Source: Pseudogymnoascus verrucosus (Eukaryota). From it: a stretch of 64,000 nucleotides of DNA. The stretch is from the NCBI GenBank assembly GCA_001662655.1, contig KV460212.1; one strand, 5' to 3'. The notes beneath the pieces are model-generated. The model had not been told where the DNA came from, ran no database searches, and saw nothing but the letters and a program-made list of their open reading frames with translations. Positions 1 to 64,000 of the stretch are shown here, piece after piece; positions within the stretch are counted from its first letter, which is position 1, and each line of letters opens with the position of its first letter. The position numbers and the translations under genes were made by a program.

Positions 1-550
1 GGAATAGTTAGAATAGCAAACTTCTTTACTATTCTTACTATTCCTACTATTCTATTATATAGAGTTCTTATAAGGAGGTGCCTACAAATAGTCTAGTACC
101 TACTATATCTAGTACCTAGTAATAGTTAGGTACCTAGAAAGAGTTAGGTACCTACTCTATCTAGTACCTAGCAATTCTTAAGTGCCTAGGAATTTTCTAG
201 TACCTATAGAAGTAGGTACCTAAGAAAACTCTATTACCTAATGTTAACCCTACCTTAAGGGTAGTTAACTTACTAATATGTTTATAGCTACTATACTTAG
301 GGTGTTAGCAATAGTACTGCTAAAAACCCTAGCTATAACACCTATAGGGCCTTATAAAAAAAAAGTAAAAAGTAAAAAATCTAACGCCCTATAGGGCCTA
401 ACATAGGATATGTAAAATTGTAAATTTTTTAATGTTAGACATTCTAAGCCCTATAGGGCCTAAAGTCAATCCCTATAGGGCGTGTAGTAATAAATTTAAG
501 TATACACTTAACTCTAACCCTACTGCCCTAAGCCTGTAAACCCGACCTAA
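1..550. repeat. AT-rich, RIP-degraded repeat/transposon relic with repeated CCTATAGG palindromes
   Basis: Very TpA-rich and CpA/TpG-poor; many GTACCTA motifs at 90-235; (C)CCTATAGGG at ~341, 387, 449 and 471; abrupt switch to normal composition near 550. Confidence 0.75.
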
Positions 551-579
551 TTGATTTATAAGAAGTGGATTCCTGTTAA

Positions 580-2748
580 CTATCCGTTGCCATTACACGA
601 GGAGTCACAAGGGCCTCCGGCAGCACACTGAACCTTATTGTTGTCAAAGCATCGACGACGAGTCCCAATCGCTGTGTGGAAATAAGCATGCCACTTTCCA
701 ATTTGTCAGTCTATATTTATATTCACAATTAGGTCTGTGCTTACCTCATATCCATTCTCATCCGGTTGGTCGAAGTAGTCAAAGTTCTAGGCGGTTAGAC
801 TACCTGTAGGAAGTCAGCACCAATAAGTGTCGAGTAAATTACTCGGAAAAATTTCTTACCAGAGCCACAACACGGATTTACTTGTTTCATTAACGACTGC
901 TGACCCCAATCATACGTTGCCCACCCGGCGCCATAGATGTCATAATTTTGAAATGCAATTTTGTACCATCCCTTGCAACTCTGTGATGGCGCCGTTGGCG
1001 GTGGCCATGGGCGATTCGTCCTATGAACTGAGACCGCATAAAAATACTCGCCCTCGGTTCTGTTGCCACCACCCTTCCAATTCATTGGATTGTTCCCCGA
1101 TCTGGGTACGTCACAGCCATTAATAATCGAGCTAATAGCTGTTTGGCAAGAGTCTTCGCTAAATGTAGAGACCTTGTCAGACAGCGATATGGCCATTATG
1201 AATTCGTCTAAGGTGCCAGAGTAATAAGTTTTAGCGACATGCCAACCAGCCACGTTTGCAGGCTTGTTTTTGGCTACATAACTGCAGAAATCATCGATGT
1301 TGTTGTTTAGTGCTCCAGCACTTGCGTAGGCACGGCTGCCGTGGTCTGAGAAACAGAACATATTATCGACTACAAGACATACGGGACTTTCTCCGAGTAT
1401 GGCAGCACGAGCATCTCCAATGGCATCAAGGGCGTATGCAGCGATGACTTCGTGGCCGAGGCCGTTTGGGTGGAAGATCTTCCCGATACTGTCAGGTAGA
1501 GGGATGGAAGATGCTGGACAACCCGGGTCGACAGGACCACGCTTGCTCATTTCTAGTCCATACGGCTCTGCGCCGTATGTCTCATTATCGTAGTGCATGT
1601 ATCCAAAACCACCACGGCTCTCCAACGGGGCCGTGACTCCGGTGAATAGCTTGAAGAACATGACGTTTGCGTTGCCCGCGTCGTCTGGATCCTACAGGAA
1701 TGTAAGAATCTTGTATTTGATACTTCTGAAAAATCTCTACTCACCGGACTCGCTCCTGCCTCGCCTGTGTTCAGAGTTACTTTAGCGGTCTAAATAGGAG
1801 GACTAGATGTCCTTTAATGAGAGACAACTTACAGAACTGCCCACCAGTGACCTGTGCCCATGGGTCCCAATCAGCAGTCACGATCTTCATCGTCGTTGTC
1901 GCGTTAGCCGCAACCTCATCTACAGCCGCTTGTATTACGGCATTGGTTTGCACTACAAGCGAGTTGAACTGTGTACGTCTCGATGTATTCAGTGGTAGCC
2001 CTGCTGTTTTTAATACCTGCCAATTTTCTTTTGTGCAAGCGTCGGTCTGGTCGTTGAAGTATTGAGCATACAAGACTTGGACTACAATCCCATTGTTGGC
2101 CATCTTGGAACTATAATTTATCAAAGTCAATTGAAATACGTGCATATAGAAAAACGTATATATACACACTCAAGGGCGATAAGAAGGTCCTTAATGTTCT
2201 GCTTGAAGTAGCCATCAGGTCCCAGTGCGGCGTGGGCAGTAGCCACAGCAGCGTCACATCGACTATCTAACGGTGCGACACCTGCAATACATTCGTTGAT
2301 GATATTTGACTGGATTTCTCGTCAGAATTTTGACATCTTTGAGCTTAGAGGTTTATCTCACGAGACAAAGATCATTTCCACCAGCAGTCATAATGACAAC
2401 ATCTTGATCATCATCTAAAGCATTGATCTGTTCAAATATACCAGATGAGATAGCTCCCGAGCATGCAACATACGTGAAATTCTTAACAGTTGGTCCGAAG
2501 AAATGATTCATGATCACAGGATAAGTATAAGAATACCGTGAGCAGTCGTCGGAGTTGTCGCTAAGGCTGTACAGATTTCCAGATCCAATGCCTGCTGTGA
2601 AGCTGTCTCCCACTGCGGCGAACTTCTTGATCCATGAGTAATCAGTAGGGTCTGTTACTGCTCTGGCCATGTCAAAGGAGCTGGCGGCAGCCGATACAGC
2701 AGAAACCATGGCAACGCTCAACGCCATCTCTAGTAAGGGCAGCATCAT
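580..2748 (-). pseudogene. Secreted SGNH/GDSL-type hydrolase with Cys-rich C-terminal domains; in-frame TAG near the 3' end (truncated allele or pseudogene)
   Basis: Signal peptide MMLPLLEMALSVAMVSAVSA; block I FAAVGDSFTAGIG, ACSGA, block III TAGGND, IFHPNGLGH; multi-exon; spliced 3' end reads CCGSGSLTA*NFDYFDQPDENGYEWHAYFHTAIG...CNGNG* with TAG at 787-789. Confidence 0.8.
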
Positions 2749-3606
2749 GATGAGCAGCAAGATGTCGCTGGTAACAATTTTCATCAGCGCAAACAAGAAC
2801 AAGGGAATGGGTAGTGAAAAGAACTTCAGATTCTCTTTGGCTCCTCACGAGATGCGAGTCGGTGTCTAATTGGAACCCTAGATCGGATGGTTGTCTCCAT
2901 CTAGACGACTTCTTCCGGGATGTAGCTGCGAAAGAATTGTTGGGTAAATGAGAAATGTTGGAAGGATCACTGTCTTAGATCGACACATGCAACTTCGATG
3001 GATTGGGGGGTCATCGGAAATGACGCCTTGCTACCCGTACGGAGGTAAAGCCTGGATCGGGGCTTTACTTCCGTACATGCCATAGTCTTTCCTGCACCCT
3101 CCTACTCCCGCCAAGCTGCGTTATAGTTGATCTACAGTAAATTCGAGTCCTGTATTTTTAGGGACCAAGAGTCAAGGGTGAGTGCACTTCTGCCAGAACC
3201 CATCCGAGGTCCACATGGATAATCGGTCCGTCAAAAATTGAGAAAATTGTAATCGAGCAAGTAAACTGGTGCACCTTGCCGGGGCAAGGTTCAGGGGGGG
3301 TGTTGCGAAAATCGTGAGCAAGGGCAAGGGTGCGGGCTAAATCGAATGTAGTTCGCGGATTGACAAACCCCAACCGTTGTATGACAAGGGCTGTTGGCCA
3401 TGGCGGTTTCATGTAACTGCATATTGTAAAGTGACTGATGGTGTCTCATATCCTCACCACTCGTGCTTTGTCAAGCTACATATTTCTTCGACGCAACCTC
3501 ATCATCGCTCGGCAGTGCCAAATTTAAGACATTGAAAATCATATGTCTGTCGTGTTTCTCTCTCTTAATTCTCTCTGATAGAACGCCTATGAAACATTGT
3601 GGTAAT

Positions 3607-4758
3607 ATGTTGCTGGTCAAAGCCATCCACGGTTGCCTGTACACTGGACTACTCTTCTCAACTATAACGCTGGCCTGTCCTGACTATCAAGACCTTCCAT
3701 TTTTCAAAGCCGCCAATGGAAGTAGACTTGATAAAGCTGAGTTATTGAAGAGATACTACACTGTCGAACCAAGCGAAGAAGCAACCCAAGCTCCCTCTAC
3801 ATGGCCCGGCAGCACTCTTCCATACTGCTTCGAAAACGATAATACGAAGACTCTATTGAAAGACTTGGTCGAAGATGGTTGGAAGCGCTGGCAGACATCG
3901 TTAGTGGTTGATAGGCAGTCTGTCTAAATTCTAGAGGCTAATGTTCACAGAGGCGTCGACTATAACATCCACATGGGGGAGTATAATAATTGTCCTGCCC
4001 CAGTTAATGGGAATGTTACAAAGGGCATCGGCTATCTTCTCATCCAGGCGAACACTGATGGGAGGTTGCTGACCACGATTGGAACTCAGTTTTATAGCGA
4101 AGGAAACGGTGCATTTATGCTCTTTGATCCCAATCCAGATCTCGCCATGGGGGATGCCGTCGCCAACATGGCGCACGAGATAGGGTGAGCTATTACGTTC
4201 GTTATGAACAAACTTGACTGACAGAGAAATAGACACGCATGGGGGTTTTATCACGAGCAGCAACGCCCTTACTTCTGGAACAAGGTCCAATACGCCCAAG
4301 CCACGGGACCCACGAATCAAATCAATTTCGTTTGCACAAATCTAGCCGATTATGTTGACAAAGCCGGGACACCAAATGGAGACTCGAACGATGTTTGCCA
4401 CAGCGAAGCAACGGCTAAAAGTAGAGGGTTTTCTGCACTCGAATATTTGCCTATGAAAATGTCATTTACAGCTGAGCTTGAACTTGCAGACTTTGACTGG
4501 AAATCCATTATGCTTTATGGATCTACGATTGGTGGTAAGGTGGTGAACGGTGTTCGCGCCAATGTATACACCAGAGGTCATGATGGAGCGGTTAACCCTC
4601 ATAACACGTCGCCGAGTCAGCTGGACGTAGACAGGTTCAATGCAATGTATACGAAAAAGGCGAAATACAAGAACCCATGTTTAATCAATCATGGTTGTAA
4701 CCCAAAGTACGCCTCCTACATGAACTTGAAGGTCAAGTGTAAGAAAAAGCTCAGTTAG
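3607..4758 (+). CDS. Secreted astacin-like (metzincin) zinc metalloprotease, 3 exons
   Basis: Signal peptide, KR processing site (LLKR-YYT); spliced zinc motif HEIGHAWGFYHEQQRP (HExxHxxGxxHE); Met-turn KSIMLYG; introns at ~3900-3949 and ~4185-4232 join the ORF fragments in frame. Confidence 0.85.
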
Positions 4759-4963
4759 ACAGGGTACCTTATGTAGTAAGGCACGAATTCCAAGACCGTG
4801 CAAAACGTTTTCTGCATCTACAGTAAGCTTACGAGTACTGCCGATTATTACGTACTTACCACCTGCCTACTTCCTCATTGGCCTGCCAGAATCTATAGAA
4901 AAGTTGTGCCCTAGCAAATGAAGGCCGTAGGATATTTAGGTCTTCCGTAATCTAACATATATG

Positions 4964-5170
4964 GTGGATCTAACAGGGTATCACCCAACTTATTGTCTAC
5001 GGAGTTAAAGCCTATTTACCTCCGTAGAGTAGTATTTGTTGCAGGTGAGAAGCTCAGCCGGGTTGGATGTTGGATATACGGGGGCCAAAAACAACAACAC
5101 CGCAACCTTACATGTAAAGTGGATCTAACAGGGGGTCAAAACAGCGTCCTACATAAAGTGGGGCGAGGGT
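4964..5170 (+). promoter_or_regulatory. Upstream module of chitinase gene with two GTGGATCTAACAGGG elements; homologous to 7893-8115
   Basis: GTGGATCTAACAGGGTATCA at 4964, GTGGATCTAACAGGGGG at 5119; flanking blocks CCGGG-TGGAT, CAAAAACAACA, TACATGTA and AGTGGGGCGAGG are shared with the LysM upstream region. Confidence 0.65.
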
Positions 5171-5384
5171 TCATCTATCTCGTATTTACGTTGGGGTCTA
5201 CTGGATATTTAGAAAGTGATGTACTGTAAAGCTTGTAACTTTTTCTTCTGTTGACTGGGGCAAGGGCGAGGAGTTCACTTGTCTGTCGATGGTAGTCAAG
5301 CACTTCATCCTTTTCTGACAACCTTCTCTCTGCTTCTCGCTTTATTCTGTAAATATTTACTTCCAGTAGAGAAAAATTGCCGCC

Positions 5385-7404
5385 ATGAAGCTATTCTCAC
5401 TTCTCCTGGTCGGGCTGGTCGGGCTCGCTTCTATTATTTCTGCAGATTATACATGTACAAAGACGAAAGATTGTGCCAGTGGATGTTGCAGGCTAGGATC
5501 TGATGGGTTTGCTCTGCCTTAATATAGAGTTCAAGTCAATTGCTAAATTCTTTCTAGAACGGGAAGCTGTGGTCTTGGTGCGATTCTAACGCTTCTTGAG
5601 CCGTAATCATCTGTACTAATCGAAATCAAGGACCTACATTTTGCGGAGCAGGCAACTGTACATCGACGTGTGATGCAGTTTCTGAATGTGACCCTGGATG
5701 GGGTTCCAAATGGTCTGCAGCAGAAGCTTGTCCTCTTAACGTCTGCTGCAGCCAGTACGGCTTCTGTGGTGAGTATAACAAGGTTTAAATTCGAGGACTT
5801 GATGGTGATTTGTTATAGGTACCACTTCTGATTTCTGCGGATCATCTACCGTGACTTCTCCTTCCTGCGGCGGTGCCAGCTCCGATGCTCGAACGATTGG
5901 ATACTACGAAGGCTGGAATCTGGAGCGACGCTGTGATAGTACGTATATCAGCCCATAGAGCGTGTGCAGCACTGATGATATTTAGCCATGACTCCAGAAA
6001 AGATACCCTTGGGGTATTACACACATATCAATTTTGCATTTGCATTAATCGATCCAGTCACGTTCAATATCGCTCCTATGGGGTCTGATGTTGCCGCACT
6101 TTATCAAAGAGTCACAGCCCTTAAAATTCTGCAGCCTGGGCTTCAGGTCTGGATCTCGGTTGGAGGATGGGCAATGAATGATCCCGGGCCAACAGCAACT
6201 ACATTCTCAGATATTGCGGCATCGTCTACGGCACAGTCTAATTTTTTCAATTCTTTAATCAGCTTCATGGAGAAAAATGGGTTTGATGGCGTTGATCTTG
6301 ATTGGTAAGTCTTGAGGAACCTGTTCTAATTTAAACTTGGACACAAGTACTAACCGGGTTTTTAGGGAGTATCCGGTTGCACCAGACAGAGGGGGGATTG
6401 CAGCTGACCATGAAAACTATCCTGTATTCCTTCAGAACCTCCGAAATGCATTAGACCAGAGTGGGATGCCAACTCGTCCCGGAATATCAATTACGATTGT
6501 GAGTGAAAGGGGGTAGTCTTATGGTAACCCCGTTTTAAACTTATCTAGCCATCTTCGTACTGGTATATGCGCGGCTTCGACATCGTAAAGATCGATCCTG
6601 TAATTGACTTTTTCAATATCATGACTTACGACATTCACGGAACTTGGGACTCCACGGATCCGTCAATTGGAGCTATTGCGCAAGCACACACGAATCTAAC
6701 GGAGATTGAGCAGAGCCTGGAGCTCCTTTGGAGGAATAACATCGATCCCGCGAGAGGTAATCCTTTCGGCACATTCCGAACATTTATGTGAATGCTGATA
6801 ACTGTCTCAGTAAATCTTGGTCTTGGATTTTATGGTCGCAGTAAGTTTATAATTCTCATCCGCCGATTACCACACTCACTAAATTAACAGGCTTTACAAT
6901 GAGCAGCTCGTCCTGTCTTGCATCAGGTTGTCAATTTTCTGGTGGTGGCAAACCCGGGCCATGCACAAACACGTCTGGAATTCTTTCAGCTACTGAGATC
7001 AGAGAAGTAGTCGCTGGTGGCGCATCCGTCACGTTTGATCCCGTTGCAGCTGTCAAGATCATCACGTGGGACAACAACCAATGGGTCTCTTATGATGATG
7101 TCGAAACCATGAAGTTGAAGCAAGTCTCTTCAAATATGACCTTTTGATCTGGCAAAGCTAACTATGTGTTGCAGAGTCCAATACGCCAATAGCCGCTGCC
7201 TTGGAGGGTGAGAATTGGATTCCCCGACATGACTTGTGCCTCCTGCTAATGATGCTTATTAGGACTATGGTATGGGCTGTAGATTTGGATGATGGAACCA
7301 CGATAAATGCACTTGGTTCGGACCTCAGTCGTCCAAAAACTCCAACTCTTGATCCGAGTCTTTTGGACCCCAACTTTAACAATACGGATTTGGGAAGTGA
7401 CTAA
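5385..7404 (+). CDS. GH18 chitinase, subgroup C-like (killer-toxin alpha-like), with N-terminal hevein/CBM18 modules; many introns
   Basis: Signal MKLFSLLLVGLVGLASIISA; Cys-rich GCC...GSCGLGPTFCG and CPLNVCCSQYGFCGTTSDFCG; THINFAFA, ISVGGW, spliced FDGVDLDWEYP (DxDxE intact), NIMTYDIHGTWD, WVSYDD, GGTMVWAVDLDD; one intron (7120-7174) is best modelled as GC-AG. Confidence 0.93.
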
Positions 7405-7892
7405 AGCTTTGCATTATTTATTATAAACAACCTATTTTCCTATTTTCACCTGTAAAATGACAGTATGCCATAAAGCGTAATGAATGCTGCCACCATAGGC
7501 ATTGAGATTCGCTCGTGTCCCAAGCGACCTATTATTGCCTGCACTTTATCCAACAGCCTCTGATCTCAGACAAGATTGGACAACGAAGAGCATGTACTTC
7601 TCAGTATCGGGCCTTCTTTAAATCTGTTCCGGCCCATTTACCAACAACGCCAGTTTACCGTCGGGCCAGCCAATACAACAAATGTAGAATTTTACACCGG
7701 TCAGTCGAATAACTAGCGTTGTTGGTGAGTTGGCCGGAACAAATATCTCTCACCTTCTCACCCCCGCACTCATACATCGTAATCAAGCCAATAAGACGCA
7801 GAAGGGTGAACGGGCAAGAATCCCATCTGGGTTACTGCAATAATTTCAACGGCAATTCCAACAGTGTCTCCACAGCCCTATCTGCATACGTA

Positions 7893-8115
7893 GTGGATCT
7901 AAGAGGGTATCAAGCTCATCGTCTAGGGTATGGAGCAGGCTAGAAGTCTAACCGGGCTGGATATGCAAGGGACAAAAACAACAGCCCCACAACCGTACAT
8001 GTATAGTGGATCTGACAGGGTATCAAGCTCATATTCGTAGTCTGGGCCTTGCTGCGGGTAAGATGCTTAGCCGGAGGCGTATATGCAGGGGTTAAAAACA
8101 GGCAGTGGGGCGAGG
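7893..8115 (+). promoter_or_regulatory. Upstream module of LysM gene: two tandem ~113-bp units starting GTGGATCT(AAG/GAC)AGGGTATCAAGCTCAT
   Basis: Units start at 7893 and 8006, each ending ...ATATGCA(A/G)GGG...AAAAACA; collinear similarity to 4964-5170. Confidence 0.65.
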
Positions 8116-8455
8116 ATGTATTGCACGTTTGTAACCTCCACGACAGTTCTCGGTTAGTCTGCAAAGTTCAGTTGGGGATTATAATGGGAACGTGGTGTAG
8201 TCCTAAGATATTGGGGGTTGAAGGCATTCGCTTCCAGGGGATTGCTTGTGCACCACTGCTGCTCGTACTTGAGTATTGCGTAGGCTCTTCCCCTTGTCTT
8301 GATTCCGGGCTCCTAGCTCTGCTGCTGGTCGTTCGCCCAGATCTCGTCGAGGTCTTGTGGGGAGATTCCACTCATCCTCTAATTCTGTCAGGTCGTTGCT
8401 GGAACTGCTCGTCGTAAATATCATTTTCAATCCTGATTCGTCATAGAACGTTGCA

Positions 8456-11400
8456 ATGGCTGTACTGCGTCTGCTGTTGCTTTCGACTATTCTAGCGGCT
8501 TGGAATGTGCAAGGAGGCATCATCGACCTGAAAGCTGCACAGGTCGTCCGAAGAGCAACGACAGCTCATACATCATACCGCACAACTGCAGGCTTGCCAA
8601 CGCAGACAGGAATTGCCGCAAACTGCAACAAGTTCTACGATATAGTTACGGGCGATAATTGCGAAACTGTAGAAGCTGCGTTTCAAATAACGAAAGGACA
8701 GTTTCTGGCATGGAATGTAGGTTCTGAATGGGGGATCTTATGTTTCTAGTAACTGAACTGACAGCCCTACAGCCTGCCGTTTCCGATGACTGCGTCACCA
8801 ATTTTTGGGTTGGAGATTCATACTGCGTTGGCACGGCTGCTGGTGGCGTTAGCAGTACTAAGAGCAGTACTAAGAGCGTTGCTCCTCACACGACTGTTCA
8901 CTCGACAGCAGATCTACCTACACAGTCCGGATCCATCTGCAATTGCAATAAATGGTATGATGTGGTAGCTGGCGATACCTGCGCGACAATTGAGAGCACA
9001 TTTGGGATCACACTTGCTCAGTTTCTCAAATGGAATGTAAGCTGGCACTGTAAATCCACCCTCAACCCTGTGCTGACTTGCAAAGCCAGCTGTATCGTCC
9101 GACTGTGCGACCAACTTCTGGACTGGGGATAGCTACTGCGTAGGGACAACAATAGCAGCTTGCCCTACAAGTACCTCAAAGACGACTACAAGCCATACTT
9201 CTCCTACCATCTCTTCAACTTACTCTATACTTTCGCAAATAACGAGCTCATACGTGCCGGCTACAATTGCAACAGCCACGTCCTGGCCGCCGACTCATAC
9301 CCAGGCTGGGCAAGTAGCATACTGTGAGAATCTGAGTTTCTTCGGGTAGGCAAAGCTAACCGACTGTCACAGGCAATAACTGGGATCTGGTATCTGCAAG
9401 TGATACGTGTGATAGTATACAGGGTAGCTATTCAACCTTCATGTCGATGGATGACTTGTACAAATCCCCCGAGCTTTTTAACATATTTAAACAAAGAGCT
9501 GACATGAGTATCAAGCATATCATGGAATCCAGCCATTGGTGTTAATTGCACCGGTCTTTATGTTAACTACTATGTTTGCGTTGGTGAGATTCTGCTAATT
9601 TAAATCTAGGCAGGAAACATAGCTGAATCTTTTCAGGAATTCAATATCAGACAAGTGCTATAGATAACTCTACTGCAACCTCATACTGGTACCCATCATA
9701 CACTCCAACTACTGCTCCAACACTTAATACATCGTTTGTTGCATCACCGACGCAGACCGGCATCCCACCTAGCTGCCTTGCTTTCTATCAGGCCAGCGCA
9801 AATGATACATGTGAGACGATTGTAGAGAAAGAGGGCTATGTGACATTAGATGAACTCAATGAATACAATGTGAGTCACAACACTTTATGACACCTGTGCC
9901 CAACTAACAAGTTAGCCCGCACTTGGATCTGATTGTTCCGGGCTAATTCCAGGGGATTATTACTGTGTCATGAACGGTACACTTCCGTTGCCATCTGTGG
10001 CAACAGTGGCACCGACCGCGACGCAGACTGGCATTGTATCCACATGTGTCTCATGGTACCGAGCAGATAGCGGAGACAATTGCCAGCTAGTTGTTGAAAT
10101 ATTTGGCACATTTAGTGCAGCAGATTTCCTGACGTGGAATCCAGCTGTTCTCTCAGACTGCTCAGGTTTTACAGTTGGTGATTATTACTGTGTTGCGATT
10201 CCGTCAACGCCAACAACAAGGACCACCAGTTATAGCTCTACGCCACTGCCGTCAAATGGAGTTGGCCCCCAGCCAGAACAGCCTGGAATTCCAGCCGCCT
10301 GCGCGGATTACTGGTTCGTTGGCACGTATGTGTCACGATTTCGTTTTTAACTTTGTGCACTATAACATTCACTGAACTTGTGTACAGACTAGACACCTGC
10401 GACTCCATTGCGACAAAAAATAATATCACAGTCGCTCAGCTGGAAAGCTACAATGTAAGTGGACTTCGAGATTCAAATAATTTTGGCAGGAATACTACTA
10501 ACGCGCTCATAGCCAGCACTTGGCAGTGACTGCTCGGGCCTGACACAAGACTACTATATCTGTGTTGGAAAGCCAGACAACTCCACAACTAGTACTACAG
10601 CTTCAGGTACAACTACTGGCAGTATTCCAAACACTCAGACTTCAGCTTTCAGTAGCTCAACAACAACTCCAACTTCATCTCCTTGTCAAACCGTTTCAGG
10701 GATAGTCTCACCAACACCTTCAAACGCCCTTTGTGGAGTTAAGGGTTCCTCAATTGCCGCCTCAGGTGCTGGAACTCTTATTGGATATGTTACCGGCAGC
10801 AGCTATGTTACAAGTCTTGCTGCTTGTAGCTCACAGTGTCTAGCAACTTCGTGCTGTACAAACATCTATTTCATTCAAGGGAGAAACTGCAACTTGCACT
10901 ATGGACCCAACGCTTTTAATAACAACGTTGGAAGTACACTGTTTGATTTTTATGATGCGACTTGTTTCACCTGTGGAGCGATAGGCTGTACTACAGCACC
11001 AAGTACAACTACTGGTGCTTCTCTAACAAATACAGGAGCGCTAGGGATTGTCACACCGTCTCCTGTCCAGGTAAGGACTTAACAACTCCAAAAAGATTAT
11101 GAGACGAGGATGGCTGACTATTATGCAGCCGAGCATGGTGAGTGGTTGCGAGAGATTCTACTACGTCGAAAGTGGCGACGGATGCTACAATCTAGCAGCT
11201 GAGGCGGGCATACCTCTTAGTAAGTTCAAATATGTTTCCATCTCAGTGCATACTAACTGGCATGCGTTCTATAGATAGCTTCTACTCTTACAATGTAAGT
11301 AAACCATCTACAACATGCTCCTCTCTGTACTAACAATTTGAAGCCTGCCGTAAAAACAGACTGTACCGGACTTCAAGCCCATGTTTATGTTTGTATTGGT

Positions 11401-11460
11401 CTTAATGGGCCAGCGACGACCATTACGACTGGCACGCCCGTACCAGTCCCGTCGTCGTAG
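8456..11460 (+). CDS. Secreted multi-LysM (CBM50) protein, seven fungal-type Cys-containing LysM domains plus a PAN/apple-like Cys domain
   Basis: Signal MAVLRLLLLSTILAAWNVQG; seven C..Y/W.V..GD.C..I.........F..(W/Y)NPA...C.......Y.C(V/I) units with T/S-rich linkers; most are split by an intron at N|P; stop TAG 11458-11460. Confidence 0.9.
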
Positions 11461-11680
11461 ATATATATACCTTCATGACCTTTGAGATTGATAGCATCCC
11501 AATGGTATGTGGTATACAATCGAGGAATTATAAGACTGTAGCGAGATGGTTTACATGAGGACTTCCAATCGTCATTAATATAGACCCTCTATGTCTGCAA
11601 TAAACTTGTAATTCTAGGTGTATACAAAACAAACTATTTGTCCTTTCATAATGCAAAGCTAGTGCACATCTAGGTGACAA

Positions 11681-12718
11681 TCATACATTGGCCGAAGACC
11701 CAAAACACGCCCTTGCTGTTGTAATATCCGGAAACGCTATTAGCGTGAAATTTGATCCCTCATCAACGCTCAAATTCCTCAAATTCGACGAAGGGAGGTA
11801 ATCTGATCCCTCATTACCGCTCAAATGCGTCGCATACGTCTGGGGGACCAGTACCTCAAAAACATCCATTTTACCCAGCTGCTTTAAAGGTCCTAGCCAC
11901 ACTTCCTTCAAATCAGCTGGTGCTGGATTGGGGCATTCATGGGCTATGACCGCAATCTCGAGGTGCCGGAGATTGGGCATACGTGCAAGCATAGCCCACA
12001 TGTCGTGATAAAGCTGCCTGTCTTTGGCCGGGATGACCGAGCAGCCTAGATTGAGAAAGTACCATTTCATCTCGATGGCACTAATAAGTGCGAAGCGTTG
12101 TGGGAGCACTAGTGACGAAAAGTCACAAAGAAGCTGTCGAGTGTCGAAGTCGAAGGTCGTGGTGCTGTAGAGGATGTCGATTGCTTCTGAATACCTTGCG
12201 TTGAGTTAGCAGCCTCCCCGAGAATGTGGAACCAGAGCAGCTCAAATATCAGTTATTTACATTTGTCGACATGTCAGCAAAATCGCAAAATCGAGCTTCA
12301 GTTTGCCCATCATTCCGTTTGGGGGTCCTGGATCCCCACCAAGATTTGCCCATCTACATCCATCCCGCCAGATCCTCCAGGAGTGATCATACCCCTTGGT
12401 TTGGTCCCACGTGCAAATGCAGTGCCACCATCGCCACTCTAAATGCTCCTTCTTCTTGTCTGTACGGTACTCGCGCGGTCCAAATTCGAAGGCCACGTGG
12501 ACTTTGCGATGGCCGAGGACATCGTCGTAGATGCGAAGGCGAAGTTCGATCGGCAGCCTCGACAAGAGCCCCGATGCAAGTTGACTAGGGTCATATAGAG
12601 TCAAAGCTCGCTCACGAATTTTGGGAAGACGTGGCTGAAGGTCTTTGTCCTGATATTCTGGCCGCTTCGGACGAGAAATCTTACGATTCTGTGACTCAGT
12701 TAGAACAATTGCGCTCAT
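11681..12718 (-). CDS. Intracellular F-box-like/DUF7730-type fungal protein, 2 exons
   Basis: LLSRLPIELRLRIYDDVLG and spliced AILLTCRQMYSEAIDILYSTTTFDF motifs; intron ~12195-12261 joins ORFs 12257-12718 and 11681-12109. Confidence 0.75.
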
Positions 12719-13015
12719 TAGTTAGATGGGCACTGAGTAAAACCTTGCGACTGAAGAGCTTCTTAAAGTCCATTATCATGTGCCTTGTGAGCTCCTCAGT
12801 GTACAGGTCGATCGATTGTGTCGGTCTGTCTGCTATAAAACTGCGGTCCAGGAGGGTTATTAGGGTAACCCCTGATTAGGGGTTGGTGCACGGACGATTT
12901 CCGCGTATTCTGTCGGAATCCGACGCGTCCTACGACACACTCATTTGAAGCTTGGACTCTTTTCGCGTATTCTGTTAGAATACGAAGCAGCATAAAGGTC
13001 TTGAGGAGGGCTGGC

Positions 13016-14975
13016 TTACGTGAAATTGCTGTACACCAGATAGAGCGCCATTAGGTAGAACGTCAGCCCTAACACCCCGCTGCTCTTCGCATATTTGTCC
13101 CGGACGCGGTTGCGGTCAGCAAGCATGCAATATGCGGATTGCCTCTTGGGGTCAGGCGACCTAGAGTCGAGGCAATGTAGGTCGACCGCTAGCGCATACG
13201 AGATGCTGCTAACATTCTCAAGGTCGTACTTCGAATCGAGCTCTGTCATCAGATCCCGCCGTCCATCCGAGTACAAGCTATCGGCCGCATTAGGCGAGTC
13301 ATTGGAATCCAGTCGCTAATCCCCTCTCTCTAACCCCCGGTGTCTACCATGGGTCGTAGTGTCAGCTCTCCTAGCGACCCCTTCGTCAGCTCTCCTACCG
13401 AGGCCCTCGTCGTCCCCTTCACATGATGATCTAGAGTCCGAGCCGTCCCTACTGTCGGCGGCCGCGTCATCATCCGTTCGGAGACGAGTCTCTTTCTCTA
13501 GCAACGCCAACCGCTCGCTAACCTTAATCTCAATATTAGCTCCGTAGTCGTAGGCGTGAAATGCAGGCTAGTTCTCCGCCTAGAACGGATCGTATAAGTG
13601 CTGTTCCACGAGCAGTGGCCAGTCTTCTATAAACCGCTCTTAGAATATAGTCCATATATCGCCCGTTAGCGTCTACAAGAGGGGGCTATTTAACATCCAC
13701 GAGGGCTCGACTCTCTCCCCTATGACTTCTCTAGTCTAGAAGACGTCCTTGATGTACAACGCCAGAACCCAAGCATGATGCAGCATAAGCGCGCTAAGCT
13801 GGCTCAATCTCGCCTGTTTCTTCAACTGCTCCTGTCGCGAGGACAGTAGCTCCACGGCCGGCAGCATGATTAGGTGCATCACTATAAACCACTTCTCTCT
13901 CGACGACGCCACGGCTAGCCTAAAGGTCTGGTTCTAGAGGTTGAAGGGCAGCTTGTATTGGACCTTGGCCGTGTATAGCTCCTGCTAGTCCTTAAACGTA
14001 ACGGTGACATTGTTAAAGAAGCGCTCGTTCCTCCACGTCATAGGCCTAAGGGGCCGCCCAACAATGTAGATATAGTCGAGGAAGAAGAGCGGATGGTATT
14101 CGTCGTCGACATCAGCCGCCTTCAACCCACCGCGACGACTGCTGTAACCTATAGTGTACAACTAGTGAACTATCTCTAGCGCTTGCGGCCCATTGAAGCC
14201 TGTTGATTCCGTCTTCGCAATAAAATTCTTTGCTGCTCAATTTCAGTCTCGCTCAACCGCGACAGAGTGGTGGGTTGGACTTACCCTTAAGCTTATGGTC
14301 TCTAGTAGAATGGTCCACCCTCTACGACAGAGGGTCTTCTGCACCTGCTGGCGGATCTTCCTCCTTAAAGATCTCCTCTTCATCGTCGTCTTCATCAACA
14401 GACATCAACGTTTGATTGCCATAGAGACCATCGTTGCCGTCATCGTCCTCAAATGTCTCATTAGCATGAATTGTTTCGCTGATAGATGCTCCATCCATAC
14501 TATTACTAACGGATGCTCTATGTACGCTCCTACTTCTATAGCCTACAGAACCTTTCGGAGTTGTTGAGGCAGCACTTACATGGCCGCCCACGTTAAGCCT
14601 AAAGAGCTCATTGCATTCGCCTAGCTGGTTCACAAACAGTCCAGGCAAAACTAGATCAATGGAGAAGTCTGCGTCAAAATCGTTCGCCATTGCGTTGGAG
14701 GCTAACAGAATGGACCCTTCCTGGAGAAACACTCGGTCTTAAACAATACCAGCGACTCACGCCTTCTAAGACCTCACCAGGGTTCCTAGATGACCCGGAG
14801 GAACCGAAATCAATTCCTCCTGATTCTTGCATGTTCGAGCCCCGTGGGGCCTGGCCCCGTCGTCTTTCACTGGTCCTCGTACACAGTGGCTTGCTCTAGG
14901 TAGTCCTACTCGTCGTTCTACTAGTCGTCCTACTCGTCGTCCTACTAGTCGTCCCACCTGTCGGTGTCTTATCAC
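13016..14975 (-). pseudogene. RIP-mutated, truncated ORF of unknown family, probably from a repeated/mobile element
   Basis: Protein-like fragments in series (acidic tract, HPLFFLDYIYIVGRP, WFIVMH, ISYALAVDLHC, CMLADRN) broken by TAG/TAA at positions consistent with TGG/CAG; ends abruptly at ~13016. Confidence 0.55.
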
Positions 14976-16442
14976 GGCGCGCGGAAGCTAGGGGTCGAAC
15001 CCGAAGCTTGACGATCTTAATAATCGGATTCTAACATATCTAAGCTGGACGGATACGTCAGGAGATTACACCATTCGCGCCATGGCCTTAGCAGCCGGGC
15101 TTTTTCTCCACGCGGGCTCTAGCCGCCTCTTTGCGTCCATCCTGGGATTTACAGGCCTGCCTATTTATACCGGTGCGCTGATATAGGTCCCCAAATCCGC
15201 GTCCAACACCTTATTTACCGTATTACACGCGGAACCAGTCTCATGATGCAGTCTCCTGAGGCCTACGGGAAGCGCGGGTATCTTAATCGTGAGGGTCTGG
15301 CTTTTACTAGCGACCCTCTCAGCACCCTGCTGAGTAGCTCCGCTTTCCTCATCCAAACTACTCTGTCTCACAGGAGTCTAACAAAATCATGACCCTCTTC
15401 GACGTAAGCGTCATGCACCTCTTCATCGACAGATACTCCATCCAGGGGTCTCCAGTCGTGCGTATCATTAGCCCACACGCTGTAGACATGGCCGAATGCC
15501 TGATATCAAGGTTCGCCTCTTCTTATGCTCTATGAGGATGGGGATTTAACGCAAACCAGGCAGGCGCCTCGGTCCAGGGCGTGAACAGCCTCAAAATCCT
15601 CTAGGCGCCTACCGACCAGAGTGGCAAAGAGTCCTAGGGGACGATCGAGGCAAAAGCCTCGACTGCCGGCATTACAGCGAAAGGGCCATCGTCGAACAGC
15701 GCATCAAAGACTCCTGCGAGGAGATGGCGGACAAGATCGAGGAGCACGTTGCCGTCCTAGACTCCAACCTCGCAGCGCAGCGAAGATATCATCGCCTGTT
15801 CAAGCACCTCCGCCAGCTGGCTTCGGATGAAGACGACGCTCGGGAGTAAGGAGTCTCCCGTCCCACAGCGCACGATCCGATCGCGTCGCCCAGCTCGACC
15901 ATGCACTAATTCGATCGTCTCGATCTTCAAACTTGCTGTTCTCGCATCCCTCACGGGTTGGGCGATTGCACCTCGCTGTGTATCCCCTCGTCATTTATCA
16001 TGCCTGCCCTGCTTGTCTTGTCCACGCGCATGATTCGATAGCCTCGCCTTGGTGTCCTCGCGTTTTCCTGTTATCTGTGAGCTGCACCCGGCCCCCTATC
16101 ACGCTAAGAACTAAGAGCACTGCCTGCCCCATCCCCAATCGATCCTATCAGCATTCTTGCTCGCATTACCCACGGACTGGTGCGATCACACCTCGCCATG
16201 CAACCACTTTTCTTCTCCTGTCTGCCTGGTCCGCCCTGATTTCTTCACCTATGAGCCGACCGCCGAGCTCTACCTTCTCGCTCATGTGTCTATGCCGGCC
16301 TGCTTCCATATCTGTTCCCGTCGAGGTCTACTCTACCGGCAGCCTGCGTTTGATCTTCTCTGTTCCCGCCGAGTTATACTACGCCAGCCTACATTTGATC
16401 TGCTTAACCTGCTTTAGCACCCGGAGCTGAAGATGCCGGGCC

Positions 16443-18651
16443 TGTTACGGATGTGAGACTAGGCCCGTAGCAGGCCGCTACGCCACGTCTAGGAGCTACT
16501 ATCACATGTTTGAGGCTGTTTGAGAGCTTTAGCTCAGGCCCTCACTCTAGCCTACTTACACCACGTAGGCTCCGTAGATAGTTTAGTTAGTCAATTGATT
16601 GTATTACTGCATACTATGCTATATACTCTAGTTTTCGATGTCCCTATTTTCGCCTGCATTTTACCACCTATGGGATACACAGCCGTTTTCGCTATGAATC
16701 TCTAGCTACAGCTAATATCCTCTAACGTATTTCACATACGAGTGGCCTACACAAGCGAGTGGCCTACCAAAACACTAAAATTTGACTATTACTGCCTACT
16801 ACTACACCACCACCCTACATAATGACCCTTATTCAATCGTAATTAAATCCTCGTGCCTCTCGCACGTACAGGAGTTATGGCCTATAATACTACATAAGCC
16901 GCAGCGCTTGTGTTGGCCCTTAGAGCCTACCTACCAACTACTCTTACTTGCTACCTCTATACAGACTTAAGCTTTAACCTTAGCACTTTAAACAATATCC
17001 TCTCCCTCTTATATAGAGAGACTACCCCCTTGCATTATACACCTCTTACACTTCCTTTCCCTCCTATTTTTCTACTCATTTGCTGCTTATAGAGCCTTAA
17101 CTTCTACCTTAAGTAGAATAGTAGAATGTATTATAACTTACACCCCTTTAACAAAGTAGCTAATAGCATTATTAATTAAGGTAGGAGAGCTATTCTAATG
17201 TTATACAACATAGTTCTTAATATGCTCTATTTAAAAATTAAGCTCCTTTATAGTTTAAGAAGGTCTTTAAAGTCTAATTATTACTCTTAACTATTAGAGG
17301 AGTTAGAGTTCTTAAGTATAGATTAAGCTAAGAAAGAATATTATATAGCTTATATAAAACTACTCTTATAGCTTAGAATCTACTCTTAATGTTCTACTCT
17401 ATAAATGTAGCTTTAAATGCTTCCTTAAATATAAAGAGAAACCTAAGCTTTATAATATAGTTTAGCCTATTCTATATAAAGGTTTTAATCTAACATCTAT
17501 ATAAAAGCTTTAGTAGAGTAAAGCAGCTTATATTAAGTAGCTAAAGAATGTATAATAAGTATAATAGTATATAAAGGGTAATTATCTTCTATTTTATATA
17601 ATAGTACTAAAATTAAGCTAAGAGGTAGCTCTTATGTCTATTAAGAATAAGAAGATAATAGGTTCTAATTATATAAGTGCTTATATGTTAATTAAAGTGT
17701 TAAATCTACTTATACCTAATTAAATTTAAAGTCTACCTATTCTTACTTAATATAATTACTTAATTGTCTTAAGTCCTTATACTAAATAAAGAGGTAATTC
17801 TATACTTTAAAAATAATAAATAGTAGGAGTGCCTATCTATATAAATTAACACCTTAGATAATTAACACCTATTCCCTATTCTCTAGCTATATAGTCTTTA
17901 GATAGCTCTTTACTCTTAAGCTTATAACTACCTTTATAGTAGTAATAACTCCTATTATAAAACCTACTTTATTAAAGTTATAGATATTCTACTTTAAGAT
18001 GCTATATTTTATAACTATGTTTTATATAAGAGAGAACTACTATTTAATTATCTTTAGATCTTTACATTTTACTCTTTTATACTTATACTTTAACTAAACA
18101 TTACTTTAATTTCTATATAACACTTTATAAAGTTAGTAGTCTAGTTAATCCTAATAGGGCTCTTACCTTATTTAGAGAGTAGAAGGTTAGCTATTTCTAT
18201 ATACCTTATAGCTAGAGTAGAAATCTACATAAATCTAGGTTAAGGATATACTAAACGAGAGCTAACTCTTTATATAGAGTTAACTTCTATAAGTTAGGAA
18301 TAGAGTTACATTAAGAAGTCATTCCTTAAATTTGTTAACATAGTGTTGTTTAAGGGATATTATATAATGCTATAGATACTTAAACACTTTAGAACTAGCC
18401 TTGTTTAATTATACTAATTACTAATAGTATTCTACCCTCCTAATTAGAGGATTTAGCTTATGTTAGTTGTAGCATGTTGTCTGCTGTTAAGTTGACGCGT
18501 CTTAGTGTTTTAGTGGGCCACTCGCTTATGTGGGCCACTCGTATGTGAAATACGTTAACACATTCTAATAATCTGTCTGTCTAGTAACTGAAATGCATAC
18601 ACGGGGCAAGTCGGTCCGCCCTTGCCGTGGCTTGTGACTAGCGGCTTAACA
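16443..18651. mobile_element. Probable solo LTR (~375 bp) split by the Fot1 insertion
   Basis: Begins TGTTAC at 16443 and ends TTAACA at 18651 (TGTTA/TAACA inverted ends); non-coding; no matching TSD seen. Confidence 0.4.
16725..18555 (-). mobile_element. Fot1/pogo (Tc1-mariner superfamily) DNA transposon, heavily RIP-mutated
   Basis: TIRs ACGTATTTCACATACGAGTGGCC... / ...GGCCACTCGTATGTGAAATACGT with internal CGAGTGGCC duplication; TA TSD at 16723-24 and 18556-57; 1831 bp; TpA-saturated interior; relic transposase start (SSN*EGRILL) on the minus strand. Confidence 0.9.
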
Positions 18652-18848
18652 AAAAGGGGGCTGTGCAGAGTACAGACATCTGGAATTCATGGGCTAAAAA
18701 CTCCATTTGTTATAGGGAGTGGAAATTGAGCTTCCGCCCATATTCGCATTGCACTCTCATTGGTCGGATTGGTACCACGGAATACTAAGCCGGGTAAGAA
18801 ACCGGACTGATATTACCTTGCTGCTCCTGCATGCAATCGTTGCTTGCT

Positions 18849-18935
18849 GCTGTCATGCGGGGGAACATACCCCCGTTAGCAGGGTTGTAGTCGCCGCTGT
18901 CATGCGGGGGAATATACCCCTGTTAGTGGTGTAGT
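18849..18935 (+). repeat. Two-copy 47-bp tandem repeat
   Basis: GCTGTCATGCGGGGGAA(C/T)ATACCCC..GTTAG at 18849 and 18896. Confidence 0.8.
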
Positions 18936-19343
18936 AGAGATGAGGGGGTTCAAGCTTTGTCCTAGTGCGCTAAAGGCCTTGGTTTCCCCCCTTCTCCCGT
19001 TAATATCTACGACATACACTAATCCACCTTCTCCCGTAACTACCATACCCCGCCCCCTCTGCCTTGCCTCTGTATCTTCCATTCCTATGAACAAATTGCT
19101 AGCGTCCGTATACTGAGTGTTTAGGCGAGATGCTACCGCCTTGCCGTATTGTCGCGATCTCTCTAGTGTTTCTAGCTCTACAAAACCTTAGTTTTCATTA
19201 TGAAAATAGAGGTAATACGGACTAATATGACCCCGTGTTAATGGCGTTCGTCAATATATAAAGATGACGATAATTGCGAGATATCAATAACAAGATACAA
19301 TCCACCATTCTTAAGATAACTTACACAAAAGAAATCGATTAAT

Positions 19344-19752
19344 ATGAAGCTTATATATATTGTCACAGCTTTTGCTCTCTCAGCCGCAGCCGCTCCTGTT
19401 GAATCCTCAAACAACAATGAAAATATTGTAAGCTAATGCTTATGATACTAAGTTCCTACATCTAATAGTCATGGTACAGGAGGCGCGTCAGACCCTCACT
19501 TGCACCTCTTCCACGAGCAGCTGTGAGTCCTATATTTATCCTTATAAATGCTTCCCTTTTTGCTAACATGAAACGTTAGCTTGCTATTCACGCTGTCAGA
19601 GCCAGGGTATTCCGGGTTACGGTGCTTGCTCAGGATACGTATGATTACTCCTGCTATCGTCTGTGAATCAGGCATATACTAATTGAATTCTATAGTGTCA
19701 TTTGTTAGATGGCACCCATGGTTACTGCGTGTGCAGTTGCCCGCACCCATAA
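19344..19752 (+). CDS. Small secreted 8-Cys defensin-like peptide precursor (80 aa, 4 exons)
   Basis: Exons 19344-19427, 19480-19522, 19580-19638, 19696-19752, all GT-AG with CTAA(C/T) branch sites; MKLIYIVTAFALSAAAAPVESSNNNENIEAR-QTLTCTSSTSSSCYSRCQSQGIPGYGACSGYCHLLDGTHGYCVCSCPHP*. Confidence 0.85.
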
Positions 19753-20121
19753 TTGACGTATCACACGTCAGTTTGGGAGGATTCTCTCGCTTTCGCTTCT
19801 ATGTTTGTGGTGGGTTGTTGCAGGTCGTTGGTCTCCGTTTGTATAGAGTCCTACAAAAGAGTATGGAATAGAGGAATCCTATACATAACAGCTACTCTTG
19901 TCCTAGGATGAAGGATGGTAGAGTTAGCAGCGTGTGTTAGTTATTAAGAATTGGATCTCTATTTTCAACTTTACATGCTCTCGCCACTCTTAGGTAAGAT
20001 AATATTAAAATTACTATTATAATTTATATAAACACTTAGGAATCATGTAGAACATTTGCAAGTCGTCCTTCTAACTAGTAGATGGTGCAACTAAGTCGTA
20101 ATAGTTTTTATCATTTATGTA

Positions 20122-20263
20122 ACGTATTTCACGTACAAGTGGCCTACACGAGCGAGTAGCCCACTAAAACGCTAAAATGCATTAACTTTACAAATTTTAA
20201 CATACCACAACTAACACAAGCCTAGTCCTCTAATTAGGAGGGTAGAATACTATTAGTAATTAG
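20122..20263 (+). mobile_element. 5' end fragment (TIR plus transposase start) of the same Fot1 family as 16725-18555, opposite orientation
   Basis: TA|ACGTATTTCACGTACAAGTGGCC...TCCTCTAATTAGGAGGGTAGAATACTATTAGTAATTAG matches the reverse complement of ~18420-18555. Confidence 0.85.
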
Positions 20264-21025
20264 CTGGATCTGCCGTGTAGATGGTCTGGATTATGGGATT
20301 GTCTGCAGTGCCTATGCCCCTTCTATTAAGCAGAGCACCCAAGGACAGTAGTCCTGGCACCACAGACAGCAAGCGGTTACGCATAACTACCTTGCTAGAT
20401 GCGTGGTGAATTGTAAATAGGAGTGGCTCTTAGGACAAAACGATACAAAAGGCAGACGTATCTCGACAAAGGCATAGTACGATGCTGACCAGAATACATC
20501 TTATCTAGCAATTTATACGACTTGAAGAATGTAAATTTTTACATGTCTTCCCTTCAAATCAACGTCACACCCGATACTATGCCAACCCCCCTAACCACCT
20601 CATTTTAGGCTAAAAGCAATGGCTGTTGGGGGAGGGGATGAGTGCAATGACGGAGCAATTTAATAGTAGCGCAACAGTGCATGGTTTCGTGAACGAACTA
20701 ACGCCGGGTTTATAAACACTACATAGGCCGTAGTATGGGGTGTCTGTTATTACTCGGCTTGAAAGGTGGGTCGTGCGGGGTATGTTCAGTGATGTCCGTG
20801 CTGTCAATAACTACTTGACCAATTGCTTTAAAAATCAAACAGAGTGCTTTTATGATTATAAAAAGCTAAGATTATATTTTTATAACTTATTATTAAAGGG
20901 TTGTCAAGATACTAAGTTACGAAATTCACGATTTTTGGTGTAAAATGCAGTGTTCCGCTCGCCCGTGTGTTCCGCTCGCATGTGAACCACATTAGTTATT
21001 TGTAGTTTATAATAGAGAGATGATT

Positions 21026-21071
21026 GGGGTGGACCACTCGCTTGTGTGAACCACTCGCTTGTGTCGCACGT
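21026..21071 (+). mobile_element. Isolated right TIR of a Fot1-like element
   Basis: ACCACTCGCTTGTGT duplicated, ending ...GCACGT|TA. Confidence 0.65.
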
Positions 21072-21311
21072 TAGCAAGCAGAAGTAAAAGGGAAGAAACA
21101 AGAGTTCATTTTGTCTGTGCTTGATTTATGCAAATATGAACAAGTCTCCGGCCGGAATAGAAGAAATTTAAAACGCAGCCATCAGCAGCTCCATCCCTCC
21201 ACACTATGTACAATCTCGACCTTCGAAGCCGTCCGAGCCTCAATCCGATGATCACACTAAGTGAAAGAGAAGTCGGCCTTTCAGTCTTTTGACGACACTG
21301 TCAATCATCTC

Positions 21312-22642
<1,331 letters not shown>

Positions 22643-23356
22643 TGCGATGACATACACCCGCCAGCTGCGGAGTATATGGATATCTGATCAGTGTTTCCAT
22701 CAATCGCGGTATCTATTTAGCACGTCACGTTTCATAACTTATTCTCGTCCGTATTTAGGCGATCTAGTAGGGCAATAATAATATTAGTAAGCAAAAGGGA
22801 GAGAAAGACGGAGGAATTACCATTTGTCTGCCCAGCTTGACAGATATTTACTGCAAAGTAGCTATGATTCATGCCTTTCGTGGCGAATAGTTAACCGAGG
22901 TTGCTTTTTAGGAAAGGGAGCGACATGATCCATCCCCTGACAGATCGTCCACCGGGTGGTCCCGATGAACACCCCACCAGAACGCATCTGGTCCCTGACC
23001 TATCGTTGCACAATCATCAGGGTTAACGCAGACCTGGTCATAAATTTCTCGCCACGTACTGTATTTAGCCCAGCTTTGCGGGAAAGAAGCATAACTATGC
23101 CGGTTACATACGAATTACCACTAAATTCGGCTTGGATGGCTATTTACTATAAGTTATACACAGGCTAATTGTGTTGGGCTTTCCTGTTTTAAAGAATTTG
23201 TCGTATAATGGGTGGTGGTATTACAATAAACGCCCATAAGTAACGGCCACGTAAGATTTAAGCGGATAACGCCATAATAACCTACGAATTACATATGATA
23301 ATTAAAACATCAATCCTTCATGGAAGTCTTTAAAATTAAGCAATATAATAGATATA

Positions 23357-25217
23357 ACGTACATGTATAGCGAATGTGCAAAACAAGCGAATGTGCAAAA
23401 ATATCGCAACTACCCCATATGAATTGTGATAAGTCTACCACAACACTAGAAATCAATTAAAACTACTCGGAGACCTCTTCTTCAGACGTGTCTATTTCAA
23501 TCTGACAAGTGCGCGCATTATGCTTAGTCCTACCACATTTTCCATAGCGACGAGCACGGGTTTCTTCCCTCGGCTTGCGACTACCACTTGCCCTTATTTC
23601 CTGCTCTACTTGCTGTATAACGTCCCTCTCATCCTGTAGATCCTGCGCATCCTGTTGACTAAGTGATCCTCCTTGCCGTAGGCGTGTTTTTTTTGCCCTC
23701 CGGCGCTTGCTTAGTACTTCATTTACCTGTCGTAGGTTTTGGTTCTCTGCCTTTAATAATGCTAATTGATGCATTATTTGCAATGCGCCCTTTGTAAACT
23801 GGTCAATAGCTGCATAGATTAAGGTTGGAGAGCTATTTTGATGGCGTGAAATCCGAGTTTTAATAAATGTAGACTGTGACATAGCTTCAATTAGGTTGTT
23901 TAGCGTCTAGGAAACCTAAGGTTGAGCGGTACTAGGGCGGGAGCTTGGAGGTGTTGGTGTCTTTAACTTAAGATCAAGTGTAGAGATCACTCTATTTGGG
24001 TCGAATGGAAGAAGTCCAGCACCTCGGAAGCCTCCTTAAATGTTACTTTCTGTCATTGCAATGTTAAATGTAGCGTGGAAGGTAGGAAAGAAGTCATCCT
24101 TAGTAATGTGAGAAATATGAGCTCGCATTATATCTTTAATTTGCCGACCGTAAGCCTTTTTTAAAGGGCCAAAACAGCTAATATCAAGCGGTTGGAGTAT
24201 ATGGGAAGAATGAGCAGGCATGCAGAGAGTTATAATGTTGTGTTCCTTGCAGTACTCCTCAAACTCATCTGAATGGTGGCTCTCATGACCATCAAGGACT
24301 AAGAGGCGATAACCACTAACACTCCGGGCCTTTGTATGCTTCTCAAAATGCTGAATCCAATCCATGCCTCTCTCGTTTGTAGTCTAGCCATTTTCCGTAA
24401 CAGCAATTACCTAATCGCTTGGAAATCCACTATTCTCATACTATGATGCAAGGTGGTTTTTGCTAGCAACAACGATGAATGGCAGTACTGCCTAGCCTTG
24501 AGAACTAACGCCTTAGATTACTGTAACCCATTCCCGATTACTAGGCTGTACTTTCTTTGCTTTTACCCGCCCGTCTAAGCTTGTTACAACCATAGCAGTT
24601 GAGATAACACCTATTATAAACCTAGTCTCATCAAAGTTGTAGATATCTGCATCGTTGATTCTATACTTCGCAATTGTATTCTGTACAAGCTCAAACCAAC
24701 TACGGATAACTTCTGGGTCTTCACACTTAGCCCTCTAGTAGTCGTATTTGCGCTAGAAGCGTGTCTAGAGCTCTGTGTGGCGCTTCACAAAGTTTGAAGC
24801 CCAACGCGACCTAACGCGTGGCGCGTCGCGTGTTGCAAGTAGTCGATTTGCTATATCTTCAACAATAGACATCCGCGGAGGAAATCCTTTAGCAGCTAGG
24901 TTGAGTATGTGTTGAACAAGGACTGATTCCTCTAGGTTTGACAATTTCCGTGAATTGGCTATAATATCACGTCGTGGTTGCATACCATGTAGACGGCGAC
25001 TAAGCTTGCAGTGGTCTACAGAATAGGTCTTAGCTACAGCGTAAAGGCGTAGCGTAGGGTCTCTTTGAATAGCTTGGATAGCTAAGGTCAACTCTCTCTC
25101 GTCATTTTTAAAAGGCATGTTATGTTGTGGTGGAATTATCGAGTTTAGTTAGGGGGTAGGGTGGTCGCGATATTTTTGCACATTCGCTTGTTTTGCACAT
25201 TCGCTATACATGTACGT
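23357..25217 (-). mobile_element. Fot1/pogo DNA transposon, full length, lightly RIP-mutated
   Basis: Near-perfect ~50-bp TIRs ACGTACATGTATAGCGAATGTGCAAAACAAGCGAATGTGCAAAAATATCGC; TA TSD; 1861 bp; transposase 25118->23463 with HTH/CENP-B region, LLVLDGHESH, QPLD and C-terminal knuckle relic, broken by TAG/TAA. Confidence 0.95.
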
Positions 25218-25703
25218 TATACATATAAATTACTTATACTTATTTTTAATAATAACGGAAAATAACTAGTACTTTGTATGCCACCCGTTTGCCAGAATGC
25301 ACATCTTAATCCTCTGTTCCATACTATGAATATAGCTTTCAAATAGACTGTTAGGTAACGTTTGCCATGCTTCTTTTAAACATTCTTCTACGTTTTTAAT
25401 ATCTTCTTCTAACTTCCCTCTACCTCCCATAATGTCTAGGAACATCTTGAGTGTAAGGCACTTCATTACGTGACATGCGTTTTCAATAGGATTAAGGTCT
25501 AGAGAGTATGGCGGCTAATCTATAGTCCACACTCTCTGCTCTTAGAACTAATTGCGAACTGTGTCTGCAGTATGTATAGAAGCATTATCTTGAATAAAGC
25601 AAGTGTCGTCTAACATATATTACACGTTTGCGTCAAGGCATTCGATGTATGAGTTTGCAGAAAAGCTATGTTTCTTCGACTCGAAATCACAGTCCATTAT
25701 ATA

Positions 25704-27803
25704 TGTTCCGGCCCAACCACGAAATATGCCCGCTCGTGAGCTGGCTGGCCCAACCACGAGCGGGGTAAGTGGCGGTGTAGAACGTAGAAAGCCCTTTAAA
25801 TCCAACATACCCCCATTATATACTGTATAGTAATAGCAATTATGGCTACTATTGCTTTAATAAACCCATTTCCACACAATGTGCGTACTGCTTTTGAAGC
25901 CTATATAAATAGTACAACCTATTATAATCGAGAGCTATTTTCAGACGAAAAGCAGAGCTATATGCGCACTATACTTGAAGATATAGCAGCCTATATACTA
26001 CCAAATAAAGAGGCTGTTAATCTTAAACACCATACAATATTAAACTTTACACTTGTTTATAATGAGCTACATAGAAAGAGTGATGCAAGACATCCTACTT
26101 CTCAATATGTAGTTCAAAAAGCAGAGGTGTTTGATGTTATTGCACAAGAGCACCTAAAGCTTCTATATGCAGGCTAGAACAAGGTATAGCCTACTATTAA
26201 GCAACAGTACTATGGAATAAAGCGTGAGGATGTAGAGTTTATACTCAAACAGTGTAAGAATTACACCTTAAACCGACTAAATACTACAAAAGCTCCCTTA
26301 GTTCCTATTATTATAGGGCGAGCGTAGGAGTAGGTTCAAATTGATCTAATTAATATGCGCTACAAGCCTTTAGGATAGTATAAGTGGATTCTTTATATAA
26401 AGGATCACTTCTCAAAGTATACATAGCTTTACCTATTGAAAAGCAAGCACGCAGAGCCAATTTTAGACTGCTTTGCTCAATTCATTGCAGCTTTCTTACC
26501 TCCTAAGATTATGCAAGCTAATAATGGGAAGGAATTCAAAGGGGCTCTCCTTATTCTACTACGGAAGTATGGAATTCAGGTGGTAAATGGAGTACCACGA
26601 TTACTGCAAACGCAAGGCCTAGTTAAGCAGGCAAATGGAGTTGTTGAGAATAAGCTCTAGGCATGGAAAATGGATCACGGGTCTACAGAATGGAAGAATG
26701 GGCTACTTGAAGTAGTGCTTGCTATGAACACCTAAATCCACTCTACAATTGGGTGTGCGCCAGCTAAGCTTCTATTCCAAGAGCGGAGCTCATACATTGA
26801 CTGGCTCAACAGTCAGGCCCGGAAGGATCTGTCAATTGGAGTTGAGCAGGAAGACCCAACTATGGGCCCGATATTTGAGAGTGATCTTGAGCCCGAAGCT
26901 CTAATTGACCCACAGCTCCGCCAGGCGCCAGAGCTCTCAATTGAGCTCAGAATTGGGAGCTCCTACTCTGAGCCAGAACTCGGAATTGAGCTCGCAATTG
27001 AGAGCTCCCACTCTGAGCCAGAACTCGGAATTGAGCTCGCAATTGAGAGTTCCCACTCCGAGCCAGAACTCGGAATTGAGCTCGCAATTGAGAGCTCACA
27101 CTCTGAGCCAGAAATTGGAATTGAGCTTCAGTGTGGGACCCGGGCTCGAGTTCCAGCTCAGCTTAGAACTGAGCTTCAGCTTACACCAGATCCTGTAATT
27201 GAGAGAGCTATAGTAGCTACTCAACGAGCAAGGATTTCTATGGTGCGGAAGTATACAAAGAAGCATGATATTCAGCACTTTAATATAGGAGCAATAGTCT
27301 CTATAAAGGTTCCTCGAGAGGATAGAACCTCAACTGATAATAAGAGGCTATTTGCACGCATTCTAGAAGAGCCTTACCCTTATAGGTATTGCATTCTTAC
27401 ACCTTCAGGTGTTATACAACGCCTTATACCTACAAAATCACTTAGAGTTGTAGAGCAAGCTCTATAGTCTAATATCATTATTCCTACTTCTACAAAGCAA
27501 GTAACACTAGGGCTTGCAGCTAGAGAGGCTTCTACAAGCGTACGGGTTAGAATATCATGTCAGTGCAAACAGCAGTGTGGTACAAAGCGGTGCCGGTGCT
27601 ATAAGGAAGCAAAGGAGTGTAGTGTACACTGTCATAATGATGACTATGACTGTGGGAATTTATCAGGCCTTGCTACTCGTACAGAAATAGCTTTAGTTAA
27701 GAGGCCTCGTCGGAAACGAGCACGGGCAGACACAGCTGGAAACGTAGCTATATAGATCAATTGATTACTTTTATTTCTAATTACTCGTGGTTGGGCCGGA
27801 ACA
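25704..27803 (+). mobile_element. Ginger-like DNA transposon (retroviral-type integrase between TIRs), RIP-inactivated
   Basis: 19-bp TIRs TGTTCCGGCCCAACCACGA / TCGTGGTTGGGCCGGAACA; 4-bp TSD TATA; one reading frame 25842-27755 with HHCC relic, VQIDLI, QANNGKEF, QGLVKQANG and C-terminal CQCKQQCGTKRCRC...CSVHCH; no RT or LTR. Confidence 0.85.
26958..27128 (+). repeat. 45-bp coding tandem repeat (~4 copies, SSHSEPELGIELAIE) inside the integrase frame
   Basis: CTGAGCCAGAACTCGGAATTGAGCTCGCAATTGAGAG recurs at a 45-nt period. Confidence 0.9.
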
Positions 27804-28017
27804 TATATGTAGAGTACTGTATGTATGGTCCTCCGCCGTGCCTCCCCCCATTCAACCTACAGATAGCAAATCCTCGGCTCCCCGCCGCCGCAGACGCAGA
27901 AGCCGAAACTCACACAAACTCAACTTCGAATATTTCAACCACCACGCGTCCCCATACCTCACCACATACTGCTTTCGACTCGTGGGAACAAGGCCTCGTA
28001 TAATAAAGGCGAAGAGG

Positions 28018-29403
28018 AGGGGAATTTCCATTTTTGCGCAGTTTCTACATATTTTCTACTAACTTGCGCACATTTAACAGGAGAAAGTAGTAAATTCTAC
28101 GACTATAGGCACTATAGGGGACATGCTTGATTTCTGCGCATAATCGGCTATAAACTATAAAGTATGCGCAGAATCTATAACTTGATGCATAAATCCCATA
28201 GTATAGGGAAAGACTTACCCTTACATAATTTAGGGGGGCTTCGCTGCTGTTTGAACATAAAACGCAAACTAACCTGTAATCTCAAGCACGGTTATATAAA
28301 TACAACTCTCACCAGCTAGAAACGCCGATGTTTAATGACATTGAAATAAGGTTTTAGGGCGTCTGCGCGCACTATATCGGCTATACCCGTACCACAGACG
28401 GGTGCTCCTGCCAAGCCATCGGCTTACCCCTGTCACTGAGGAGCGGTACTCCCACCGAGGAGCGGCGCTCTTACCGTCAGCTCTTACTGTCAGTTCTCAC
28501 TGTCGACTATCTGCTGTCGCTCATATACCTGCCGAAAACCTCCGTCATCCCCTCTTGCAATCTATGCAGAGATCTGCCTCTCGGCGCTGGCAAAATTATG
28601 AGAACACCGCCAGGCACATCCCATGCCGCTACGGGGAATTCCAGTAGACAGATTTACAGGAAGCTCTGCCCTCTACTATCCCCAAAGTTACACTCCTGCG
28701 ATAGAATCCTCGTACACATCGCAGACGCTGAAGATGGAAAGATGAAGCTCGTCTCCGTTCACGCAGGTCGGACCGGGGCATTCCTGGTGCTCCATGTGAC
28801 TGTAACGTACTTCTCGTAATATTTGGTCCTTCCTGTCGCTGTTTCCCTGTTATCGTTTGTTCTGCTGTTGTCTCTCTCACCGCCATTTTCTCACCACCGT
28901 CAAACCCATTGTCGTCAGCGCGCTCTCAACCCAAAGCCCATCGATATTAGCTGACAGTTTCATGGGATCTCATCTAGTCCCATGTTCTGTGTGAACATGT
29001 CTGATCTTCCACAGCCTACTACATAGTCTGTCTTGCCGGGATGAATCGACATTTGCCGCCTAATATATAGGGAAGTTCTCTTTGTCTAAGTACTAAATAG
29101 CGGGGATTAATACTTAATTGCCTTTATAGCATGGCGTGGGGAGAAACACACTTCATTTCCCCTATATTATAAAAAGCCATATTTCGGTGCTATAGGATAC
29201 TAAATTTGCGCAAAAACCGTATGGAATATGAAATTCTGCGCGTAAAAGGGGAATCCCTATCTCTAACCTCATAGCTTAATTTTCGTAACACTTTCTTTCC
29301 CCTCATGTAAAATTTGCGCAAAAACTACACAGAATATGAAATTATGCGTAGAAAAGGGGAATCCCAACTATCCCTAACTCTACGGCTTAACTTTCGTAAA
29401 ACT
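28018..29403. repeat. Segment bounded by degenerate inverted repeats carrying paired TGCGCA sites; ~108-bp direct duplication on the right
   Basis: TGCGCA-like pairs at 28035/28065, 28135/28165, 29207/29237 and 29315/29345; 29202-29292 repeated at 29310-29403; 28018-28076 resembles the reverse complement of 29202-29257. Confidence 0.65.
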
Positions 29404-30053
29404 TCATTTTTCTCCCTATATATATACCCCCCTGCTAACCATTTCTCTCATATTCTATTTCTCTTCCTTTCATACTCGAAATCTTCTCCTTGCTGCTCTT
29501 CCCTATGCCGAAAGTTCTCCTTGGCCAATACTGGATATCTGATCGATACGCTTACCGCATACTTGGGCTACCACTACATTTGTGCTTGAACGGACAGCTA
29601 TCCGATCCCAGCCTAACAGCGCTACCTGGTACAGCCTCACCTTAGGTTGCGCAACTCGACTCTGGTCATTCCCTGTGGTGGTGCTCAACGCATTCTGAAA
29701 TCAATACAACTTTCTTTGGTAGGTCCTAATCCTCTTCATCTATCGGGCATCGACCTAACTTGACGTAGCATTACCAACCCGATTGCGGTCGCCAACCCCA
29801 AGTCTTTCGCGTCGGCTTCCTCAAAGTGCACACTGTCCTGTGCCATCTTGGTCTCCGACCCAAGTCTTATACTGTCCGGTACCTAGTAAGTCTACTCTAA
29901 TTATTCAACACGATCCTTTCTAACTCGATGTAGTCTTATACGCGGCTCCGACCCCCTTGCCTATACGCCTTTCACCTCCATTCTACGCTCTCTAAATTGC
30001 TCTCTTCGTGATATCCGAGTCACTTACCTACGCCCTTGCGACATCCCGTCATA

Positions 30054-31177
30054 ATGGCACCACAAGTCGTTAATGGGCCATCCCTCGAGGCATACCTTGC
30101 CCAAACGGCGAGATCCACATACGCACTTCCGTTTGAGTCGACCCCTATGGGATACCCGAAAATAATCGGCCGGACGTGGGACCCAGTTATCGGCTCTAGA
30201 CCATTCACCATCGGAGTAATACCAATGGACATGCCGCTGTCAGATGGCGTAAAAACGCTGATGACGATATTAGCAGAGCGAAACACGGACGGTTTTACGA
30301 TCGACAAACTCCACCGCTATATGGGCTTTGCTAAAGATGGAACACTACAGCCAAGCACTTACCCGGGGCGGGCAGACGATTTATGACGCTGCTAGGGAGT
30401 TGATTACAATCCATGGGCAAGTGATGCATGGATCGGCATATGATGACCGGCGGCGACCCAGCGGGAGGACAACAGAAAGGGATTATATGGTTCATATAGG
30501 TCATGCGCCGAGCACCAGGCTGGTTCTCAAAGCTCTACTACGGGCTAGATACGGACAATATCGCTGAAGCAAAGGCATATGCTCACGCCTAGGTCGAGCA
30601 CCTAGAGCCGCGCAGAGAAAACCACCAAGACGCGATCAACGAATATAACAACGTGATACTTAATGAAGCCTGCTTTCGGATTGAGGACAGAACGGCCTTG
30701 TACCAAGAGCATCTCTTTGTCCAACATGCCATCGGCGAAGGAAGTGACGCCGGCTACCCAACAGACCTTGGGTCGACCAGCGATGATGAGTTCGATTTCG
30801 GGTCCGACTTCGGCTATAGTTCCGACCCTGATTATCAGTCGAAGAACACCGGTGCCATGCATAACGGCGCGATGACCATTTCCGCTGCGGCCGCAGAGGA
30901 AAGAGCAGCTCAGCGCATCCGAGACAGAGAGAGAGAGAGAACGGTGAACCACGACTCTATGATCGATGGAATGTGGCGAGCAAGCCTAAAATTCATCATG
31001 GCCACATTACGCCAGATCTCATGCGCAGGGCAGAGCATACGACCGAAAGCTCTAAGAACCATTTACTTTAACCGCCTCGAGGCCGAACTAATGGAAGCCC
31101 TTACATACATTCAAAAGAAATTCGGTCTCGTTAATGCAGAGGATATAACGGGTTTCGGAGGCATCTATAATATATAA
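30054..31177 (+). pseudogene. Frameshifted, stop-interrupted ORF of unknown family
   Basis: Three consecutive ORF fragments in different frames (MAPQVVNG..., IYDAARELI..., AHA*VEHLEPRREN...GIYNI*); intron-like GTAGGT..TAG and GTAAGT..TAG segments upstream. Confidence 0.5.
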
Positions 31178-31541
31178 GTTAGAACGGATGTGGGATAGTC
31201 AGGGGATGTAGTACGTACATGTTCAACCGCTACATATTAGGACGGGTAGCAAGAGGAGCACGAGGCGCCAGAGGAGTTGGGATCGAGCTGGTGTAGTCGG
31301 ATAAGAGTCAGAGGCTTCTATATAGCAGGACGGATGCGAGTTGGACGAGAACTAAAAGTTAGAACTGGTATGAGACGGATGCGAGATGAGGTACTTACGA
31401 TTCAGACTGCCAGCTCTCGTAACGGACACGGAACGGATAGGTATTCAGATCTTCCTTCTGTAAGTTAGAACCGATGCGAGTTGGACAAGAGTACGGCATA
31501 CGTACAACTGCAAAACCAGCAATACCAGACACGCCCAACGC

Positions 31542-31900
31542 CTACTCGCTCTCGAACTCCCTGTCGATGCGTTCCATGGCCTCATCCCACGCTTTATCGG
31601 CGTGGTATTGTGTTTCCTCAGCCATGAATGGGCTCGCAGTTTCGATTGTAACGTCGGTCACGTGTCCAGGCACCACGCGCACGATGCGGTTGAGGAGGTT
31701 TTCATACTTCGCACCCATGGCCTTTTCCTTCTCGCGCGCATCTTCGAGTTCGGCTTTCAGAGTGGCGACCAGCTTCTTCTCAAGTTCATACATGGCTTTG
31801 TAAAGGTCCTTAGTCTTCGTTACTATTTATAAATATTAGATTTGAATTTATACGGTTGCGACACTGGCTTACCAGTCTCAAGGTCGTTGTTGTCAGCCAT
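31542..31900 (-). CDS. Small coiled-coil hypothetical protein (~100 aa, 2 exons)
   Basis: MADNNDLET|V-TKTKDLYKAMYELEKKLVATLKAELEDAREKEK...; GTAAGC...CTAAT...TAG intron joins in frame. Confidence 0.55.
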
Positions 31901-31943
31901 GATCATGGACTTTTTAGAGCCGTGTTGGTTGGAGACGAAATAT

Positions 31944-32010
31944 TAGTCGGATGCGTGTTAGTCGGATGCGTGTTGGCTGGATGCGTGTTGCGTGTTTGAT
32001 GCGTGTTGGT
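31944..32010. repeat. Short tandem (GA)TGCGTGTT array
   Basis: Five TGCGTGTT units; related CGGATGCGAG and AAGTTAGAAC motifs recur at 31176-31490. Confidence 0.7.
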
Positions 32011-32263
32011 TATCGGATAGGCGTGACTTGGGGTGTTTGTGGGGTTGTGATAGTTAAGAGAAAGAAGGAGGAAAGGTAGTAAACTAGGTAAAAGGTTGGC
32101 TTTTATAGTTTTCTCGTCACATACAAATTCTCATCCCATACAAATAAGTAAGCGGCACGAATTTGTTCTACTTATCCAAATTCACTCTGCATACAAAATC
32201 CCACATAAAAAAACTCCATTTAAGCAAAAAGGTATCTTAGTCTAAAACACATCACACACCACA

Positions 32264-34006
32264 TCACAAACTCTGCTTCCCCCTCGTCTCAATAGGGAAT
32301 CCCAACATGGCGACAAACGCCGCAAACATAAGTCCGCCACTTGCGTAAATGGGCGCCTTTGGGTTGCCGCTGCTGGCATAGATGGCCACAATGGGGGCGC
32401 AAATACCGGCAACACGATTCAAGAAGCTGGCGATACCAGACCCAGTCCCGCGGCTCGGCGCTGGGAAGACCTCTGGCGTGTAGGCATAGAGCACACCGTA
32501 CATGATGTTCTGGAAGAAGGACTCGATGCAGGTGAAGATGAGCTGGAAGTCAGGGTTTGTGCTAATGGTGAAGAGGAACAAAAATATGCCCGTGATGAGG
32601 GTGGCGATGGCCATTGTGCCCTTGCGACCGACATACTTGATGTTGACGGTGTAGCAGGCAATGATGGAGCCGGGGACACCGCATATGGAGATGATGGCGT
32701 AGTTGCGGTACACAATGTCTGTTGGCGTAGGAGGGGCATTGGGGTCGACACTCGTGAGATATTGGGTGAGGAAGGAATTGAACAGCGGGTAACCCATTCC
32801 AATCGCGGTCCAGCAGAACCACAAAAGCGCAGTGTTGATCGCAAGGCGCTTGTAGGCGAAGAGCGGCGCGATGCGCTTGGTGGAGAACTTCTCGACCTGG
32901 CGCTTGATGATGTCTTTTGTGGAGAGTACTTGGTCTGGGACTTCCTCCAAGCTACCTCCTATCGCGTCGAGAACCTCCTCGCTGATCCAGGTCTTGGTCT
33001 TGTTCTTGAAGGCAATGCCTCTGACGACGGCGACGGCTTCGCGTTGACGGCCACGGCTGAGCAGGAACTTCGGCGACTCGAACAGGTGGAAGAAGAAGAA
33101 GCGGCAGATGAACATGGCAAAGGTGAAGGCTCCCATGGTAAAGTTGAGATATCTCCAGCCCATGTTCAACTCCTTGGTACAGCACGCCTCGCCGGGGCCA
33201 ACGTTGCCACAATACCCGAGCGACTGGTCGCAAGAATAGTTTGGGATGAAGCCCCAGGCGATGAGCGATCCGATCAGCTGACCGATTGGCCAGAAGACAC
33301 TCAACATGGTGAGGAGGTTCCCGCTGGCAAATGGCAGGAACTCGAGGAACAGGGCACCGTCGACTGGCAGATTGCCGCCAACGCCTAATCCGAGCGCGGC
33401 GTACAGACCGCAGACGGTGATCCAGTTCTGGGCACCTCCAACCGCAAGGCCGAAAACACCAGCCATGAAGAGGGTAATGTTGAAGGCAGGGCGTCTTCCG
33501 ATCGCGTCGCAGGCCACACCCCAGAAGACGGCGCCAATGCACAGTCCCACAAAGAGCGACAGCGTGGTGAAGCGGACCTGAGTGTCCGAGATGCCAAACT
33601 CGGCCGAGAGCGAGGTCAGCGTCAGGGCGACACCCTGGAGCCAGAGGTTATCAGCCAACCAGCCGAAGCCGCACAGAACGAAGAGCTTCCACTGGTACCG
33701 GCCCATGCCGATATCCTGGATCGCGCGGTTGATGACCTTTGATTTGCGGTCGTAGGCCGAGTCGGTGCCGCTGGCCGCAATCTCGGCGTCGATCTCGGCT
33801 CTCAGCTGCTCAATGGTGAAGCCATCTTCGCTGCTGCCGCCATGGCTGCCGATGTGGCTCTCCTGGTCGCTCTCGCGGTCTGCAGGCGCGTCGCCTACGG
33901 ACTTCTTTTCCTTATCGGAAGTGCGGGAACTGAGGGCCAGCGGGACGTAGACTTCTGGGTAGTCCTCAATGTCATGCTTCCCAAACGGGTTCAGGAAGAG
34001 CGGCAT
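32264..34006 (-). CDS. MFS transporter (SV2/sugar-porter-like), intronless, 580 aa
   Basis: Multiple TM segments, DAIGRRP, ESPKFL, YTPEVFPAPSRGTG, PIETRGK motifs. Confidence 0.93.
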   Translation of the reverse strand: MPLFLNPFGKHDIEDYPEVYVPLALSSRTSDKEKKSVGDAPADRESDQESHIGSHGGSSEDGFTIEQLRAEIDAEIAASGTDSAYDRKSKVINRAIQDIGMGRYQWKLFVLCGFGWLADNLWLQGVALTLTSLSAEFGISDTQVRFTTLSLFVGLCIGAVFWGVACDAIGRRPAFNITLFMAGVFGLAVGGAQNWITVCGLYAALGLGVGGNLPVDGALFLEFLPFASGNLLTMLSVFWPIGQLIGSLIAWGFIPNYSCDQSLGYCGNVGPGEACCTKELNMGWRYLNFTMGAFTFAMFICRFFFFHLFESPKFLLSRGRQREAVAVVRGIAFKNKTKTWISEEVLDAIGGSLEEVPDQVLSTKDIIKRQVEKFSTKRIAPLFAYKRLAINTALLWFCWTAIGMGYPLFNSFLTQYLTSVDPNAPPTPTDIVYRNYAIISICGVPGSIIACYTVNIKYVGRKGTMAIATLITGIFLFLFTISTNPDFQLIFTCIESFFQNIMYGVLYAYTPEVFPAPSRGTGSGIASFLNRVAGICAPIVAIYASSGNPKAPIYASGGLMFAAFVAMLGFPIETRGKQSL

Positions 34007-36951
34007 GGTGATCTGCGTGGTGAGTCGTCGGCTACGATCTGTTTATCAAAAAAATGTCGTGAGCTGTCAAACTACGCTTGATCCTTTTTTTTTGGTGACA
34101 AATGTCAAATCAATGGCAGGTCGTCTCGAGCAATGGGATTGCCGTTTTTATATCATGCTATGCAGAGCACAGGTTCAGTATCACGCGACACGAGCGACTT
34201 ACCCAATGCCACTGATATGTAGTCGAGTGTGTGGAGGTGCAGGAGGTATAAGTGATAAATGAGACTCTATTTGGTGAGTAAAAAGAGTTTGACGTCGAAT
34301 TATGGAAAGATAGGAAGAGGAAGAGAAGAGAAGGAAGTTAGGAGAAGTAATAGTAGAAGAGATTCACAGATAGCCGACAAGGCGAAGAAGCGGCGCACAC
34401 GAGAGACGGGATGGACTCTCACGAACGCTTGTTTCGCTTCGGGGTTGTTTTGGTCCGCCTGGAATTGGCGCCAAGCATCCGGTGTGGGATCAGTGTGGGA
34501 GTTGGTTGTCGAGGGCAGCCAATGCGAAGCACGCAAATATACGCACGATTCATAAACAGGGCAATGATTGTCGGTGGATTCGACGCCGTCGCAACACGCC
34601 GGAAGGGTCCAACAGGGAAGGACTAGGGAGACCAGCAGGGAACTTGCCCCAGACGGAGAGGGCGACAACCAAGATCAACGAATTGTCAAGGCGTGGTCAG
34701 CGAATGAAGGGGACAGCTGGGACAAGTCGGTGGAAAAAGTCTGCGGCTAGCGTTGTCACGAGATTTTAGGCCGTTAGATCGCTGGGATCATTGGACGCTG
34801 GGAAGGATGGTGACTGCAAGACACAGGGATAGTCGATATGATGTACGGTAATACTCTGATATGCACGGCAAATGCGCTGTCTTTCTCTGTAGAACTGTAG
34901 ACCGTCAGCTGTGGCTCTTTGTGTTGCCGTGTGTTGCCGCCATGGCCTGAACTTACCGCAAGCACATTTTTTGTAAGGCTGTTTGGGGGGAGGGGCGGCG
35001 GGGCGACGGGCGGCCATGACGTCGATGGCGTTGCGATGCCGCATGACGTACCACACACACTATGGCAGTTGGAAGTAACTTCAGTGGCTTTAGTGGTAGG
35101 GATGTCACGCCACGCGAGCGTCAACTCCACCGAAATTTCACCAAGTTGCGCTCTTCCAAGCAAATCACAGGGGAAACCAAGCACACCCAAGCCACACCCA
35201 CGCTCACCCAAGAACACCAAAAGCCCCCCCAACCAATACCCCTAGCCCCCTAGCACCTGGATTTCTCCCTCAAGAAATCCACCCCACGCTCTTGTGTCTC
35301 GTATGCCCGTCACTTCCTCGTACATCCCACTAACCCGGGATTAGAGATTGTCATTTTACTTTGTAAACTCACATTCGGGCTGTTTACAGCTGATCTGAGC
35401 GATCTGACTCGGCCGGCTCTTCTTGGCCTGCACGAACTGAACACCGTTCGCAGCGTAAATGCGGAAGGTGCGAACGAGTCTCCTCCTCCTGCCCTCAGAC
35501 GACCCGGCCTTCATCAATCCAGGGCCCGCGTTCAGCGTTCCGCGCCAGCGTCGTCAAGACATGAAATTTCCCTCCCGAATCAGGAACGCCACTGCCCCAT
35601 CCACTTTCTCTACTCTCGGCATCGGTTTTCCCTCTAGTCGCATCTTCATTTTTTCCCGTTGCCGATCGGAATTCGGCATGGAAACAACGTGCAGAGTCTT
35701 TCCTTCCCTGTTTCCCACAGCATCAACTCGTCACCCCGTCGTATTTCGCATCGACTTCCTGATCCATCACCCCTTCGCAACCGCCATCTTCTGAATGTCA
35801 ACTCCCCCACGTACATCCAAAGTACGACGCTGTGACCTCCACGGAAAGGCTGTGGCTTGCGCCAAAAAGGCTCTGACATCCTCCACCCCCAGACATCCTG
35901 GACGCCACTGCTGAGTCCTATAGGCTGGATGTGCCTGTACCATGCGCCTGGTGGCGGCTTGGCTCTTACTTGACGGCGCCACTACCTCCGTATTAGCTCC
36001 AGCACATGGCAGGGGATGGGCCGGGGTATCATCCTTGAGGCATTTTAGTGCCTCGAGTAATGATCCTTTGGAGTCGCCAGCTGTGCAAGTTATGTAACGT
36101 GAGATTGGGGGATAGCAAGGGACGGACTCGCTGAAAATACGGAGTATGCGGAGCAAAAGTGGGCATACTGTGGGTCGCCGACGAAGAAAGCCATGCGGAA
36201 ACTCCAGGCCGAAATTATCGTCATCCTGAATTCCATGCCGGCGACGACGACTCGAGTTCGGAAACGTAAGAGCCAATCTCTAGACTGTGAGGACGCTCCA
36301 GGTATGACTACGTCTTTTCTGGGTAGTAGATAAGCCGCCTGACAGAGCCATACGAGTAATCCCGTGATTTCTATATCCAAAGCCCAAATTCCACTGAAGC
36401 TCTGGATGTCGAGAGCAATAGCAAACAATCTCTCGATTCAAAGCGAACTGCCGCAGTTAATACCATCCAACAGCCGCGTAGAGCATAGCAATCAATCATC
36501 CAATTCAGAGTGAACTGCCGCACTGAATACCATCAAACAGCCGCGTACAGCAATAAGCATAATCCCGTGACTTCTGAGACCAAGATCTCACTAAGTTTCT
36601 CGATCGAAAGTAAAACGACCTTCCCTAATAAAGAGTAATCCCAACAATGAATACGATCCCACTAACCGCTGTAAAGTCAGCACTAAATACCGTATCCGGA
36701 AGAGAAAGATACGTTTTCTCGTCGGTTTCGTTCAAGGCGCTGCTTATGTAAGCACTGTGTAGATTCGTCGCTGTGTCACGTGACTGTCACGTTCCCTGAC
36801 TTCACCTAGTCTCCTGACCAGCCAATCAAGTGACTATCTGCCTTATCGAGATTGCAGTAGAGTCTGCCTTATCAAGATCGCATAACGAAACCATCAAGAG
36901 CCATCAAGATCGCAGAACGACGCACTCATCTCAACATCATCGCCGGCAGCA

Positions 36952-38138
36952 ATGGCCACGACGACAGCCTTTGCCCTCGTTGCGCTCTCGAAGGCGTTGT
37001 CATGGAATGAGGCCTTGTCCGGCGTGTTTGGCAGCATCAGTTTGGCTACTTGGATTTTCCTGCTGGTGGGCTCACCTGACCTCGGTTCTACGACGAGACT
37101 CTAATACTGGACACAGGTGCCACAGTTGATCCTCAACTACACAACAGGCAGTGCGGATGGCATCTCGCTGGCTTTCCTGACAGTCTGGCTGCTGGGAGAT
37201 ATCACGAATCTAGCTGGTACGTTGTTTCCAGCATTGCCTCGGTCGTTGGAGACCCGTGATGTCTATCCTGTTTCATCCCAAGTTAACAACGTTAGGGGCA
37301 ATATGGGCTGGCCTAGTCCCAACAGTCACTGCCCTCGCAGTGTACTTTTGCTTTGCAGATTTTGTGCTCATCAGCCAGTGTTTGTTTTACAACCACCTCA
37401 ATGCCCGAAGGGAGGCAATCAATGAGGCGGCAGCACCACCCGACTCTGAAGAGGCTCCGCTGCTTGCTCGAGAGCGTAGCAACGAGTCGATAGGGGCTCC
37501 AGGTGCCCGTCGTCGTAGTTCAACTCATCTCAGTCACTCGTCGGGGGCCAGACGTGACTCTCTTGTGAAGATTTTGGAGGACGACGTCTCTGGGAGTGGA
37601 AGTTCGTGGAAGCGGAACACCTGGAGCATCCTCATGGTCATCTTGGTTGGAACAGCCGGCTGGGCCATTGCGTGGCGGTCTGGGGTATGGAGGCCTACGC
37701 CGAATCATCCTGGGGACGTACCTAGCAAAGAACATGTGGCCGTGGGAGCCAGTGTTTTGGGATACCTCAGCGCCGTGTGCTATCTTGGGTAAGTTCGGCC
37801 TTTGAAGTCGGACTGAAAGTATGCTAACGTTCCAGTGCCCGAATCCCCCAGATTATCAAGAATTACAGGGATAAGTCGTGCGAAGGTAGGCACTCTCCTC
37901 ACTTTGTCGTCTTTTGTGTCTAACGCGTGCAGGCTTGTCTCTTCTGTTTTTTGTTCTGTCTCTAATGGGTAACATCACATACGGAGTCAGCATCCTGCTC
38001 CATTCTCTTGAGAGGGAGTATATCATGACGAACCTTCCATGGTTGATCGGATCTTTGGGTACCATCGTCGAGGACGGCTTCATATTTGTACAATTTCGCA
38101 TGTACGCCAGGGACTCTGGAAGTGCAGTGGAAGCATGA
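36952..38138 (+). CDS. PQ-loop vacuolar cationic amino-acid transporter (YPQ/PQLC2 family), multi-exon
   Basis: WIFLL|VPQLILNY...GISLAFLTVWLLGD; second loop ARIPQIIKNY..KSCEGLSLLFF; acidic dileucine SEEAPLL; NLPWLIGSLGT. Confidence 0.9.
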
Positions 38139-38588
38139 GGGTAAGGCCCTGTAGATATTTAAACTGCATATAATTTGTATATATTGTATATACGACAATT
38201 GGATGCCAATATATATACTGCCGTACATGTGAAACGTGGCAACCGATTCAAAGCAATCAAGCCAACGACAATTAAATTTCCACAAGCATGCAAAATCAAT
38301 TCAATACCACACATAAATACCAGAAAGTGTACGGAAAAGTGGTGATGTTTACTCCCTTGAGCTCTCAGCTCGATGTTACTCACCAAAATCTAAAAATAGG
38401 CAGCTCCACCCGCTTCCCCTTTCGACCCTTAGCGATCAAACGCGAAACAGACGACATCCTCGCATCTCAGTAGACCCAACTCCATCACTTTCATCTTTAT
38501 CGCTGTCACTCATTACGCAGCGTGAAGAGCCTCTCCTTAATATACTCACTCTGCTCACAGATTGAGCTCACATTCATTTCAATTGACA

Positions 38589-39593
38589 ATGCGTTTCTCC
38601 ACCATCATTCCTCTGGCCCTGGCCGCCGCTCCAGCCGTCGTCTCGGCCGCTGGGAGCTTGGGTTTCGCCCTTGGTGACAAGAAGACCGACGGCAGCTGCA
38701 AGTTCCAAGCCGACTGGGCAGCCGACCTCAAGGCAATCAGCACTGTCCAGAGCAGCAAGATTGTTCGCACCTACTCGGCTTCCGAGTGCAACACTGCCAA
38801 GGAGATTCTCCCTGCCGCGAAGGCTGCTGGGTTCAAGGTCATCCTGGGTGTCTGGTATGCTATTGACGAAATCTCAGGACCTTGTCACAACTAACGATAC
38901 AGGCCCGATTACGACGACTCCCTGGCGAAGGATGAGGCTGCCCTCATCAAGTACACTCCCGATTACAAGGACCAGGTCTACGCCATCACCGTTGGATCCG
39001 AGACGATGTACCGCGGCAACTTCACCGGCCCCGAACTCTTGCAGAGAATCAACAAGATCAAGAAGGCCGTTCCCGGCTTCAAGGTCGGAACCGCCGACAG
39101 CTGGAACAAATACCAGGATGGAACTGCCGATGCCCTGATCACCGGTGGTGTCGATATCCTGCTCGCCAACGGCTTCTCGTACTGGCAAGGTCAGACCGAC
39201 AGCAACGCCACTGCCAGCTTCTTCGACGACATCATGCAGGCATTCGGACACATCCAGCAGGTCTCTGGCAAGGTTGATGGAGGCATTGAGCTCTGGGTTG
39301 GCGAGACTGGTGAGTGATGACGCTGTGGTCCTCGACATATCTAACACACAATAGGATGGCCCACCGATGGATCCAAGTACCAAGCTGCTGTTCCCAGCCT
39401 CGAGGGCGCCAAGAACTACTGGAAGAAGGCCATCTGCGGCATCACCGCATGGGGCGTCAACGTCTTCTACTTCGAGGCCTTCGATGAGCCATGGAAGCCA
39501 AAGAGCATTGGCCAGGACGGATCGGTTGCCGATGAGACGCACTGGGGAGCATGGAACGCTGACCGCACCCCCAAGTTCTCCATGGAGTGTTAA
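38589..39593 (+). CDS. BGL2: GH17 beta-1,3-glucanase/glucanosyltransferase (Bgl2-like), 3 exons
   Basis: Signal peptide; LGFALG, ITVGSETMYR, VGTADSWNK, ANGFSYWQG, WVGETGWPT, FEAFDEPWK. Confidence 0.9.
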
Positions 39594-40763
39594 GCGATAG
39601 ATGGGAGCAGAGAGGATATCATAGACGCGCGTTTGTACAATTACTATATCTAGATGGAGGGCAATGGTGGGATGTCGTAGAAGGAAATACACTGTTTTGC
39701 AATGTCGTCAAGCTGGATTATCCTCGACCTTGTTGCCCCATTTACCCCGTAAATACTTTTGTCTCCAATATCCCGTCCACTTTTGTTTACTCCATACCGA
39801 ACCATAATGACGCGACGCGACGGACGGACGCGGGTTCAACTCTGGACCCTTTCCCCTTCCCCTTCCCCTTCCCCACATTCCGCCGCGACAGGTACCTCAG
39901 GGTCTAGGGACTCATGTGACTCGAACACGTCAATGAAACAATTTCCACTCCGTCCTACAGAGCATCTCATCGTGAACAGCTTCATCACTTATAATCCCCA
40001 AAATCCTTCATAAATCGCAGTAATTCACCATATATTTTCTGCATTTTACCGTCATTTCGAGACTCATTTAACAAGCGGGCCCTCCCTGGCCCTTCCTCGC
40101 AAACGTGGATCCACTAGGAACGGCCCGTGACCAATTACAATTCGCAAAATCCGCAGATTCCCCAATGTACCCCTGAACTCTCAAGGGACATCCGTCCATC
40201 CTGCCAGTCACACGTAAATTGATGGGGACACGCTCAATCCGGTAATCTCTCCAAGAATAATCTTGAGAGAGATAGAATCACCGTCCTCATCCTCATCCTC
40301 ACCATCAACAAGTCGCCACCATCGTCATCTCTCCCCTGATATCCTTCATCTTCGCATTCGGGCTCTTGCTTTGCACGCCATCTCCGTGTGCTCTTCTACG
40401 ACTCGAGCGAATGTCTACTCCTCCCGTGTCGCGTCCATCAACAATGTCATTTCTTTAGATCTGTGCTGGCCAACTTTTCCTCACGTCGCGTCAGGATATT
40501 GCAGATCATCGCCTTCCAGACTCCAGCAGTCGACTAGACGTTCGCCAGAGAAGACGAAGCTGCAGACGACTTCGATATCGTTTGCGCTCGTCTCACAACC
40601 CCAGGTGTGCTCCTCCGATCCGCCGACGTCGTGGTTGCTCCTTGGTTAACACCGCCTCTCCCATCTAGCAAATATTTCGCTCTCGTCTTCACCGTCTTCG
40701 TCGCGCGCGGCTCCCGTTGCTTCGATAGACTTTATACCCGCGACGCCCGAGTCCGACGACTTC

Positions 40764-43700
40764 GTGCCTGGTTCACCCGCATTCTCTTCGAGCTCGACGG
40801 CGGAAGGAGGTTCCTCTCCTATTCTTCCGCCCCTGCCACAGCCGACCATCAACGGTCGCAGCCTCAACCTCTCCAACACTCCGCCTTCCGAGTCCCGTAC
40901 GGAATCTAGCCGCTACTTTACCAGCTGGGGCTCTCCATACCAGGAACCGGCAGACCCAGTCCCTTCACGCCCGCATCGTGGGACTTTGAGCAGCGATACT
41001 TCCGAAGACTCGCCTCTTCGGAGATTAGACTTTCACTCCCTGCACCTTCGACCCCCGCCTAGCTTTCTCCGTTCCGCTACAGAGCCTGTCGCTGCCCCTG
41101 TGAGTGCCAGCGTATTAGTTAATCGAGCTCGCAGACCGACTCGTGGCTTGACTGAAGATTGGATCAGACAGCATACCGCAACCGAAGATACAGAGATTGA
41201 ACGGTTAGCCTGGCTCAGTGACAGCAATAAATCTGACGAGAAAGGGTACTCTTCACTGAGTAGCTCTGAGGCCGAAGATCAGCTTGAGGAATACGAATTT
41301 GGACAAAAAACGCCAACACTAAAAAGCTTTCTTGAGCGACGCTATAGCAAGCACGACAGCCGACGCCATCTCAGAGGCCCTAGCGCGGAGACTATCCGAC
41401 CAAGGGACGTTCCCAGATACAAGGCGCCTACCAGTATGACTTCCTCGGCGAGTTATGAGACGGCCGCGCAGTCTGTGGCTGGCATTGTCGCACAAGATGA
41501 TGTCTTTGCTGCCTCGCACGACACCCCGCCACCAACTATAGACAAGCCGCTTCCGACACCTCCGGCGGATACCGCTTCAAGTTGGCGCGCAGCGGCGCTG
41601 CCTATGGCGAGCGATGTGGCTCTTGAAGACCTTACACCAAAGCCAATCCCATCCCCAAACCCTGAGCCTCCGAGGCTGAAGACCAAAGTTCCTTGGGGAA
41701 AGAAGAACATATCCATTCTCCTGCCATTAGACGAAGATCGCGGGCAAGAAGGAAAGGGCCCTAAACCATTGACTGAAAAGGATGTCATCTCGATGCTGCG
41801 CGACTGGGAGCAGCTCGGCTACAATGTCACGGGCTTCAACCTCGACGCCGACGGTGAGCCGCATGAAGCAGTGTCCCAGGGGCAAAGCCGAGGCATGTGG
41901 CCGGATGCTACTGAGATACGTCTTGAACGGGACGCCCGTGATTACAGGATCAGCATTCCTGACAGACGACACTGGGATGCATACGTAGAGGAGCTGAAAG
42001 AGGCCAAATTACGAGCTCTCGGAGTATCACTGGGTGATGAAGATCCCATCCCAGCACCTTCACCCGCTCCAACGCTGAGCCGTCAAGCTTCAGCGCAATA
42101 TGGATTACCCTTCCAGCCTCCGCTCCCAACATCGTCTGCTGCTAGCAGCCATGGTACGCAGCCCTCCAAGCTCTTCTCGCCGCCATTGCTTCCTGGCGCT
42201 GGTCCTGCAACAGGACAGAGCTCGTTTGTGGGATCCACCGCGTCAACGTCATCAGGACACGGCCATATGCTGGGAAAGTTTCACAACCCACGCCAATCGA
42301 TTTCATTCTCTGGCGGGGAACACCCATTCGGGTCGCCCTACGGTGGCTCCCAACAGCAGTCTCCTGTCCCATGGTCTCCTCAACAGATGCTATATCAGGG
42401 TATGCATCGTGGTGGTTCTCCATCTGTGCATAATTTCGGTGGATTTGCTTCTCCGGGCTCGCCTTTGCCACAGGACGGTTATTTCCCCAACGAGACCACC
42501 CCAATCGCCGTTCAACCCCAGCGACAGTTCTCCAACCAAATGTCGTTCCATCAAGTCCAGCAATCCATCTCAAGACAGTCCCCACGACTTCATGAGTTCC
42601 AAGCGGATAGCGAAAAGAGCGCTTCAAAGACGCCCGAGGCCAATCAGCCCGCTCATCGCCTCAATCTAAGTGACAGTCTACAGAAGGAAATTGAAGATGC
42701 AGAGTATCATTTGGAAGAACAATTTGAACGTCAATTGGATCATGATGACTACAGCCCTCACTCGGAGCGAGCCCCTGTATCGCCTCCACAAGCGGAGCAG
42801 CAGCAGCAGGAGAAACCCAAGCCAGCCTTTGCAGGCTTGAGTGCTTCCAAATATGCTGATGAAGAAGGGCCTGTTTTATACCACCCGCAACCCCACAGCC
42901 GGGGGCATTCACTTTCCCAGCGTCCATACGATGGAGAAAGTGCCAGCCCCACACTCGCCTCTGAGCCTGCTAAACTGGAGACGTCTGAAAGCTCCGCCAA
43001 TCCAAGTGCTCTAGGCACCCCGAAATTTGTCAACAGCAGCATTCACCAAAGATCTCAGTCCATTGCCACCAACCTATGGGCAGATTCTGAGCCAACCTCT
43101 GGTGCCGAAAAGGCTAGTCGCGGTCATGTGTCCAAGGCTTCAACGTCCAAGCTGAACGTGGCGGCACCAGAGTTCAAGTTCAACGCTTCGACCTCCTCCG
43201 AGTTCAAGTTCAACCCCGCATCTGCCTCCGAGTTTAAATTCAACCCAGCTGCATCCTCAGAGTTCAAGTTCAATCCCGCAAGCACGTTCACACCTAGCAA
43301 ACCCATCTTTGCCGCCCCGCAGCCGGAAGTGTCAGCTTTCAATACCACATTCCAGCCGATCAGTCCCAGCCCAGTGTCGCCTCCAGTCACATTTGGTGGC
43401 AGCAAGATCAACGTCAATGCTGCTCCATTCACACCAGGCCAGAGCGAGTTCAGCTTCTCCTCGTCGGGGCCAATGTTTAGACCTGACGCACCCGAGTTCA
43501 CTCCACTGGCTTCGTACATGTCTGATTCTGCTGGCAGCTCTGCCGAAACACCTGCAAACCTGAGATCGTCCATCTTTGGTAACATTAGCATGAGCCTGTC
43601 CGACATAATCAAGCAGCCCAAAAAGTCCAAGGCCATTCCAATCATTCGGCCAGACACTTCGTCTGGCAAGAGTGGAGATGAGGATGGTGGTGTAGAGGGC

Positions 43701-46700
43701 GAGGACGGCCGCATCACGCAGGGAGACGGCCGATTCAAGAGGTCCAGGGCAGATGTAGGCGATGGCGATTCGGTTCCACTATTTGCCCAGCCTACCATGC
43801 CACTCCAAGAGACGACCCGAGAACAATCCCCACCAAAGGATGCAACTCCAGTTACAGCCAAACCAATTGACAAGGAGAACGCCTCACCGATGGACCTCGA
43901 CCAAGAGCCTCTTCGCATTGTACCGGTGCCGGAGCGTGCTCTGCAGAATCAAACCCGGAGTCGATTCGAGGACTCACCAGACTATGAAGGCAAGGCCTGG
44001 GCTCCATACGAATGGCAGCAACAGGAGGATGCCGTCGACTTCAGCAGGTCCAACCCTCACTCTATCGGCAGCGCCCCGTTCACGGTCTTGGACCAAAACG
44101 TCCCAGCGGAGGAGCCTGCTGCACCCGCGCCACCGGCTGAAAACAATGACCACAAGAAGCATAAGAAGAACTCGCTGTCTGCACTTGCAAAACCATTCCA
44201 ATTCGGTTCAAACTGGTTCGGGACTGAACCGACTGAGCCAGAGGCGTCAGCTCCTACCAATCCATTCGCATATGTTGCCCCCGAGCCCGCAAAAGTCACT
44301 CCTGCACCCCGCAAGGGGCTCGCAAGCTCGAGATATGCGGACCCAACTCCCTCGCCACCACCACATCGAAGCGAGGTCGACGCAGAGGTCGAAGCCAGTG
44401 ATCCTGAAATATCAGCGTTGGAAGAGCCCGCACCACAAAGCCCAGCAGCTTACGACGGAGCTTCTTACATTGCTACCCCGCCTCGGGAGGCTTCGTTCGA
44501 GGAGATCGACGATATCATGCGCCACATCAACGAGGCCGACTCGTCCATGGGTGCTGTCAGACACGTAACGGAGCCCGTCGGCTCGGAGCAGACTCTGCAG
44601 ATGCCGCACAGCGAGTCGTCTCCCATTCGCCTCCATCCACAAAATCTGATGCGCAGCGATGCTCCGAGCCCTAGCCCGCGACGCTTCCAGGCTCTTCCTG
44701 GAGGCCGTGGACAACGAGTCTTCTCCAGGGTTGAAGACGACCCATTCGTGTCTCACTCGCCAATTGCCAGGGCATTCGAGACCTCTCCTATCCACCATCT
44801 CAATGGTGATGAGAGCGTGGAGCCAAGCGACTGGGACAGCGTTTTGGATCGTGATGACGAGTCTAAATTCAACGCTCGATCTCAATTCTTTGACAGCCAT
44901 GTCAATGATATCGTTGGCGGCATTCTGGCCGAAAAGCTAGGGCCCATGGAGCAAGCGTTGCAAGTCATTCAGCTGTCACTTGCAACCTTACGACCACCTT
45001 CGAGCCGCAGAGCCCGCCGCAGTATGTCTGCCGAGTTCCAAGAAAGCGATGCCGACGATGAAGACGACGATGAGGGTCATCGCCGATCACTCAGTCCCAG
45101 GAAGGATCGAAAGCTTGACAAGATGCGAAGCATGATTGCTGAGGCATTTGCAGAGCATCACTCAGTGCAGCGTGCTACGAGCCAACCCGAGGACGTCCAG
45201 GGACACTCTGAGGTCCTCCAAGCTCTCAAGGAGCTTCAAGGCCAGTTTAGCCAACCCAAGCATACTGATGTCGATTTCCGCAATATTGTCGAAAGTGCAA
45301 TTGAGAGCCGGATGCCGGTTGCCCCAGTCGTTGACGATGCTGCGCAAGCCAAGATCGCTGAGCTAGAAGCAAAGGTTTCTGAGATGACGGCAAAGATTAC
45401 ATCCGCCGACGAGAAGATGGAGTTGGAGGTCACGAACCGCCGCACTGCCGAGGATCGTCTGTCTGAGGTCCAGAGGCTTCTCCGAATCTCTTCTGAGGAA
45501 GAGGTGCGACTCCGAGAGTCGCTCGAGGAGCGCGATAAGAAGGTCAAGACTTTGGAGGACACGAGAGCCAAGAATGCAATGAGGTCAAATCTGCTCGAGG
45601 CCAGCTCGCAAAACTCGCAGAAAAATCACTCCGACCTCACCAACAGAATCGCCGTGTTGGAGAAGGACATCGCAGATGCTCGCCAGCAAGGCCGTCAATG
45701 GGAATTTGAGACCCAGAAGGCCACTGAGATGGCCAACGCAAGCAAGGACGATGCCGAGAAAGCGACTGCAGAGTCAACTGCCCTCAGACGTGCAGTCGAG
45801 AGCCTCAAGCTTCAAATGCAGGAGAGTCTCCGCGTCCGCGAGAACTTCCGCAACAAGCTGGGCAACCTGCAAGATGATATGGCCAGGGCAGCCCAGGAAG
45901 TGTCACAGGAGAACGCCCAACGCGCAAAGAAGGAGCAAGCTCTTATTGCGCGACAGGAAGTCCTCGACGCGAGGCTGCAAGCTGAGGCGCGCACCAGAGA
46001 GCGCCTTGAGAAGGAGATCGAGAGGCTTGAAGCTGGTGAACGCGAAGGCATTCGCGCTGTTAACGACTCAAAGAAGCTGGATATTCTCGTGGTTAACCTT
46101 GAGAACGAACTCAATGCCGCCGAGAAGAACGTCCTGCGCCACAAACGCGAGTTTGAGGAGGCTCGCGAGTCCGGCTTGAGCGAAGTCCAGCGAACCAGGA
46201 ACTACATGCAAGCCGAAATTGAAGCAGCCAACAACCAAGTCAATATCGTCAGACAAGACCTCGAGGATCAACTTGCGAGGGTTAGAGCAGACTTGGACCA
46301 CGTCAAGCTTGATGCGGATACTGCCCGAGAGAGGCATGATATGCTGCTAGAGGAGGCGACAGAGTCCAAGGCCAAAGAACTGAATGAACTCATCCGCCGC
46401 CACCAAGACCAGATCGAGGATATGCAAACCCAACATGAGCGCCAGCTCAGCAATACCCTCGAAGACGCACAACGATCTGAGCAGCACCTTCTCGAGAGGC
46501 TGAGCCTGTCATCTGCCAAGACAGAGCACCTTCAAGACCGAGTGGCTCATGTCGAGGAGAAGCTTGAGGTTGCCAAATCGGCGGCTCTTGCTGCGGTACA
46601 AGCTGCCCGAACTGTCAAGGACGCTGCCCAAACACCTGCTCTGTCAATGAAGCTTCCCGAGAAGGTCTCGCCGCAAGCTCTCCGCGAGTCCATCATGGTC

Positions 46701-47480
46701 CTCCAAGAGCAGCTCCAGAACCGCGAACAAACAATCGAGTCGCTTGAGCACCAGCTCGCCGGTGTCGATCTCGATGCGCCAACGAAAATAGCAAAGCGTG
46801 ATGACGAGATCATGTGGCTCCGTGAGCTTCTTGCCGTGCGTGTTGGTGATCTTCAGGATATCATCAACACCATCGGCGAGCCGGGATTCAACCCGGAAAC
46901 TGTCAGGGCAGCCGCCATCCGCCTTCAGGCAAATCTCCAAATGGAGGAGCAAGAGCGCGAGCGTGCGATTAGTGGCGGCTCAGCCATCAACTTGCCAAAC
47001 ATAGCTGCCAGCATCCGCGAGGCAGCATCGCCTCGCGTTGCACAGGTCGTCGGACCGATGGCAGCTGCGTGGGGTAGCTGGCGCAAGACTCGCGAAGGTC
47101 TCCAGCCAGCAAGAGCGAGCCCAGCAGGAACAGTGGCGTCCGGTGCTCAGAGCTTTCTTTCGGGCTTGATGACCCCGCCAGCCACAACAGTACGCCAAAC
47201 TCCACCTCCACCACAGGCCCAGCCGAGTGCGTTCCAGAACACTGGCCGCCGGCTTGCTGCTGCTCAAATGGCAAGAGAAAGGGCAAGTCCCAGGAAGGAG
47301 CTTGCCAAGGGAAAGGCGCGTGCAGGCAGTGCCGATGAGCCACCAGCGACTCCTCCAATGATGCACAGGAGCAACTACGACGCTGATGCACGGGCAGAGG
47401 ATTACAGTGACGCCGGATTTTATGATGATGATGAGAGTACCGTCGATGAAACAATGTTCGGAGCAAATCTAGGGAGGTGA
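40764..47480 (+). CDS. Large disordered/coiled-coil protein (>2000 aa) with PAM2-like motifs; start codon unresolved
   Basis: 6.7-kb open frame; P/S-rich N-terminal half, long heptad-rich region ~45350-46970; no myosin motor P-loop; in-frame stop at 40647 implies an upstream exon or a later ATG. Confidence 0.85.
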   Translation: MPGSPAFSSSSTAEGGSSPILPPLPQPTINGRSLNLSNTPPSESRTESSRYFTSWGSPYQEPADPVPSRPHRGTLSSDTSEDSPLRRLDFHSLHLRPPPSFLRSATEPVAAPVSASVLVNRARRPTRGLTEDWIRQHTATEDTEIERLAWLSDSNKSDEKGYSSLSSSEAEDQLEEYEFGQKTPTLKSFLERRYSKHDSRRHLRGPSAETIRPRDVPRYKAPTSMTSSASYETAAQSVAGIVAQDDVFAASHDTPPPTIDKPLPTPPADTASSWRAAALPMASDVALEDLTPKPIPSPNPEPPRLKTKVPWGKKNISILLPLDEDRGQEGKGPKPLTEKDVISMLRDWEQLGYNVTGFNLDADGEPHEAVSQGQSRGMWPDATEIRLERDARDYRISIPDRRHWDAYVEELKEAKLRALGVSLGDEDPIPAPSPAPTLSRQASAQYGLPFQPPLPTSSAASSHGTQPSKLFSPPLLPGAGPATGQSSFVGSTASTSSGHGHMLGKFHNPRQSISFSGGEHPFGSPYGGSQQQSPVPWSPQQMLYQGMHRGGSPSVHNFGGFASPGSPLPQDGYFPNETTPIAVQPQRQFSNQMSFHQVQQSISRQSPRLHEFQADSEKSASKTPEANQPAHRLNLSDSLQKEIEDAEYHLEEQFERQLDHDDYSPHSERAPVSPPQAEQQQQEKPKPAFAGLSASKYADEEGPVLYHPQPHSRGHSLSQRPYDGESASPTLASEPAKLETSESSANPSALGTPKFVNSSIHQRSQSIATNLWADSEPTSGAEKASRGHVSKASTSKLNVAAPEFKFNASTSSEFKFNPASASEFKFNPAASSEFKFNPASTFTPSKPIFAAPQPEVSAFNTTFQPISPSPVSPPVTFGGSKINVNAAPFTPGQSEFSFSSSGPMFRPDAPEFTPLASYMSDSAGSSAETPANLRSSIFGNISMSLSDIIKQPKKSKAIPIIRPDTSSGKSGDEDGGVEGEDGRITQGDGRFKRSRADVGDGDSVPLFAQPTMPLQETTREQSPPKDATPVTAKPIDKENASPMDLDQEPLRIVPVPERALQNQTRSRFEDSPDYEGKAWAPYEWQQQEDAVDFSRSNPHSIGSAPFTVLDQNVPAEEPAAPAPPAENNDHKKHKKNSLSALAKPFQFGSNWFGTEPTEPEASAPTNPFAYVAPEPAKVTPAPRKGLASSRYADPTPSPPPHRSEVDAEVEASDPEISALEEPAPQSPAAYDGASYIATPPREASFEEIDDIMRHINEADSSMGAVRHVTEPVGSEQTLQMPHSESSPIRLHPQNLMRSDAPSPSPRRFQALPGGRGQRVFSRVEDDPFVSHSPIARAFETSPIHHLNGDESVEPSDWDSVLDRDDESKFNARSQFFDSHVNDIVGGILAEKLGPMEQALQVIQLSLATLRPPSSRRARRSMSAEFQESDADDEDDDEGHRRSLSPRKDRKLDKMRSMIAEAFAEHHSVQRATSQPEDVQGHSEVLQALKELQGQFSQPKHTDVDFRNIVESAIESRMPVAPVVDDAAQAKIAELEAKVSEMTAKITSADEKMELEVTNRRTAEDRLSEVQRLLRISSEEEVRLRESLEERDKKVKTLEDTRAKNAMRSNLLEASSQNSQKNHSDLTNRIAVLEKDIADARQQGRQWEFETQKATEMANASKDDAEKATAESTALRRAVESLKLQMQESLRVRENFRNKLGNLQDDMARAAQEVSQENAQRAKKEQALIARQEVLDARLQAEARTRERLEKEIERLEAGEREGIRAVNDSKKLDILVVNLENELNAAEKNVLRHKREFEEARESGLSEVQRTRNYMQAEIEAANNQVNIVRQDLEDQLARVRADLDHVKLDADTARERHDMLLEEATESKAKELNELIRRHQDQIEDMQTQHERQLSNTLEDAQRSEQHLLERLSLSSAKTEHLQDRVAHVEEKLEVAKSAALAAVQAARTVKDAAQTPALSMKLPEKVSPQALRESIMVLQEQLQNREQTIESLEHQLAGVDLDAPTKIAKRDDEIMWLRELLAVRVGDLQDIINTIGEPGFNPETVRAAAIRLQANLQMEEQERERAISGGSAINLPNIAASIREAASPRVAQVVGPMAAAWGSWRKTREGLQPARASPAGTVASGAQSFLSGLMTPPATTVRQTPPPPQAQPSAFQNTGRRLAAAQMARERASPRKELAKGKARAGSADEPPATPPMMHRSNYDADARAEDYSDAGFYDDDESTVDETMFGANLGR

Positions 47481-47929
47481 TAGCCCCGCCTTAATATCTA
47501 TCAAAACATTTTCCTTTGTCATAGTGTAGAGAACAGAAAGAGATACCCAGAGCAAGCGCGAGCGAGTGCGAAATCTTGGGCAGATTGTTATAATTAGGCT
47601 TTCTTTGTACCGTATATTTTTGCAAAAGGTTGGCAGACGAGTGGGTTAGATACTCACTGTAATGAACATAATTTTTATATCAAATATATAATTGCAACTT
47701 GATTTTTATCCTATCCCTTGAATGAAGAAATGCTCGAATGTCTGTCTATGTTCTCAGATTATATAAACTGCACTTGAGGTTCTTACGGCCACCGTATTAG
47801 ATGGGCACATCTCGCAACCTTTGGGGATAAATTTATCGAGGGGCTCGTCTCGTATCTCTTACTCACCCCAGCAATTGTTGTGTCACTGTGGCCAGAGATG
47901 TCACCGGCGTCCAGGTCTCTCCATGATTC

Positions 47930-50251
47930 ATGACAGCGGCTGCAGACATGACTTCTCCGACTCTATCGCCCGGCGCGGAAGCCTCCTTCCTGACACCGTC
48001 AAACGGCAACGACGATCGCTCCATCCACAGCGAGCAAGATACCGATAGCGAGGATGACTCTGTGTTGGGCGCCGCGCGAACCAGCGCTGACATCCGCGAG
48101 CACGATAGGAGAGTCTTGCTCGAGGAGGATGAACGCGACCAGATGCTGACCGAGAACCGCCTGGGTCGTAGAGGCTCCGGTCTAGCCCTCCCCAATCCCT
48201 TCAAGAAGTTGATGGGAAAGACATATGGCAAGGTGTCCGCTGAATCAGGCCCAAGCTCTGAGAGCCTATCGAATAATGCCGACAGCGAAGAAAAGGAGAG
48301 ACGGCGGCAGAGGAGGGCGCGGAGGCAGGACAAGAAAGACAGGTTGACGGAGGCTGCAGCCCATGGCGAGGATAGGGGATTGATGTATGAGATGGAAGAA
48401 GGCTTTTTGAAGGAAGGATCCGCCACTGGGGATAGCAGCAATACCGAAGACTTGTCCGATGTCGACAAAAATGAACCGCACGGCATGAACGACAAATCAA
48501 AGCAGCGGCGCAAGTGGGGAAGATTGTGTTATATTAGCGTTCTCATACTGCTCGCGTTTGTTTTATTGTCCCTTGGTGCTTGGAAATTATCGATGGGAAG
48601 AAGGAAGATGCCCGTCCAGACCATGTTTAATAATGGGACTGCGCTGTTTGCGCCCACGACAATTCTCATCAGCCTTGATGGGTTCCGCGCGGATTTTCTA
48701 CAGAGAGGGATTACGCCGAGGCTGAACTCCTTCGTTGCCGAAGGCATATCCCCAGTATATATGCTTCCAAGTTTTCCTTCGGTCACCTTTCCGAATCATT
48801 ATACGCTTGCCACGGGCCTCTATCCTGAGAGTCATGGTATCGTAGGAAACACGTTTTGGGACCCAGAATTGAAGAGGGAGTTCTATTATACCGATCCCTC
48901 TCGGAGCATGCAGCCAGAATGGTGGGGTGGAGAGCCGATTTGGGTGACGGCAGAGAAGCAAGGGATCCGAACGGCGATACACATGTGGCCAGGGAGTGAG
49001 GCTCATATTATGGATTTAGAGCCGAGTTTCTTGGATACGTTCAAGAGCAAGGAGCCACTTCTCGACAAGGTTGACAGAGTACTCGAGCTCCTTGATAAAC
49101 CGGGACAGGAAGATGAGAGCGCTCTCATTGCCGATATGCGCCCACAGTTGATCGCGGCATACGTCCCCAATGTCGACTCTGCCGGCCACAAATACGGCCC
49201 CAATAGCACCGAGATGAGAGCCACTATTAGCAGTGTGGATAATATGATCGATCAGCTGTTTATTGGTCTCGAAGAAAGGAACCTTACTGAAGTTGTCAAC
49301 GTCGTGATTGTTTCTGATCATGGGATGGCAACAACATCCACAGACAGACTGGTCCAATTGGACGATCTCATCGACCTCAACCTCATCGAGCATACGGATG
49401 GGTGGCCACTATATGGCCTCAGGCCAAAGTCGGCGGATGATTTGATGCCTCTGTACGATACGTTGTCAGCCGCAGCAAAAGCACACGGAAACTTCGAGGT
49501 GTATCTGCGCGATACCAACATGCCAGAGCGGTATCATTTCTCGAAGAATGAACGCATTGCGCCGCTCTGGATTGTACCAAACACGGGGTGGGCAATTGTA
49601 ACCAAAAAAGACTTCAACATTGCGACGGCGAAGGCGGAAGGTAAAGAATACCACCCCAAAGGACTCCACGGCTACGACCACGAGAACCCGTTGATGAGAG
49701 CGATATTCATCGCTAGGGGACCAGCTTTCCCACATTCCCCAAACAGCAGAGTTGAGGTTTTCCGTAAGTGCCATGATCCATATCCTTCCCTCCCACTAAC
49801 CTCTATAGAAAATACCGAGGTGTATAATATCGTTTGCGACACCCTCAACCTCACCCCACAGCCAAACAATGGAACACTGCGGTTGCCGTTGAAGCCAGTC
49901 GGCGCTCACAGCCCCGAAACGACGCCTGAAGAGCCCTTGGACCCTCTGCCGTCAGACGGGCCTTCCACAAGTAAGCCGACAAGCACTGTAGATCCCAGCA
50001 TCGATCGGCCTGTCGTCAGTGATGTTCCAGGTGTCGACAGGCCCGTCATCAGCCAGGGTACACCAGAGACTCCTACCGCTTCAAAAGTTCCTGGTGCTCC
50101 CGAAACTACGGGCGAGGCCGGGGCTGGCGATGGTATCTGGGACATGCTTGATGGCGATTATATTGCAGGTAAGTTAGAAGAGTTCAGGAATTGGTTGAGC
50201 GGTTTTTTGGGGAGTAGCGGTGGAGCTGGGCAAAAGGAAAAGGAAGAATGA
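47930..50251 (+). CDS. NPP1: Type II membrane nucleotide pyrophosphatase/phosphodiesterase (ENPP/Npp1 family)
   Basis: Single TM; LISLDGFR, catalytic PSVTFPNHYT, VDSAGH, VSDHGM, GLHGYD; 45-nt in-frame intron 49764-49808. Confidence 0.93.
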   Translation: MTAAADMTSPTLSPGAEASFLTPSNGNDDRSIHSEQDTDSEDDSVLGAARTSADIREHDRRVLLEEDERDQMLTENRLGRRGSGLALPNPFKKLMGKTYGKVSAESGPSSESLSNNADSEEKERRRQRRARRQDKKDRLTEAAAHGEDRGLMYEMEEGFLKEGSATGDSSNTEDLSDVDKNEPHGMNDKSKQRRKWGRLCYISVLILLAFVLLSLGAWKLSMGRRKMPVQTMFNNGTALFAPTTILISLDGFRADFLQRGITPRLNSFVAEGISPVYMLPSFPSVTFPNHYTLATGLYPESHGIVGNTFWDPELKREFYYTDPSRSMQPEWWGGEPIWVTAEKQGIRTAIHMWPGSEAHIMDLEPSFLDTFKSKEPLLDKVDRVLELLDKPGQEDESALIADMRPQLIAAYVPNVDSAGHKYGPNSTEMRATISSVDNMIDQLFIGLEERNLTEVVNVVIVSDHGMATTSTDRLVQLDDLIDLNLIEHTDGWPLYGLRPKSADDLMPLYDTLSAAAKAHGNFEVYLRDTNMPERYHFSKNERIAPLWIVPNTGWAIVTKKDFNIATAKAEGKEYHPKGLHGYDHENPLMRAIFIARGPAFPHSPNSRVEVFRKCHDPYPSLPLTSIENTEVYNIVCDTLNLTPQPNNGTLRLPLKPVGAHSPETTPEEPLDPLPSDGPSTSKPTSTVDPSIDRPVVSDVPGVDRPVISQGTPETPTASKVPGAPETTGEAGAGDGIWDMLDGDYIAGKLEEFRNWLSGFLGSSGGAGQKEKEE

Positions 50252-50785
50252 GATTTGACGGCCTGGGCACATTTTTAAATGAATTTTGGCATAATGTAGA
50301 TATCGCGTTCTCGTGGCGATAGATCCATAGATCTGTTCTGTTGAAGGGTTGGAATGTATATTAATTATGGTCATATGAAATGGATATTAAATATTTTGTA
50401 ATATTTATTCCAACATCCCTCAAACCAATAAATGAAACAAGAGTTAACGCAATGACACTAATCTCAGATGATCGCACATACAGCTTTTCCATTGCAGAAT
50501 ACGGCCATACTATCCACATGGCTGCATTTTCTTCAATGGATGCTTCATAGATCGCATATATGTTACACTTCAATTGGATGCTATGATTATCAAAGGTAGA
50601 CCCCTAAACTTTGTTCAGATTCATCGCTCGCAAAGCACATAACGCCTCTCTGGTCCCAATGTGCGCCATTGCCCCAGCCATTTCTTCACTCGTCGCCTAG
50701 TCAAAGGCAGATATGTGAACTATAAATACACCTAAAGCCATCTCAAAACGCCCATCCATTGCTCTGTTCGCATGAGACTGGAGCC

Positions 50786-52258
50786 TTAAGACCTCTTCGT
50801 CCCCTTCTTTGCGGTCATCTTCCTGAAAGCCTCCATACCACTTGCACCAATTGGCCTGCTCGCTGGGTCCATGGCTCTCTGCGGATCAAAAGTACTCTTG
50901 GGCGCAACAGTATAACTGGCACTGTGCGTCTCCAGCCTAGCCCTGTTACCCGCCTTTGGCGCGGCCAGTACGCGCTCGCGATCCAGCTCCTTTCGGGACA
51001 ATCCGTTGGATGGCTGGCTCGAAGACTGTGTGCCGGATGGGCGAAGGGCCAGTTGTGCGGCCCTGGGAAGACAGTTAATACGCGCCACTCCAATTCAGAT
51101 AGGGATACATACTGGAAGTCATATTCCTTAGTGGCAATCTTCCTCTTCTTATAATCGTCGCTGCGCTTCAAAATCGGCCTACTCCACTCCCCGAGAAGCC
51201 TCTCTGCAATGCGCTTGATCCCAATCTCAGGTCTCTTGCTCTTGGTGTAGTACAGAACCACCTTTCCAATACCACTGCTGAGAAGAGCCTCTTTTTCAAT
51301 GGGGAGCTGTGCTAGAGCATTGAAAAGATCACGCTGGATGTTATATGCTGGAAGACTGCCGTCGTTCAGGGGTTCGAGGAAGAATTTGACGGAAAGGAGG
51401 AAGTTGGTGTCGGGATCAACAATGGAGTGGCGAACAGTGTTTCGATTGAGAAGAGCAACGACTTCGGGAAGCATCTTCAGCTTATGGACGGCCGGCTGGC
51501 CTCGCTCGCGAGCCGTGTTGTCAGCCTGGCAGGCTTGTTCCATGCGGATCTTCAGGGCCGCAATCTCATCGTCGAAAGCTTCTTCCAGGTCCTAAACAGT
51601 CAGAATCGTATATTCAATAGTCATCAAACATGACACGTACCACATCATCCTTCTTGCGCCTTCTCTTGTTCGGGTTCTTCAATGCCGCATCCATTGCTGC
51701 GTCGAGAGCTGCAGCCCTCCGTTGCTCCGGGGTCATATTCTCCTGGTCCACGGCTTGCACTCGCTCCTCTTCCCTCTTCCTCTCCTTTGCGCGATCTCTC
51801 TCCTTGCGCTCTCCTTCGATCCTAACGGATTTGGGTTTCGCCGTCCGTCTGCCTTCCAGTATCTCTCCATCCGCGCCACTGTCGTACTCCTCGGCACCGG
51901 TCTGGGTCCTCTCGAGCCTCTCCTTCCTCTTCTTCGACTTCTCTCTCTTCCCCTCCTTTGGTTTTTTAGGTGCGCCCTCTCCATCCTTCTCTGGGCGCTT
52001 GCGCTTTCCGGCCTTCAGGGTGCGCGCCACTTCCTCATCAATCTCGACAGGGCCAAGTGCGACGGTGGTAGGGTCAAAGTCGGCAAACTCTGCTTCGTCG
52101 ACCTCGGACAGTTCAGAATCAAGGTCGTCGCGGTCATCGCCATTCTCCTCTGCCTGTTCCACGTCGGAGTTTTCGTTTACATCGGCAACGGGTGTGTCTT
52201 GTGGCGAACCATTATCTTCTGGCGTCGCGGCGCGAGAGCTGCCACCGGCGTCCGACAT
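50786..52258 (-). CDS. IWS1: Transcription elongation factor Iws1/Spn1, 3 exons
   Basis: Acidic/basic N-terminus; KLKMLPEV, FLEPLNDGSLPAYNIQR, SGIGKVVLYY, EWSRPILKRSDDY. Confidence 0.93.
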
Positions 52259-52668
52259 CGTGTCTGTAGTATTATGTGAGGTTTAGACTGGGATCTATCC
52301 GTATCTTGGGTTCGGGGTTGTCGTCAGATAGGTGAGTTGCAGCCCAGAGACGCTGTGGAGTTGGTAGTGGAGATGTGGTGTAAAGGTGGAAGAACGGGTG
52401 TTATTATGTGTAGAGTTCTCGCGCCAACTGGGCGGCCACTGAATATGCACAAACGGATATATTAAAAGTATTGAAACGCGTCTGGTGAAGTGTTGTTCTG
52501 TGGTTGAATTTGAATTGAAAGAATTATAGAGCCTCAGAGGTGATCTGGAAGGCTGAACTACTCCTAGTACGGTAACCAAGTCCGACTACAACGTCAAAAT
52601 AAATTTTGAAGGTCTACATCACTTCAAGTAACCACGACCACCACAACAACACTACTAAATCTAACAAA

Positions 52669-52934
52669 ATGTTCGGAGGACGTAAGTGGAATCATCTGTC
52701 TGACCCTACCCATGGATCTGTTATTGACGCTGGACTGCAGCACCACCACCACCAAGCGCCGCCGAGCTCAGGGCTCAGGAGGATGAGGCTTCCAGCACAA
52801 TCCAGAGAATCATCATTGGAGCCGTTCTTTTGTACCTCTGTAAGTTAACTCTGTCAGATCTTCTCGCTGAGCCGACTCTAATCTATCTCTTCACAGCACC
52901 GTTCGCCGTCGACGCTGTCAAGAAGCTCATCTAA
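52669..52934 (+). CDS. TOM5: Mitochondrial outer membrane translocase subunit Tom5 (49 aa, 3 exons)
   Basis: Exons 52669-52681, 52741-52839, 52897-52934 give [49 protein letters not shown]. Confidence 0.9.
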
Positions 52935-53224
52935 ACCATGTACATCGATGCAACAACAGATGGAAGGGCCATCACGGACGTGATTTGGCATTGTATTATT
53001 AGGCCGAGTACTTTGGGGGGATGGGAAATCACAAAAGGGAAAGGATTACATATGGATTTGGGAACAATAGACGCCTAGAATGTGCCTGAAATCCGGCACA
53101 TTTTGTACAATATTTACGGAATGATTACTGTCTAATACAAAACACCGTTCCCCAGTGCCGACGCCGTTTGGTCATAATAAGGCGAATACATCCATAATAA
53201 CTTAATAAAACCAACCGCTCTTCA

Positions 53225-54536
53225 TTACCTCCTCTTCGTCTCGGAATCCGCGGGCGCCTGCTCTGTCTGCCAGTCCCCAAACTCCGTGTTGATCAACGCC
53301 AGTTCCTTCTTCAAATGTGCCAGCTGCGTTGCGTAATCTTCGAGGATCTACGGGACGGTTAGCGGCGCAGTCAATAAACGTGAGATGGGGCTACAAACCT
53401 TTTCCGCTCTGCGCGCGGTCTGCTCATCCATGCTTGAACCATTGCCGCCTGCCTGTCTCTCCATCTCTTCCTTCAGCAATCTCGCCCTCTCCCTAACGCT
53501 AACCATGCGTGCCCAGATTTCTTCCGCCCTTGCTGATAGAGCTGGATCGCACACTGACTTGTCAAGCGCCGTAAGCTTTACCTTCAAAGCCTCCTCAGCT
53601 GCACCCATAGCAAATCCCCTATTTCTCAGGATCTGTACCTTCGTTGCCAGCGCCAGCGACCTCTGCTTCAACATCGTATGCTTTCGCTTGGCATTCAGGA
53701 TCCTCACGCTCGTTTCCGTGTCATGGCGGATCATCATCGCATCCAAGCTTCCGTTGATTTGGTGCAGCACCCTGTTGAACGCAGCGAGGGTGGTGTTTTG
53801 TGTCTTGATACGCTCGCCCAGCTGCTCAAATCCCGTGCACAACACAGGTATATATCCAGGTCCTGGCTTCTTTGACAGCGCTTCGTCCCATGCCTTGGGA
53901 TCCTCGTTTGGGCCAGCTTTGTAGAATGGCACTTGGTTATCCGCCACTTTGTTGTAGAAGTAGTGCTTGAATACGCAGGTTGGGCTGTTCGGTGACCATT
54001 TTTCGAGAACTACCTGCATTTGTTCGGGGACGGATTTTGGTTCTGTCAAATGTGTTAGATGGACTGCTTAGGGACTTTGAATTGTACATACGAGGGTTTT
54101 GTGTCTGTGGTTGCCATAATTGGGAGCTTCCGAACTGGCTCTGCTGGTTGTTGGGCTGCTGCTGCTGTGTCTGGGCAGATTGCCCAAAAAGTGATGGCTG
54201 TTGTTGTTGCGGCTGTTGAGTCTGTGCCGTCTGCCCAAATAACCCAGTGGGTTGCTGTTGTTGTTGTGTCTGAGTTTGTCCGAATAGAGATGACTGCTGA
54301 GGTTGCTGTGCCTGGGCACTCTGGCCAAATAGAGACTGCTGCGGCTGCTGCTGCTGCGATTGTGTATTTTGCCCAAAGAATCCCGTGCTTTGCTGAGCCG
54401 GCTGAGTCTGTGGTTTTTGGCCAAATATCGAGCTTCCAGCCTGGGCTTGGTTTTGTGTGTTCGCATTGAGTCCTCCAAACAAGCCTCCTCCCGTCTGGGC
54501 TGGCTGAGCCTGTGTATTTCCAAAGCTAAAAGCCAT
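53225..54536 (-). CDS. NUP57: FG nucleoporin Nup57/Nup54 family, 3 exons
   Basis: N-terminal GLFG/SLFG Q-rich repeats; FKHYFYNKV, PVLCTGFEQLGERI and C-terminal coiled coil. Confidence 0.85.
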
Positions 54537-54938
54537 CGTGATAGATTAGGTCGATGTTGTTCGGGGATTGAGAGGAGACGGCTTTGAAGCAGGCAGGGCT
54601 GCGCGTGTCTTTGTTTACTTGCAGTGCTGCTGTACGGTTCACAGAAGATTTCTGCTTCGCCTCATTCGCAGGATCCAGCGCAAAATAGCAAAGATATAGA
54701 CGCAATCTCAAGAAATCTTGTAACCACAATACAAATAAAACAGGCGGCGCAAATGTGGTCGTCTGCTGCTTTCCAAGCGCGCTTCCTAACATTTTGAAGC
54801 TACAGTTCTCCCGATCCCAAAAATTGCTTGGCGCAAGCTCCGCCAATCACAAGCGATTAGTTCTTCGACTCCATGAACCACAAGTCAACCTCACCACGAG
54901 CACTTCCACACGCAATTGTCCACCATTGCGCCTTCACA

Positions 54939-55694
54939 ATGTCGAACGTCGAGCAGCGGCCGTTCGTGCCAGCGAAGAAAGTCAACACTGCCTATCCTGT
55001 ATGTTTCCATCGCCCTTCTTGCGTCGAGAATCCTGCTAACCCGGCAATTACAGCTCATCGACTCTGATCCGTACGTCCCACAACAACCAACAGGCCTCTC
55101 CCAGATAACAGTGCGATACTAACCGGAACAGACATGTCAAGCGTGTATTGGCCTACACTCGCCCCTCGGATTATGCCACGGGAGCTGTGGTCGCCGCTGC
55201 CGGGCCCGGCCTGATGCTCACATGGGAGAAAATCGCTCCGTCGTACGTCGGCAAGGGTGGTTTTGCGCCGATTATGCGCCTGGCTGGATTTGTTGGGCTT
55301 ACCGCTGGTTTCCTGACGATGTATCAGCGCTCCATTCGTGCGTTCTCGCCATATTCCCGCCCGATTGGATCCAGGTCGCGCTCATCTGCTAACATTTGTC
55401 ACTACAGTTCGCTTCTACGGCTTCAGCGAGAACTCCCGTGAGGTCGAGAGGGACATGAAGGAGATGGTTTCGAAAGTCAAGAAGGGCGAGTCCCTCTACG
55501 GCGAGAGCTCACTTACTCCATACATGCAGGGCGTTGCATCCAGGAACTCGCGGTACTCTGGCGTGTTTCTGCACGTCATGCCATGGTTCAACTTTGTGAA
55601 CCACAACCAGCACGGTGTGGATACCGCGAAATACTATCAGCAAGCCGAGAGGGAATTGGAGGCCGAGCGATTGGGAAAGGCAGGCGGGATCTGA
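54939..55694 (+). CDS. Mitochondrial complex I accessory subunit NUXM (20.9/21 kDa type), 4 exons
   Basis: YP|LIDSDP|HVKRV..YTRPSDY; RFYGFSENSREVERDMKEM; PWFNFVNHNQHGVDTAKYY. Confidence 0.9.
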
Positions 55695-56157
55695 TGTGTC
55701 GATAATTATTTTGGGAAAACGGGGGGTGAAGTTGTACATATCCAATGAGATTTCTAGACACTGTTACGTTACGTCGGCCTTATGAGTGATTGATATGTTT
55801 TGATATCACTGGGCGTTACGGTCCGCTGGCAATGCTGTTGGTTCAAATGCTGCGACACTTCTTGTTGTCAGTCGAGGCACCCGTCCCAAATGTAAGAGAC
55901 CATCCCTTAAACATCTGCACGGGTGAGCATTAATATTGGTCGGTAGGGCTATTGGTGTAAATGCTCTCTGAGTATTTATACAGCTGTTCTTGATAGAGCC
56001 CGGGGCAAGTTCAGCTCCCTTCATAGCGCAAGGCTGTTCACAAAACAATTGTAAAGCTTCTTTCCTTGCCTAAATCTACGTAAATTCTTCGTGATATACA
56101 TGTACTTCGTCTGTCTACCTCTTCAATGCTGTGTCAAAAAGATCCTATTCCAAACAT

Positions 56158-57015
56158 TTAACTCGGATTATCACCAGTTGGCTTAACCAACGGTTCTACC
56201 TCAAGATTTAGAACTCTCTCCTTCTTCGGTCTCGGCGCCGGTGCTATAATCAGTTAGAGGCCATGTCTTTAGAAACTCTTGCCAAATAACTCGAGTGGAA
56301 ACTCACCTTTCCCATTCTCCTGTACGTAAAACCGCCGCAGCATCATTATCGCCTCTTCCCTCAGCCAGCCTCCACTGACCTTATACGCCGGGTCTACTGA
56401 TGCACAGTCATGAATACTCAACACACCGCCTGTCCCTCCAAATCGATCGTTCGCAGCGCCAAAATAGACCTTCCTGATCCCGAACTGCCGGAGCAAGGAG
56501 GCGCACATGACGCACGGCTCAACCGTGACATAAAGATCACATTCTGGGAGAACATCGGCAGTGTAGGCCGGCCGGGAGGGGTCAGGCTGGGGTAGGTCGT
56601 TTGGGGAAGTTGACGCCGGAAGGGGCGTCGGCGAAAGGAGCGAGGCAATGGCGATGAATTCGGCGTGGCGTGTGCCGTTGAGGGTGCGGTTGGTGGCGTT
56701 CATGCCACGAGCGACAACGGCCCCATTATGCACAAAGACACAGCCTACAGGGGTCTCGTCTGTGTCAAGGGCAAGTTGTGCCTGTGTTTGGTGAGTATAG
56801 TGGCTTTCATGGGGTCTAATTTGGCAATATAAGAAGGTGGGACATACCATTGCCAACGCTTCCCGCATAAAACCTTCATGGAGAGGCCGCTCCTCTGGAG
56901 GGAAGGTCTCAGGAGGATTGGGAAGAGGGTTAGCAGGATGCTCACCGCCATCAATATTGGCAGGAGCGTCCATTTTTGTTTTCCCAGTCTCTTCACTGAT
57001 TGTTTTCCTCTTCAT
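56158..57015 (-). CDS. TAD2: tRNA-specific adenosine-34 deaminase catalytic subunit, 3 exons
   Basis: ETPVGCVFV, NGTRHAEF, YVTVEPCVMCAS, NDRFGGTGGV, LRRFYVQEN; start at 57015 or 56970. Confidence 0.92.
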
Positions 57016-58918
57016 GGAGAAATTGTGTTGATATTCTAGCGAGAATATTATTTCAAATATATTTAAACCAGCTACATCCCCAACACTCTAGTTCCATCAC
57101 CAAAGTAGTCTACAGATGAGCTGACGCACTGTAAATATTTACAGATGAAATACTATAATTTACAAAACAAATGCCCAATTTTTTACTTCATGGCAATCCC
57201 CAGATGAATAAAAAGCCAATGTCACGTGACTATTATGGACGGTTTCCACACAGTACATGGCCGCTTCCATAGGTAAGAATGACTTGCATCGTCAACCTTC
57301 ATATTTGCAAATTCACAGTTAATAAACTGGCTGTTATACTTTGCTATACTACATAAATAATGCGTACAATGCATTATAATTGCCTCTTGGCGACAATTTC
57401 AGAAACGAGCCAGCGGAAGATGCAAGATTAGCGTGAAGACGGGGCTTCGGCTTCCAAGATACCCTCTGAAACGAACTTTCACATGAATTATTTATCGTAT
57501 TATCATAAGGCGGTATGGACAATCCGCACTACCTCATGGCTTTTGGTTTTAACACCCCACCACCGACAGCAGAATAGGCGGACAGACCAGCACTCGTCTA
57601 TTGCCCCCAATCGATCATTATTGGATCATCACGCCTGCCAAACTCAAACTCGTCCGACCTGAGGAAGAAGACAGGGACATCAGATGAACAAGCATCTCAG
57701 CTGATGTGGGTTGAATCAAGCCGGACGAGTGTCGCCGATCTGTATGAGCGGGGAGAACAGAAGGAGCGAAGGAGCGACGGGGTGCCTCATAGAATACATC
57801 AGCCGAATGGTCAAACAAGTTGCCCCTGCACGGATAGCACAAGGACCCGGGGAGGGCGGCGAGCTCGTAGCTCAAGGATGACCGATGATTGCCTTCAGGT
57901 AAGGGGAACTGAAGCGACCTTGGAGAGAAGACCCGACATAGACCCTCGGAGGTCTTGAGAGCAGTCATATCTCAGGGGAAAGCCCAACAAGGAGTCTGAC
58001 AGCGGAAAAGTACGACGTCTTCAAACAGGCCATGTCGGAGAACCATGTCCCCCTGATGTGCTGCAGGCCTAAATAAAGCTTAAGATATTGGCATTCAGTC
58101 CGCGGACCTGCTCTACTGGCCCGTCACGGCACATTCAGTGGTGGCCATGGCGCTCAACAGTGGCTGTGGCTGCGGCTTGGACCTGTTATGGGACCATATG
58201 GGGCACTGGCATCTCTTGGACGCAGTTTCGCAATTTCCAGTGAGACCATCTCCTGGACCCTTGAGGTCTTGGAAAGAGCCTCTGCGCCATTGAGGCACGG
58301 CCCTTTGGTTCCTTGAACCGCGGCTGATGTAAGCGGCATCACGTACTTCCGGTCGTGTGGTTGGCTCGCTGACCAAAATAACGGGTTATACGAAACTCAA
58401 GCTGTCGCCGACACCGACCGTATACAACGCCAAGGGGTTAAACGACGCTTCAGAACTCCATTCTGATACATCTGCAACTTCATATTTGTGCTGTACCCAT
58501 CACCTCCAATCTCCATTTTTCTACCGAAACAGTCCATTTCTGTCAGAATACCCACTGCCAATGCTTGGACAGCTTGACGTGCCCATGTTGCTCCGCGTTT
58601 AGAAACCGCCATCTTTTGAGACTGATCCTTGCTATTTGCAGTCTCCTTCCCCTTCCATCGTGCCGATGTTTCCGTAATCTGTGCCGCCAGAGCAACCCAT
58701 AAAGACGGTGATGGCGCTCTTGGTATTTCCTTCCGTCTTTTGGTTTTAATCTGCATCGCTTTCTTTTTGCTGACCTGTCTTTTTTGCTTTGGTTCGAAAG
58801 TTCCACACTCATTACCTTCTTTACGTTGATCGTTCCCCTTAACTTCACTTCTACTTTCATTTAACAAGCTGGTCTTATATTCTTATCCTTTATCCCTATT
58901 ACTCGAGTCACCGTCACG

Positions 58919-60987
58919 ATGCGCTTCACATCCTCCGTCCTACTTCTCGCGGCCACCGGCTTGGCTGCCCAGGTCGCCGGAGCTTCAATCGGCTCCCATG
59001 CCCACGAGGCTGCGAGAGGCCTTGAAAACCCCGTTGCTGTGAGAGAAAGCAACCACAGCCGACGACAGCTTAGACGCCGCCAAAACCGCTTCGGAGGTGG
59101 CAATAGATTTGGAGGCAACAACGGCGGCCAGAACGCCAACAATGCCGCCAACACTGGAGGAAACAACGGCGGCCAGAACGCAAACAATGCTGCCAACAAT
59201 GCCGCCAATACTGGAGGTAACACCGGTAACACCGGTAACACTGGCAACAACGGTGGAGGCAACAATGGCGGAGCGAACCCGACTTGCTTAGCAGCCAATG
59301 CTGTGCAGACTGGCAGTGCTGCGACTGGCCAAACTAACGATGTTGCTGCAGCTGGTCAAGTTAACTCGGCAACGTAAGGTTTCTTAACCCCATATATATA
59401 CACCAGCTAACGGAAGCAGTGACCCTGCCAACTTCATCAACTTCTGCTCCGGACAGACCGTCACCAATGGTTTACAAAACACTGACGGCTCGTGCAATGG
59501 AGTTGGTGAGTCAGCCTATTAAACCAAACACTGGACCCTGCTGATTATATATAGTTATGGGAAAAATCCCCGCCAAGAACAAGATGGTTTCTAGCATGAT
59601 CATCAATCCCCAGCCAGGTCAAGTCTTGGAGCCACTCACCACCTTCAATGTTGAAGTTCAGATGGCCAACTTTGCACCTGGCTCCTTCACCAACGCGGCA
59701 AACACATATTACTCTGCCCCGCAAAATCTCGACGGCCAAGGCCAAATCATTGGCCACACTCATGTCACTATCCAGGACATGGGAAACAGCTTTACCCCCA
59801 AAGATGCTCTTGATGCCACAGCATTCGTCTTCTTCAAGGGAATCAATGATAATGGAAACGGCCAAAACCTTCTTTCTGCGGTAGTCACCAATGGGCTTCC
59901 AGAGGGATTCTACCGAATCTGCACTATGAGCTCATCCGCCAACCATCAGCCTGTACTTATGCCTGTAGCTCAACGTGGTGCTCAAGATGATTGCACTAAG
60001 TTCCAGGTCAAGGCGGGTGGCAATGGAGGCAACGCAAACCAGGGTGGAAACGGCAACAATGCCAACAACGGCAACAATGCCAACACGGGAGGNNNNNNNN
60101 NNNNNNNNNNNNNNNNNNNNNNNNNNNNNNNNNNNNNNNNNNNNNNNNNNNNNNNNNNNNNNNNNNNNNNNNNNNNNNNNNNNNNNNNNNNNNNNNNNNN
60201 NNNNNNNNNNNNNNNNNNNAATGCCAACAATGGCAACAATGCTAACACTGGAGGAAATGCCAACACCGGTGGCAATACCGACAACGGAGGCAATACCAAC
60301 ACTGGAGGCAATACCAACACTGGAGGCAATACCAACACTGGAGGCAATGCCAACAACGGAGACAATACCGACAACGGAGGCAATGCCAACAACGGAGACA
60401 ATACCAATGGTAACGGCGGGGCTGCTGATACAACTTCTGCAGCTGACGCCGCTGCTACAACCGATGCCGCCGCTGATGCAACTTCGGCAGCTGACGCCAC
60501 TGCTACAACCGATGCCGCTGCTGATACAACTGATGCCGCCGCTACGACCGAAGCCGCCGCTGCCACGACTACCGCAGCTACAAAAAACGGTGGCAAAGGT
60601 GGCAAGGGACGCGGAGGAAAGGGAAACCAAAGCGGGAACACCAATGGCAACACGAATGGCAACGGTGACGCTGCAGCTTCGTCAGTAGTCGACAACAATA
60701 ACGCTGCCACTACCGCTGCTGATGTCCCAGCCACCTCTAGCACCGCCATCGCAATGAACAAGGCCGGCAATCTCGGTGGAGCCGCGCCACCAGTGCTTAA
60801 CAGTGGTGACGCCAAGCGACCCTTCTGTGTCAAAGACAACACCTTCACGAACCGCGCCACGGCAGTGCAGCGCTCATGTGACATCCAGTTCAATGCGTGC
60901 GCCGATGCGATGAACGGTGGGAAGCTGCCGGGGGTCACAATGTCGGACTGCAATGCGCAGAAGCAAGCGTGCAGCAAGCAGGGATAG
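58919..60987 (+). CDS. Secreted Gly/Asn- and Ala/Thr-rich protein with conserved Cys-containing core; spans an assembly gap
   Basis: Signal peptide, basic RRQLRRR processing site; NFINFCSG..TNGLQ...GSCNG.VMGKIP core; GGNTNT-type repeats; C-terminal RSCDIQFNACAD..CNAQKQAC. Confidence 0.85.
60093..60219. other. Assembly gap (127 N) within the Gly/Asn repeat
   Basis: Run of n flanked by AATGCCAACAA repeats. Confidence 1.
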
Positions 60988-61323
60988 TGGCTGGTTTGGA
61001 ATCGGGTGTCTGTATAAGTAGATTGGAGGTGATGCCTCGTTGTCTGTTTGTTTTCCATTTCATGAAGATGACTCGGGGTTTTTTTTTAGGATTTTATCAA
61101 TATATATGTGGTGCTTATGATTATAAATTGCTATATGTGATTCCTACTTGCTCTCACCATGCTTAGTCTTTAGACACGAAACGGAATAAACTCCGAGAGA
61201 AGGTGGGGTTATCCCATGACGTTTTTCGGATAAGACATCCCCGTCTGCCCCCGCACCCCACCAACGTCTTTGAGTAAACAAATCTGCAGCACAATCATCA
61301 GGGGCACCTATAACTATTTTAAC

Positions 61324-62258
61324 ATGCCTACCTCCAAAGTTATTATCCTCACGGGCGCCTCGCGCGGAATTGGCCTCGCTGCCGCAAAATTCCTACTTCA
61401 GGAAGGACACCGGCTCGTCGTCGTAGCGCGGACCGCGGGGCCAATGGAGGAGTTGAAGGGCGGATTCCCAGGAAAGGTCGAGATCGTTGTTGGGGATGCA
61501 ACAGGGGAGGAGGTGAGTTCTTTGCCATCGTTAGATAGGAAGCGGAGCATATCAGAACTGACATGGCATTGCCCGGCTTAGGTCTCCCAGAAGGCGGTAT
61601 CCCTCGCGCTCAGCTCCTTCTCGCGACTCGACGGCCTCATTCTTAACCATGGCACTCTCGAGCCAGTAGCCCGCATCGCTGATGCTACTGCCTCCGCCTG
61701 GCGCGCCGCATTTGACACCAATGTCTTCAGCTGCATCTCGTTTATACAGGCTGCCCTGCCGTCACTGCGGGAGTCAGGCGGCCGCATCATCGCCGTCTCT
61801 TCTGGCGCAGCCACAAATTCGTACGCGGGATGGGGTGCGTACGGCGCGACGAAGGCGGCGCTGAATCACATTGTTGGCACGGTGGAGAGAGAAGAGGGGA
61901 GCAAGGGCGTTGTTGCTGTGGCGGTGAGGCCAGGAGTTGTTGATACGGAGATGCAGAGGGATATTAGGGAAGTCCACGGGGCTGGGATGGATGAGGGGGA
62001 TGTGGCACGGTTTAAGGGACTTAAGGAGGAGGGGGGTTTACTGAGGCCGGAACAGCCTGGGAATGTGCTTGGGCGACTGGCGGTAGAGGCGGAGAAAGAA
62101 CTTGGAGGGAAGTTTCTCAGGTATGTGGATTCATTTGTCACGGCGGGGATTTCGAAGACAGGCAGTTTCTTTGGAAAGCTGATTTATTATGCTATGACTG
62201 GGCTAACCTATGTAGCTGGAATGCACCTGAACTTGTCAAGTTCCAGGACAAGCAGTGA
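61324..62258 (+). CDS. Short-chain dehydrogenase/reductase, 3 exons
   Basis: TGASRGIG Rossmann motif, VSSGAA, YGATK catalytic motif, RPGVVDTEMQ. Confidence 0.92.
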
Positions 62259-63283
62259 TGAGACCGTACAGAGAAATCACTTTTGGATATGTCAGCGAAT
62301 TCCAAGGATATGACAATAGAATAGACATATAGTGGGGTTGGGCTTCAGTTGAAAGATGAAAAGTCTCGAAGTTTATCAGCATCAGACGAATGTCTTCAGC
62401 ATTAGCATGGAATGTTACATCATAAGCCGGAATAGAAAGATGAAATGTTGAATATTTACCTTGTTGTATCGAGGTTAAGTGATTCGGCCTGACATGATCA
62501 TGGCCGAATGGAAACTGGACAGTATACCGCTCCAGTGCACTTGCAAACTGGCCAATGCTGTCTTTCGAGTGGGATCCAACAGAGTCGACTTAAAACCTAA
62601 TAATCTTTTGGCTAGTTAGCAAATGTATTCAGAAACACATATCAAGAAGCTAAGTAATATTGAAGTACGTTCAGACGGTCCGTTTGGTTAAGACAGGTTA
62701 ATCACCATCTAGAGCCGAAGCTCATGTAAGATAGGGGCGACACGAAATTTCATCAGAGTAAAAAGGTAGGATGTTTGAGGAGAAAATAAGCTTACCAGTG
62801 ATGGCCATTGATCCACGATTTGTGCTCCAATGTTAGCCTGAAATAAAAGCAGTGTCATAGTAAAATAGATTCTCCAAAAGAGAACCCATTACGCTTGGAA
62901 AGCTCGAGTGCTGAGGAGCGCAGCTTGTGATTGTATTGATGAAGAAGAAAAAGAGAAAGAGAAAGCAAAAGAGAAAAAGAACAAAATATCAAGAAGATTG
63001 TCGCGTAAAAAGCGGGAACTTCCGCCAAGCCTTTACCAGTTGTGCTAGCCGCAGCCTCGTGGGACTGAGACGCATAATTACGTTCGCGCGTGAGGCTACG
63101 ACTCTTAAATTTCTCTCTATTCACAGCTCATGATCGACTTCTAAAGGAACTCGCATCTTCCACGATCTTCTTTATTTCTGATCTTATTACTCACGCGTTT
63201 TTGACTTCACCTCCGAAATCGTTGAAAGAACAATAAGCTGATTCGCGTCGATACGCGGGGAACAAGGTCTCATCTCTGCCGTA

Positions 63284-64000
63284 ATGTCGGACAGAGAATT
63301 TGGAGGTATGCTCATTCTATTCTACCCACAGAAAGCGAACGGTGCCGCGCTGCGCTTGCGTCTCCTATTCGCGTCTCCTATCCACGTCAAATGGCGCCAT
63401 GGGGTAGCGCTGAGGGCTTGGAGACGCGGGCGATGAGCTGTTCCTTTCGCGTTGCCCCTCCATCGCTCCTGCCCTCTGGGTGTGACCCATGCTGACTCTA
63501 TCTTAGGAAACGATGATCTCTCTCTTCCCAAAGGTATAGCATACTACTTTCTTTATATTGCGAATATTGCGGGCTCAGCTTGAGCGAATACTATCACTAC
63601 CATCGTTTGTACCGGACAACCAGCGCTCTGGCTGCCGCTTATCTCATAACGATCGTTAAGAGCCAAAGAAATCATCACAACATGGCCTCGGTGAGGCGCC
63701 CCCTATCTCTCGAAACTCGAGTCTTTAGGATCCGAAGGGCGCATGCGAACCATTCGTATGGTCGACAATACAGTTCTCAACACGCCCGACAACTCCTTTC
63801 GCGTCTTGAGGCAGATATTACTTTGCCTCCAGGATTCCTGGTTCCAGTTGCTTTACCGAGAGTACGGTTATACGGTGAAGATGTCGCGCCCCCAAACCAA
63901 CACGCGACTGGCAATACTGGTCAACGAGATCTTGCGTCAGACCGAACTTTTAAAACCCGCGAAAAGGCCGATTTGGGTCCAGAAGGGAGACAGCGTCTAA
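63284..64000 (+). CDS. NCB2: Negative cofactor 2 beta subunit (Dr1), 5' exons only; runs off the window
   Basis: Exon 1 ATGTCGGACAGAGAATTTGGAG plus exon 2 ~63508-63533 give MSDREFGGNDDLSLPK, the NC2-beta N-terminus. Confidence 0.8.

Follow-up and report, generated by a model that had tools for sequence, protein, structure and literature searches.

What do four neighbouring genes for predicted secreted proteins do together in Pseudogymnoascus verrucosus, and do they belong together at all? We analysed a window of 64,000 nucleotides of contig KV460212.1 (assembly GCA_001662655.1), in which an earlier sequence-only reading had proposed a module of an SGNH hydrolase, an astacin-like protease, a killer-toxin-like chitinase and a seven-LysM protein. 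Our literature search found no paper on this gene composition. We give about an even chance to the reading that the locus is a single instance of an old, conserved cluster of filamentous ascomycetes, encoding a secreted and probably co-regulated toolkit for a chitin-protein-lipid composite.

Gene content of the locus

Exon models built for each gene bear out four genuine, intron-rich genes side by side at 580-11460, with 7, 3, 11 and 12 exons in g1, g2, g3 and g4 respectively (Table 1). The divergent promoter proposed for the SGNH and protease genes corresponds to 804 bp from ATG to ATG. A hydrophobic N-terminus is present in all four proteins, weakest in g2; it was scored with a Kyte-Doolittle window alone, and the signal peptides claimed earlier are predicted on that basis. 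The flanks had been described as a RIP relic and a degenerate element. The former stands, with RIP-like base statistics over 1-540 (TpA/ApT 2.45; (CpA+TpG)/(ApC+GpT) 0.31) and tandem units of 52 nt, whereas the latter is an intact gene, g5, tail-to-tail with g4 and matching Pfam DUF7730 at E 1.9e-17 and 1.2e-7.

Table 1. Features of the locus, in window coordinates
Feature	Position	Strand	Evidence
AT-rich RIP relic beside the 3' end of g1	1..540	.	GC 0.33
g1: secreted SGNH (SEST-like lipase/esterase) + Fungal_lectin_2 + C-terminal Cys/Trp-rich domain	580..2784	-	Pfam matches, gene model
g1 exons	2784-2362, 2309-2170, 2110-1833, 1764-1745, 1691-860, 803-745, 693-580	-	Gene model
In-frame TAG, codon 570 of 621 in g1	787..789	-	Trp there in four homologues shown
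Divergent intergenic region common to g1 and g2	2785..3588	.	Gene models
g2: secreted astacin-like zinc metalloprotease	3589..4758	+	Motifs, Pfam, fold; exons 3589-3899, 3951-4184, 4233-4758
Short dispersed repeat, two copies, upstream of g3	4945..5139	+	Repeat search of window
g3: secreted CBM18 + GH18 chitinase, 497 aa, 11 exons	5385..7404	+	Pfam, DGVDLDWE, homologue tblastn
g4: secreted, 803 aa, 7 fungal-type LysM repeats + PAN-like domain, 12 exons	8456..11460	+	Repeats, Pfam LysM on exon pieces
g5: intact DUF7730/2EXR gene, 323 aa, no signal peptide	11681..12718	-	Exons 12718-12261, 12194-11681; Pfam DUF7730

Transcript data came from one public run (X1) of low depth (2-3.4), which shows presence only. 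Its contigs fall on all four genes and on none of the intergenic bins. Those on g2 and g3 are spliced, and five predicted introns are skipped exactly, among them 3900-3950 of g2 and four of g3, including the GC-AG intron 7120-7174. Candidate control elements were few. The g1-g2 intergenic region holds a palindromic TACGGAGGTAAAGCC pair (3038-3075), and the repeat at 4945-5139 has partner copies at 7874-8026, upstream of g4, with 3 matches across the 64 kb window against 0 expected. That repeat is absent from the related loci searched and is therefore probably local, not a conserved control element. The local palindromes are not kept in the other cluster loci compared, and no promoter k-mer rose above shuffled controls.

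The identification of g1 as an SGNH hydrolase holds by Pfam, motifs and fold, but had missed an alpha-Gal-type lectin domain, a further C-terminal domain and an in-frame TAG. Across its family we found blocks I (GDS), III (GxND) and V (His) of SGNH/GDSL hydrolases together with the SGNH fold; GDSF, GGND and FHPN..GH are invariant among the 18 sequences aligned. The closest folds to the Xylogone homologue P0006 are Streptomyces lipase 5mal, PLA1 4hyq and esterase 1esc (E 1.8e-10 to 6e-7 for the SGNH domain). The family has no Asp three residues ahead of the catalytic His, and the S. scabies esterase with its catalytic dyad likewise lacks one. The lectin domain of g1 matches Fungal_lectin_2 (PF18647) at E 2e-33, and matches of g1 and homologue proteins run from E 1e-33 to 1e-35; the lectin exon, searched against PDB sequences at E 0.01, matched nothing. 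The architecture SGNH+PF18647+PF28342 recurs in 18 of 22 homologues, with PF28342 taken from the database's precomputed Pfam column. With the stop read through, g1 aligns end to end with P0006 (70.6% over 612 columns). In plus-strand view the TAG is a CCA to CTA change, that is, a CpA to TpA change of RIP type, and a search by hand turned up no other splicing that would preserve the reading frame; coverage of this codon by X1 or X2 was not seen. Because of this premature stop in the esterase gene, the cluster copy in this genome may be partly disabled.

The g2 family has the zinc site and Met-turn of astacins (MEROPS M12A) and a Pfam Astacin score above the gathering threshold (29.1 bits against 22.5 on the database protein P0001, which begins at ATG 3607, not 3589 as in our model). 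In g2 the motifs read HEIGHAWGFYHE and SIMLY; all 11 astacin-like sequences aligned keep HExxHxxGxxH, SxMxY and a dibasic KR/RR site, whereas the RxDRD part of the astacin consensus is replaced by QxP. The best 18 Foldseek PDB matches of a g2-type protein all belong to the astacin family. The family is small and fungal, with just 5 matches in a word-index search.

The chitinase g3 (~53 kDa) carries the active-site motif DxxDxDxE as DGVDLDWE, and its exon pieces match Pfam GH18, as does its orthologue P0028 (E 6e-70); the N-terminal exons 1-3 are less sure. Neither Pfam nor the gene model places a LysM in g3, PF01476 occurs in 0 of the 120 chitinase relatives listed, and the ~40 residues after the last GH18 motif (TMVWAVDLDD) contain no Cys that could form a beta-gamma disulfide. 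The sequence-only reading had assigned g3 to the killer-toxin-like subgroup C, a label that does not suit a short, CBM18-bearing protein without LysM, a long C-terminal part or a C-terminal Cys. Judged by its predicted product, g3 is neither a classical large subgroup-C nor a C-II killer-toxin chitinase; its architecture fits C-I as drawn in the available part of 10.1101/2024.10.25.620242. In a tree holding only relatives found in this analysis, with no named C-I or C-II references, cluster-linked chitinases are scattered amid other short CBM18-GH18 chitinases of unseen gene context. Some relatives carry the automatic name 'Killer toxin subunits alpha/beta'.

Seven [WY]NP..C repeats were counted in g4, as had been proposed. 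With its predicted signal peptide, several repeats, no catalytic domain and an adjoining GH18 gene, it has the features of a LysM-only protein of TAL6 type. A PAN-like Cys-rich domain lies between LysM6 and LysM7 (exon 10513-11070); relatives of this exon bear PAN_1/3/4. Penicillium herquei P0265 has its repeats in the same order, and among the other cluster loci examined no LysM gene showed the PAN-like domain.

Conservation of linkage

Whether homologues of the SGNH and protease genes are linked to GH18 and LysM genes elsewhere was the question on which the proposed module turned. They are, both in metagenome contigs and in named genomes. Alignment of the SGNH-lectin gene to metagenome contigs gave 66 loci in 42 groups (at least 95% nucleotide identity); the survey was anchored on this gene, and linkage counts start from its side. 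Thirteen groups were informative, with a strong SGNH match and a 5' flank of 8 kb or more: GH18 was present in 13/13, LysM in 12/13, an astacin-like gene in 12/13 and all four genes together in 11/13, in lineages akin to one another, so that these counts are not independent events. The exceptions are L005, which has no astacin gene, and L033, where LysM is not within reach and GH18 lies on the other side. Four further strong-match groups with 3-5 kb of flank all show at least one partner gene. As an internal control, four groups whose SGNH/lectin matches are all weak, with flanks of 7 kb or longer, gave GH18 in 0/4, astacin in 0/4 and a weak LysM match in 1/4. On the 3' side of SGNH, a partner gene appeared in one of nine strong-match groups with at least 4.6 kb, and these flanks are unlike between groups except for L038/L040.

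Wherever the gene upstream of SGNH is visible, in 18 of 18 groups and in the window, it is divergent. Four or more gene orders and orientations occur, each peculiar to one clade of the SGNH tree, and the SGNH proteins of the groups are merely 35-64% identical to named references. Kept content with shuffled order at such identities is not what plain synteny predicts. This bears on the view that only the chitinase-LysM pair is functional and that inherited synteny has carried the esterase, protease and DUF7730 genes along as bystanders. Such pairs are the sole part documented in print (PMC7176902, PMC4392113, PMC3445971, PMC5118889, as far as their available text goes), but gene content stays constant while order, orientation and outer flanks change, and we consider this view very improbable. 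The data support the four genes as one unit with constant contents and shuffled order, and the linkage persists beyond local synteny. A DUF7730 gene stands tail-to-tail with LysM, with its intron in the same place, in 5 of 6 checkable lineages; L005, L009, L015 and L041 carry one of the same family, position and orientation as g5. The DUF7730 gene is a conserved fifth member of the cluster.

Locus tags and accessions place the linkage in Pseudogymnoascus, Xylogone, Penicillium, Bombardia and Phialemonium, spanning Leotiomycete, Eurotiomycete and Sordariomycete genomes. SGNH and chitinase are 1-3 tags or accessions apart in 9 of 11 genomes; in VE03 (01471/01472/01473) and P. destructans (00834/00836/00837) the astacin gene separates the two. 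SGNH has a multi-LysM protein 3-4 accessions away in P. herquei and, in two instances, in P. longicatenatum. In Aspergillus ellipticus and Pseudogymnoascus VF21 the two genes are not adjacent among the matches listed, and many species with a short CBM18-GH18 chitinase gave no SGNH-lectin match among the relatives searched.

Possible roles of the cluster

Joint occurrence in distantly related moulds suggests a common job on chitin-rich walls. In the division of labour that we infer, the CBM18-GH18 chitinase would cut chitin, and the astacin-like protease, probably released from its propeptide at the Kex2-type KR site, would remove the protein matrix. The SEST-like lipase/phospholipase-type esterase, held on glycan by its LDL-type lectin domain, would hydrolyse constituents of ester or lipid type. 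The multi-LysM protein would bind chitin and either shield the producer's wall or control the chitinase, by analogy with TAL6 and LYSM2; the DUF7730 protein may be a regulator because it is intracellular. Co-regulation, proposed here, has precedents: chiC1 and lysm2 are neighbours induced together on chitin (PMC7176902, available text), and tac6-tal6 is co-regulated (PMC4392113, likewise). The four genes would then mount a co-regulated attack on chitin-protein-lipid barriers with LysM as self-protection, the likely substrate being fungal walls, foreign or dead, or chitinous matter of another kind. The antagonism, and the roles as effectors or maturases that the earlier reading gave the esterase and protease, are putative.

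A bolder and rather doubtful version makes the cluster an ancient, self-contained 'breach-and-shield' cassette of Pezizomycotina, a contact weapon against fungi whose payload is enzymes, not a ribonuclease toxin. Chitinase and astacin would open the target wall, the lectin-guided phospholipase-like esterase would next attack the bared membrane, and the LysM protein would shield the producer. The intracellular DUF7730 (F-box-like) protein could be a dedicated regulator or immunity factor, and selection for co-regulation from bidirectional promoters would hold the cassette together. If true, it would be the functional counterpart of zymocin-like clusters on the LysM-less chitinase branch.

A zymocin-like killer-toxin cluster proper, with the chitinase as carrier subunit delivering a linked toxic cargo into competitors, is highly improbable and already disfavoured. 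It draws on the automatic names of some relatives, on the LysM-only genes that such clusters include (10.1101/2024.10.25.620242, available part) and on a Cys close to the C-terminus in several of the 11 aligned astacin-like copies. Against these stand the domain content of g3, without LysM, C-terminal extension or C-terminal Cys, and of its relatives, and the gaps at 4759-5384, 7405-8455 and 11461-11680, where inspection by eye picked out no ORF that combines a start codon with a hydrophobic N-terminus. Nor did the cluster gaps of other lineages share coding similarity with the window, and the available part of the same preprint reports no such clusters in Leotiomycetes. Gamma-toxin or immunity candidates were not seen by eye in the gaps, a tentative negative because such toxins are highly diverse.

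The cluster might instead serve the fungus's own wall, acting in autolysis, in the remodelling of the hyphal network, in the control of germination or in the reuse of old hyphae. LysM would be the brake, and other organisms would not be attacked. We consider this rather unlikely. In the available text of PMC4392113, TAL6 inhibits Trichoderma's own germination and tal6/tac6 are expressed as the hyphal network forms; in that of PMC5118889, deletion of tac6 gives faster growth; and the named carriers are mostly saprotrophs. The lectin of alpha-galactosyl-binding family and the lipase/PLA1-like domain have no obvious own-wall target, and the present data do not separate self from non-self use.

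Lipase, protease and chitinase together are the classic enzyme set for degrading cuticle and eggshell, and the triad encoded here equals it. The cluster could accordingly be aimed at invertebrate barriers, the chitin-protein-lipid layers of nematode eggshell and arthropod cuticle, with the lectin reading animal glycans. Egg-envelope hatching enzymes are the best structural matches of the g2-type astacin. Enzyme-bearing fungal chimerolectins act on nematodes, and LDL and Shiga toxins have a glycan preference in common (PMC13324453, available part). The known anti-nematode lectins are cytoplasmic, however, while the SGNH-lectin protein has a predicted signal peptide, and no known nematode or insect specialist is among the carriers seen. 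We consider this reading unlikely.

Relation to known systems

The preferred reading, a secreted toolkit for a chitin-protein-lipid composite, can be set beside several described systems. The tac6-tal6 and chiC1-lysm2 loci of Trichoderma and Clonostachys likewise place a secreted GH18 + CBM18 chitinase beside a LysM-only gene, TAL6 having seven LysM repeats as g4 does, and co-regulation on chitin and on fungal walls is described for the pairs (PMC4392113, PMC7176902, available text). The present chitinase, g3, differs in being a short form (~500 aa), and g4 in carrying a PAN-like domain besides its LysM repeats. Zymocin-like clusters are also small, nuclear and built around a secreted GH18, often with a LysM-only gene and introns, and are non-syntenic between species. 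As described in the available part of 10.1101/2024.10.25.620242, their chitinase is of C-II type and bears LysM plus a C-terminal Cys, neither of which is in g3. They also encode a small secreted gamma-toxin ribonuclease with Glu-8 and a C-terminal Cys, often with Imm, whereas the partners here are hydrolases and none such was seen.

The GDS, GGND and H-P blocks of SEST-like enzymes (S. rimosus lipase 5mal, S. albidoflavus PLA1 4hyq, S. scabies esterase 1esc) recur in the g1 family, but the g1-type enzyme is fungal and ~20% identical, and its chain continues into an LDL-type lectin domain and another C-terminal domain. With family M12A (hatching enzymes, astacin, BMP1/tolloid, meprins) the g2 family shares HExxHxxGxxHE, the SxMxY Met-turn, a propeptide and W-P-x-x-x-[IL]-x-Y near the mature N-terminus, though it is very divergent (13-17% identity to solved structures; QxP for RxDRD). 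Lectin and enzyme in one chain is the chimerolectin design of LDL (Lyophyllum decastes lectin), MOA and CCTX2 (PMC13324453, available part); by comparison the g1 protein is predicted to be secreted, not cytoplasmic, its enzyme part is an SGNH esterase, and its putative lectin is known by domain match. Chitinase-LysM pairs were known already, as two-gene pairs in the available descriptions of tac6-tal6 and chiC1-lysm2; the linkage added here is that of SGNH-lectin esterase, astacin-like protease and DUF7730 genes, which are linked as consistently as LysM.

Gene models, transcription and local sequence features

The window DNA originates from a filamentous ascomycete, with short introns of about 46-68 nt that have GT..AG ends. 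Exon models were made by hand and by script, and were checked against homologues with tblastn. These models (see the table) bear out the four adjacent intron-rich genes of the sequence-only reading, namely those for an SGNH-lectin esterase (g1), an astacin-like protease (g2), a chitinase (g3) and a LysM protein (g4), together with the divergent arrangement of g1 and g2, whose start codons are 804 bp apart. That reading had placed the genes between a RIP relic and a degenerate element. The relic stands, its signatures being absent from the cluster genes, and the supposed element on the right is an intact DUF7730/2EXR gene (g5). As a whole, the observation was largely right. Past 12 kb, the window holds no second copy of any of the four genes.

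Features of the window, with positions counted along the whole stretch
Feature	Position	Strand	Description
RIP relic	1-540		beside 3′ end of g1; TpA/ApT 2.45, (CpA+TpG)/(ApC+GpT) 0.31
g1, SGNH-lectin esterase	580-2784	minus	seven exons; hydrophobic N-terminus; SGNH/GDSL domain with GDSF, GGND, FHPNGLGH
In-frame TAG in g1	787-789		in place of Trp codon of homologues
TACGGAGGTAAAGCC palindromic pair	3038-3075		in g1/g2 divergent promoter
g2, astacin-like protease	3589/3607-4758	plus	three exons; HEIGHAWGFYHE and SIMLY motifs
Short repeat, core GTGGATCTAACAGGGTATCA	4945-5139		two copies; upstream of g3
TACGGAGGTAAAGCC palindromic pair	4996-5028		upstream of g3
g3, chitinase	5385-7404	plus	eleven exons; hevein-type CBM18 and GH18 with DGVDLDWE
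Short repeat, core GTGGATCTAACAGGGTATCA	7874-8026		two copies; upstream of g4
g4, LysM protein	8456-11460	plus	twelve exons; seven fungal-type LysM repeats, each with [WY]NP..C core
PAN-like domain exon of g4	10513-11070
g5, DUF7730/2EXR protein (Pfam)	11681-12718	minus	intact, two exons, 323 aa
Second AT-rich block	16800-18500		GC 0.23-0.28; TpA/ApT 1.74, (CpA+TpG)/(ApC+GpT) 0.43

Two public sequencing runs (X1 and X2) contain parts of the stretch, and their contigs were placed on positions 500-11600. The X1 contigs are 95-100% alike to the window there, and because they exactly skip predicted introns of g2 (3900-3950) and g3 (6305-6365, 6499-6548, 7120-7174 with GC..AG ends, and 7208-7262), X1 is RNA-derived and confirms these introns. 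Its pieces fall on 880-1387 in g1, 3478-4144 in g2, about 6065-7428 in g3, and 9097-9280 plus the bin 10888-11258 in g4, while the wholly intergenic bins of 500-11600 are without any. The run shows that g1 to g4 are all transcribed in one sample, at a low depth of 2-3.4 that speaks for presence, not regulation. X2 contigs are unspliced and 95-99% alike to the window; this run is DNA of a relative.

A short repeat brackets the chitinase gene in the same orientation at both sites, with 3 matches in 64 kb where 0 are expected. Of 8 near-matches in the window (1.15 expected), the 4 best form the palindromic TACGGAGGTAAAGCC pairs, which could be a small mobile element or else serve as a local control site. 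As conserved control elements, both the repeat and the palindromes were rejected, being absent from 17 related loci. A common promoter motif in 18 divergent SGNH intergenic regions was also rejected, as the best 6-8-mers are not above shuffled maxima; CCACCCC and CAGGGGT-type words occur in 11-12 of the 18, with a shuffle maximum of 12. When 45 gaps were searched with tblastx for a conserved extra small gene in the cluster, matches were found between close relatives only, and none to the window gaps.

Predicted products of the five genes

Besides its SGNH domain, g1 encodes a Pfam Fungal_lectin_2 domain (the alpha-galactosyl-binding Lyophyllum lectin family; E 2e-33), which the sequence-only reading had missed, and a further Cys/Trp-rich C-terminal domain, PF28342 in the precomputed Pfam column. 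This three-domain architecture is present in 18 of the 22 proteins returned by an SGNH-lectin exon search. The lectin exon had no match among PDB sequences, and the C-terminal domain no usable match in the ESM Atlas. The fold was predicted for the Xylogone orthologue (P0006) with 17 relatives, at a pLDDT of 61.5, the SGNH and lectin parts being mostly at about 70-88 with weak stretches among them. Its nearest structures, Streptomyces rimosus lipase 5mal (E 1.8e-10), S. albidoflavus phospholipase A1 4hyq and S. scabies esterase 1esc, place the SGNH domain in the SEST-like lipase/esterase group. Three Pseudogymnoascus gene models of 947-973 aa that group with the SGNH-lectin protein (P0010, P0276, P0279) are probably merged annotations; P0010 additionally includes PF00153, a mitochondrial-carrier domain, and in sister Pseudogymnoascus strains the neighbour of SGNH at the cluster flank is a PMP47B-like carrier gene rather than a repeat.

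The window copy of g1 is interrupted by an in-frame TAG, reading CCGSGSLTA-stop-NFDYFD where Xylogone and P. destructans have CCGSGSLTGWTFDYFD and Bombardia and Phialemonium have ITNWHFEYFD. On the plus strand CCA has become CTA, a RIP-type CpA to TpA transition at a distance of 250 bp from the relic. Since translation through the TAG aligns end to end with P0006 (70.6% over 612 columns), the gene is otherwise intact; the predicted product would be short by its last 52 residues. Given this RIP-type stop in the esterase gene, the window's cluster copy may be decaying at its edge.

For g2, the database protein P0001 is identical over the query exon and collinear with the whole gene. It scores above the Pfam Astacin cut-off (29.1 versus 22.5 bits), and the first 18 structure ranks of its model (pLDDT 60.6) are all astacin-family, with matches to zebrafish and medaka hatching enzymes, Limulus and crayfish astacins, BMP1, TLL1, meprins and myroilysin. 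An alignment of 11 members of the astacin-like family leaves the three zinc histidines, the catalytic Glu and the Ser-x-Met-x-Tyr turn invariant, as is a dibasic KR/RR site before a W-P..[IL].Y motif in 11/11, a pattern that fits a zymogen putatively processed by Kex2. The astacin-like exon search gave 5 proteins out of 153 candidates: the window's own, two from Pseudogymnoascus (57-60%) and two weak ones.

The sequence-only reading had called g3 killer-toxin-like, a label that the analysis does not support. The chitinase is 497 aa long, without LysM, without a long C-terminal part, and with no Cys in the roughly 40 residues after its last GH18 motif. The closest solved structures to its GH18 domain are insect group II chitinases and human chitotriosidase, and among the best 120 of 342 proteins found by the chitinase exon search none has LysM.

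The LysM protein encoded by g4 carries a Cys-rich domain between repeats 6 and 7 whose relatives score as PAN_1, PAN_3 or PAN_4; no such domain was found in the LysM genes of other cluster copies. The PAN-like domain belongs to a small family (88 representatives), often in tandem arrays; LysM, CFEM, CBM20 or, in Oculimacula P0188, an SGNH esterase may accompany it in one protein, and a 916-aa Pseudogymnoascus protein contains many almost identical copies in a long tandem array. The g5 protein has no signal peptide and bears an N-terminal LPxEL..I motif. No paper on the function of DUF7730/2EXR was found in a literature search.

Linkage of the genes across lineages

In named genomes, linkage was read from the locus tags and accessions returned by the three word-index searches (astacin-like, SGNH-lectin and chitinase exons). 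The SGNH and chitinase genes are one to three genes apart in 9 of the 11 genomes with both, and non-adjacent in Aspergillus ellipticus and Pseudogymnoascus VF21. They are close in Pseudogymnoascus V495, V502, VE03, V498 and VE04, in P. destructans (VC83_00834 and 00837), Xylogone (KAH8812729 and KAH8812727), Bombardia bombarda (KAK0630522 and KAK0630523) and Phialemonium thermophilum (4030 and 4029). The astacin gene lies between them in P. destructans (00836) and VE03 (01472); P. destructans has one further annotated gene (00835), between SGNH and astacin, that is absent in VE03. A g4-like multi-LysM protein of Penicillium herquei (P0265), with the same repeat order, is three accession steps from an SGNH-lectin (KAJ5621954, KAJ5621957), and P. 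longicatenatum twice has a multi-LysM near an SGNH-lectin, 3 and 4 accession steps apart.

An SGNH-lectin alignment (A1) retrieved 66 metagenome loci with up to 10 kb per side, falling into 42 groups at ≥95% nucleotide identity. Loci were searched with the four window models and homologues; for the protease, an HMM and one additional query followed. Thirteen groups were informative, combining an SGNH match above 200 bits with 8 kb or more of 5′ flank. All 13 have GH18 (on the 3′ side in L033), and LysM is found in 12 (not L033) and the astacin-like gene in 12 (not L005, the sole such lineage); all four occur together in 11 of the 13, so that linkage of the SGNH and protease homologues to GH18 and LysM elsewhere, as the sequence-only reading called for, is confirmed. 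The astacin-like copies of L055 and L057 are very divergent, with the frame broken right after HEIG, as at the window's intron. In four further groups with strong SGNH (L021, L023, L040, L050) the flank is just 3-5 kb long, and each has one or more partners before its contig runs out. As an internal control, four groups whose SGNH/lectin matches are only weak, with flanks of 7 kb or more (L046, L048, L052, L053), gave GH18 in 0/4, astacin in 0/4 and one weak LysM match. On the 3′ side of SGNH, also a control, a partner appears in one of nine strong-match groups with at least 4.6 kb, and coding similarity between the groups' 3′ flanks was found for none except the close pair L038/L040.

Two loci depart from the common layout. 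L033, with its chitinase on the other side and LysM not seen, may have been rearranged by a transposon; a weak Tc5-transposase HTH match (E 5e-4) lies at 12512-12757 between SGNH and the displaced GH18. At L005:5310-7701, a GH18 match is followed on the same strand by LysM matches that adjoin or overlap it, which may represent a chitinase-LysM fusion or two very close genes.

The fifth gene lies tail-to-tail past the 3′ end of the LysM gene. By tblastx/tblastn and Pfam, DUF7730 has the same position and orientation in L005, L009, L015 and L041, its reading frame breaking at a profile position common to these loci and the window (about 89/90). It is next to LysM in 5 of the 6 checkable lineages, with none in the 1.5 kb present beyond LysM in L026; the remaining loci stop at or inside the LysM gene.

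Drawn with SGNH on the plus strand, four arrangements are seen: LysM(-) GH18(-) AST(-) SGNH in the window and L015, and in VE03 for the three genes seen there; LysM(-) AST(-) GH18(-) SGNH in L002, L030, L055 and L057; LysM(-) AST(+) GH18(-) SGNH in L009, L026 and L041; and LysM(-) GH18(+) AST(-) SGNH in L036, L038 and L044 (AST, astacin-like gene). The neighbour upstream of SGNH, AST or GH18, is divergent in all 18 groups where it is seen and in the window. Against its nearest named reference, the SGNH protein of a group shows 35-64% identity, and in the SGNH-lectin tree arrangement types mostly track clades, with between-clade paths above 1.5 changes per site. The GH18 tree repeats its local groupings (window, Xylogone and Pseudogymnoascus; Bombardia, L002 and L030; L033, L036, L038 and L044; L009 and L041), so that the cluster is old and co-inherited within clades. 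Cluster-linked chitinases are scattered among other short CBM18-GH18 chitinases, therefore not every such chitinase need be clustered; a single clade of cluster chitinases is not supported, as they spread over the subfamily.

Proposed role and comparison with known systems

Five linked genes are established, whose linkage is kept while order and flanks change; four products are of secretory type, with catalytic and binding motifs intact across the family. Conservation supports the co-functional four-part system that had been proposed from the sequence, now to be widened to five genes. The genes would be co-regulated and their products would act jointly on a composite, the chitinase with its CBM18 on chitin, the astacin on protein and the SEST-like esterase, anchored to a glycan through its lectin domain, on ester or lipid. 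In line with proposals for LYSM2 and TAL6, the LysM protein would protect or tune the wall of the producer itself; the DUF7730 protein would be intracellular and perhaps regulatory. Candidate targets are other fungi, dead chitinous matter, invertebrate barriers and the fungus's own wall; a role in antagonism is one hypothesis.

To our knowledge, conserved fungal clusters of secreted-protein genes, as against metabolite pathways, are rare. This one provides a first genomic context for the fungal astacin-like family, SGNH-LDL chimerolectins and DUF7730, all without known function. The cluster could account for the way in which saprotrophic moulds breach chitin-protein-lipid barriers with their own walls protected, and the defined five-gene unit is open to deletion and expression tests in tractable Penicillium species.

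Chitinase-LysM pairs have long been known and are poorly understood. In tac6-tal6, whose TAL6 protein carries seven LysM repeats, the two genes are co-regulated on chitin and fungal walls (PMC4392113), the neighbouring chiC1 and lysm2 of Clonostachys are both induced on chitin (PMC7176902), and pairs are also described in T. rubrum and Rhynchosporium (PMC3445971, PMC5118889). Compared with such pairs, the present cluster has three consistent extra partners, a lipase-like esterase with a lectin tag, a divergent astacin and a DUF7730 protein. Heneghan et al. (bioRxiv 10.1101/2024.10.25.620242) describe clusters that pair a C-II chitinase (LysM and C-terminal Cys) with a small gamma-toxin; an Imm gene is often included, a LysM-only gene sometimes, and Leotiomycetes are reported to have no such cluster. 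The theme of a chitinase with a LysM-only gene is common to both; of the features that define those clusters, however, the window unit lacks the ones that could be tested, and it has two hydrolases and a DUF7730 protein as partners. A full-text literature search, with subscription papers and the preprint's supplements (Tables S1-S4) outside its reach, returned no description of this gene composition. The five-gene composition appears to be an undescribed variant of the known chitinase-LysM clusters.

Follow-up and report, generated by a model that had tools for sequence, protein, structure and literature searches.

Gene cluster and repeated upstream block

The window, by which we mean the whole 64,000-nucleotide stretch of Pseudogymnoascus verrucosus DNA that was analyzed, is the start of contig C7 in a genome of 30.2 Mb and contains a gene cluster that sits between RIP-type repeats (Table 1). 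A RIP-type repeat occupies positions 1 to 540 (TpA/ApT, 2.45), and a TIR element lies at 16723 to 18557. The spliced product of the chitinase gene is 497 amino acids long, with a DLDWE motif and no internal stops, and the same short form is found in the sister gene described below. The presence of CBM18 and GH18 domains, a DxDxE motif, and an adjoining LysM gene would place this enzyme among the subgroup-C GH18 chitinases. Both the chitinase gene and the LysM gene read intact. The astacin-like protease has two named homologues, 59 to 60% identical, both labeled Pseudogymnoascus.

Table 1. Genes, repeated block, and small repeats and palindromes of the cluster region (positions in the window)
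Feature	Position	Strand	Remarks
SGNH/GDSL-like hydrolase gene with alpha-galactosyl-binding fungal lectin domain	600..2748 (ends approximate)	-	Divergent from astacin-like gene; promoter without the block
Second inverted repeat, same arms as 4998..5026	3038..3075		Upstream of SGNH gene; p = 0.001
Astacin-like (PF01400) metalloprotease gene	3589..4758	+	
Perfect palindrome GTAAGCTTAC	4823..4832	+	Just outside copy A; same 10-mer upstream of sister chitinase gene (L059:8469-8478)
Copy A of block, before chitinase gene	4945..5170	+	Putative recipient; unit U1 core 4964-4978; truncated U2 core 5119-5133; terminal AGTGGGGCGAGG 5157-5168
29-bp inverted repeat within U1	4998..5026		TA on both sides; unit V1 has a single TA there
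Best-conserved junction block, with TACATGTA palindrome and second core	5069..5153	+	78 to 85% identity to 7956-8037
11/12 match to GTAANNTTACAT, within best-conserved block	5102..5113	+	0.3 bits on cross-species matrix
GH18 chitinase gene, subgroup-C type	5385..7404	+	CBM18 (PF00187) and GH18 (PF00704); 11 exons, one GC-AG intron
123-bp inverted repeat just upstream of copy B	7622..7744		34-nt arms, 85%; single copy; gapped in sister alignment
Copy B of block, before LysM gene	7870..8115	+	Putative donor position; V1 core 7893-7907; V2 core 8006-8020; terminal AGTGGGGCGAGG 8104-8115
Multi-LysM gene	8456..11460	+	Signal-peptide-like N terminus; sequence-only splice model of ~800 amino acids without stops
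DUF7730 gene	11681..12721	-	Likewise beside several related clusters

The original prediction described an upstream module shared by the chitinase and LysM genes, and the stretches that it quoted were found in place, with cores at 4964, 5119, 7893, and 8006, all on the plus strand. The cores precede the ATG codons at 5385 and 8456 by 421, 266, 563, and 450 bp, respectively, in the same orientation. Identity reaches 83% over a 69-nt block (5071-5139 versus 7958-8026), and blastn aligned 4969-5139 with 7857-8026 at an E value of about 1e-14. Significant alignment was limited to copy A and copy B as given in Table 1 (score, 107; p = 0.001). The flanks gave p values of 0.17 and 0.42, so the breakpoints of the block are not pinned, and a 430-bp copied block proposed from local alignment was reduced to cores of ~230 bp.

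Both copies are built as decayed tandem arrays, with units of ~113 to 155 bp: U1 (155 bp) and truncated U2 in copy A, and V1 (113 bp) and V2 in copy B, preceded by a partial earlier unit, V0, from about position 7808. Pairwise identity is 70 to 79% among U1, U2, V1, and V2 and 72% between V0 and V1, while V0 and the other units share 51 to 58%. The four cores are thus the starts of units and not independent sites. Tandem Repeats Finder did not detect the units of copies A and B. Identity is highest in the junction block, where 40-column windows have 31, 34, and 34 identical columns. By permutation, the best 60 columns (51 identical) are clustered beyond chance, with p values of about 0.006 to 0.007 at 60 and 90 columns and of 0.08 at 30.

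Both copies were recovered in contigs of run X6 (low depth, about 98%), copy A over 4936-5234 with 5 differences and copy B over 7776-7973 and 7986-8277 with 12 differences; the copy is therefore not private to the present assembly. Runs X8, X10, and X12 gave no contig cover at copy A and are uninformative as to its absence. The prediction that the block is not RIP-like holds for the most part, since copies A and B differ by 56 transitions and 89 transversions. Copy A alone (TpA/ApT, 1.46; substrate index, 0.85) nevertheless falls within the usual RIP thresholds; copy B (1.04 and 1.15) falls outside them.

All four exact matches to the 15-mer core in the 30-Mb genome fall in copies A and B (control, 0), and a 24-mer search that tolerated as many as 3 mismatches led to the same four places only (control, 1). 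The 13-mer core had five genome matches (control, 1), three of which were used to build the pattern; the other two (C13:512557 and C35:298564) are chance-like. DNA searches of the genome with copy A or copy B returned nothing beyond the query itself; such a search passes over very common words, which pattern scans do not. Neither approach found unlinked copies, and with its core at a single locus genome-wide, the block is no MITE family. No inverted repeats bounding copy A or B were found among those listed, with block ends that the alignments place only approximately. An Rfam search of 2800-8500 at E values up to 1 gave no match, and thus no sign of a structured noncoding RNA. The homology of the two copies, their unit structure, and their single-locus status are direct observations.

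Sister cluster and probable direction of copying

A sister cluster on contig C13 has the same gene order at 67 to 72% nucleotide identity. Relative to it, the astacin-like gene is inverted along with about 350 bp of upstream DNA. In a tree of 25 rows, the window and C13 chitinases group as sisters (support, 98/98). The C13 cluster is one of 18 other GH18 regions of the same genome that were compared. In core-only global alignments, for which the region ends were picked after the alignments were seen, copy A matched the region upstream of the sister LysM gene (score, 58; p = 0.002) and not that upstream of the sister chitinase gene (score, -9; p = 0.62), and copy B matched the sister LysM-upstream region with a score of 25 (p = 0.04). 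Local scores of copy A were 80.5 and 47.5 for the same two sister regions. The higher score beats all 1,028 own-genome control tiles (maximum, 73); with a stricter scoring scheme, the match is equaled by 3 of 300 shuffles. The 13-mer core, upstream of the LysM gene, and TACGGGGGCCA are kept in the sister cluster against a background identity of about 62%. Searched with profiles built from the window units, the sister cluster, the set of 18 own-genome GH18 regions, and 46 metagenome loci gave no match under an E value of 0.25, and a 67-nt element common to two sister-cluster intergenic regions was nonsignificant (32 of 300 shuffles).

In the sister cluster, a diverged version of the block is found only before the LysM gene. 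Homology is shared between the upstream regions of two genes in the window and absent before the chitinase gene in the outgroup, as seen in one outgroup locus with a modest match. The simplest history would be copying from the LysM-upstream to the chitinase-upstream position; a single outgroup locus may also be compatible with a block at both sites that was later lost from one. The score of copies A and B with each other (107) exceeds that of either one with the sister sequence (58 and 25), which points to copying, or else to conversion, after the clusters split. Homology of the chitinase gene to its sister restarts at 5285, just past copy A, and 4816-4840 weakly resembles sister positions L059:8438-8461 (25 nt; reached by 10 of 300 shuffles), suggesting that the old chitinase upstream region survives to the left of copy A.

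We favor the reading, at a probability of about 0.5, that a lineage-specific copy of LysM-upstream DNA before the chitinase gene represents a promoter capture bringing the two genes under shared control; a neighbor's promoter would probably have been borrowed, rather than a new regulatory system acquired. About 230 bp would have been copied over 2.9 kb in the same orientation after the split from the C13 cluster, either by tandem duplication of the segment from the chitinase gene to the LysM promoter, after which the first of the two chitinase copies was lost, or in a single ectopic copying step. With both genes 270 to 560 bp behind the same elements, shared control would be the most likely outcome, and the degenerate palindromic site at the junction might perhaps, on weak grounds, be what selection retains. 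The direction, mechanism, regulatory function, and identity of any factor are what we infer. As another route, a bidirectional chitinase/LysM promoter might have been inverted through staggered cuts; this was rejected, since it predicts inverted copies and the copies are direct.

Several observations count against promoter capture. Copy A is nearer to the sister sequence than copy B is, which requires an extra rearrangement of copy B, and later gene conversion could also give the clustered identity. The direction depends on a single outgroup locus with a modest match, and the sites in the block score low on the cross-species matrix described below. Copy A has tolerated an insertion, and its composition is mildly RIP-like. 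The 29-bp inverted repeat in U1 has TA on both sides relative to the empty site in V1, and it would be a tiny Tc1/mariner-type relic inserted with TA target duplication; of the two hairpins, the empty-site comparison covers this one. The arms of these two hairpins have exact genome-wide matches only at these two places. At up to 1 mismatch there were 5 matches, 3 of them inside the two hairpins, against 6 for the control, which does not describe a family. The hairpins resemble Tc1/mariner-type MITEs in their inverted arms and flanking TA, whereas they number two copies only and the block has no such ends and occupies one locus.

Positions 7582-8300 are carried ungapped by one contig of run X8 (63 differences) and one of run X10 (54 differences), with unrelated sequence upstream of 7582.

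Because the hairpins and this contig breakpoint mark the region as rearrangement-prone, a neutral explanation stays alive, one that we consider unlikely though deserving of real weight: the same copying event occurred, and the block is a by-product of a rearrangement-prone, repeat-flanked region with no regulatory role. It would accommodate an identity between copies A and B of 64% over the wider region, the inverted astacin-like gene, three hairpins, and tandem units within 5 kb, the RIP-type repeats flanking the cluster (1-540 and the TIR element at 16723-18557), and the lack of the core in cluster promoters of other fungi. It sits poorly with the concentration of identity in one junction (p of about 0.007) and with the persistence of the 13-mer core and TACGGGGGCCA in the sister cluster above background, and copy A moreover takes up 226 of the approximately 625 bp between the astacin-like stop codon and the chitinase ATG.

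Related clusters and their common palindrome

A scan of metagenome contigs yielded 46 loci. Among them the same four genes (SGNH-lectin, astacin-like, GH18-C, and LysM) recur, mainly as divergent pairs with changing partners. SGNH/chitinase and protease/LysM pairs occur at L082, L090, L098, L099, L109, and L111; LysM/SGNH and protease/chitinase pairs occur at L086 and L087; and LysM/chitinase and protease/SGNH pairs occur at L091. The chitinase-upstream set comprised 35 loci, 24 of them nonredundant and 22 after the window and its sister were left out. The palindrome GTAC-NN-GTAC was present in 9 of these 22 upstream regions (null, 0.3; maximum, 3), and an unseeded palindromic EM search reached the same motif. 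A matrix built from the 9 sites scored 13 bits or better in 6 of 9 held-out promoters not facing a chitinase gene, missing L082, L090, and L107. Exact palindromes numbered 12 in 28.9 kb of promoters versus 7 in the 163.7-kb remainder of the same 17 loci. The GTAC half-sites were 2 nt apart in 12 cases, 4 nt apart in one, and 1 nt apart in none. Sites of at least 12 bits were found in 15 of 23 promoters versus 0 of 13 convergent intergenic regions. The promoter counts, of exact palindromes too, take in the training sites. Since the loci are related, some of them closely, these counts overstate independence. The element common to the clusters across species is thus a palindrome that differs from the core of the block.

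Within the window, no good site was found on the cross-species matrix (region p, 0.53 to 0.99). The copy B counterpart of the 5102 site, at 7989-8000, is a 9/12 match to GTAANNTTACAT, and the sites in the block score 0.3 to 0.6 bits (0.6 for this counterpart; region p, 0.95 to 0.99). GTAANNTTACAT, a variant of the palindrome in this genome, occurs once in each of the three sister-cluster intergenic regions (3 of 56 genome matches, the pattern having been drawn from them) and in one further chitinase/LysM promoter, on C63. Genome-wide enrichment was not clear-cut, with 56 matches to GTAANNTTACAT versus 42 for the control and 73 matches to GTACNNGTACAT versus 65. A link of GTAAGCTTAC and the 5102 site to the cluster palindrome is suggestive only.

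The original prediction took the core for the mark of a cluster-wide regulon. As an old transcription-factor cassette of the whole cluster, the block would explain the same orientation and similar distances to both ATG codons, and related clusters do have a common promoter element; across the 23 other promoters, a (G/T)TACAT half-site is enriched (19 with it against a null of 12.5; p of about 0.007; 1 of 14 patterns). Such a cassette is nevertheless very unlikely, as the core is missing from the divergent SGNH/astacin-like promoter of the window cluster, from the sister chitinase upstream region (p = 0.62), and from all 23 promoters of other clusters. There, GATC..ACAGG was found in 0 of 23 (null, 0.3) and GTGGATCT in 1 of 23 (null, 0.9). 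The block is thus lineage specific and concerns two of the four genes. Self-comparison of other multigene loci also gave no comparable long common upstream block, the nearest being 75 nt at 71% identity in L092. TGACAG (18 of 23; p = 0.013) and AGCCGG (15 of 23; p = 0.04) were not robust among the 14 patterns, and CreA-like SYGGRG was present in 23 of 23 promoters against a null of 22.5. The duplicated upstream block of the original prediction therefore stands, being no MITE family, with clustered conservation and a 13-mer in the sister LysM upstream region, and the regulon-cassette reading of its core is largely refuted.

A transposon or minisatellite inserted twice in the neighborhood, with the two copies as its remains, is also highly doubtful. 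In its favor are the tandem units and the TA-flanked mini inverted repeat in copy A, which has a counterpart at 3038-3075 and is a sign that small mobile-type insertions happen locally. Against it are the restriction of the block to one locus of the genome in DNA and pattern searches alike, block ends at which neither terminal inverted repeats nor target duplications were seen, homologous sequence at the orthologous position of the sister cluster, and the absence of an Rfam match.

Candidate regulators and known systems

Searches of open-access titles and abstract openings turned up no description of the four-gene cluster or the block, and the accessible parts of PMC11904784, PMC10735191, and PMC8042737 do not mention the motif or the cluster. 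GTAC-NN-GTAC may be a VIB-1-type site, a candidacy that follows from the binding of Neurospora VIB-1 to chitinase and LysM promoters. As far as the accessible text and supplements S5 and S7 of one report go (PMC7084071), Neurospora crassa VIB-1 has DAP-seq peaks upstream of the chitinase genes NCU05317, NCU07484, and NCU07035 and of the LysM genes NCU05319 and NCU07486, with NCU05319 part of VIB-1's core regulon and NCU05317 a direct target. It binds 1,742 promoters in all, with a motif that retains T, A, and C (PMC7084071). TAC can be read from either strand of the cross-species palindrome, and the present genome has 4 NDT80_PhoG genes, VIB-1 being Ndt80/PhoG-like; however, the window block fits the palindrome weakly, and the N. 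crassa comparison covers chitinase and LysM genes.

Two other candidates rival VIB-1, a Res1-like Zn2Cys6 factor and GRHL. The motif given in the accessible part of a report on T. thermophilus Res1, a Zn2Cys6 protein, TATGTACAGTACATAC, likewise has two GTAC half-sites, but with a spacing of 1 nt as opposed to strictly 2 nt in the cluster palindrome (PMC11708020). The fungal GRHL site AACCGGTT, as given in the part of its source available to us (PMC3348937), shares a CCGG center, but its flanks are AA/TT rather than TA/TA and the center is variable here.

A broader scenario, tentative and on balance improbable, would have a widespread four-gene cluster (GH18-C, LysM, astacin-like, and SGNH-lectin) under one factor, probably VIB-1/XprG-like, acting through GTAC-NN-GTAC once per divergent promoter while rearrangement gives the genes new partners. 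In this lineage, the head-to-head layout would have been lost and joint control of the chitinase and LysM genes rebuilt by copying the LysM block with its drifted site. The larger value lies in the recurring chitinase/LysM/protease/SGNH cluster, whose sharply defined palindrome is a testable candidate site for a subgroup-C chitinase regulator. If the block is functional, it would offer a dated, local example of cluster genes regaining shared control after rearrangement, for which the sister cluster without the copy is a built-in comparison.

The event itself, through which two unrelated genes of the cluster have come to share duplicated upstream DNA, is real, confined to one locus, lineage specific, and of a known kind. 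Promoter capture and promoter tandem repeats include Escherichia coli citT, the 76-bp repeats of yeast SSU1-R, and TR34/TR46 of Aspergillus fumigatus cyp51A. As in those cases, a gene would gain upstream DNA of another locus, and tandem promoter copies would multiply binding sites; in contrast, the window event is old (units 70 to 79% identical), it links two genes of one cluster that are unrelated to each other, and any effect of it on expression is hypothetical. The gene pair has closer counterparts in NCU05317/NCU05319 and NCU07484/NCU07486 and in tac6/tal6 of Trichoderma atroviride, which are likewise neighboring GH18-C and multi-LysM genes; tac6 and tal6 are coregulated, according to the accessible part of PMC4392113. 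In the window, the two genes differ in that they are arranged in tandem and have a duplicated block upstream, whereas most own-genome and metagenome pairs are head to head; the chitinase is short (497 amino acids), and SGNH-lectin and astacin-like genes join the pair in the cluster.

The LysM upstream region and hairpins of the window

Contigs of 6-7 kb from sequencing runs X8 and X10 match the LysM upstream region (window 7582-8300) at 91-92% without gaps, and upstream of position 7582 both carry unrelated sequence. Over the matching region, X8 has C>T at five more places and G>A at four more places than X10, an excess that looks RIP-like. The 123-bp hairpin is also within the cover of these two runs and of run X6. 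For the mini inverted repeats, no additional copies were found in the genome.

Features of the window, the sister cluster and metagenome loci
feature	location	strand	remarks
mini inverted repeats	window 4998-5026 and 3038-3075		common arms, TA flanking each side
123-bp hairpin	window 7622-7744		single-copy, upstream of copy B (the LysM-side copy)
AT-rich RIP-type element	window 16723-18557		56-nt terminal inverted repeats, TA ends
small cysteine-rich secreted-type gene	window 19345-19750	plus	multi-intron; putative, read by eye
GH11 xylanase-like gene	window 21260-22020	minus	putative, read by eye from sequence
sister cluster (L059, L060)	own genome, contig C13 ~496400-507300		~71% nucleotide identity to window cluster
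GTAC-NN-GTAC, metagenome loci	L083:8992; L090:1333; L091:4189; L092:8750; L098:9024 and 12989 (two in one locus); L108:1616; L111:5564; L118:2117; L124:3834

Neighboring elements and GH18 genes

We take the AT-rich element to be pogo/Fot1-like; ends resembling its own lie near window 20120-20175 and 20960-21070. The chitinase gene has a GC-AG intron at 7120-7174. Elsewhere in the genome, a GH18 copy (contig C44, 93793-94827) carries 19 stops (10 TAG and 9 TAA) and was apparently destroyed by RIP.

A recurring cluster and its promoter palindromes

A four- to five-gene cluster of SGNH-lectin, astacin-like, GH18-C chitinase, LysM, and DUF7730 genes, located at window 600-12721, recurs on metagenome contigs (L082, L086, L090, L091, L092, L098, and L109), with genes paired divergently and partners exchanged between loci. 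In the sister cluster, the astacin-like gene is inverted relative to the window cluster, and GTAA-SS-TTAC occurs once per intergenic region. In another fungus, the chitinase upstream region (L092:8409-8525) shows short similarity to a stretch past the astacin-like gene (L092:18463-18599), the sole hint that a further shared upstream stretch may exist.

The divergent promoters of GH18-C/LysM/astacin/SGNH clusters from many fungi contain a GTAC-NN-GTAC palindrome, mostly GTACCGGTAC, which is frequently present in both divergent promoters of one cluster. This palindrome is a candidate VIB-1-type site.

Follow-up and report, generated by a model that had tools for sequence, protein, structure and literature searches.

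The window, meaning the whole 64,000 nt stretch of Pseudogymnoascus verrucosus DNA analysed here (contig KV460212.1, assembly GCA_001662655.1), forms the end of a contig of a 30.2-Mb genome and contains a gene for a small, cysteine-rich peptide (Table 1). Its frame, as assembled from the sequence, has four exons and three introns, giving 243 nt of coding sequence and an 80-aa precursor. All three introns begin with a GT donor, end with a YAG acceptor and contain a CTAAY branch site, and retention of any one would, by computation, bring in a stop at residue 31, 57 or 64. The gene is missing from the open reading frame track because its longest exon is just 28 codons.

Table 1. Positions of the peptide gene's parts and of the flanking transposon ends within the window
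Feature	Position	Strand	Basis or remark
TATA-like box	19255..19262	+	Sequence; 58 nt upstream of the start of the longest spliced contig (19313)
5′ UTR, minimum extent	19313..19343	+	Run X1 contig
Exon 1: predicted signal peptide (approximately residues 1–16/17) and most of the pro-piece	19344..19427	+	Contigs, hydropathy
Intron 1, 52 nt, phase 0	19428..19479	+	Joint 19427>19480 in runs X1, X2 and X3
Exon 2: end of the pro-piece (EAR), predicted mature start Gln1 at 19489, first Cys at 19501	19480..19522	+	
Intron 2, 57 nt, phase 1	19523..19579	+	Joint 19522>19580 in runs X1, X2 and X3
Exon 3: CxxxC (Cys13, Cys17), CxxxCxxxG helix cap, GxC (Cys28)	19580..19638	+	
Intron 3, 57 nt, phase 0, immediately 5′ of the Cys32 codon	19639..19695	+	Joint 19638>19696
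Exon 4, coding: Cys32, His-flanked loop, GxCxCxC (Cys42, 44, 46), stop codon	19696..19752	+	
3′ UTR, minimum extent	19753..19972	+	Contig ends: 19972 in X1, 19873 in X2
Decayed pogo/Fot1-type DNA transposon with TA duplication and ~56-nt terminal repeats	16725..18555	-	Gene-facing end is its 5′ end
Truncated 5′ end of a further copy of this transposon, in inverted orientation to the left one, preceded by TA (20120–20121)	20122..20263	+	RIP index 1.77

Five sequencing runs carry part of the peptide locus, none of them recorded as RNA, and four of the five were compared. In three of these four (X1, X2 and X3), one contig lacks the three introns, with joints exactly at the modelled GT..AG sites; it spans 19313–19972 in X1 and X3 and 19324–19873 in X2, at a low depth of 4.5–5.3. 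X1 and X2 are two samples from one study, whose RNA nature is a guess only, and X3 is probably the X1 data refiled, having the same size and the same contigs, such that independent support probably amounts to those two samples. The X1 and X2 contigs carry three differences from the window upstream of intron 2 and none in exon 3. The fourth run, X5, is without cover of 19393–19699 and hence stands outside the splice-joint count; its exon 4 displays no differences over 53 coding nt, as against ~4 % in the flanks, which with 2.2 expected is not significant (P ~0.12). As the genome holds only one, intron-bearing copy of the gene, and as the contigs start 58 nt past the TATA-like box, they are read as mRNA: the peptide gene is real, transcribed, and spliced into the 80-aa frame. 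In principle, the spliced contigs might instead derive from a DNA copy without introns in another strain. The first-pass annotation had proposed a hidden four-exon gene at 19344..19752 and had named its three splice junctions as a check; the coordinates, exon number and cysteine pattern were right, with all three junctions found as modelled within single contigs. The promoter region also harbours a tandem 45-nt duplication (18846–18890 and 18893–18937), the copies of which are 84 % alike and each contain GCGGGG, presumably a CreA-type motif.

Flanking transposon ends

The two transposon ends lie 787 nt upstream and 368 nt downstream of the gene, in agreement with the ~790 and ~370 bp given previously. 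Terminal inverted repeats, a TA duplication and a DDE_1-type transposase, the marks of pogo/Fot1-type transposons, are all found in the flanking elements, which we take to be of Fot1 type. The left element retains a transposase remnant on the minus strand and matches the DDE_1-bearing element at 23.4–25.2 kb by tblastn (E 7.5e-6 and 4.2e-18), whilst its gene-facing end has at least 41 matches in the genome (40 of 81 candidates scored).

It is very improbable that these ends form a composite transposon which brought the peptide gene here as cargo. Inverted arms (18414–18557 and 20120–20263, 83 % complementarity) do surround it, in a transposon-rich region close to the contig end, but the ends closest to it are each the 5′ end of a different element directed away from the gene, and the stretch between them, including the gene itself, is single-copy and carries no RIP signature (index −0.41, versus 1.29 for the left element and 1.77 for the right). 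In addition, run X5, from organism B (~96 % alike), covers the promoter, the beginning of exon 1, exon 4 and the 3′ flank, but is without the downstream insertion; beyond 20121 its contig goes on with 255 letters of different sequence, which is what an empty insertion site would give (a single contig at depth 4.4). The placement of the gene between transposon ends in the first-pass annotation thus does not stand in the sense of one enclosing element. Given this outward orientation and the lack of the downstream end in organism B, the ends most plausibly inserted later into a repeat-rich region and look incidental to the gene. Two diverged terminal-repeat-like stretches (20950–20997 and 21029–21076), which are 67 and 77 % alike to the end of the left element, lie between the peptide gene and a downstream xylanase gene. 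The second pogo-type element (23466–25148, minus strand) has HTH_Tnp_Tc5 and DDE_1 pieces, and is interrupted and less decayed.

Precursor, cysteine framework and known families

The predicted precursor consists of a signal peptide, an Asn/Glu pro-piece ending in IEAR, and a 49-aa mature peptide of 5.1 kDa, with cysteines at residues 5, 13, 17, 28, 32, 42, 44 and 46 (spacing 7-3-10-3-9-1-1). The signal peptide is predicted from a hydrophobic N-terminus by hydropathy only, and this, together with the pro-piece end, supports the pre-pro architecture suggested earlier. The extended Kex2 motif fits IEAR in its aliphatic P4 and Arg P1, with Ala at P2 outside the preferred residues (PMC8528282), and LDAR/LEAR sites stand before fungal antifungal proteins (PMC13525654). 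The computed charge of the mature peptide is −0.06 at pH 7 and +2.3 at pH 5.5 (pI 6.95), which upholds the earlier view of a low net charge and of no classic cationic antimicrobial; Arg16 is the only Lys or Arg, and the hairpin contains neither. With regard to composition, the earlier description as Gly/Tyr/His-rich fits in part only, as the commonest residues are Ser (9), Cys (8), Gly (6), Thr (5) and Tyr (4), with His at 3; there is also one Asp.

The mature peptide contains the six-cysteine CSαβ framework C...CxxxC...C...CxC, of which CxxxC and CxC are the fold determinants (PMC5234102). GxC at array position C6 is also present, yet Cys28 and Cys32 both qualify for it. In a shuffle test that was post hoc, the peptide having been picked for its cysteine pattern, the strict pattern with GxC arose in 309 and, with the helix-cap Gly added, in 20 of 200,000 shuffled mature peptides, whilst the pattern without a Gly requirement arose in 2,717 and three or more GxC motifs in 5,663 of the same number. 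The CSαβ-type framework (CxxxC, CxC) recognised in the first-pass annotation is therefore rare in shuffles.

Four formal disulfide registers fit the framework, two of which are, by reasoning, geometrically sensible and stand as alternatives. Register A would pair 5–32, 13–42 and 17–44 with an extra Cys28–Cys46 bond, as in mussel MGD-1 and nematode ABF; this extra pair would lie directly across the hairpin, and the C4–C5 gap would be 10. Register C would instead pair 5–28, 13–44 and 17–46, with Cys32–Cys42 stapling a long hairpin of 15, a length also seen in macins; here the helix-to-GxC gap would have its usual value of 10 and the first spacings would be those of fungal family 4. The GxC(x9)C gamma-core noted earlier is present as a motif, but represents one option only, being one of three dextromeric matches and fitting one of the four formal registers (A).

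Two single-sequence models were available for the unspliced read-through, which includes intron-derived residues, with a mean pLDDT of 48.8 and 51.7. In both of these low-confidence models CxxxC lies in a helix, and the GxC and CxC segments form strands. Fold searches with them returned no significant defensin match, and nothing at E ≤ 0.001 or Z ≥ 5. For one model, a pair of designed mini-proteins ranked highest at Z 4.2 (rmsd 1.4 and 2.5; 39 and 43 residues aligned), one strand of this model being derived from intron 2, and a scorpion-toxin mimic came at rank 43 (E 6.6); the second model reached a best Z of 2.7. As intron 3 precedes Cys32, the read-through models neither confirm the fold nor pick a register. 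The mature peptide probably has the CSαβ fold, although structure prediction readily misclassifies small cysteine-rich proteins as antimicrobial (PMC8670511).

Protein searches used genomic read-through queries holding one or two 19-residue intron inserts, and are thus of low sensitivity, such that distant relatives may be missed. With these, word searches confirmed none of one candidate near query length (E ≤ 10), produced no candidate for a shorter query and confirmed none of seven among longer proteins; phmmer gave nothing at E ≤ 0.001 among 1.84 billion representatives, and none of 184 metagenome loci was confirmed. Pfam returned no family for three peptide queries, and none of five Venturia knottin/defensin-like representatives has the array 7-3-10-3-9-1-1. 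The gene is probably unannotated in the genome, since a near-identical annotated protein would share many exact words and so be findable, and the protein collection does contain others from this genome. Other candidates were set aside: a degenerate exon-3 pattern found at least 120 metagenome loci, all chance-like (best tblastn E 0.23 among the matches listed); PDB sequence matches to antibody light chains and two odorant-binding proteins (best E 0.025), and to one D7 salivary protein (E 0.38), were taken as noise; and cysteine-pattern scans of the fungus's own genome were too loose, with 578 matches versus 321 in the control, and 209 versus 170.

Comparison by eye with the 533 rows of a 2016 cysteine-spacing table (PMC5116183 supplement) revealed no row with the spacing 7-3-10-3-9-1-1. 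A literal text search for six written forms of the pattern returned no papers, and neither a later description of the array nor a Pseudogymnoascus defensin was found in the literature covered, which takes in few subscription papers. The same supplement lists fungal defensin-like families with eight (family 4) and ten (family 5) cysteines. The extra cysteine pair and non-standard pattern of the first-pass annotation accordingly hold for the spacing, which is unlisted, but not for the number, as eight cysteines are known in family 4.

Amongst eight-cysteine peptides, the mollusc/nematode class has the same cysteine order (array C2–C6 and C8–C10; PMC5116183) as the P. verrucosus peptide, but in register A only. 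Its spacings in the supplement are 5-3-6-3-7-1-2 for MGD-1, 6-3-4-4-8-1-1 for Hyriopsis HcDef1 and 15-3-4-4-8-1-2 for ASABF; MGD-1 shares CxxxC...CxxxC with the peptide, and HcDef1 and the Cristaria defensin share the terminal CxCxC. However, the C4–C5 gap is 2–6 in every row of this class, as opposed to 10 here in register A, and the peptide is fungal and near-neutral, with no sequence similarity detected. A fourth bond in common would most simply be convergent. Fungal family 4 is also similar, with eight cysteines, an extra cysteine inside the hairpin, and in six of seven rows the spacings 7-3-10 (C2, C3, C4, C6) that open the peptide's array (PMC5116183 supplement). Family 4 nevertheless has array C1 and C7 (5-7-3-10-5-5-1) and ends in CxC, whilst the peptide is without C1 and ends in CxCxC; the family's members are halves of two-domain precursors (PMC4165938), whilst the peptide has a single domain. 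Array C5 and C10 are already carried by fungal family 5 (cglosin 2, agysin and aflasin 3, at 13-7-3-6-2-7-1-C3), but with ten cysteines and a family-wide spacing of 13-(5 to 9)-3-6-2-7-1-C3.

Plectasin, micasin and eurocin similarly possess a signal peptide, a pro-piece and a mature peptide with CxxxC, GxC and CxC, yet this plectasin-type family 1 has six cysteines rather than eight, and the peptide is not cationic at pH 7. The lipid II contacts of plectasin, Phe-2, Gly-3 and His-18 (PMC8877149), are not conserved, the equivalents being Leu, Thr and Arg. The antibacterial copsin family of Coprinopsis cinerea (PMC6461984) has a pre-pro precursor, a conserved N-terminal Gln and extra disulfides on a CSαβ core, as proposed here, but with twelve cysteines in 57–65 aa, and is basidiomycete and multigene. 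The Zytrisins of Zymoseptoria (PMC5234102) and VdAMP3 of Verticillium (PMC8670511) are likewise divergent, intron-split ascomycete peptides, albeit with six cysteines. The Zytrisins are mostly neutral or acidic, as is the peptide, and their intron falls within the codon of the fourth core cysteine, whilst intron 3 here lies just before Cys32, the fourth core cysteine in register A; the intron phase is 2 rather than 0, and the family is expanded rather than single-copy. The bubble-protein family is characterised (PMC13525654) by two levomeric-1 gamma-cores, C-x(3,9)-C-x-G, of which the peptide has none, and AFP/PAF proteins by a cationic nature and an N-terminal dextromeric gamma-core, whilst the peptide is neutral at pH 7 and its first GxC is at residue 26 of 49. 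Judged from these comparisons, the gene belongs to none of the named families. It is an apparently unannotated defensin-like peptide, in which the extra cysteines are not new among fungi and only the spacing is unlisted.

Possible function and alternative readings

The preferred reading, which remains tentative, is that of a lineage-restricted, secreted CSαβ peptide (cis-defensin) with four disulfides, acting as an antagonist of competing microbes and acid-switched by its three His. We infer all steps after splicing. The signal peptide would be removed in the ER and a Kex2-type protease would cut after IEAR, upon which Gln1 may cyclise; in copsin, the N-terminus is a pyroglutamate. The helix over Cys13-x3-Cys17 would be tied to the C-terminal CxC strand, four disulfides would form, and the peptide would be released. 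Its three His would take it from neutral at pH 7 to cationic in acid, with the microbial envelope in acidic surroundings as the most likely target, reached via the His-flanked Leu-Leu tip of the hairpin; plectasin-type lipid II contacts would play no part. The GH18 chitinase, LysM protein and GH11 xylanase nearby are the neighbours counted for an antagonist role. Given the CSαβ fold, an antimicrobial function is somewhat favoured.

The same fold could serve a secreted signal, a growth regulator or a protein-binding module without killing, a reading that is less likely but deserves serious weight. The peptide is neutral and its hairpin is without Lys or Arg; Zytrisin-1 folds as CSαβ and is inactive on 11 test strains (PMC5234102), an inactivity tied to a missing c-loop cation that counts against an antimicrobial role here, and some fungal defensin-like members regulate growth instead. 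Nor is activity predicted by the cysteine pattern (PMC5116183). Against a non-killing role, non-cationic fungal defensins can be active, since anionic AfusinC is antibacterial (PMC6181372) and VdAMP3 antifungal (PMC8670511), and the peptide gene exists in one copy, whereas the Zytrisin family has expanded. Rather unlikely is a coincidental defensin pattern on another disulfide-rich fold, be it knottin-like or all-beta as in bubble-protein/AFP, or on a Cys/His metal-binding peptide. Eight cysteines and xEAR directly before the mature chain do resemble the bubble-protein family (PMC13525654), and shuffles yield both the Gly-free pattern and three or more GxC motifs at the rates given above, but the absence of levomeric-1 gamma-cores speaks against bubble-protein, the neutral charge and late first GxC against AFP, and the helix over CxxxC in both low-confidence read-through models against either. 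The C-terminal CxCxC and the His could form a metal site. Against this, cysteines passing through the secretory route are more likely to form disulfides than to stay free.

Returning to the antagonist reading, a bolder form of it is doubtful: that the peptide is the founding member of an undescribed fungal family with a fourth disulfide of its own, either a mussel/nematode-type bond reached independently or a Cys32–Cys42 staple across an unusually long gamma-core hairpin, and a His-switched, N-terminally blocked Pseudogymnoascus antimicrobial that annotation overlooked as every exon is below 30 codons. As this splice-supported gene did not surface when the public protein collections were searched, defensin-like peptides split into micro-exons may escape fungal annotation. 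If the fold holds, the peptide adds a cysteine array unlisted among the fungal families of the 2016 table (PMC5116183), and offers a clear test between two disulfide registers. This would not be very surprising to the specialist, as fungi hold many divergent defensin-like peptides. The genus Pseudogymnoascus is cold-adapted and counts the bat white-nose pathogen among its members; should the peptide prove active, its neutral charge, acid switch and four disulfides would make it a lead unlike plectasin.

Other genes in the window

Upstream of the peptide gene, SGNH/GDSL lipase and alpha-galactosyl-binding fungal lectin domains occur at 795–2844 (minus strand) and 3439–4755 (plus strand), the two kinds of domain lying together on one strand; an adjoining astacin-like match is weak (E 0.0017, below the cut-off). 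Pieces of a GH18 chitinase followed by two LysM-bearing frames are located at 5979–7144 and 8728–10526, both on the plus strand; GH18 chitinase/LysM pairs are linked to fungus–fungus antagonism. A two-exon GH11 xylanase gene (21312–21989, minus strand) follows 1.5 kb after the peptide gene, in the opposite orientation, and DUF7730 is also encoded nearby. A neighbouring MFS transporter belongs to a 90 %-identity cluster of 23 proteins, in which the nine entries listed under an organism name all come from Pseudogymnoascus. Further along, a single-frame protein of 2014 aa (41436–47480, plus strand) has no Pfam match and is alone in its 90 % cluster; its residues 1–300 have no usable look-alike, and its C-terminal half appears coiled-coil-like by eye. 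Finally, a 476-aa frame (59557–60987, plus strand), likewise without a Pfam match and containing a run of N in the assembly, displays long Gly/Asn and Ala/Thr/Asp repeats and a cysteine-bearing tail.
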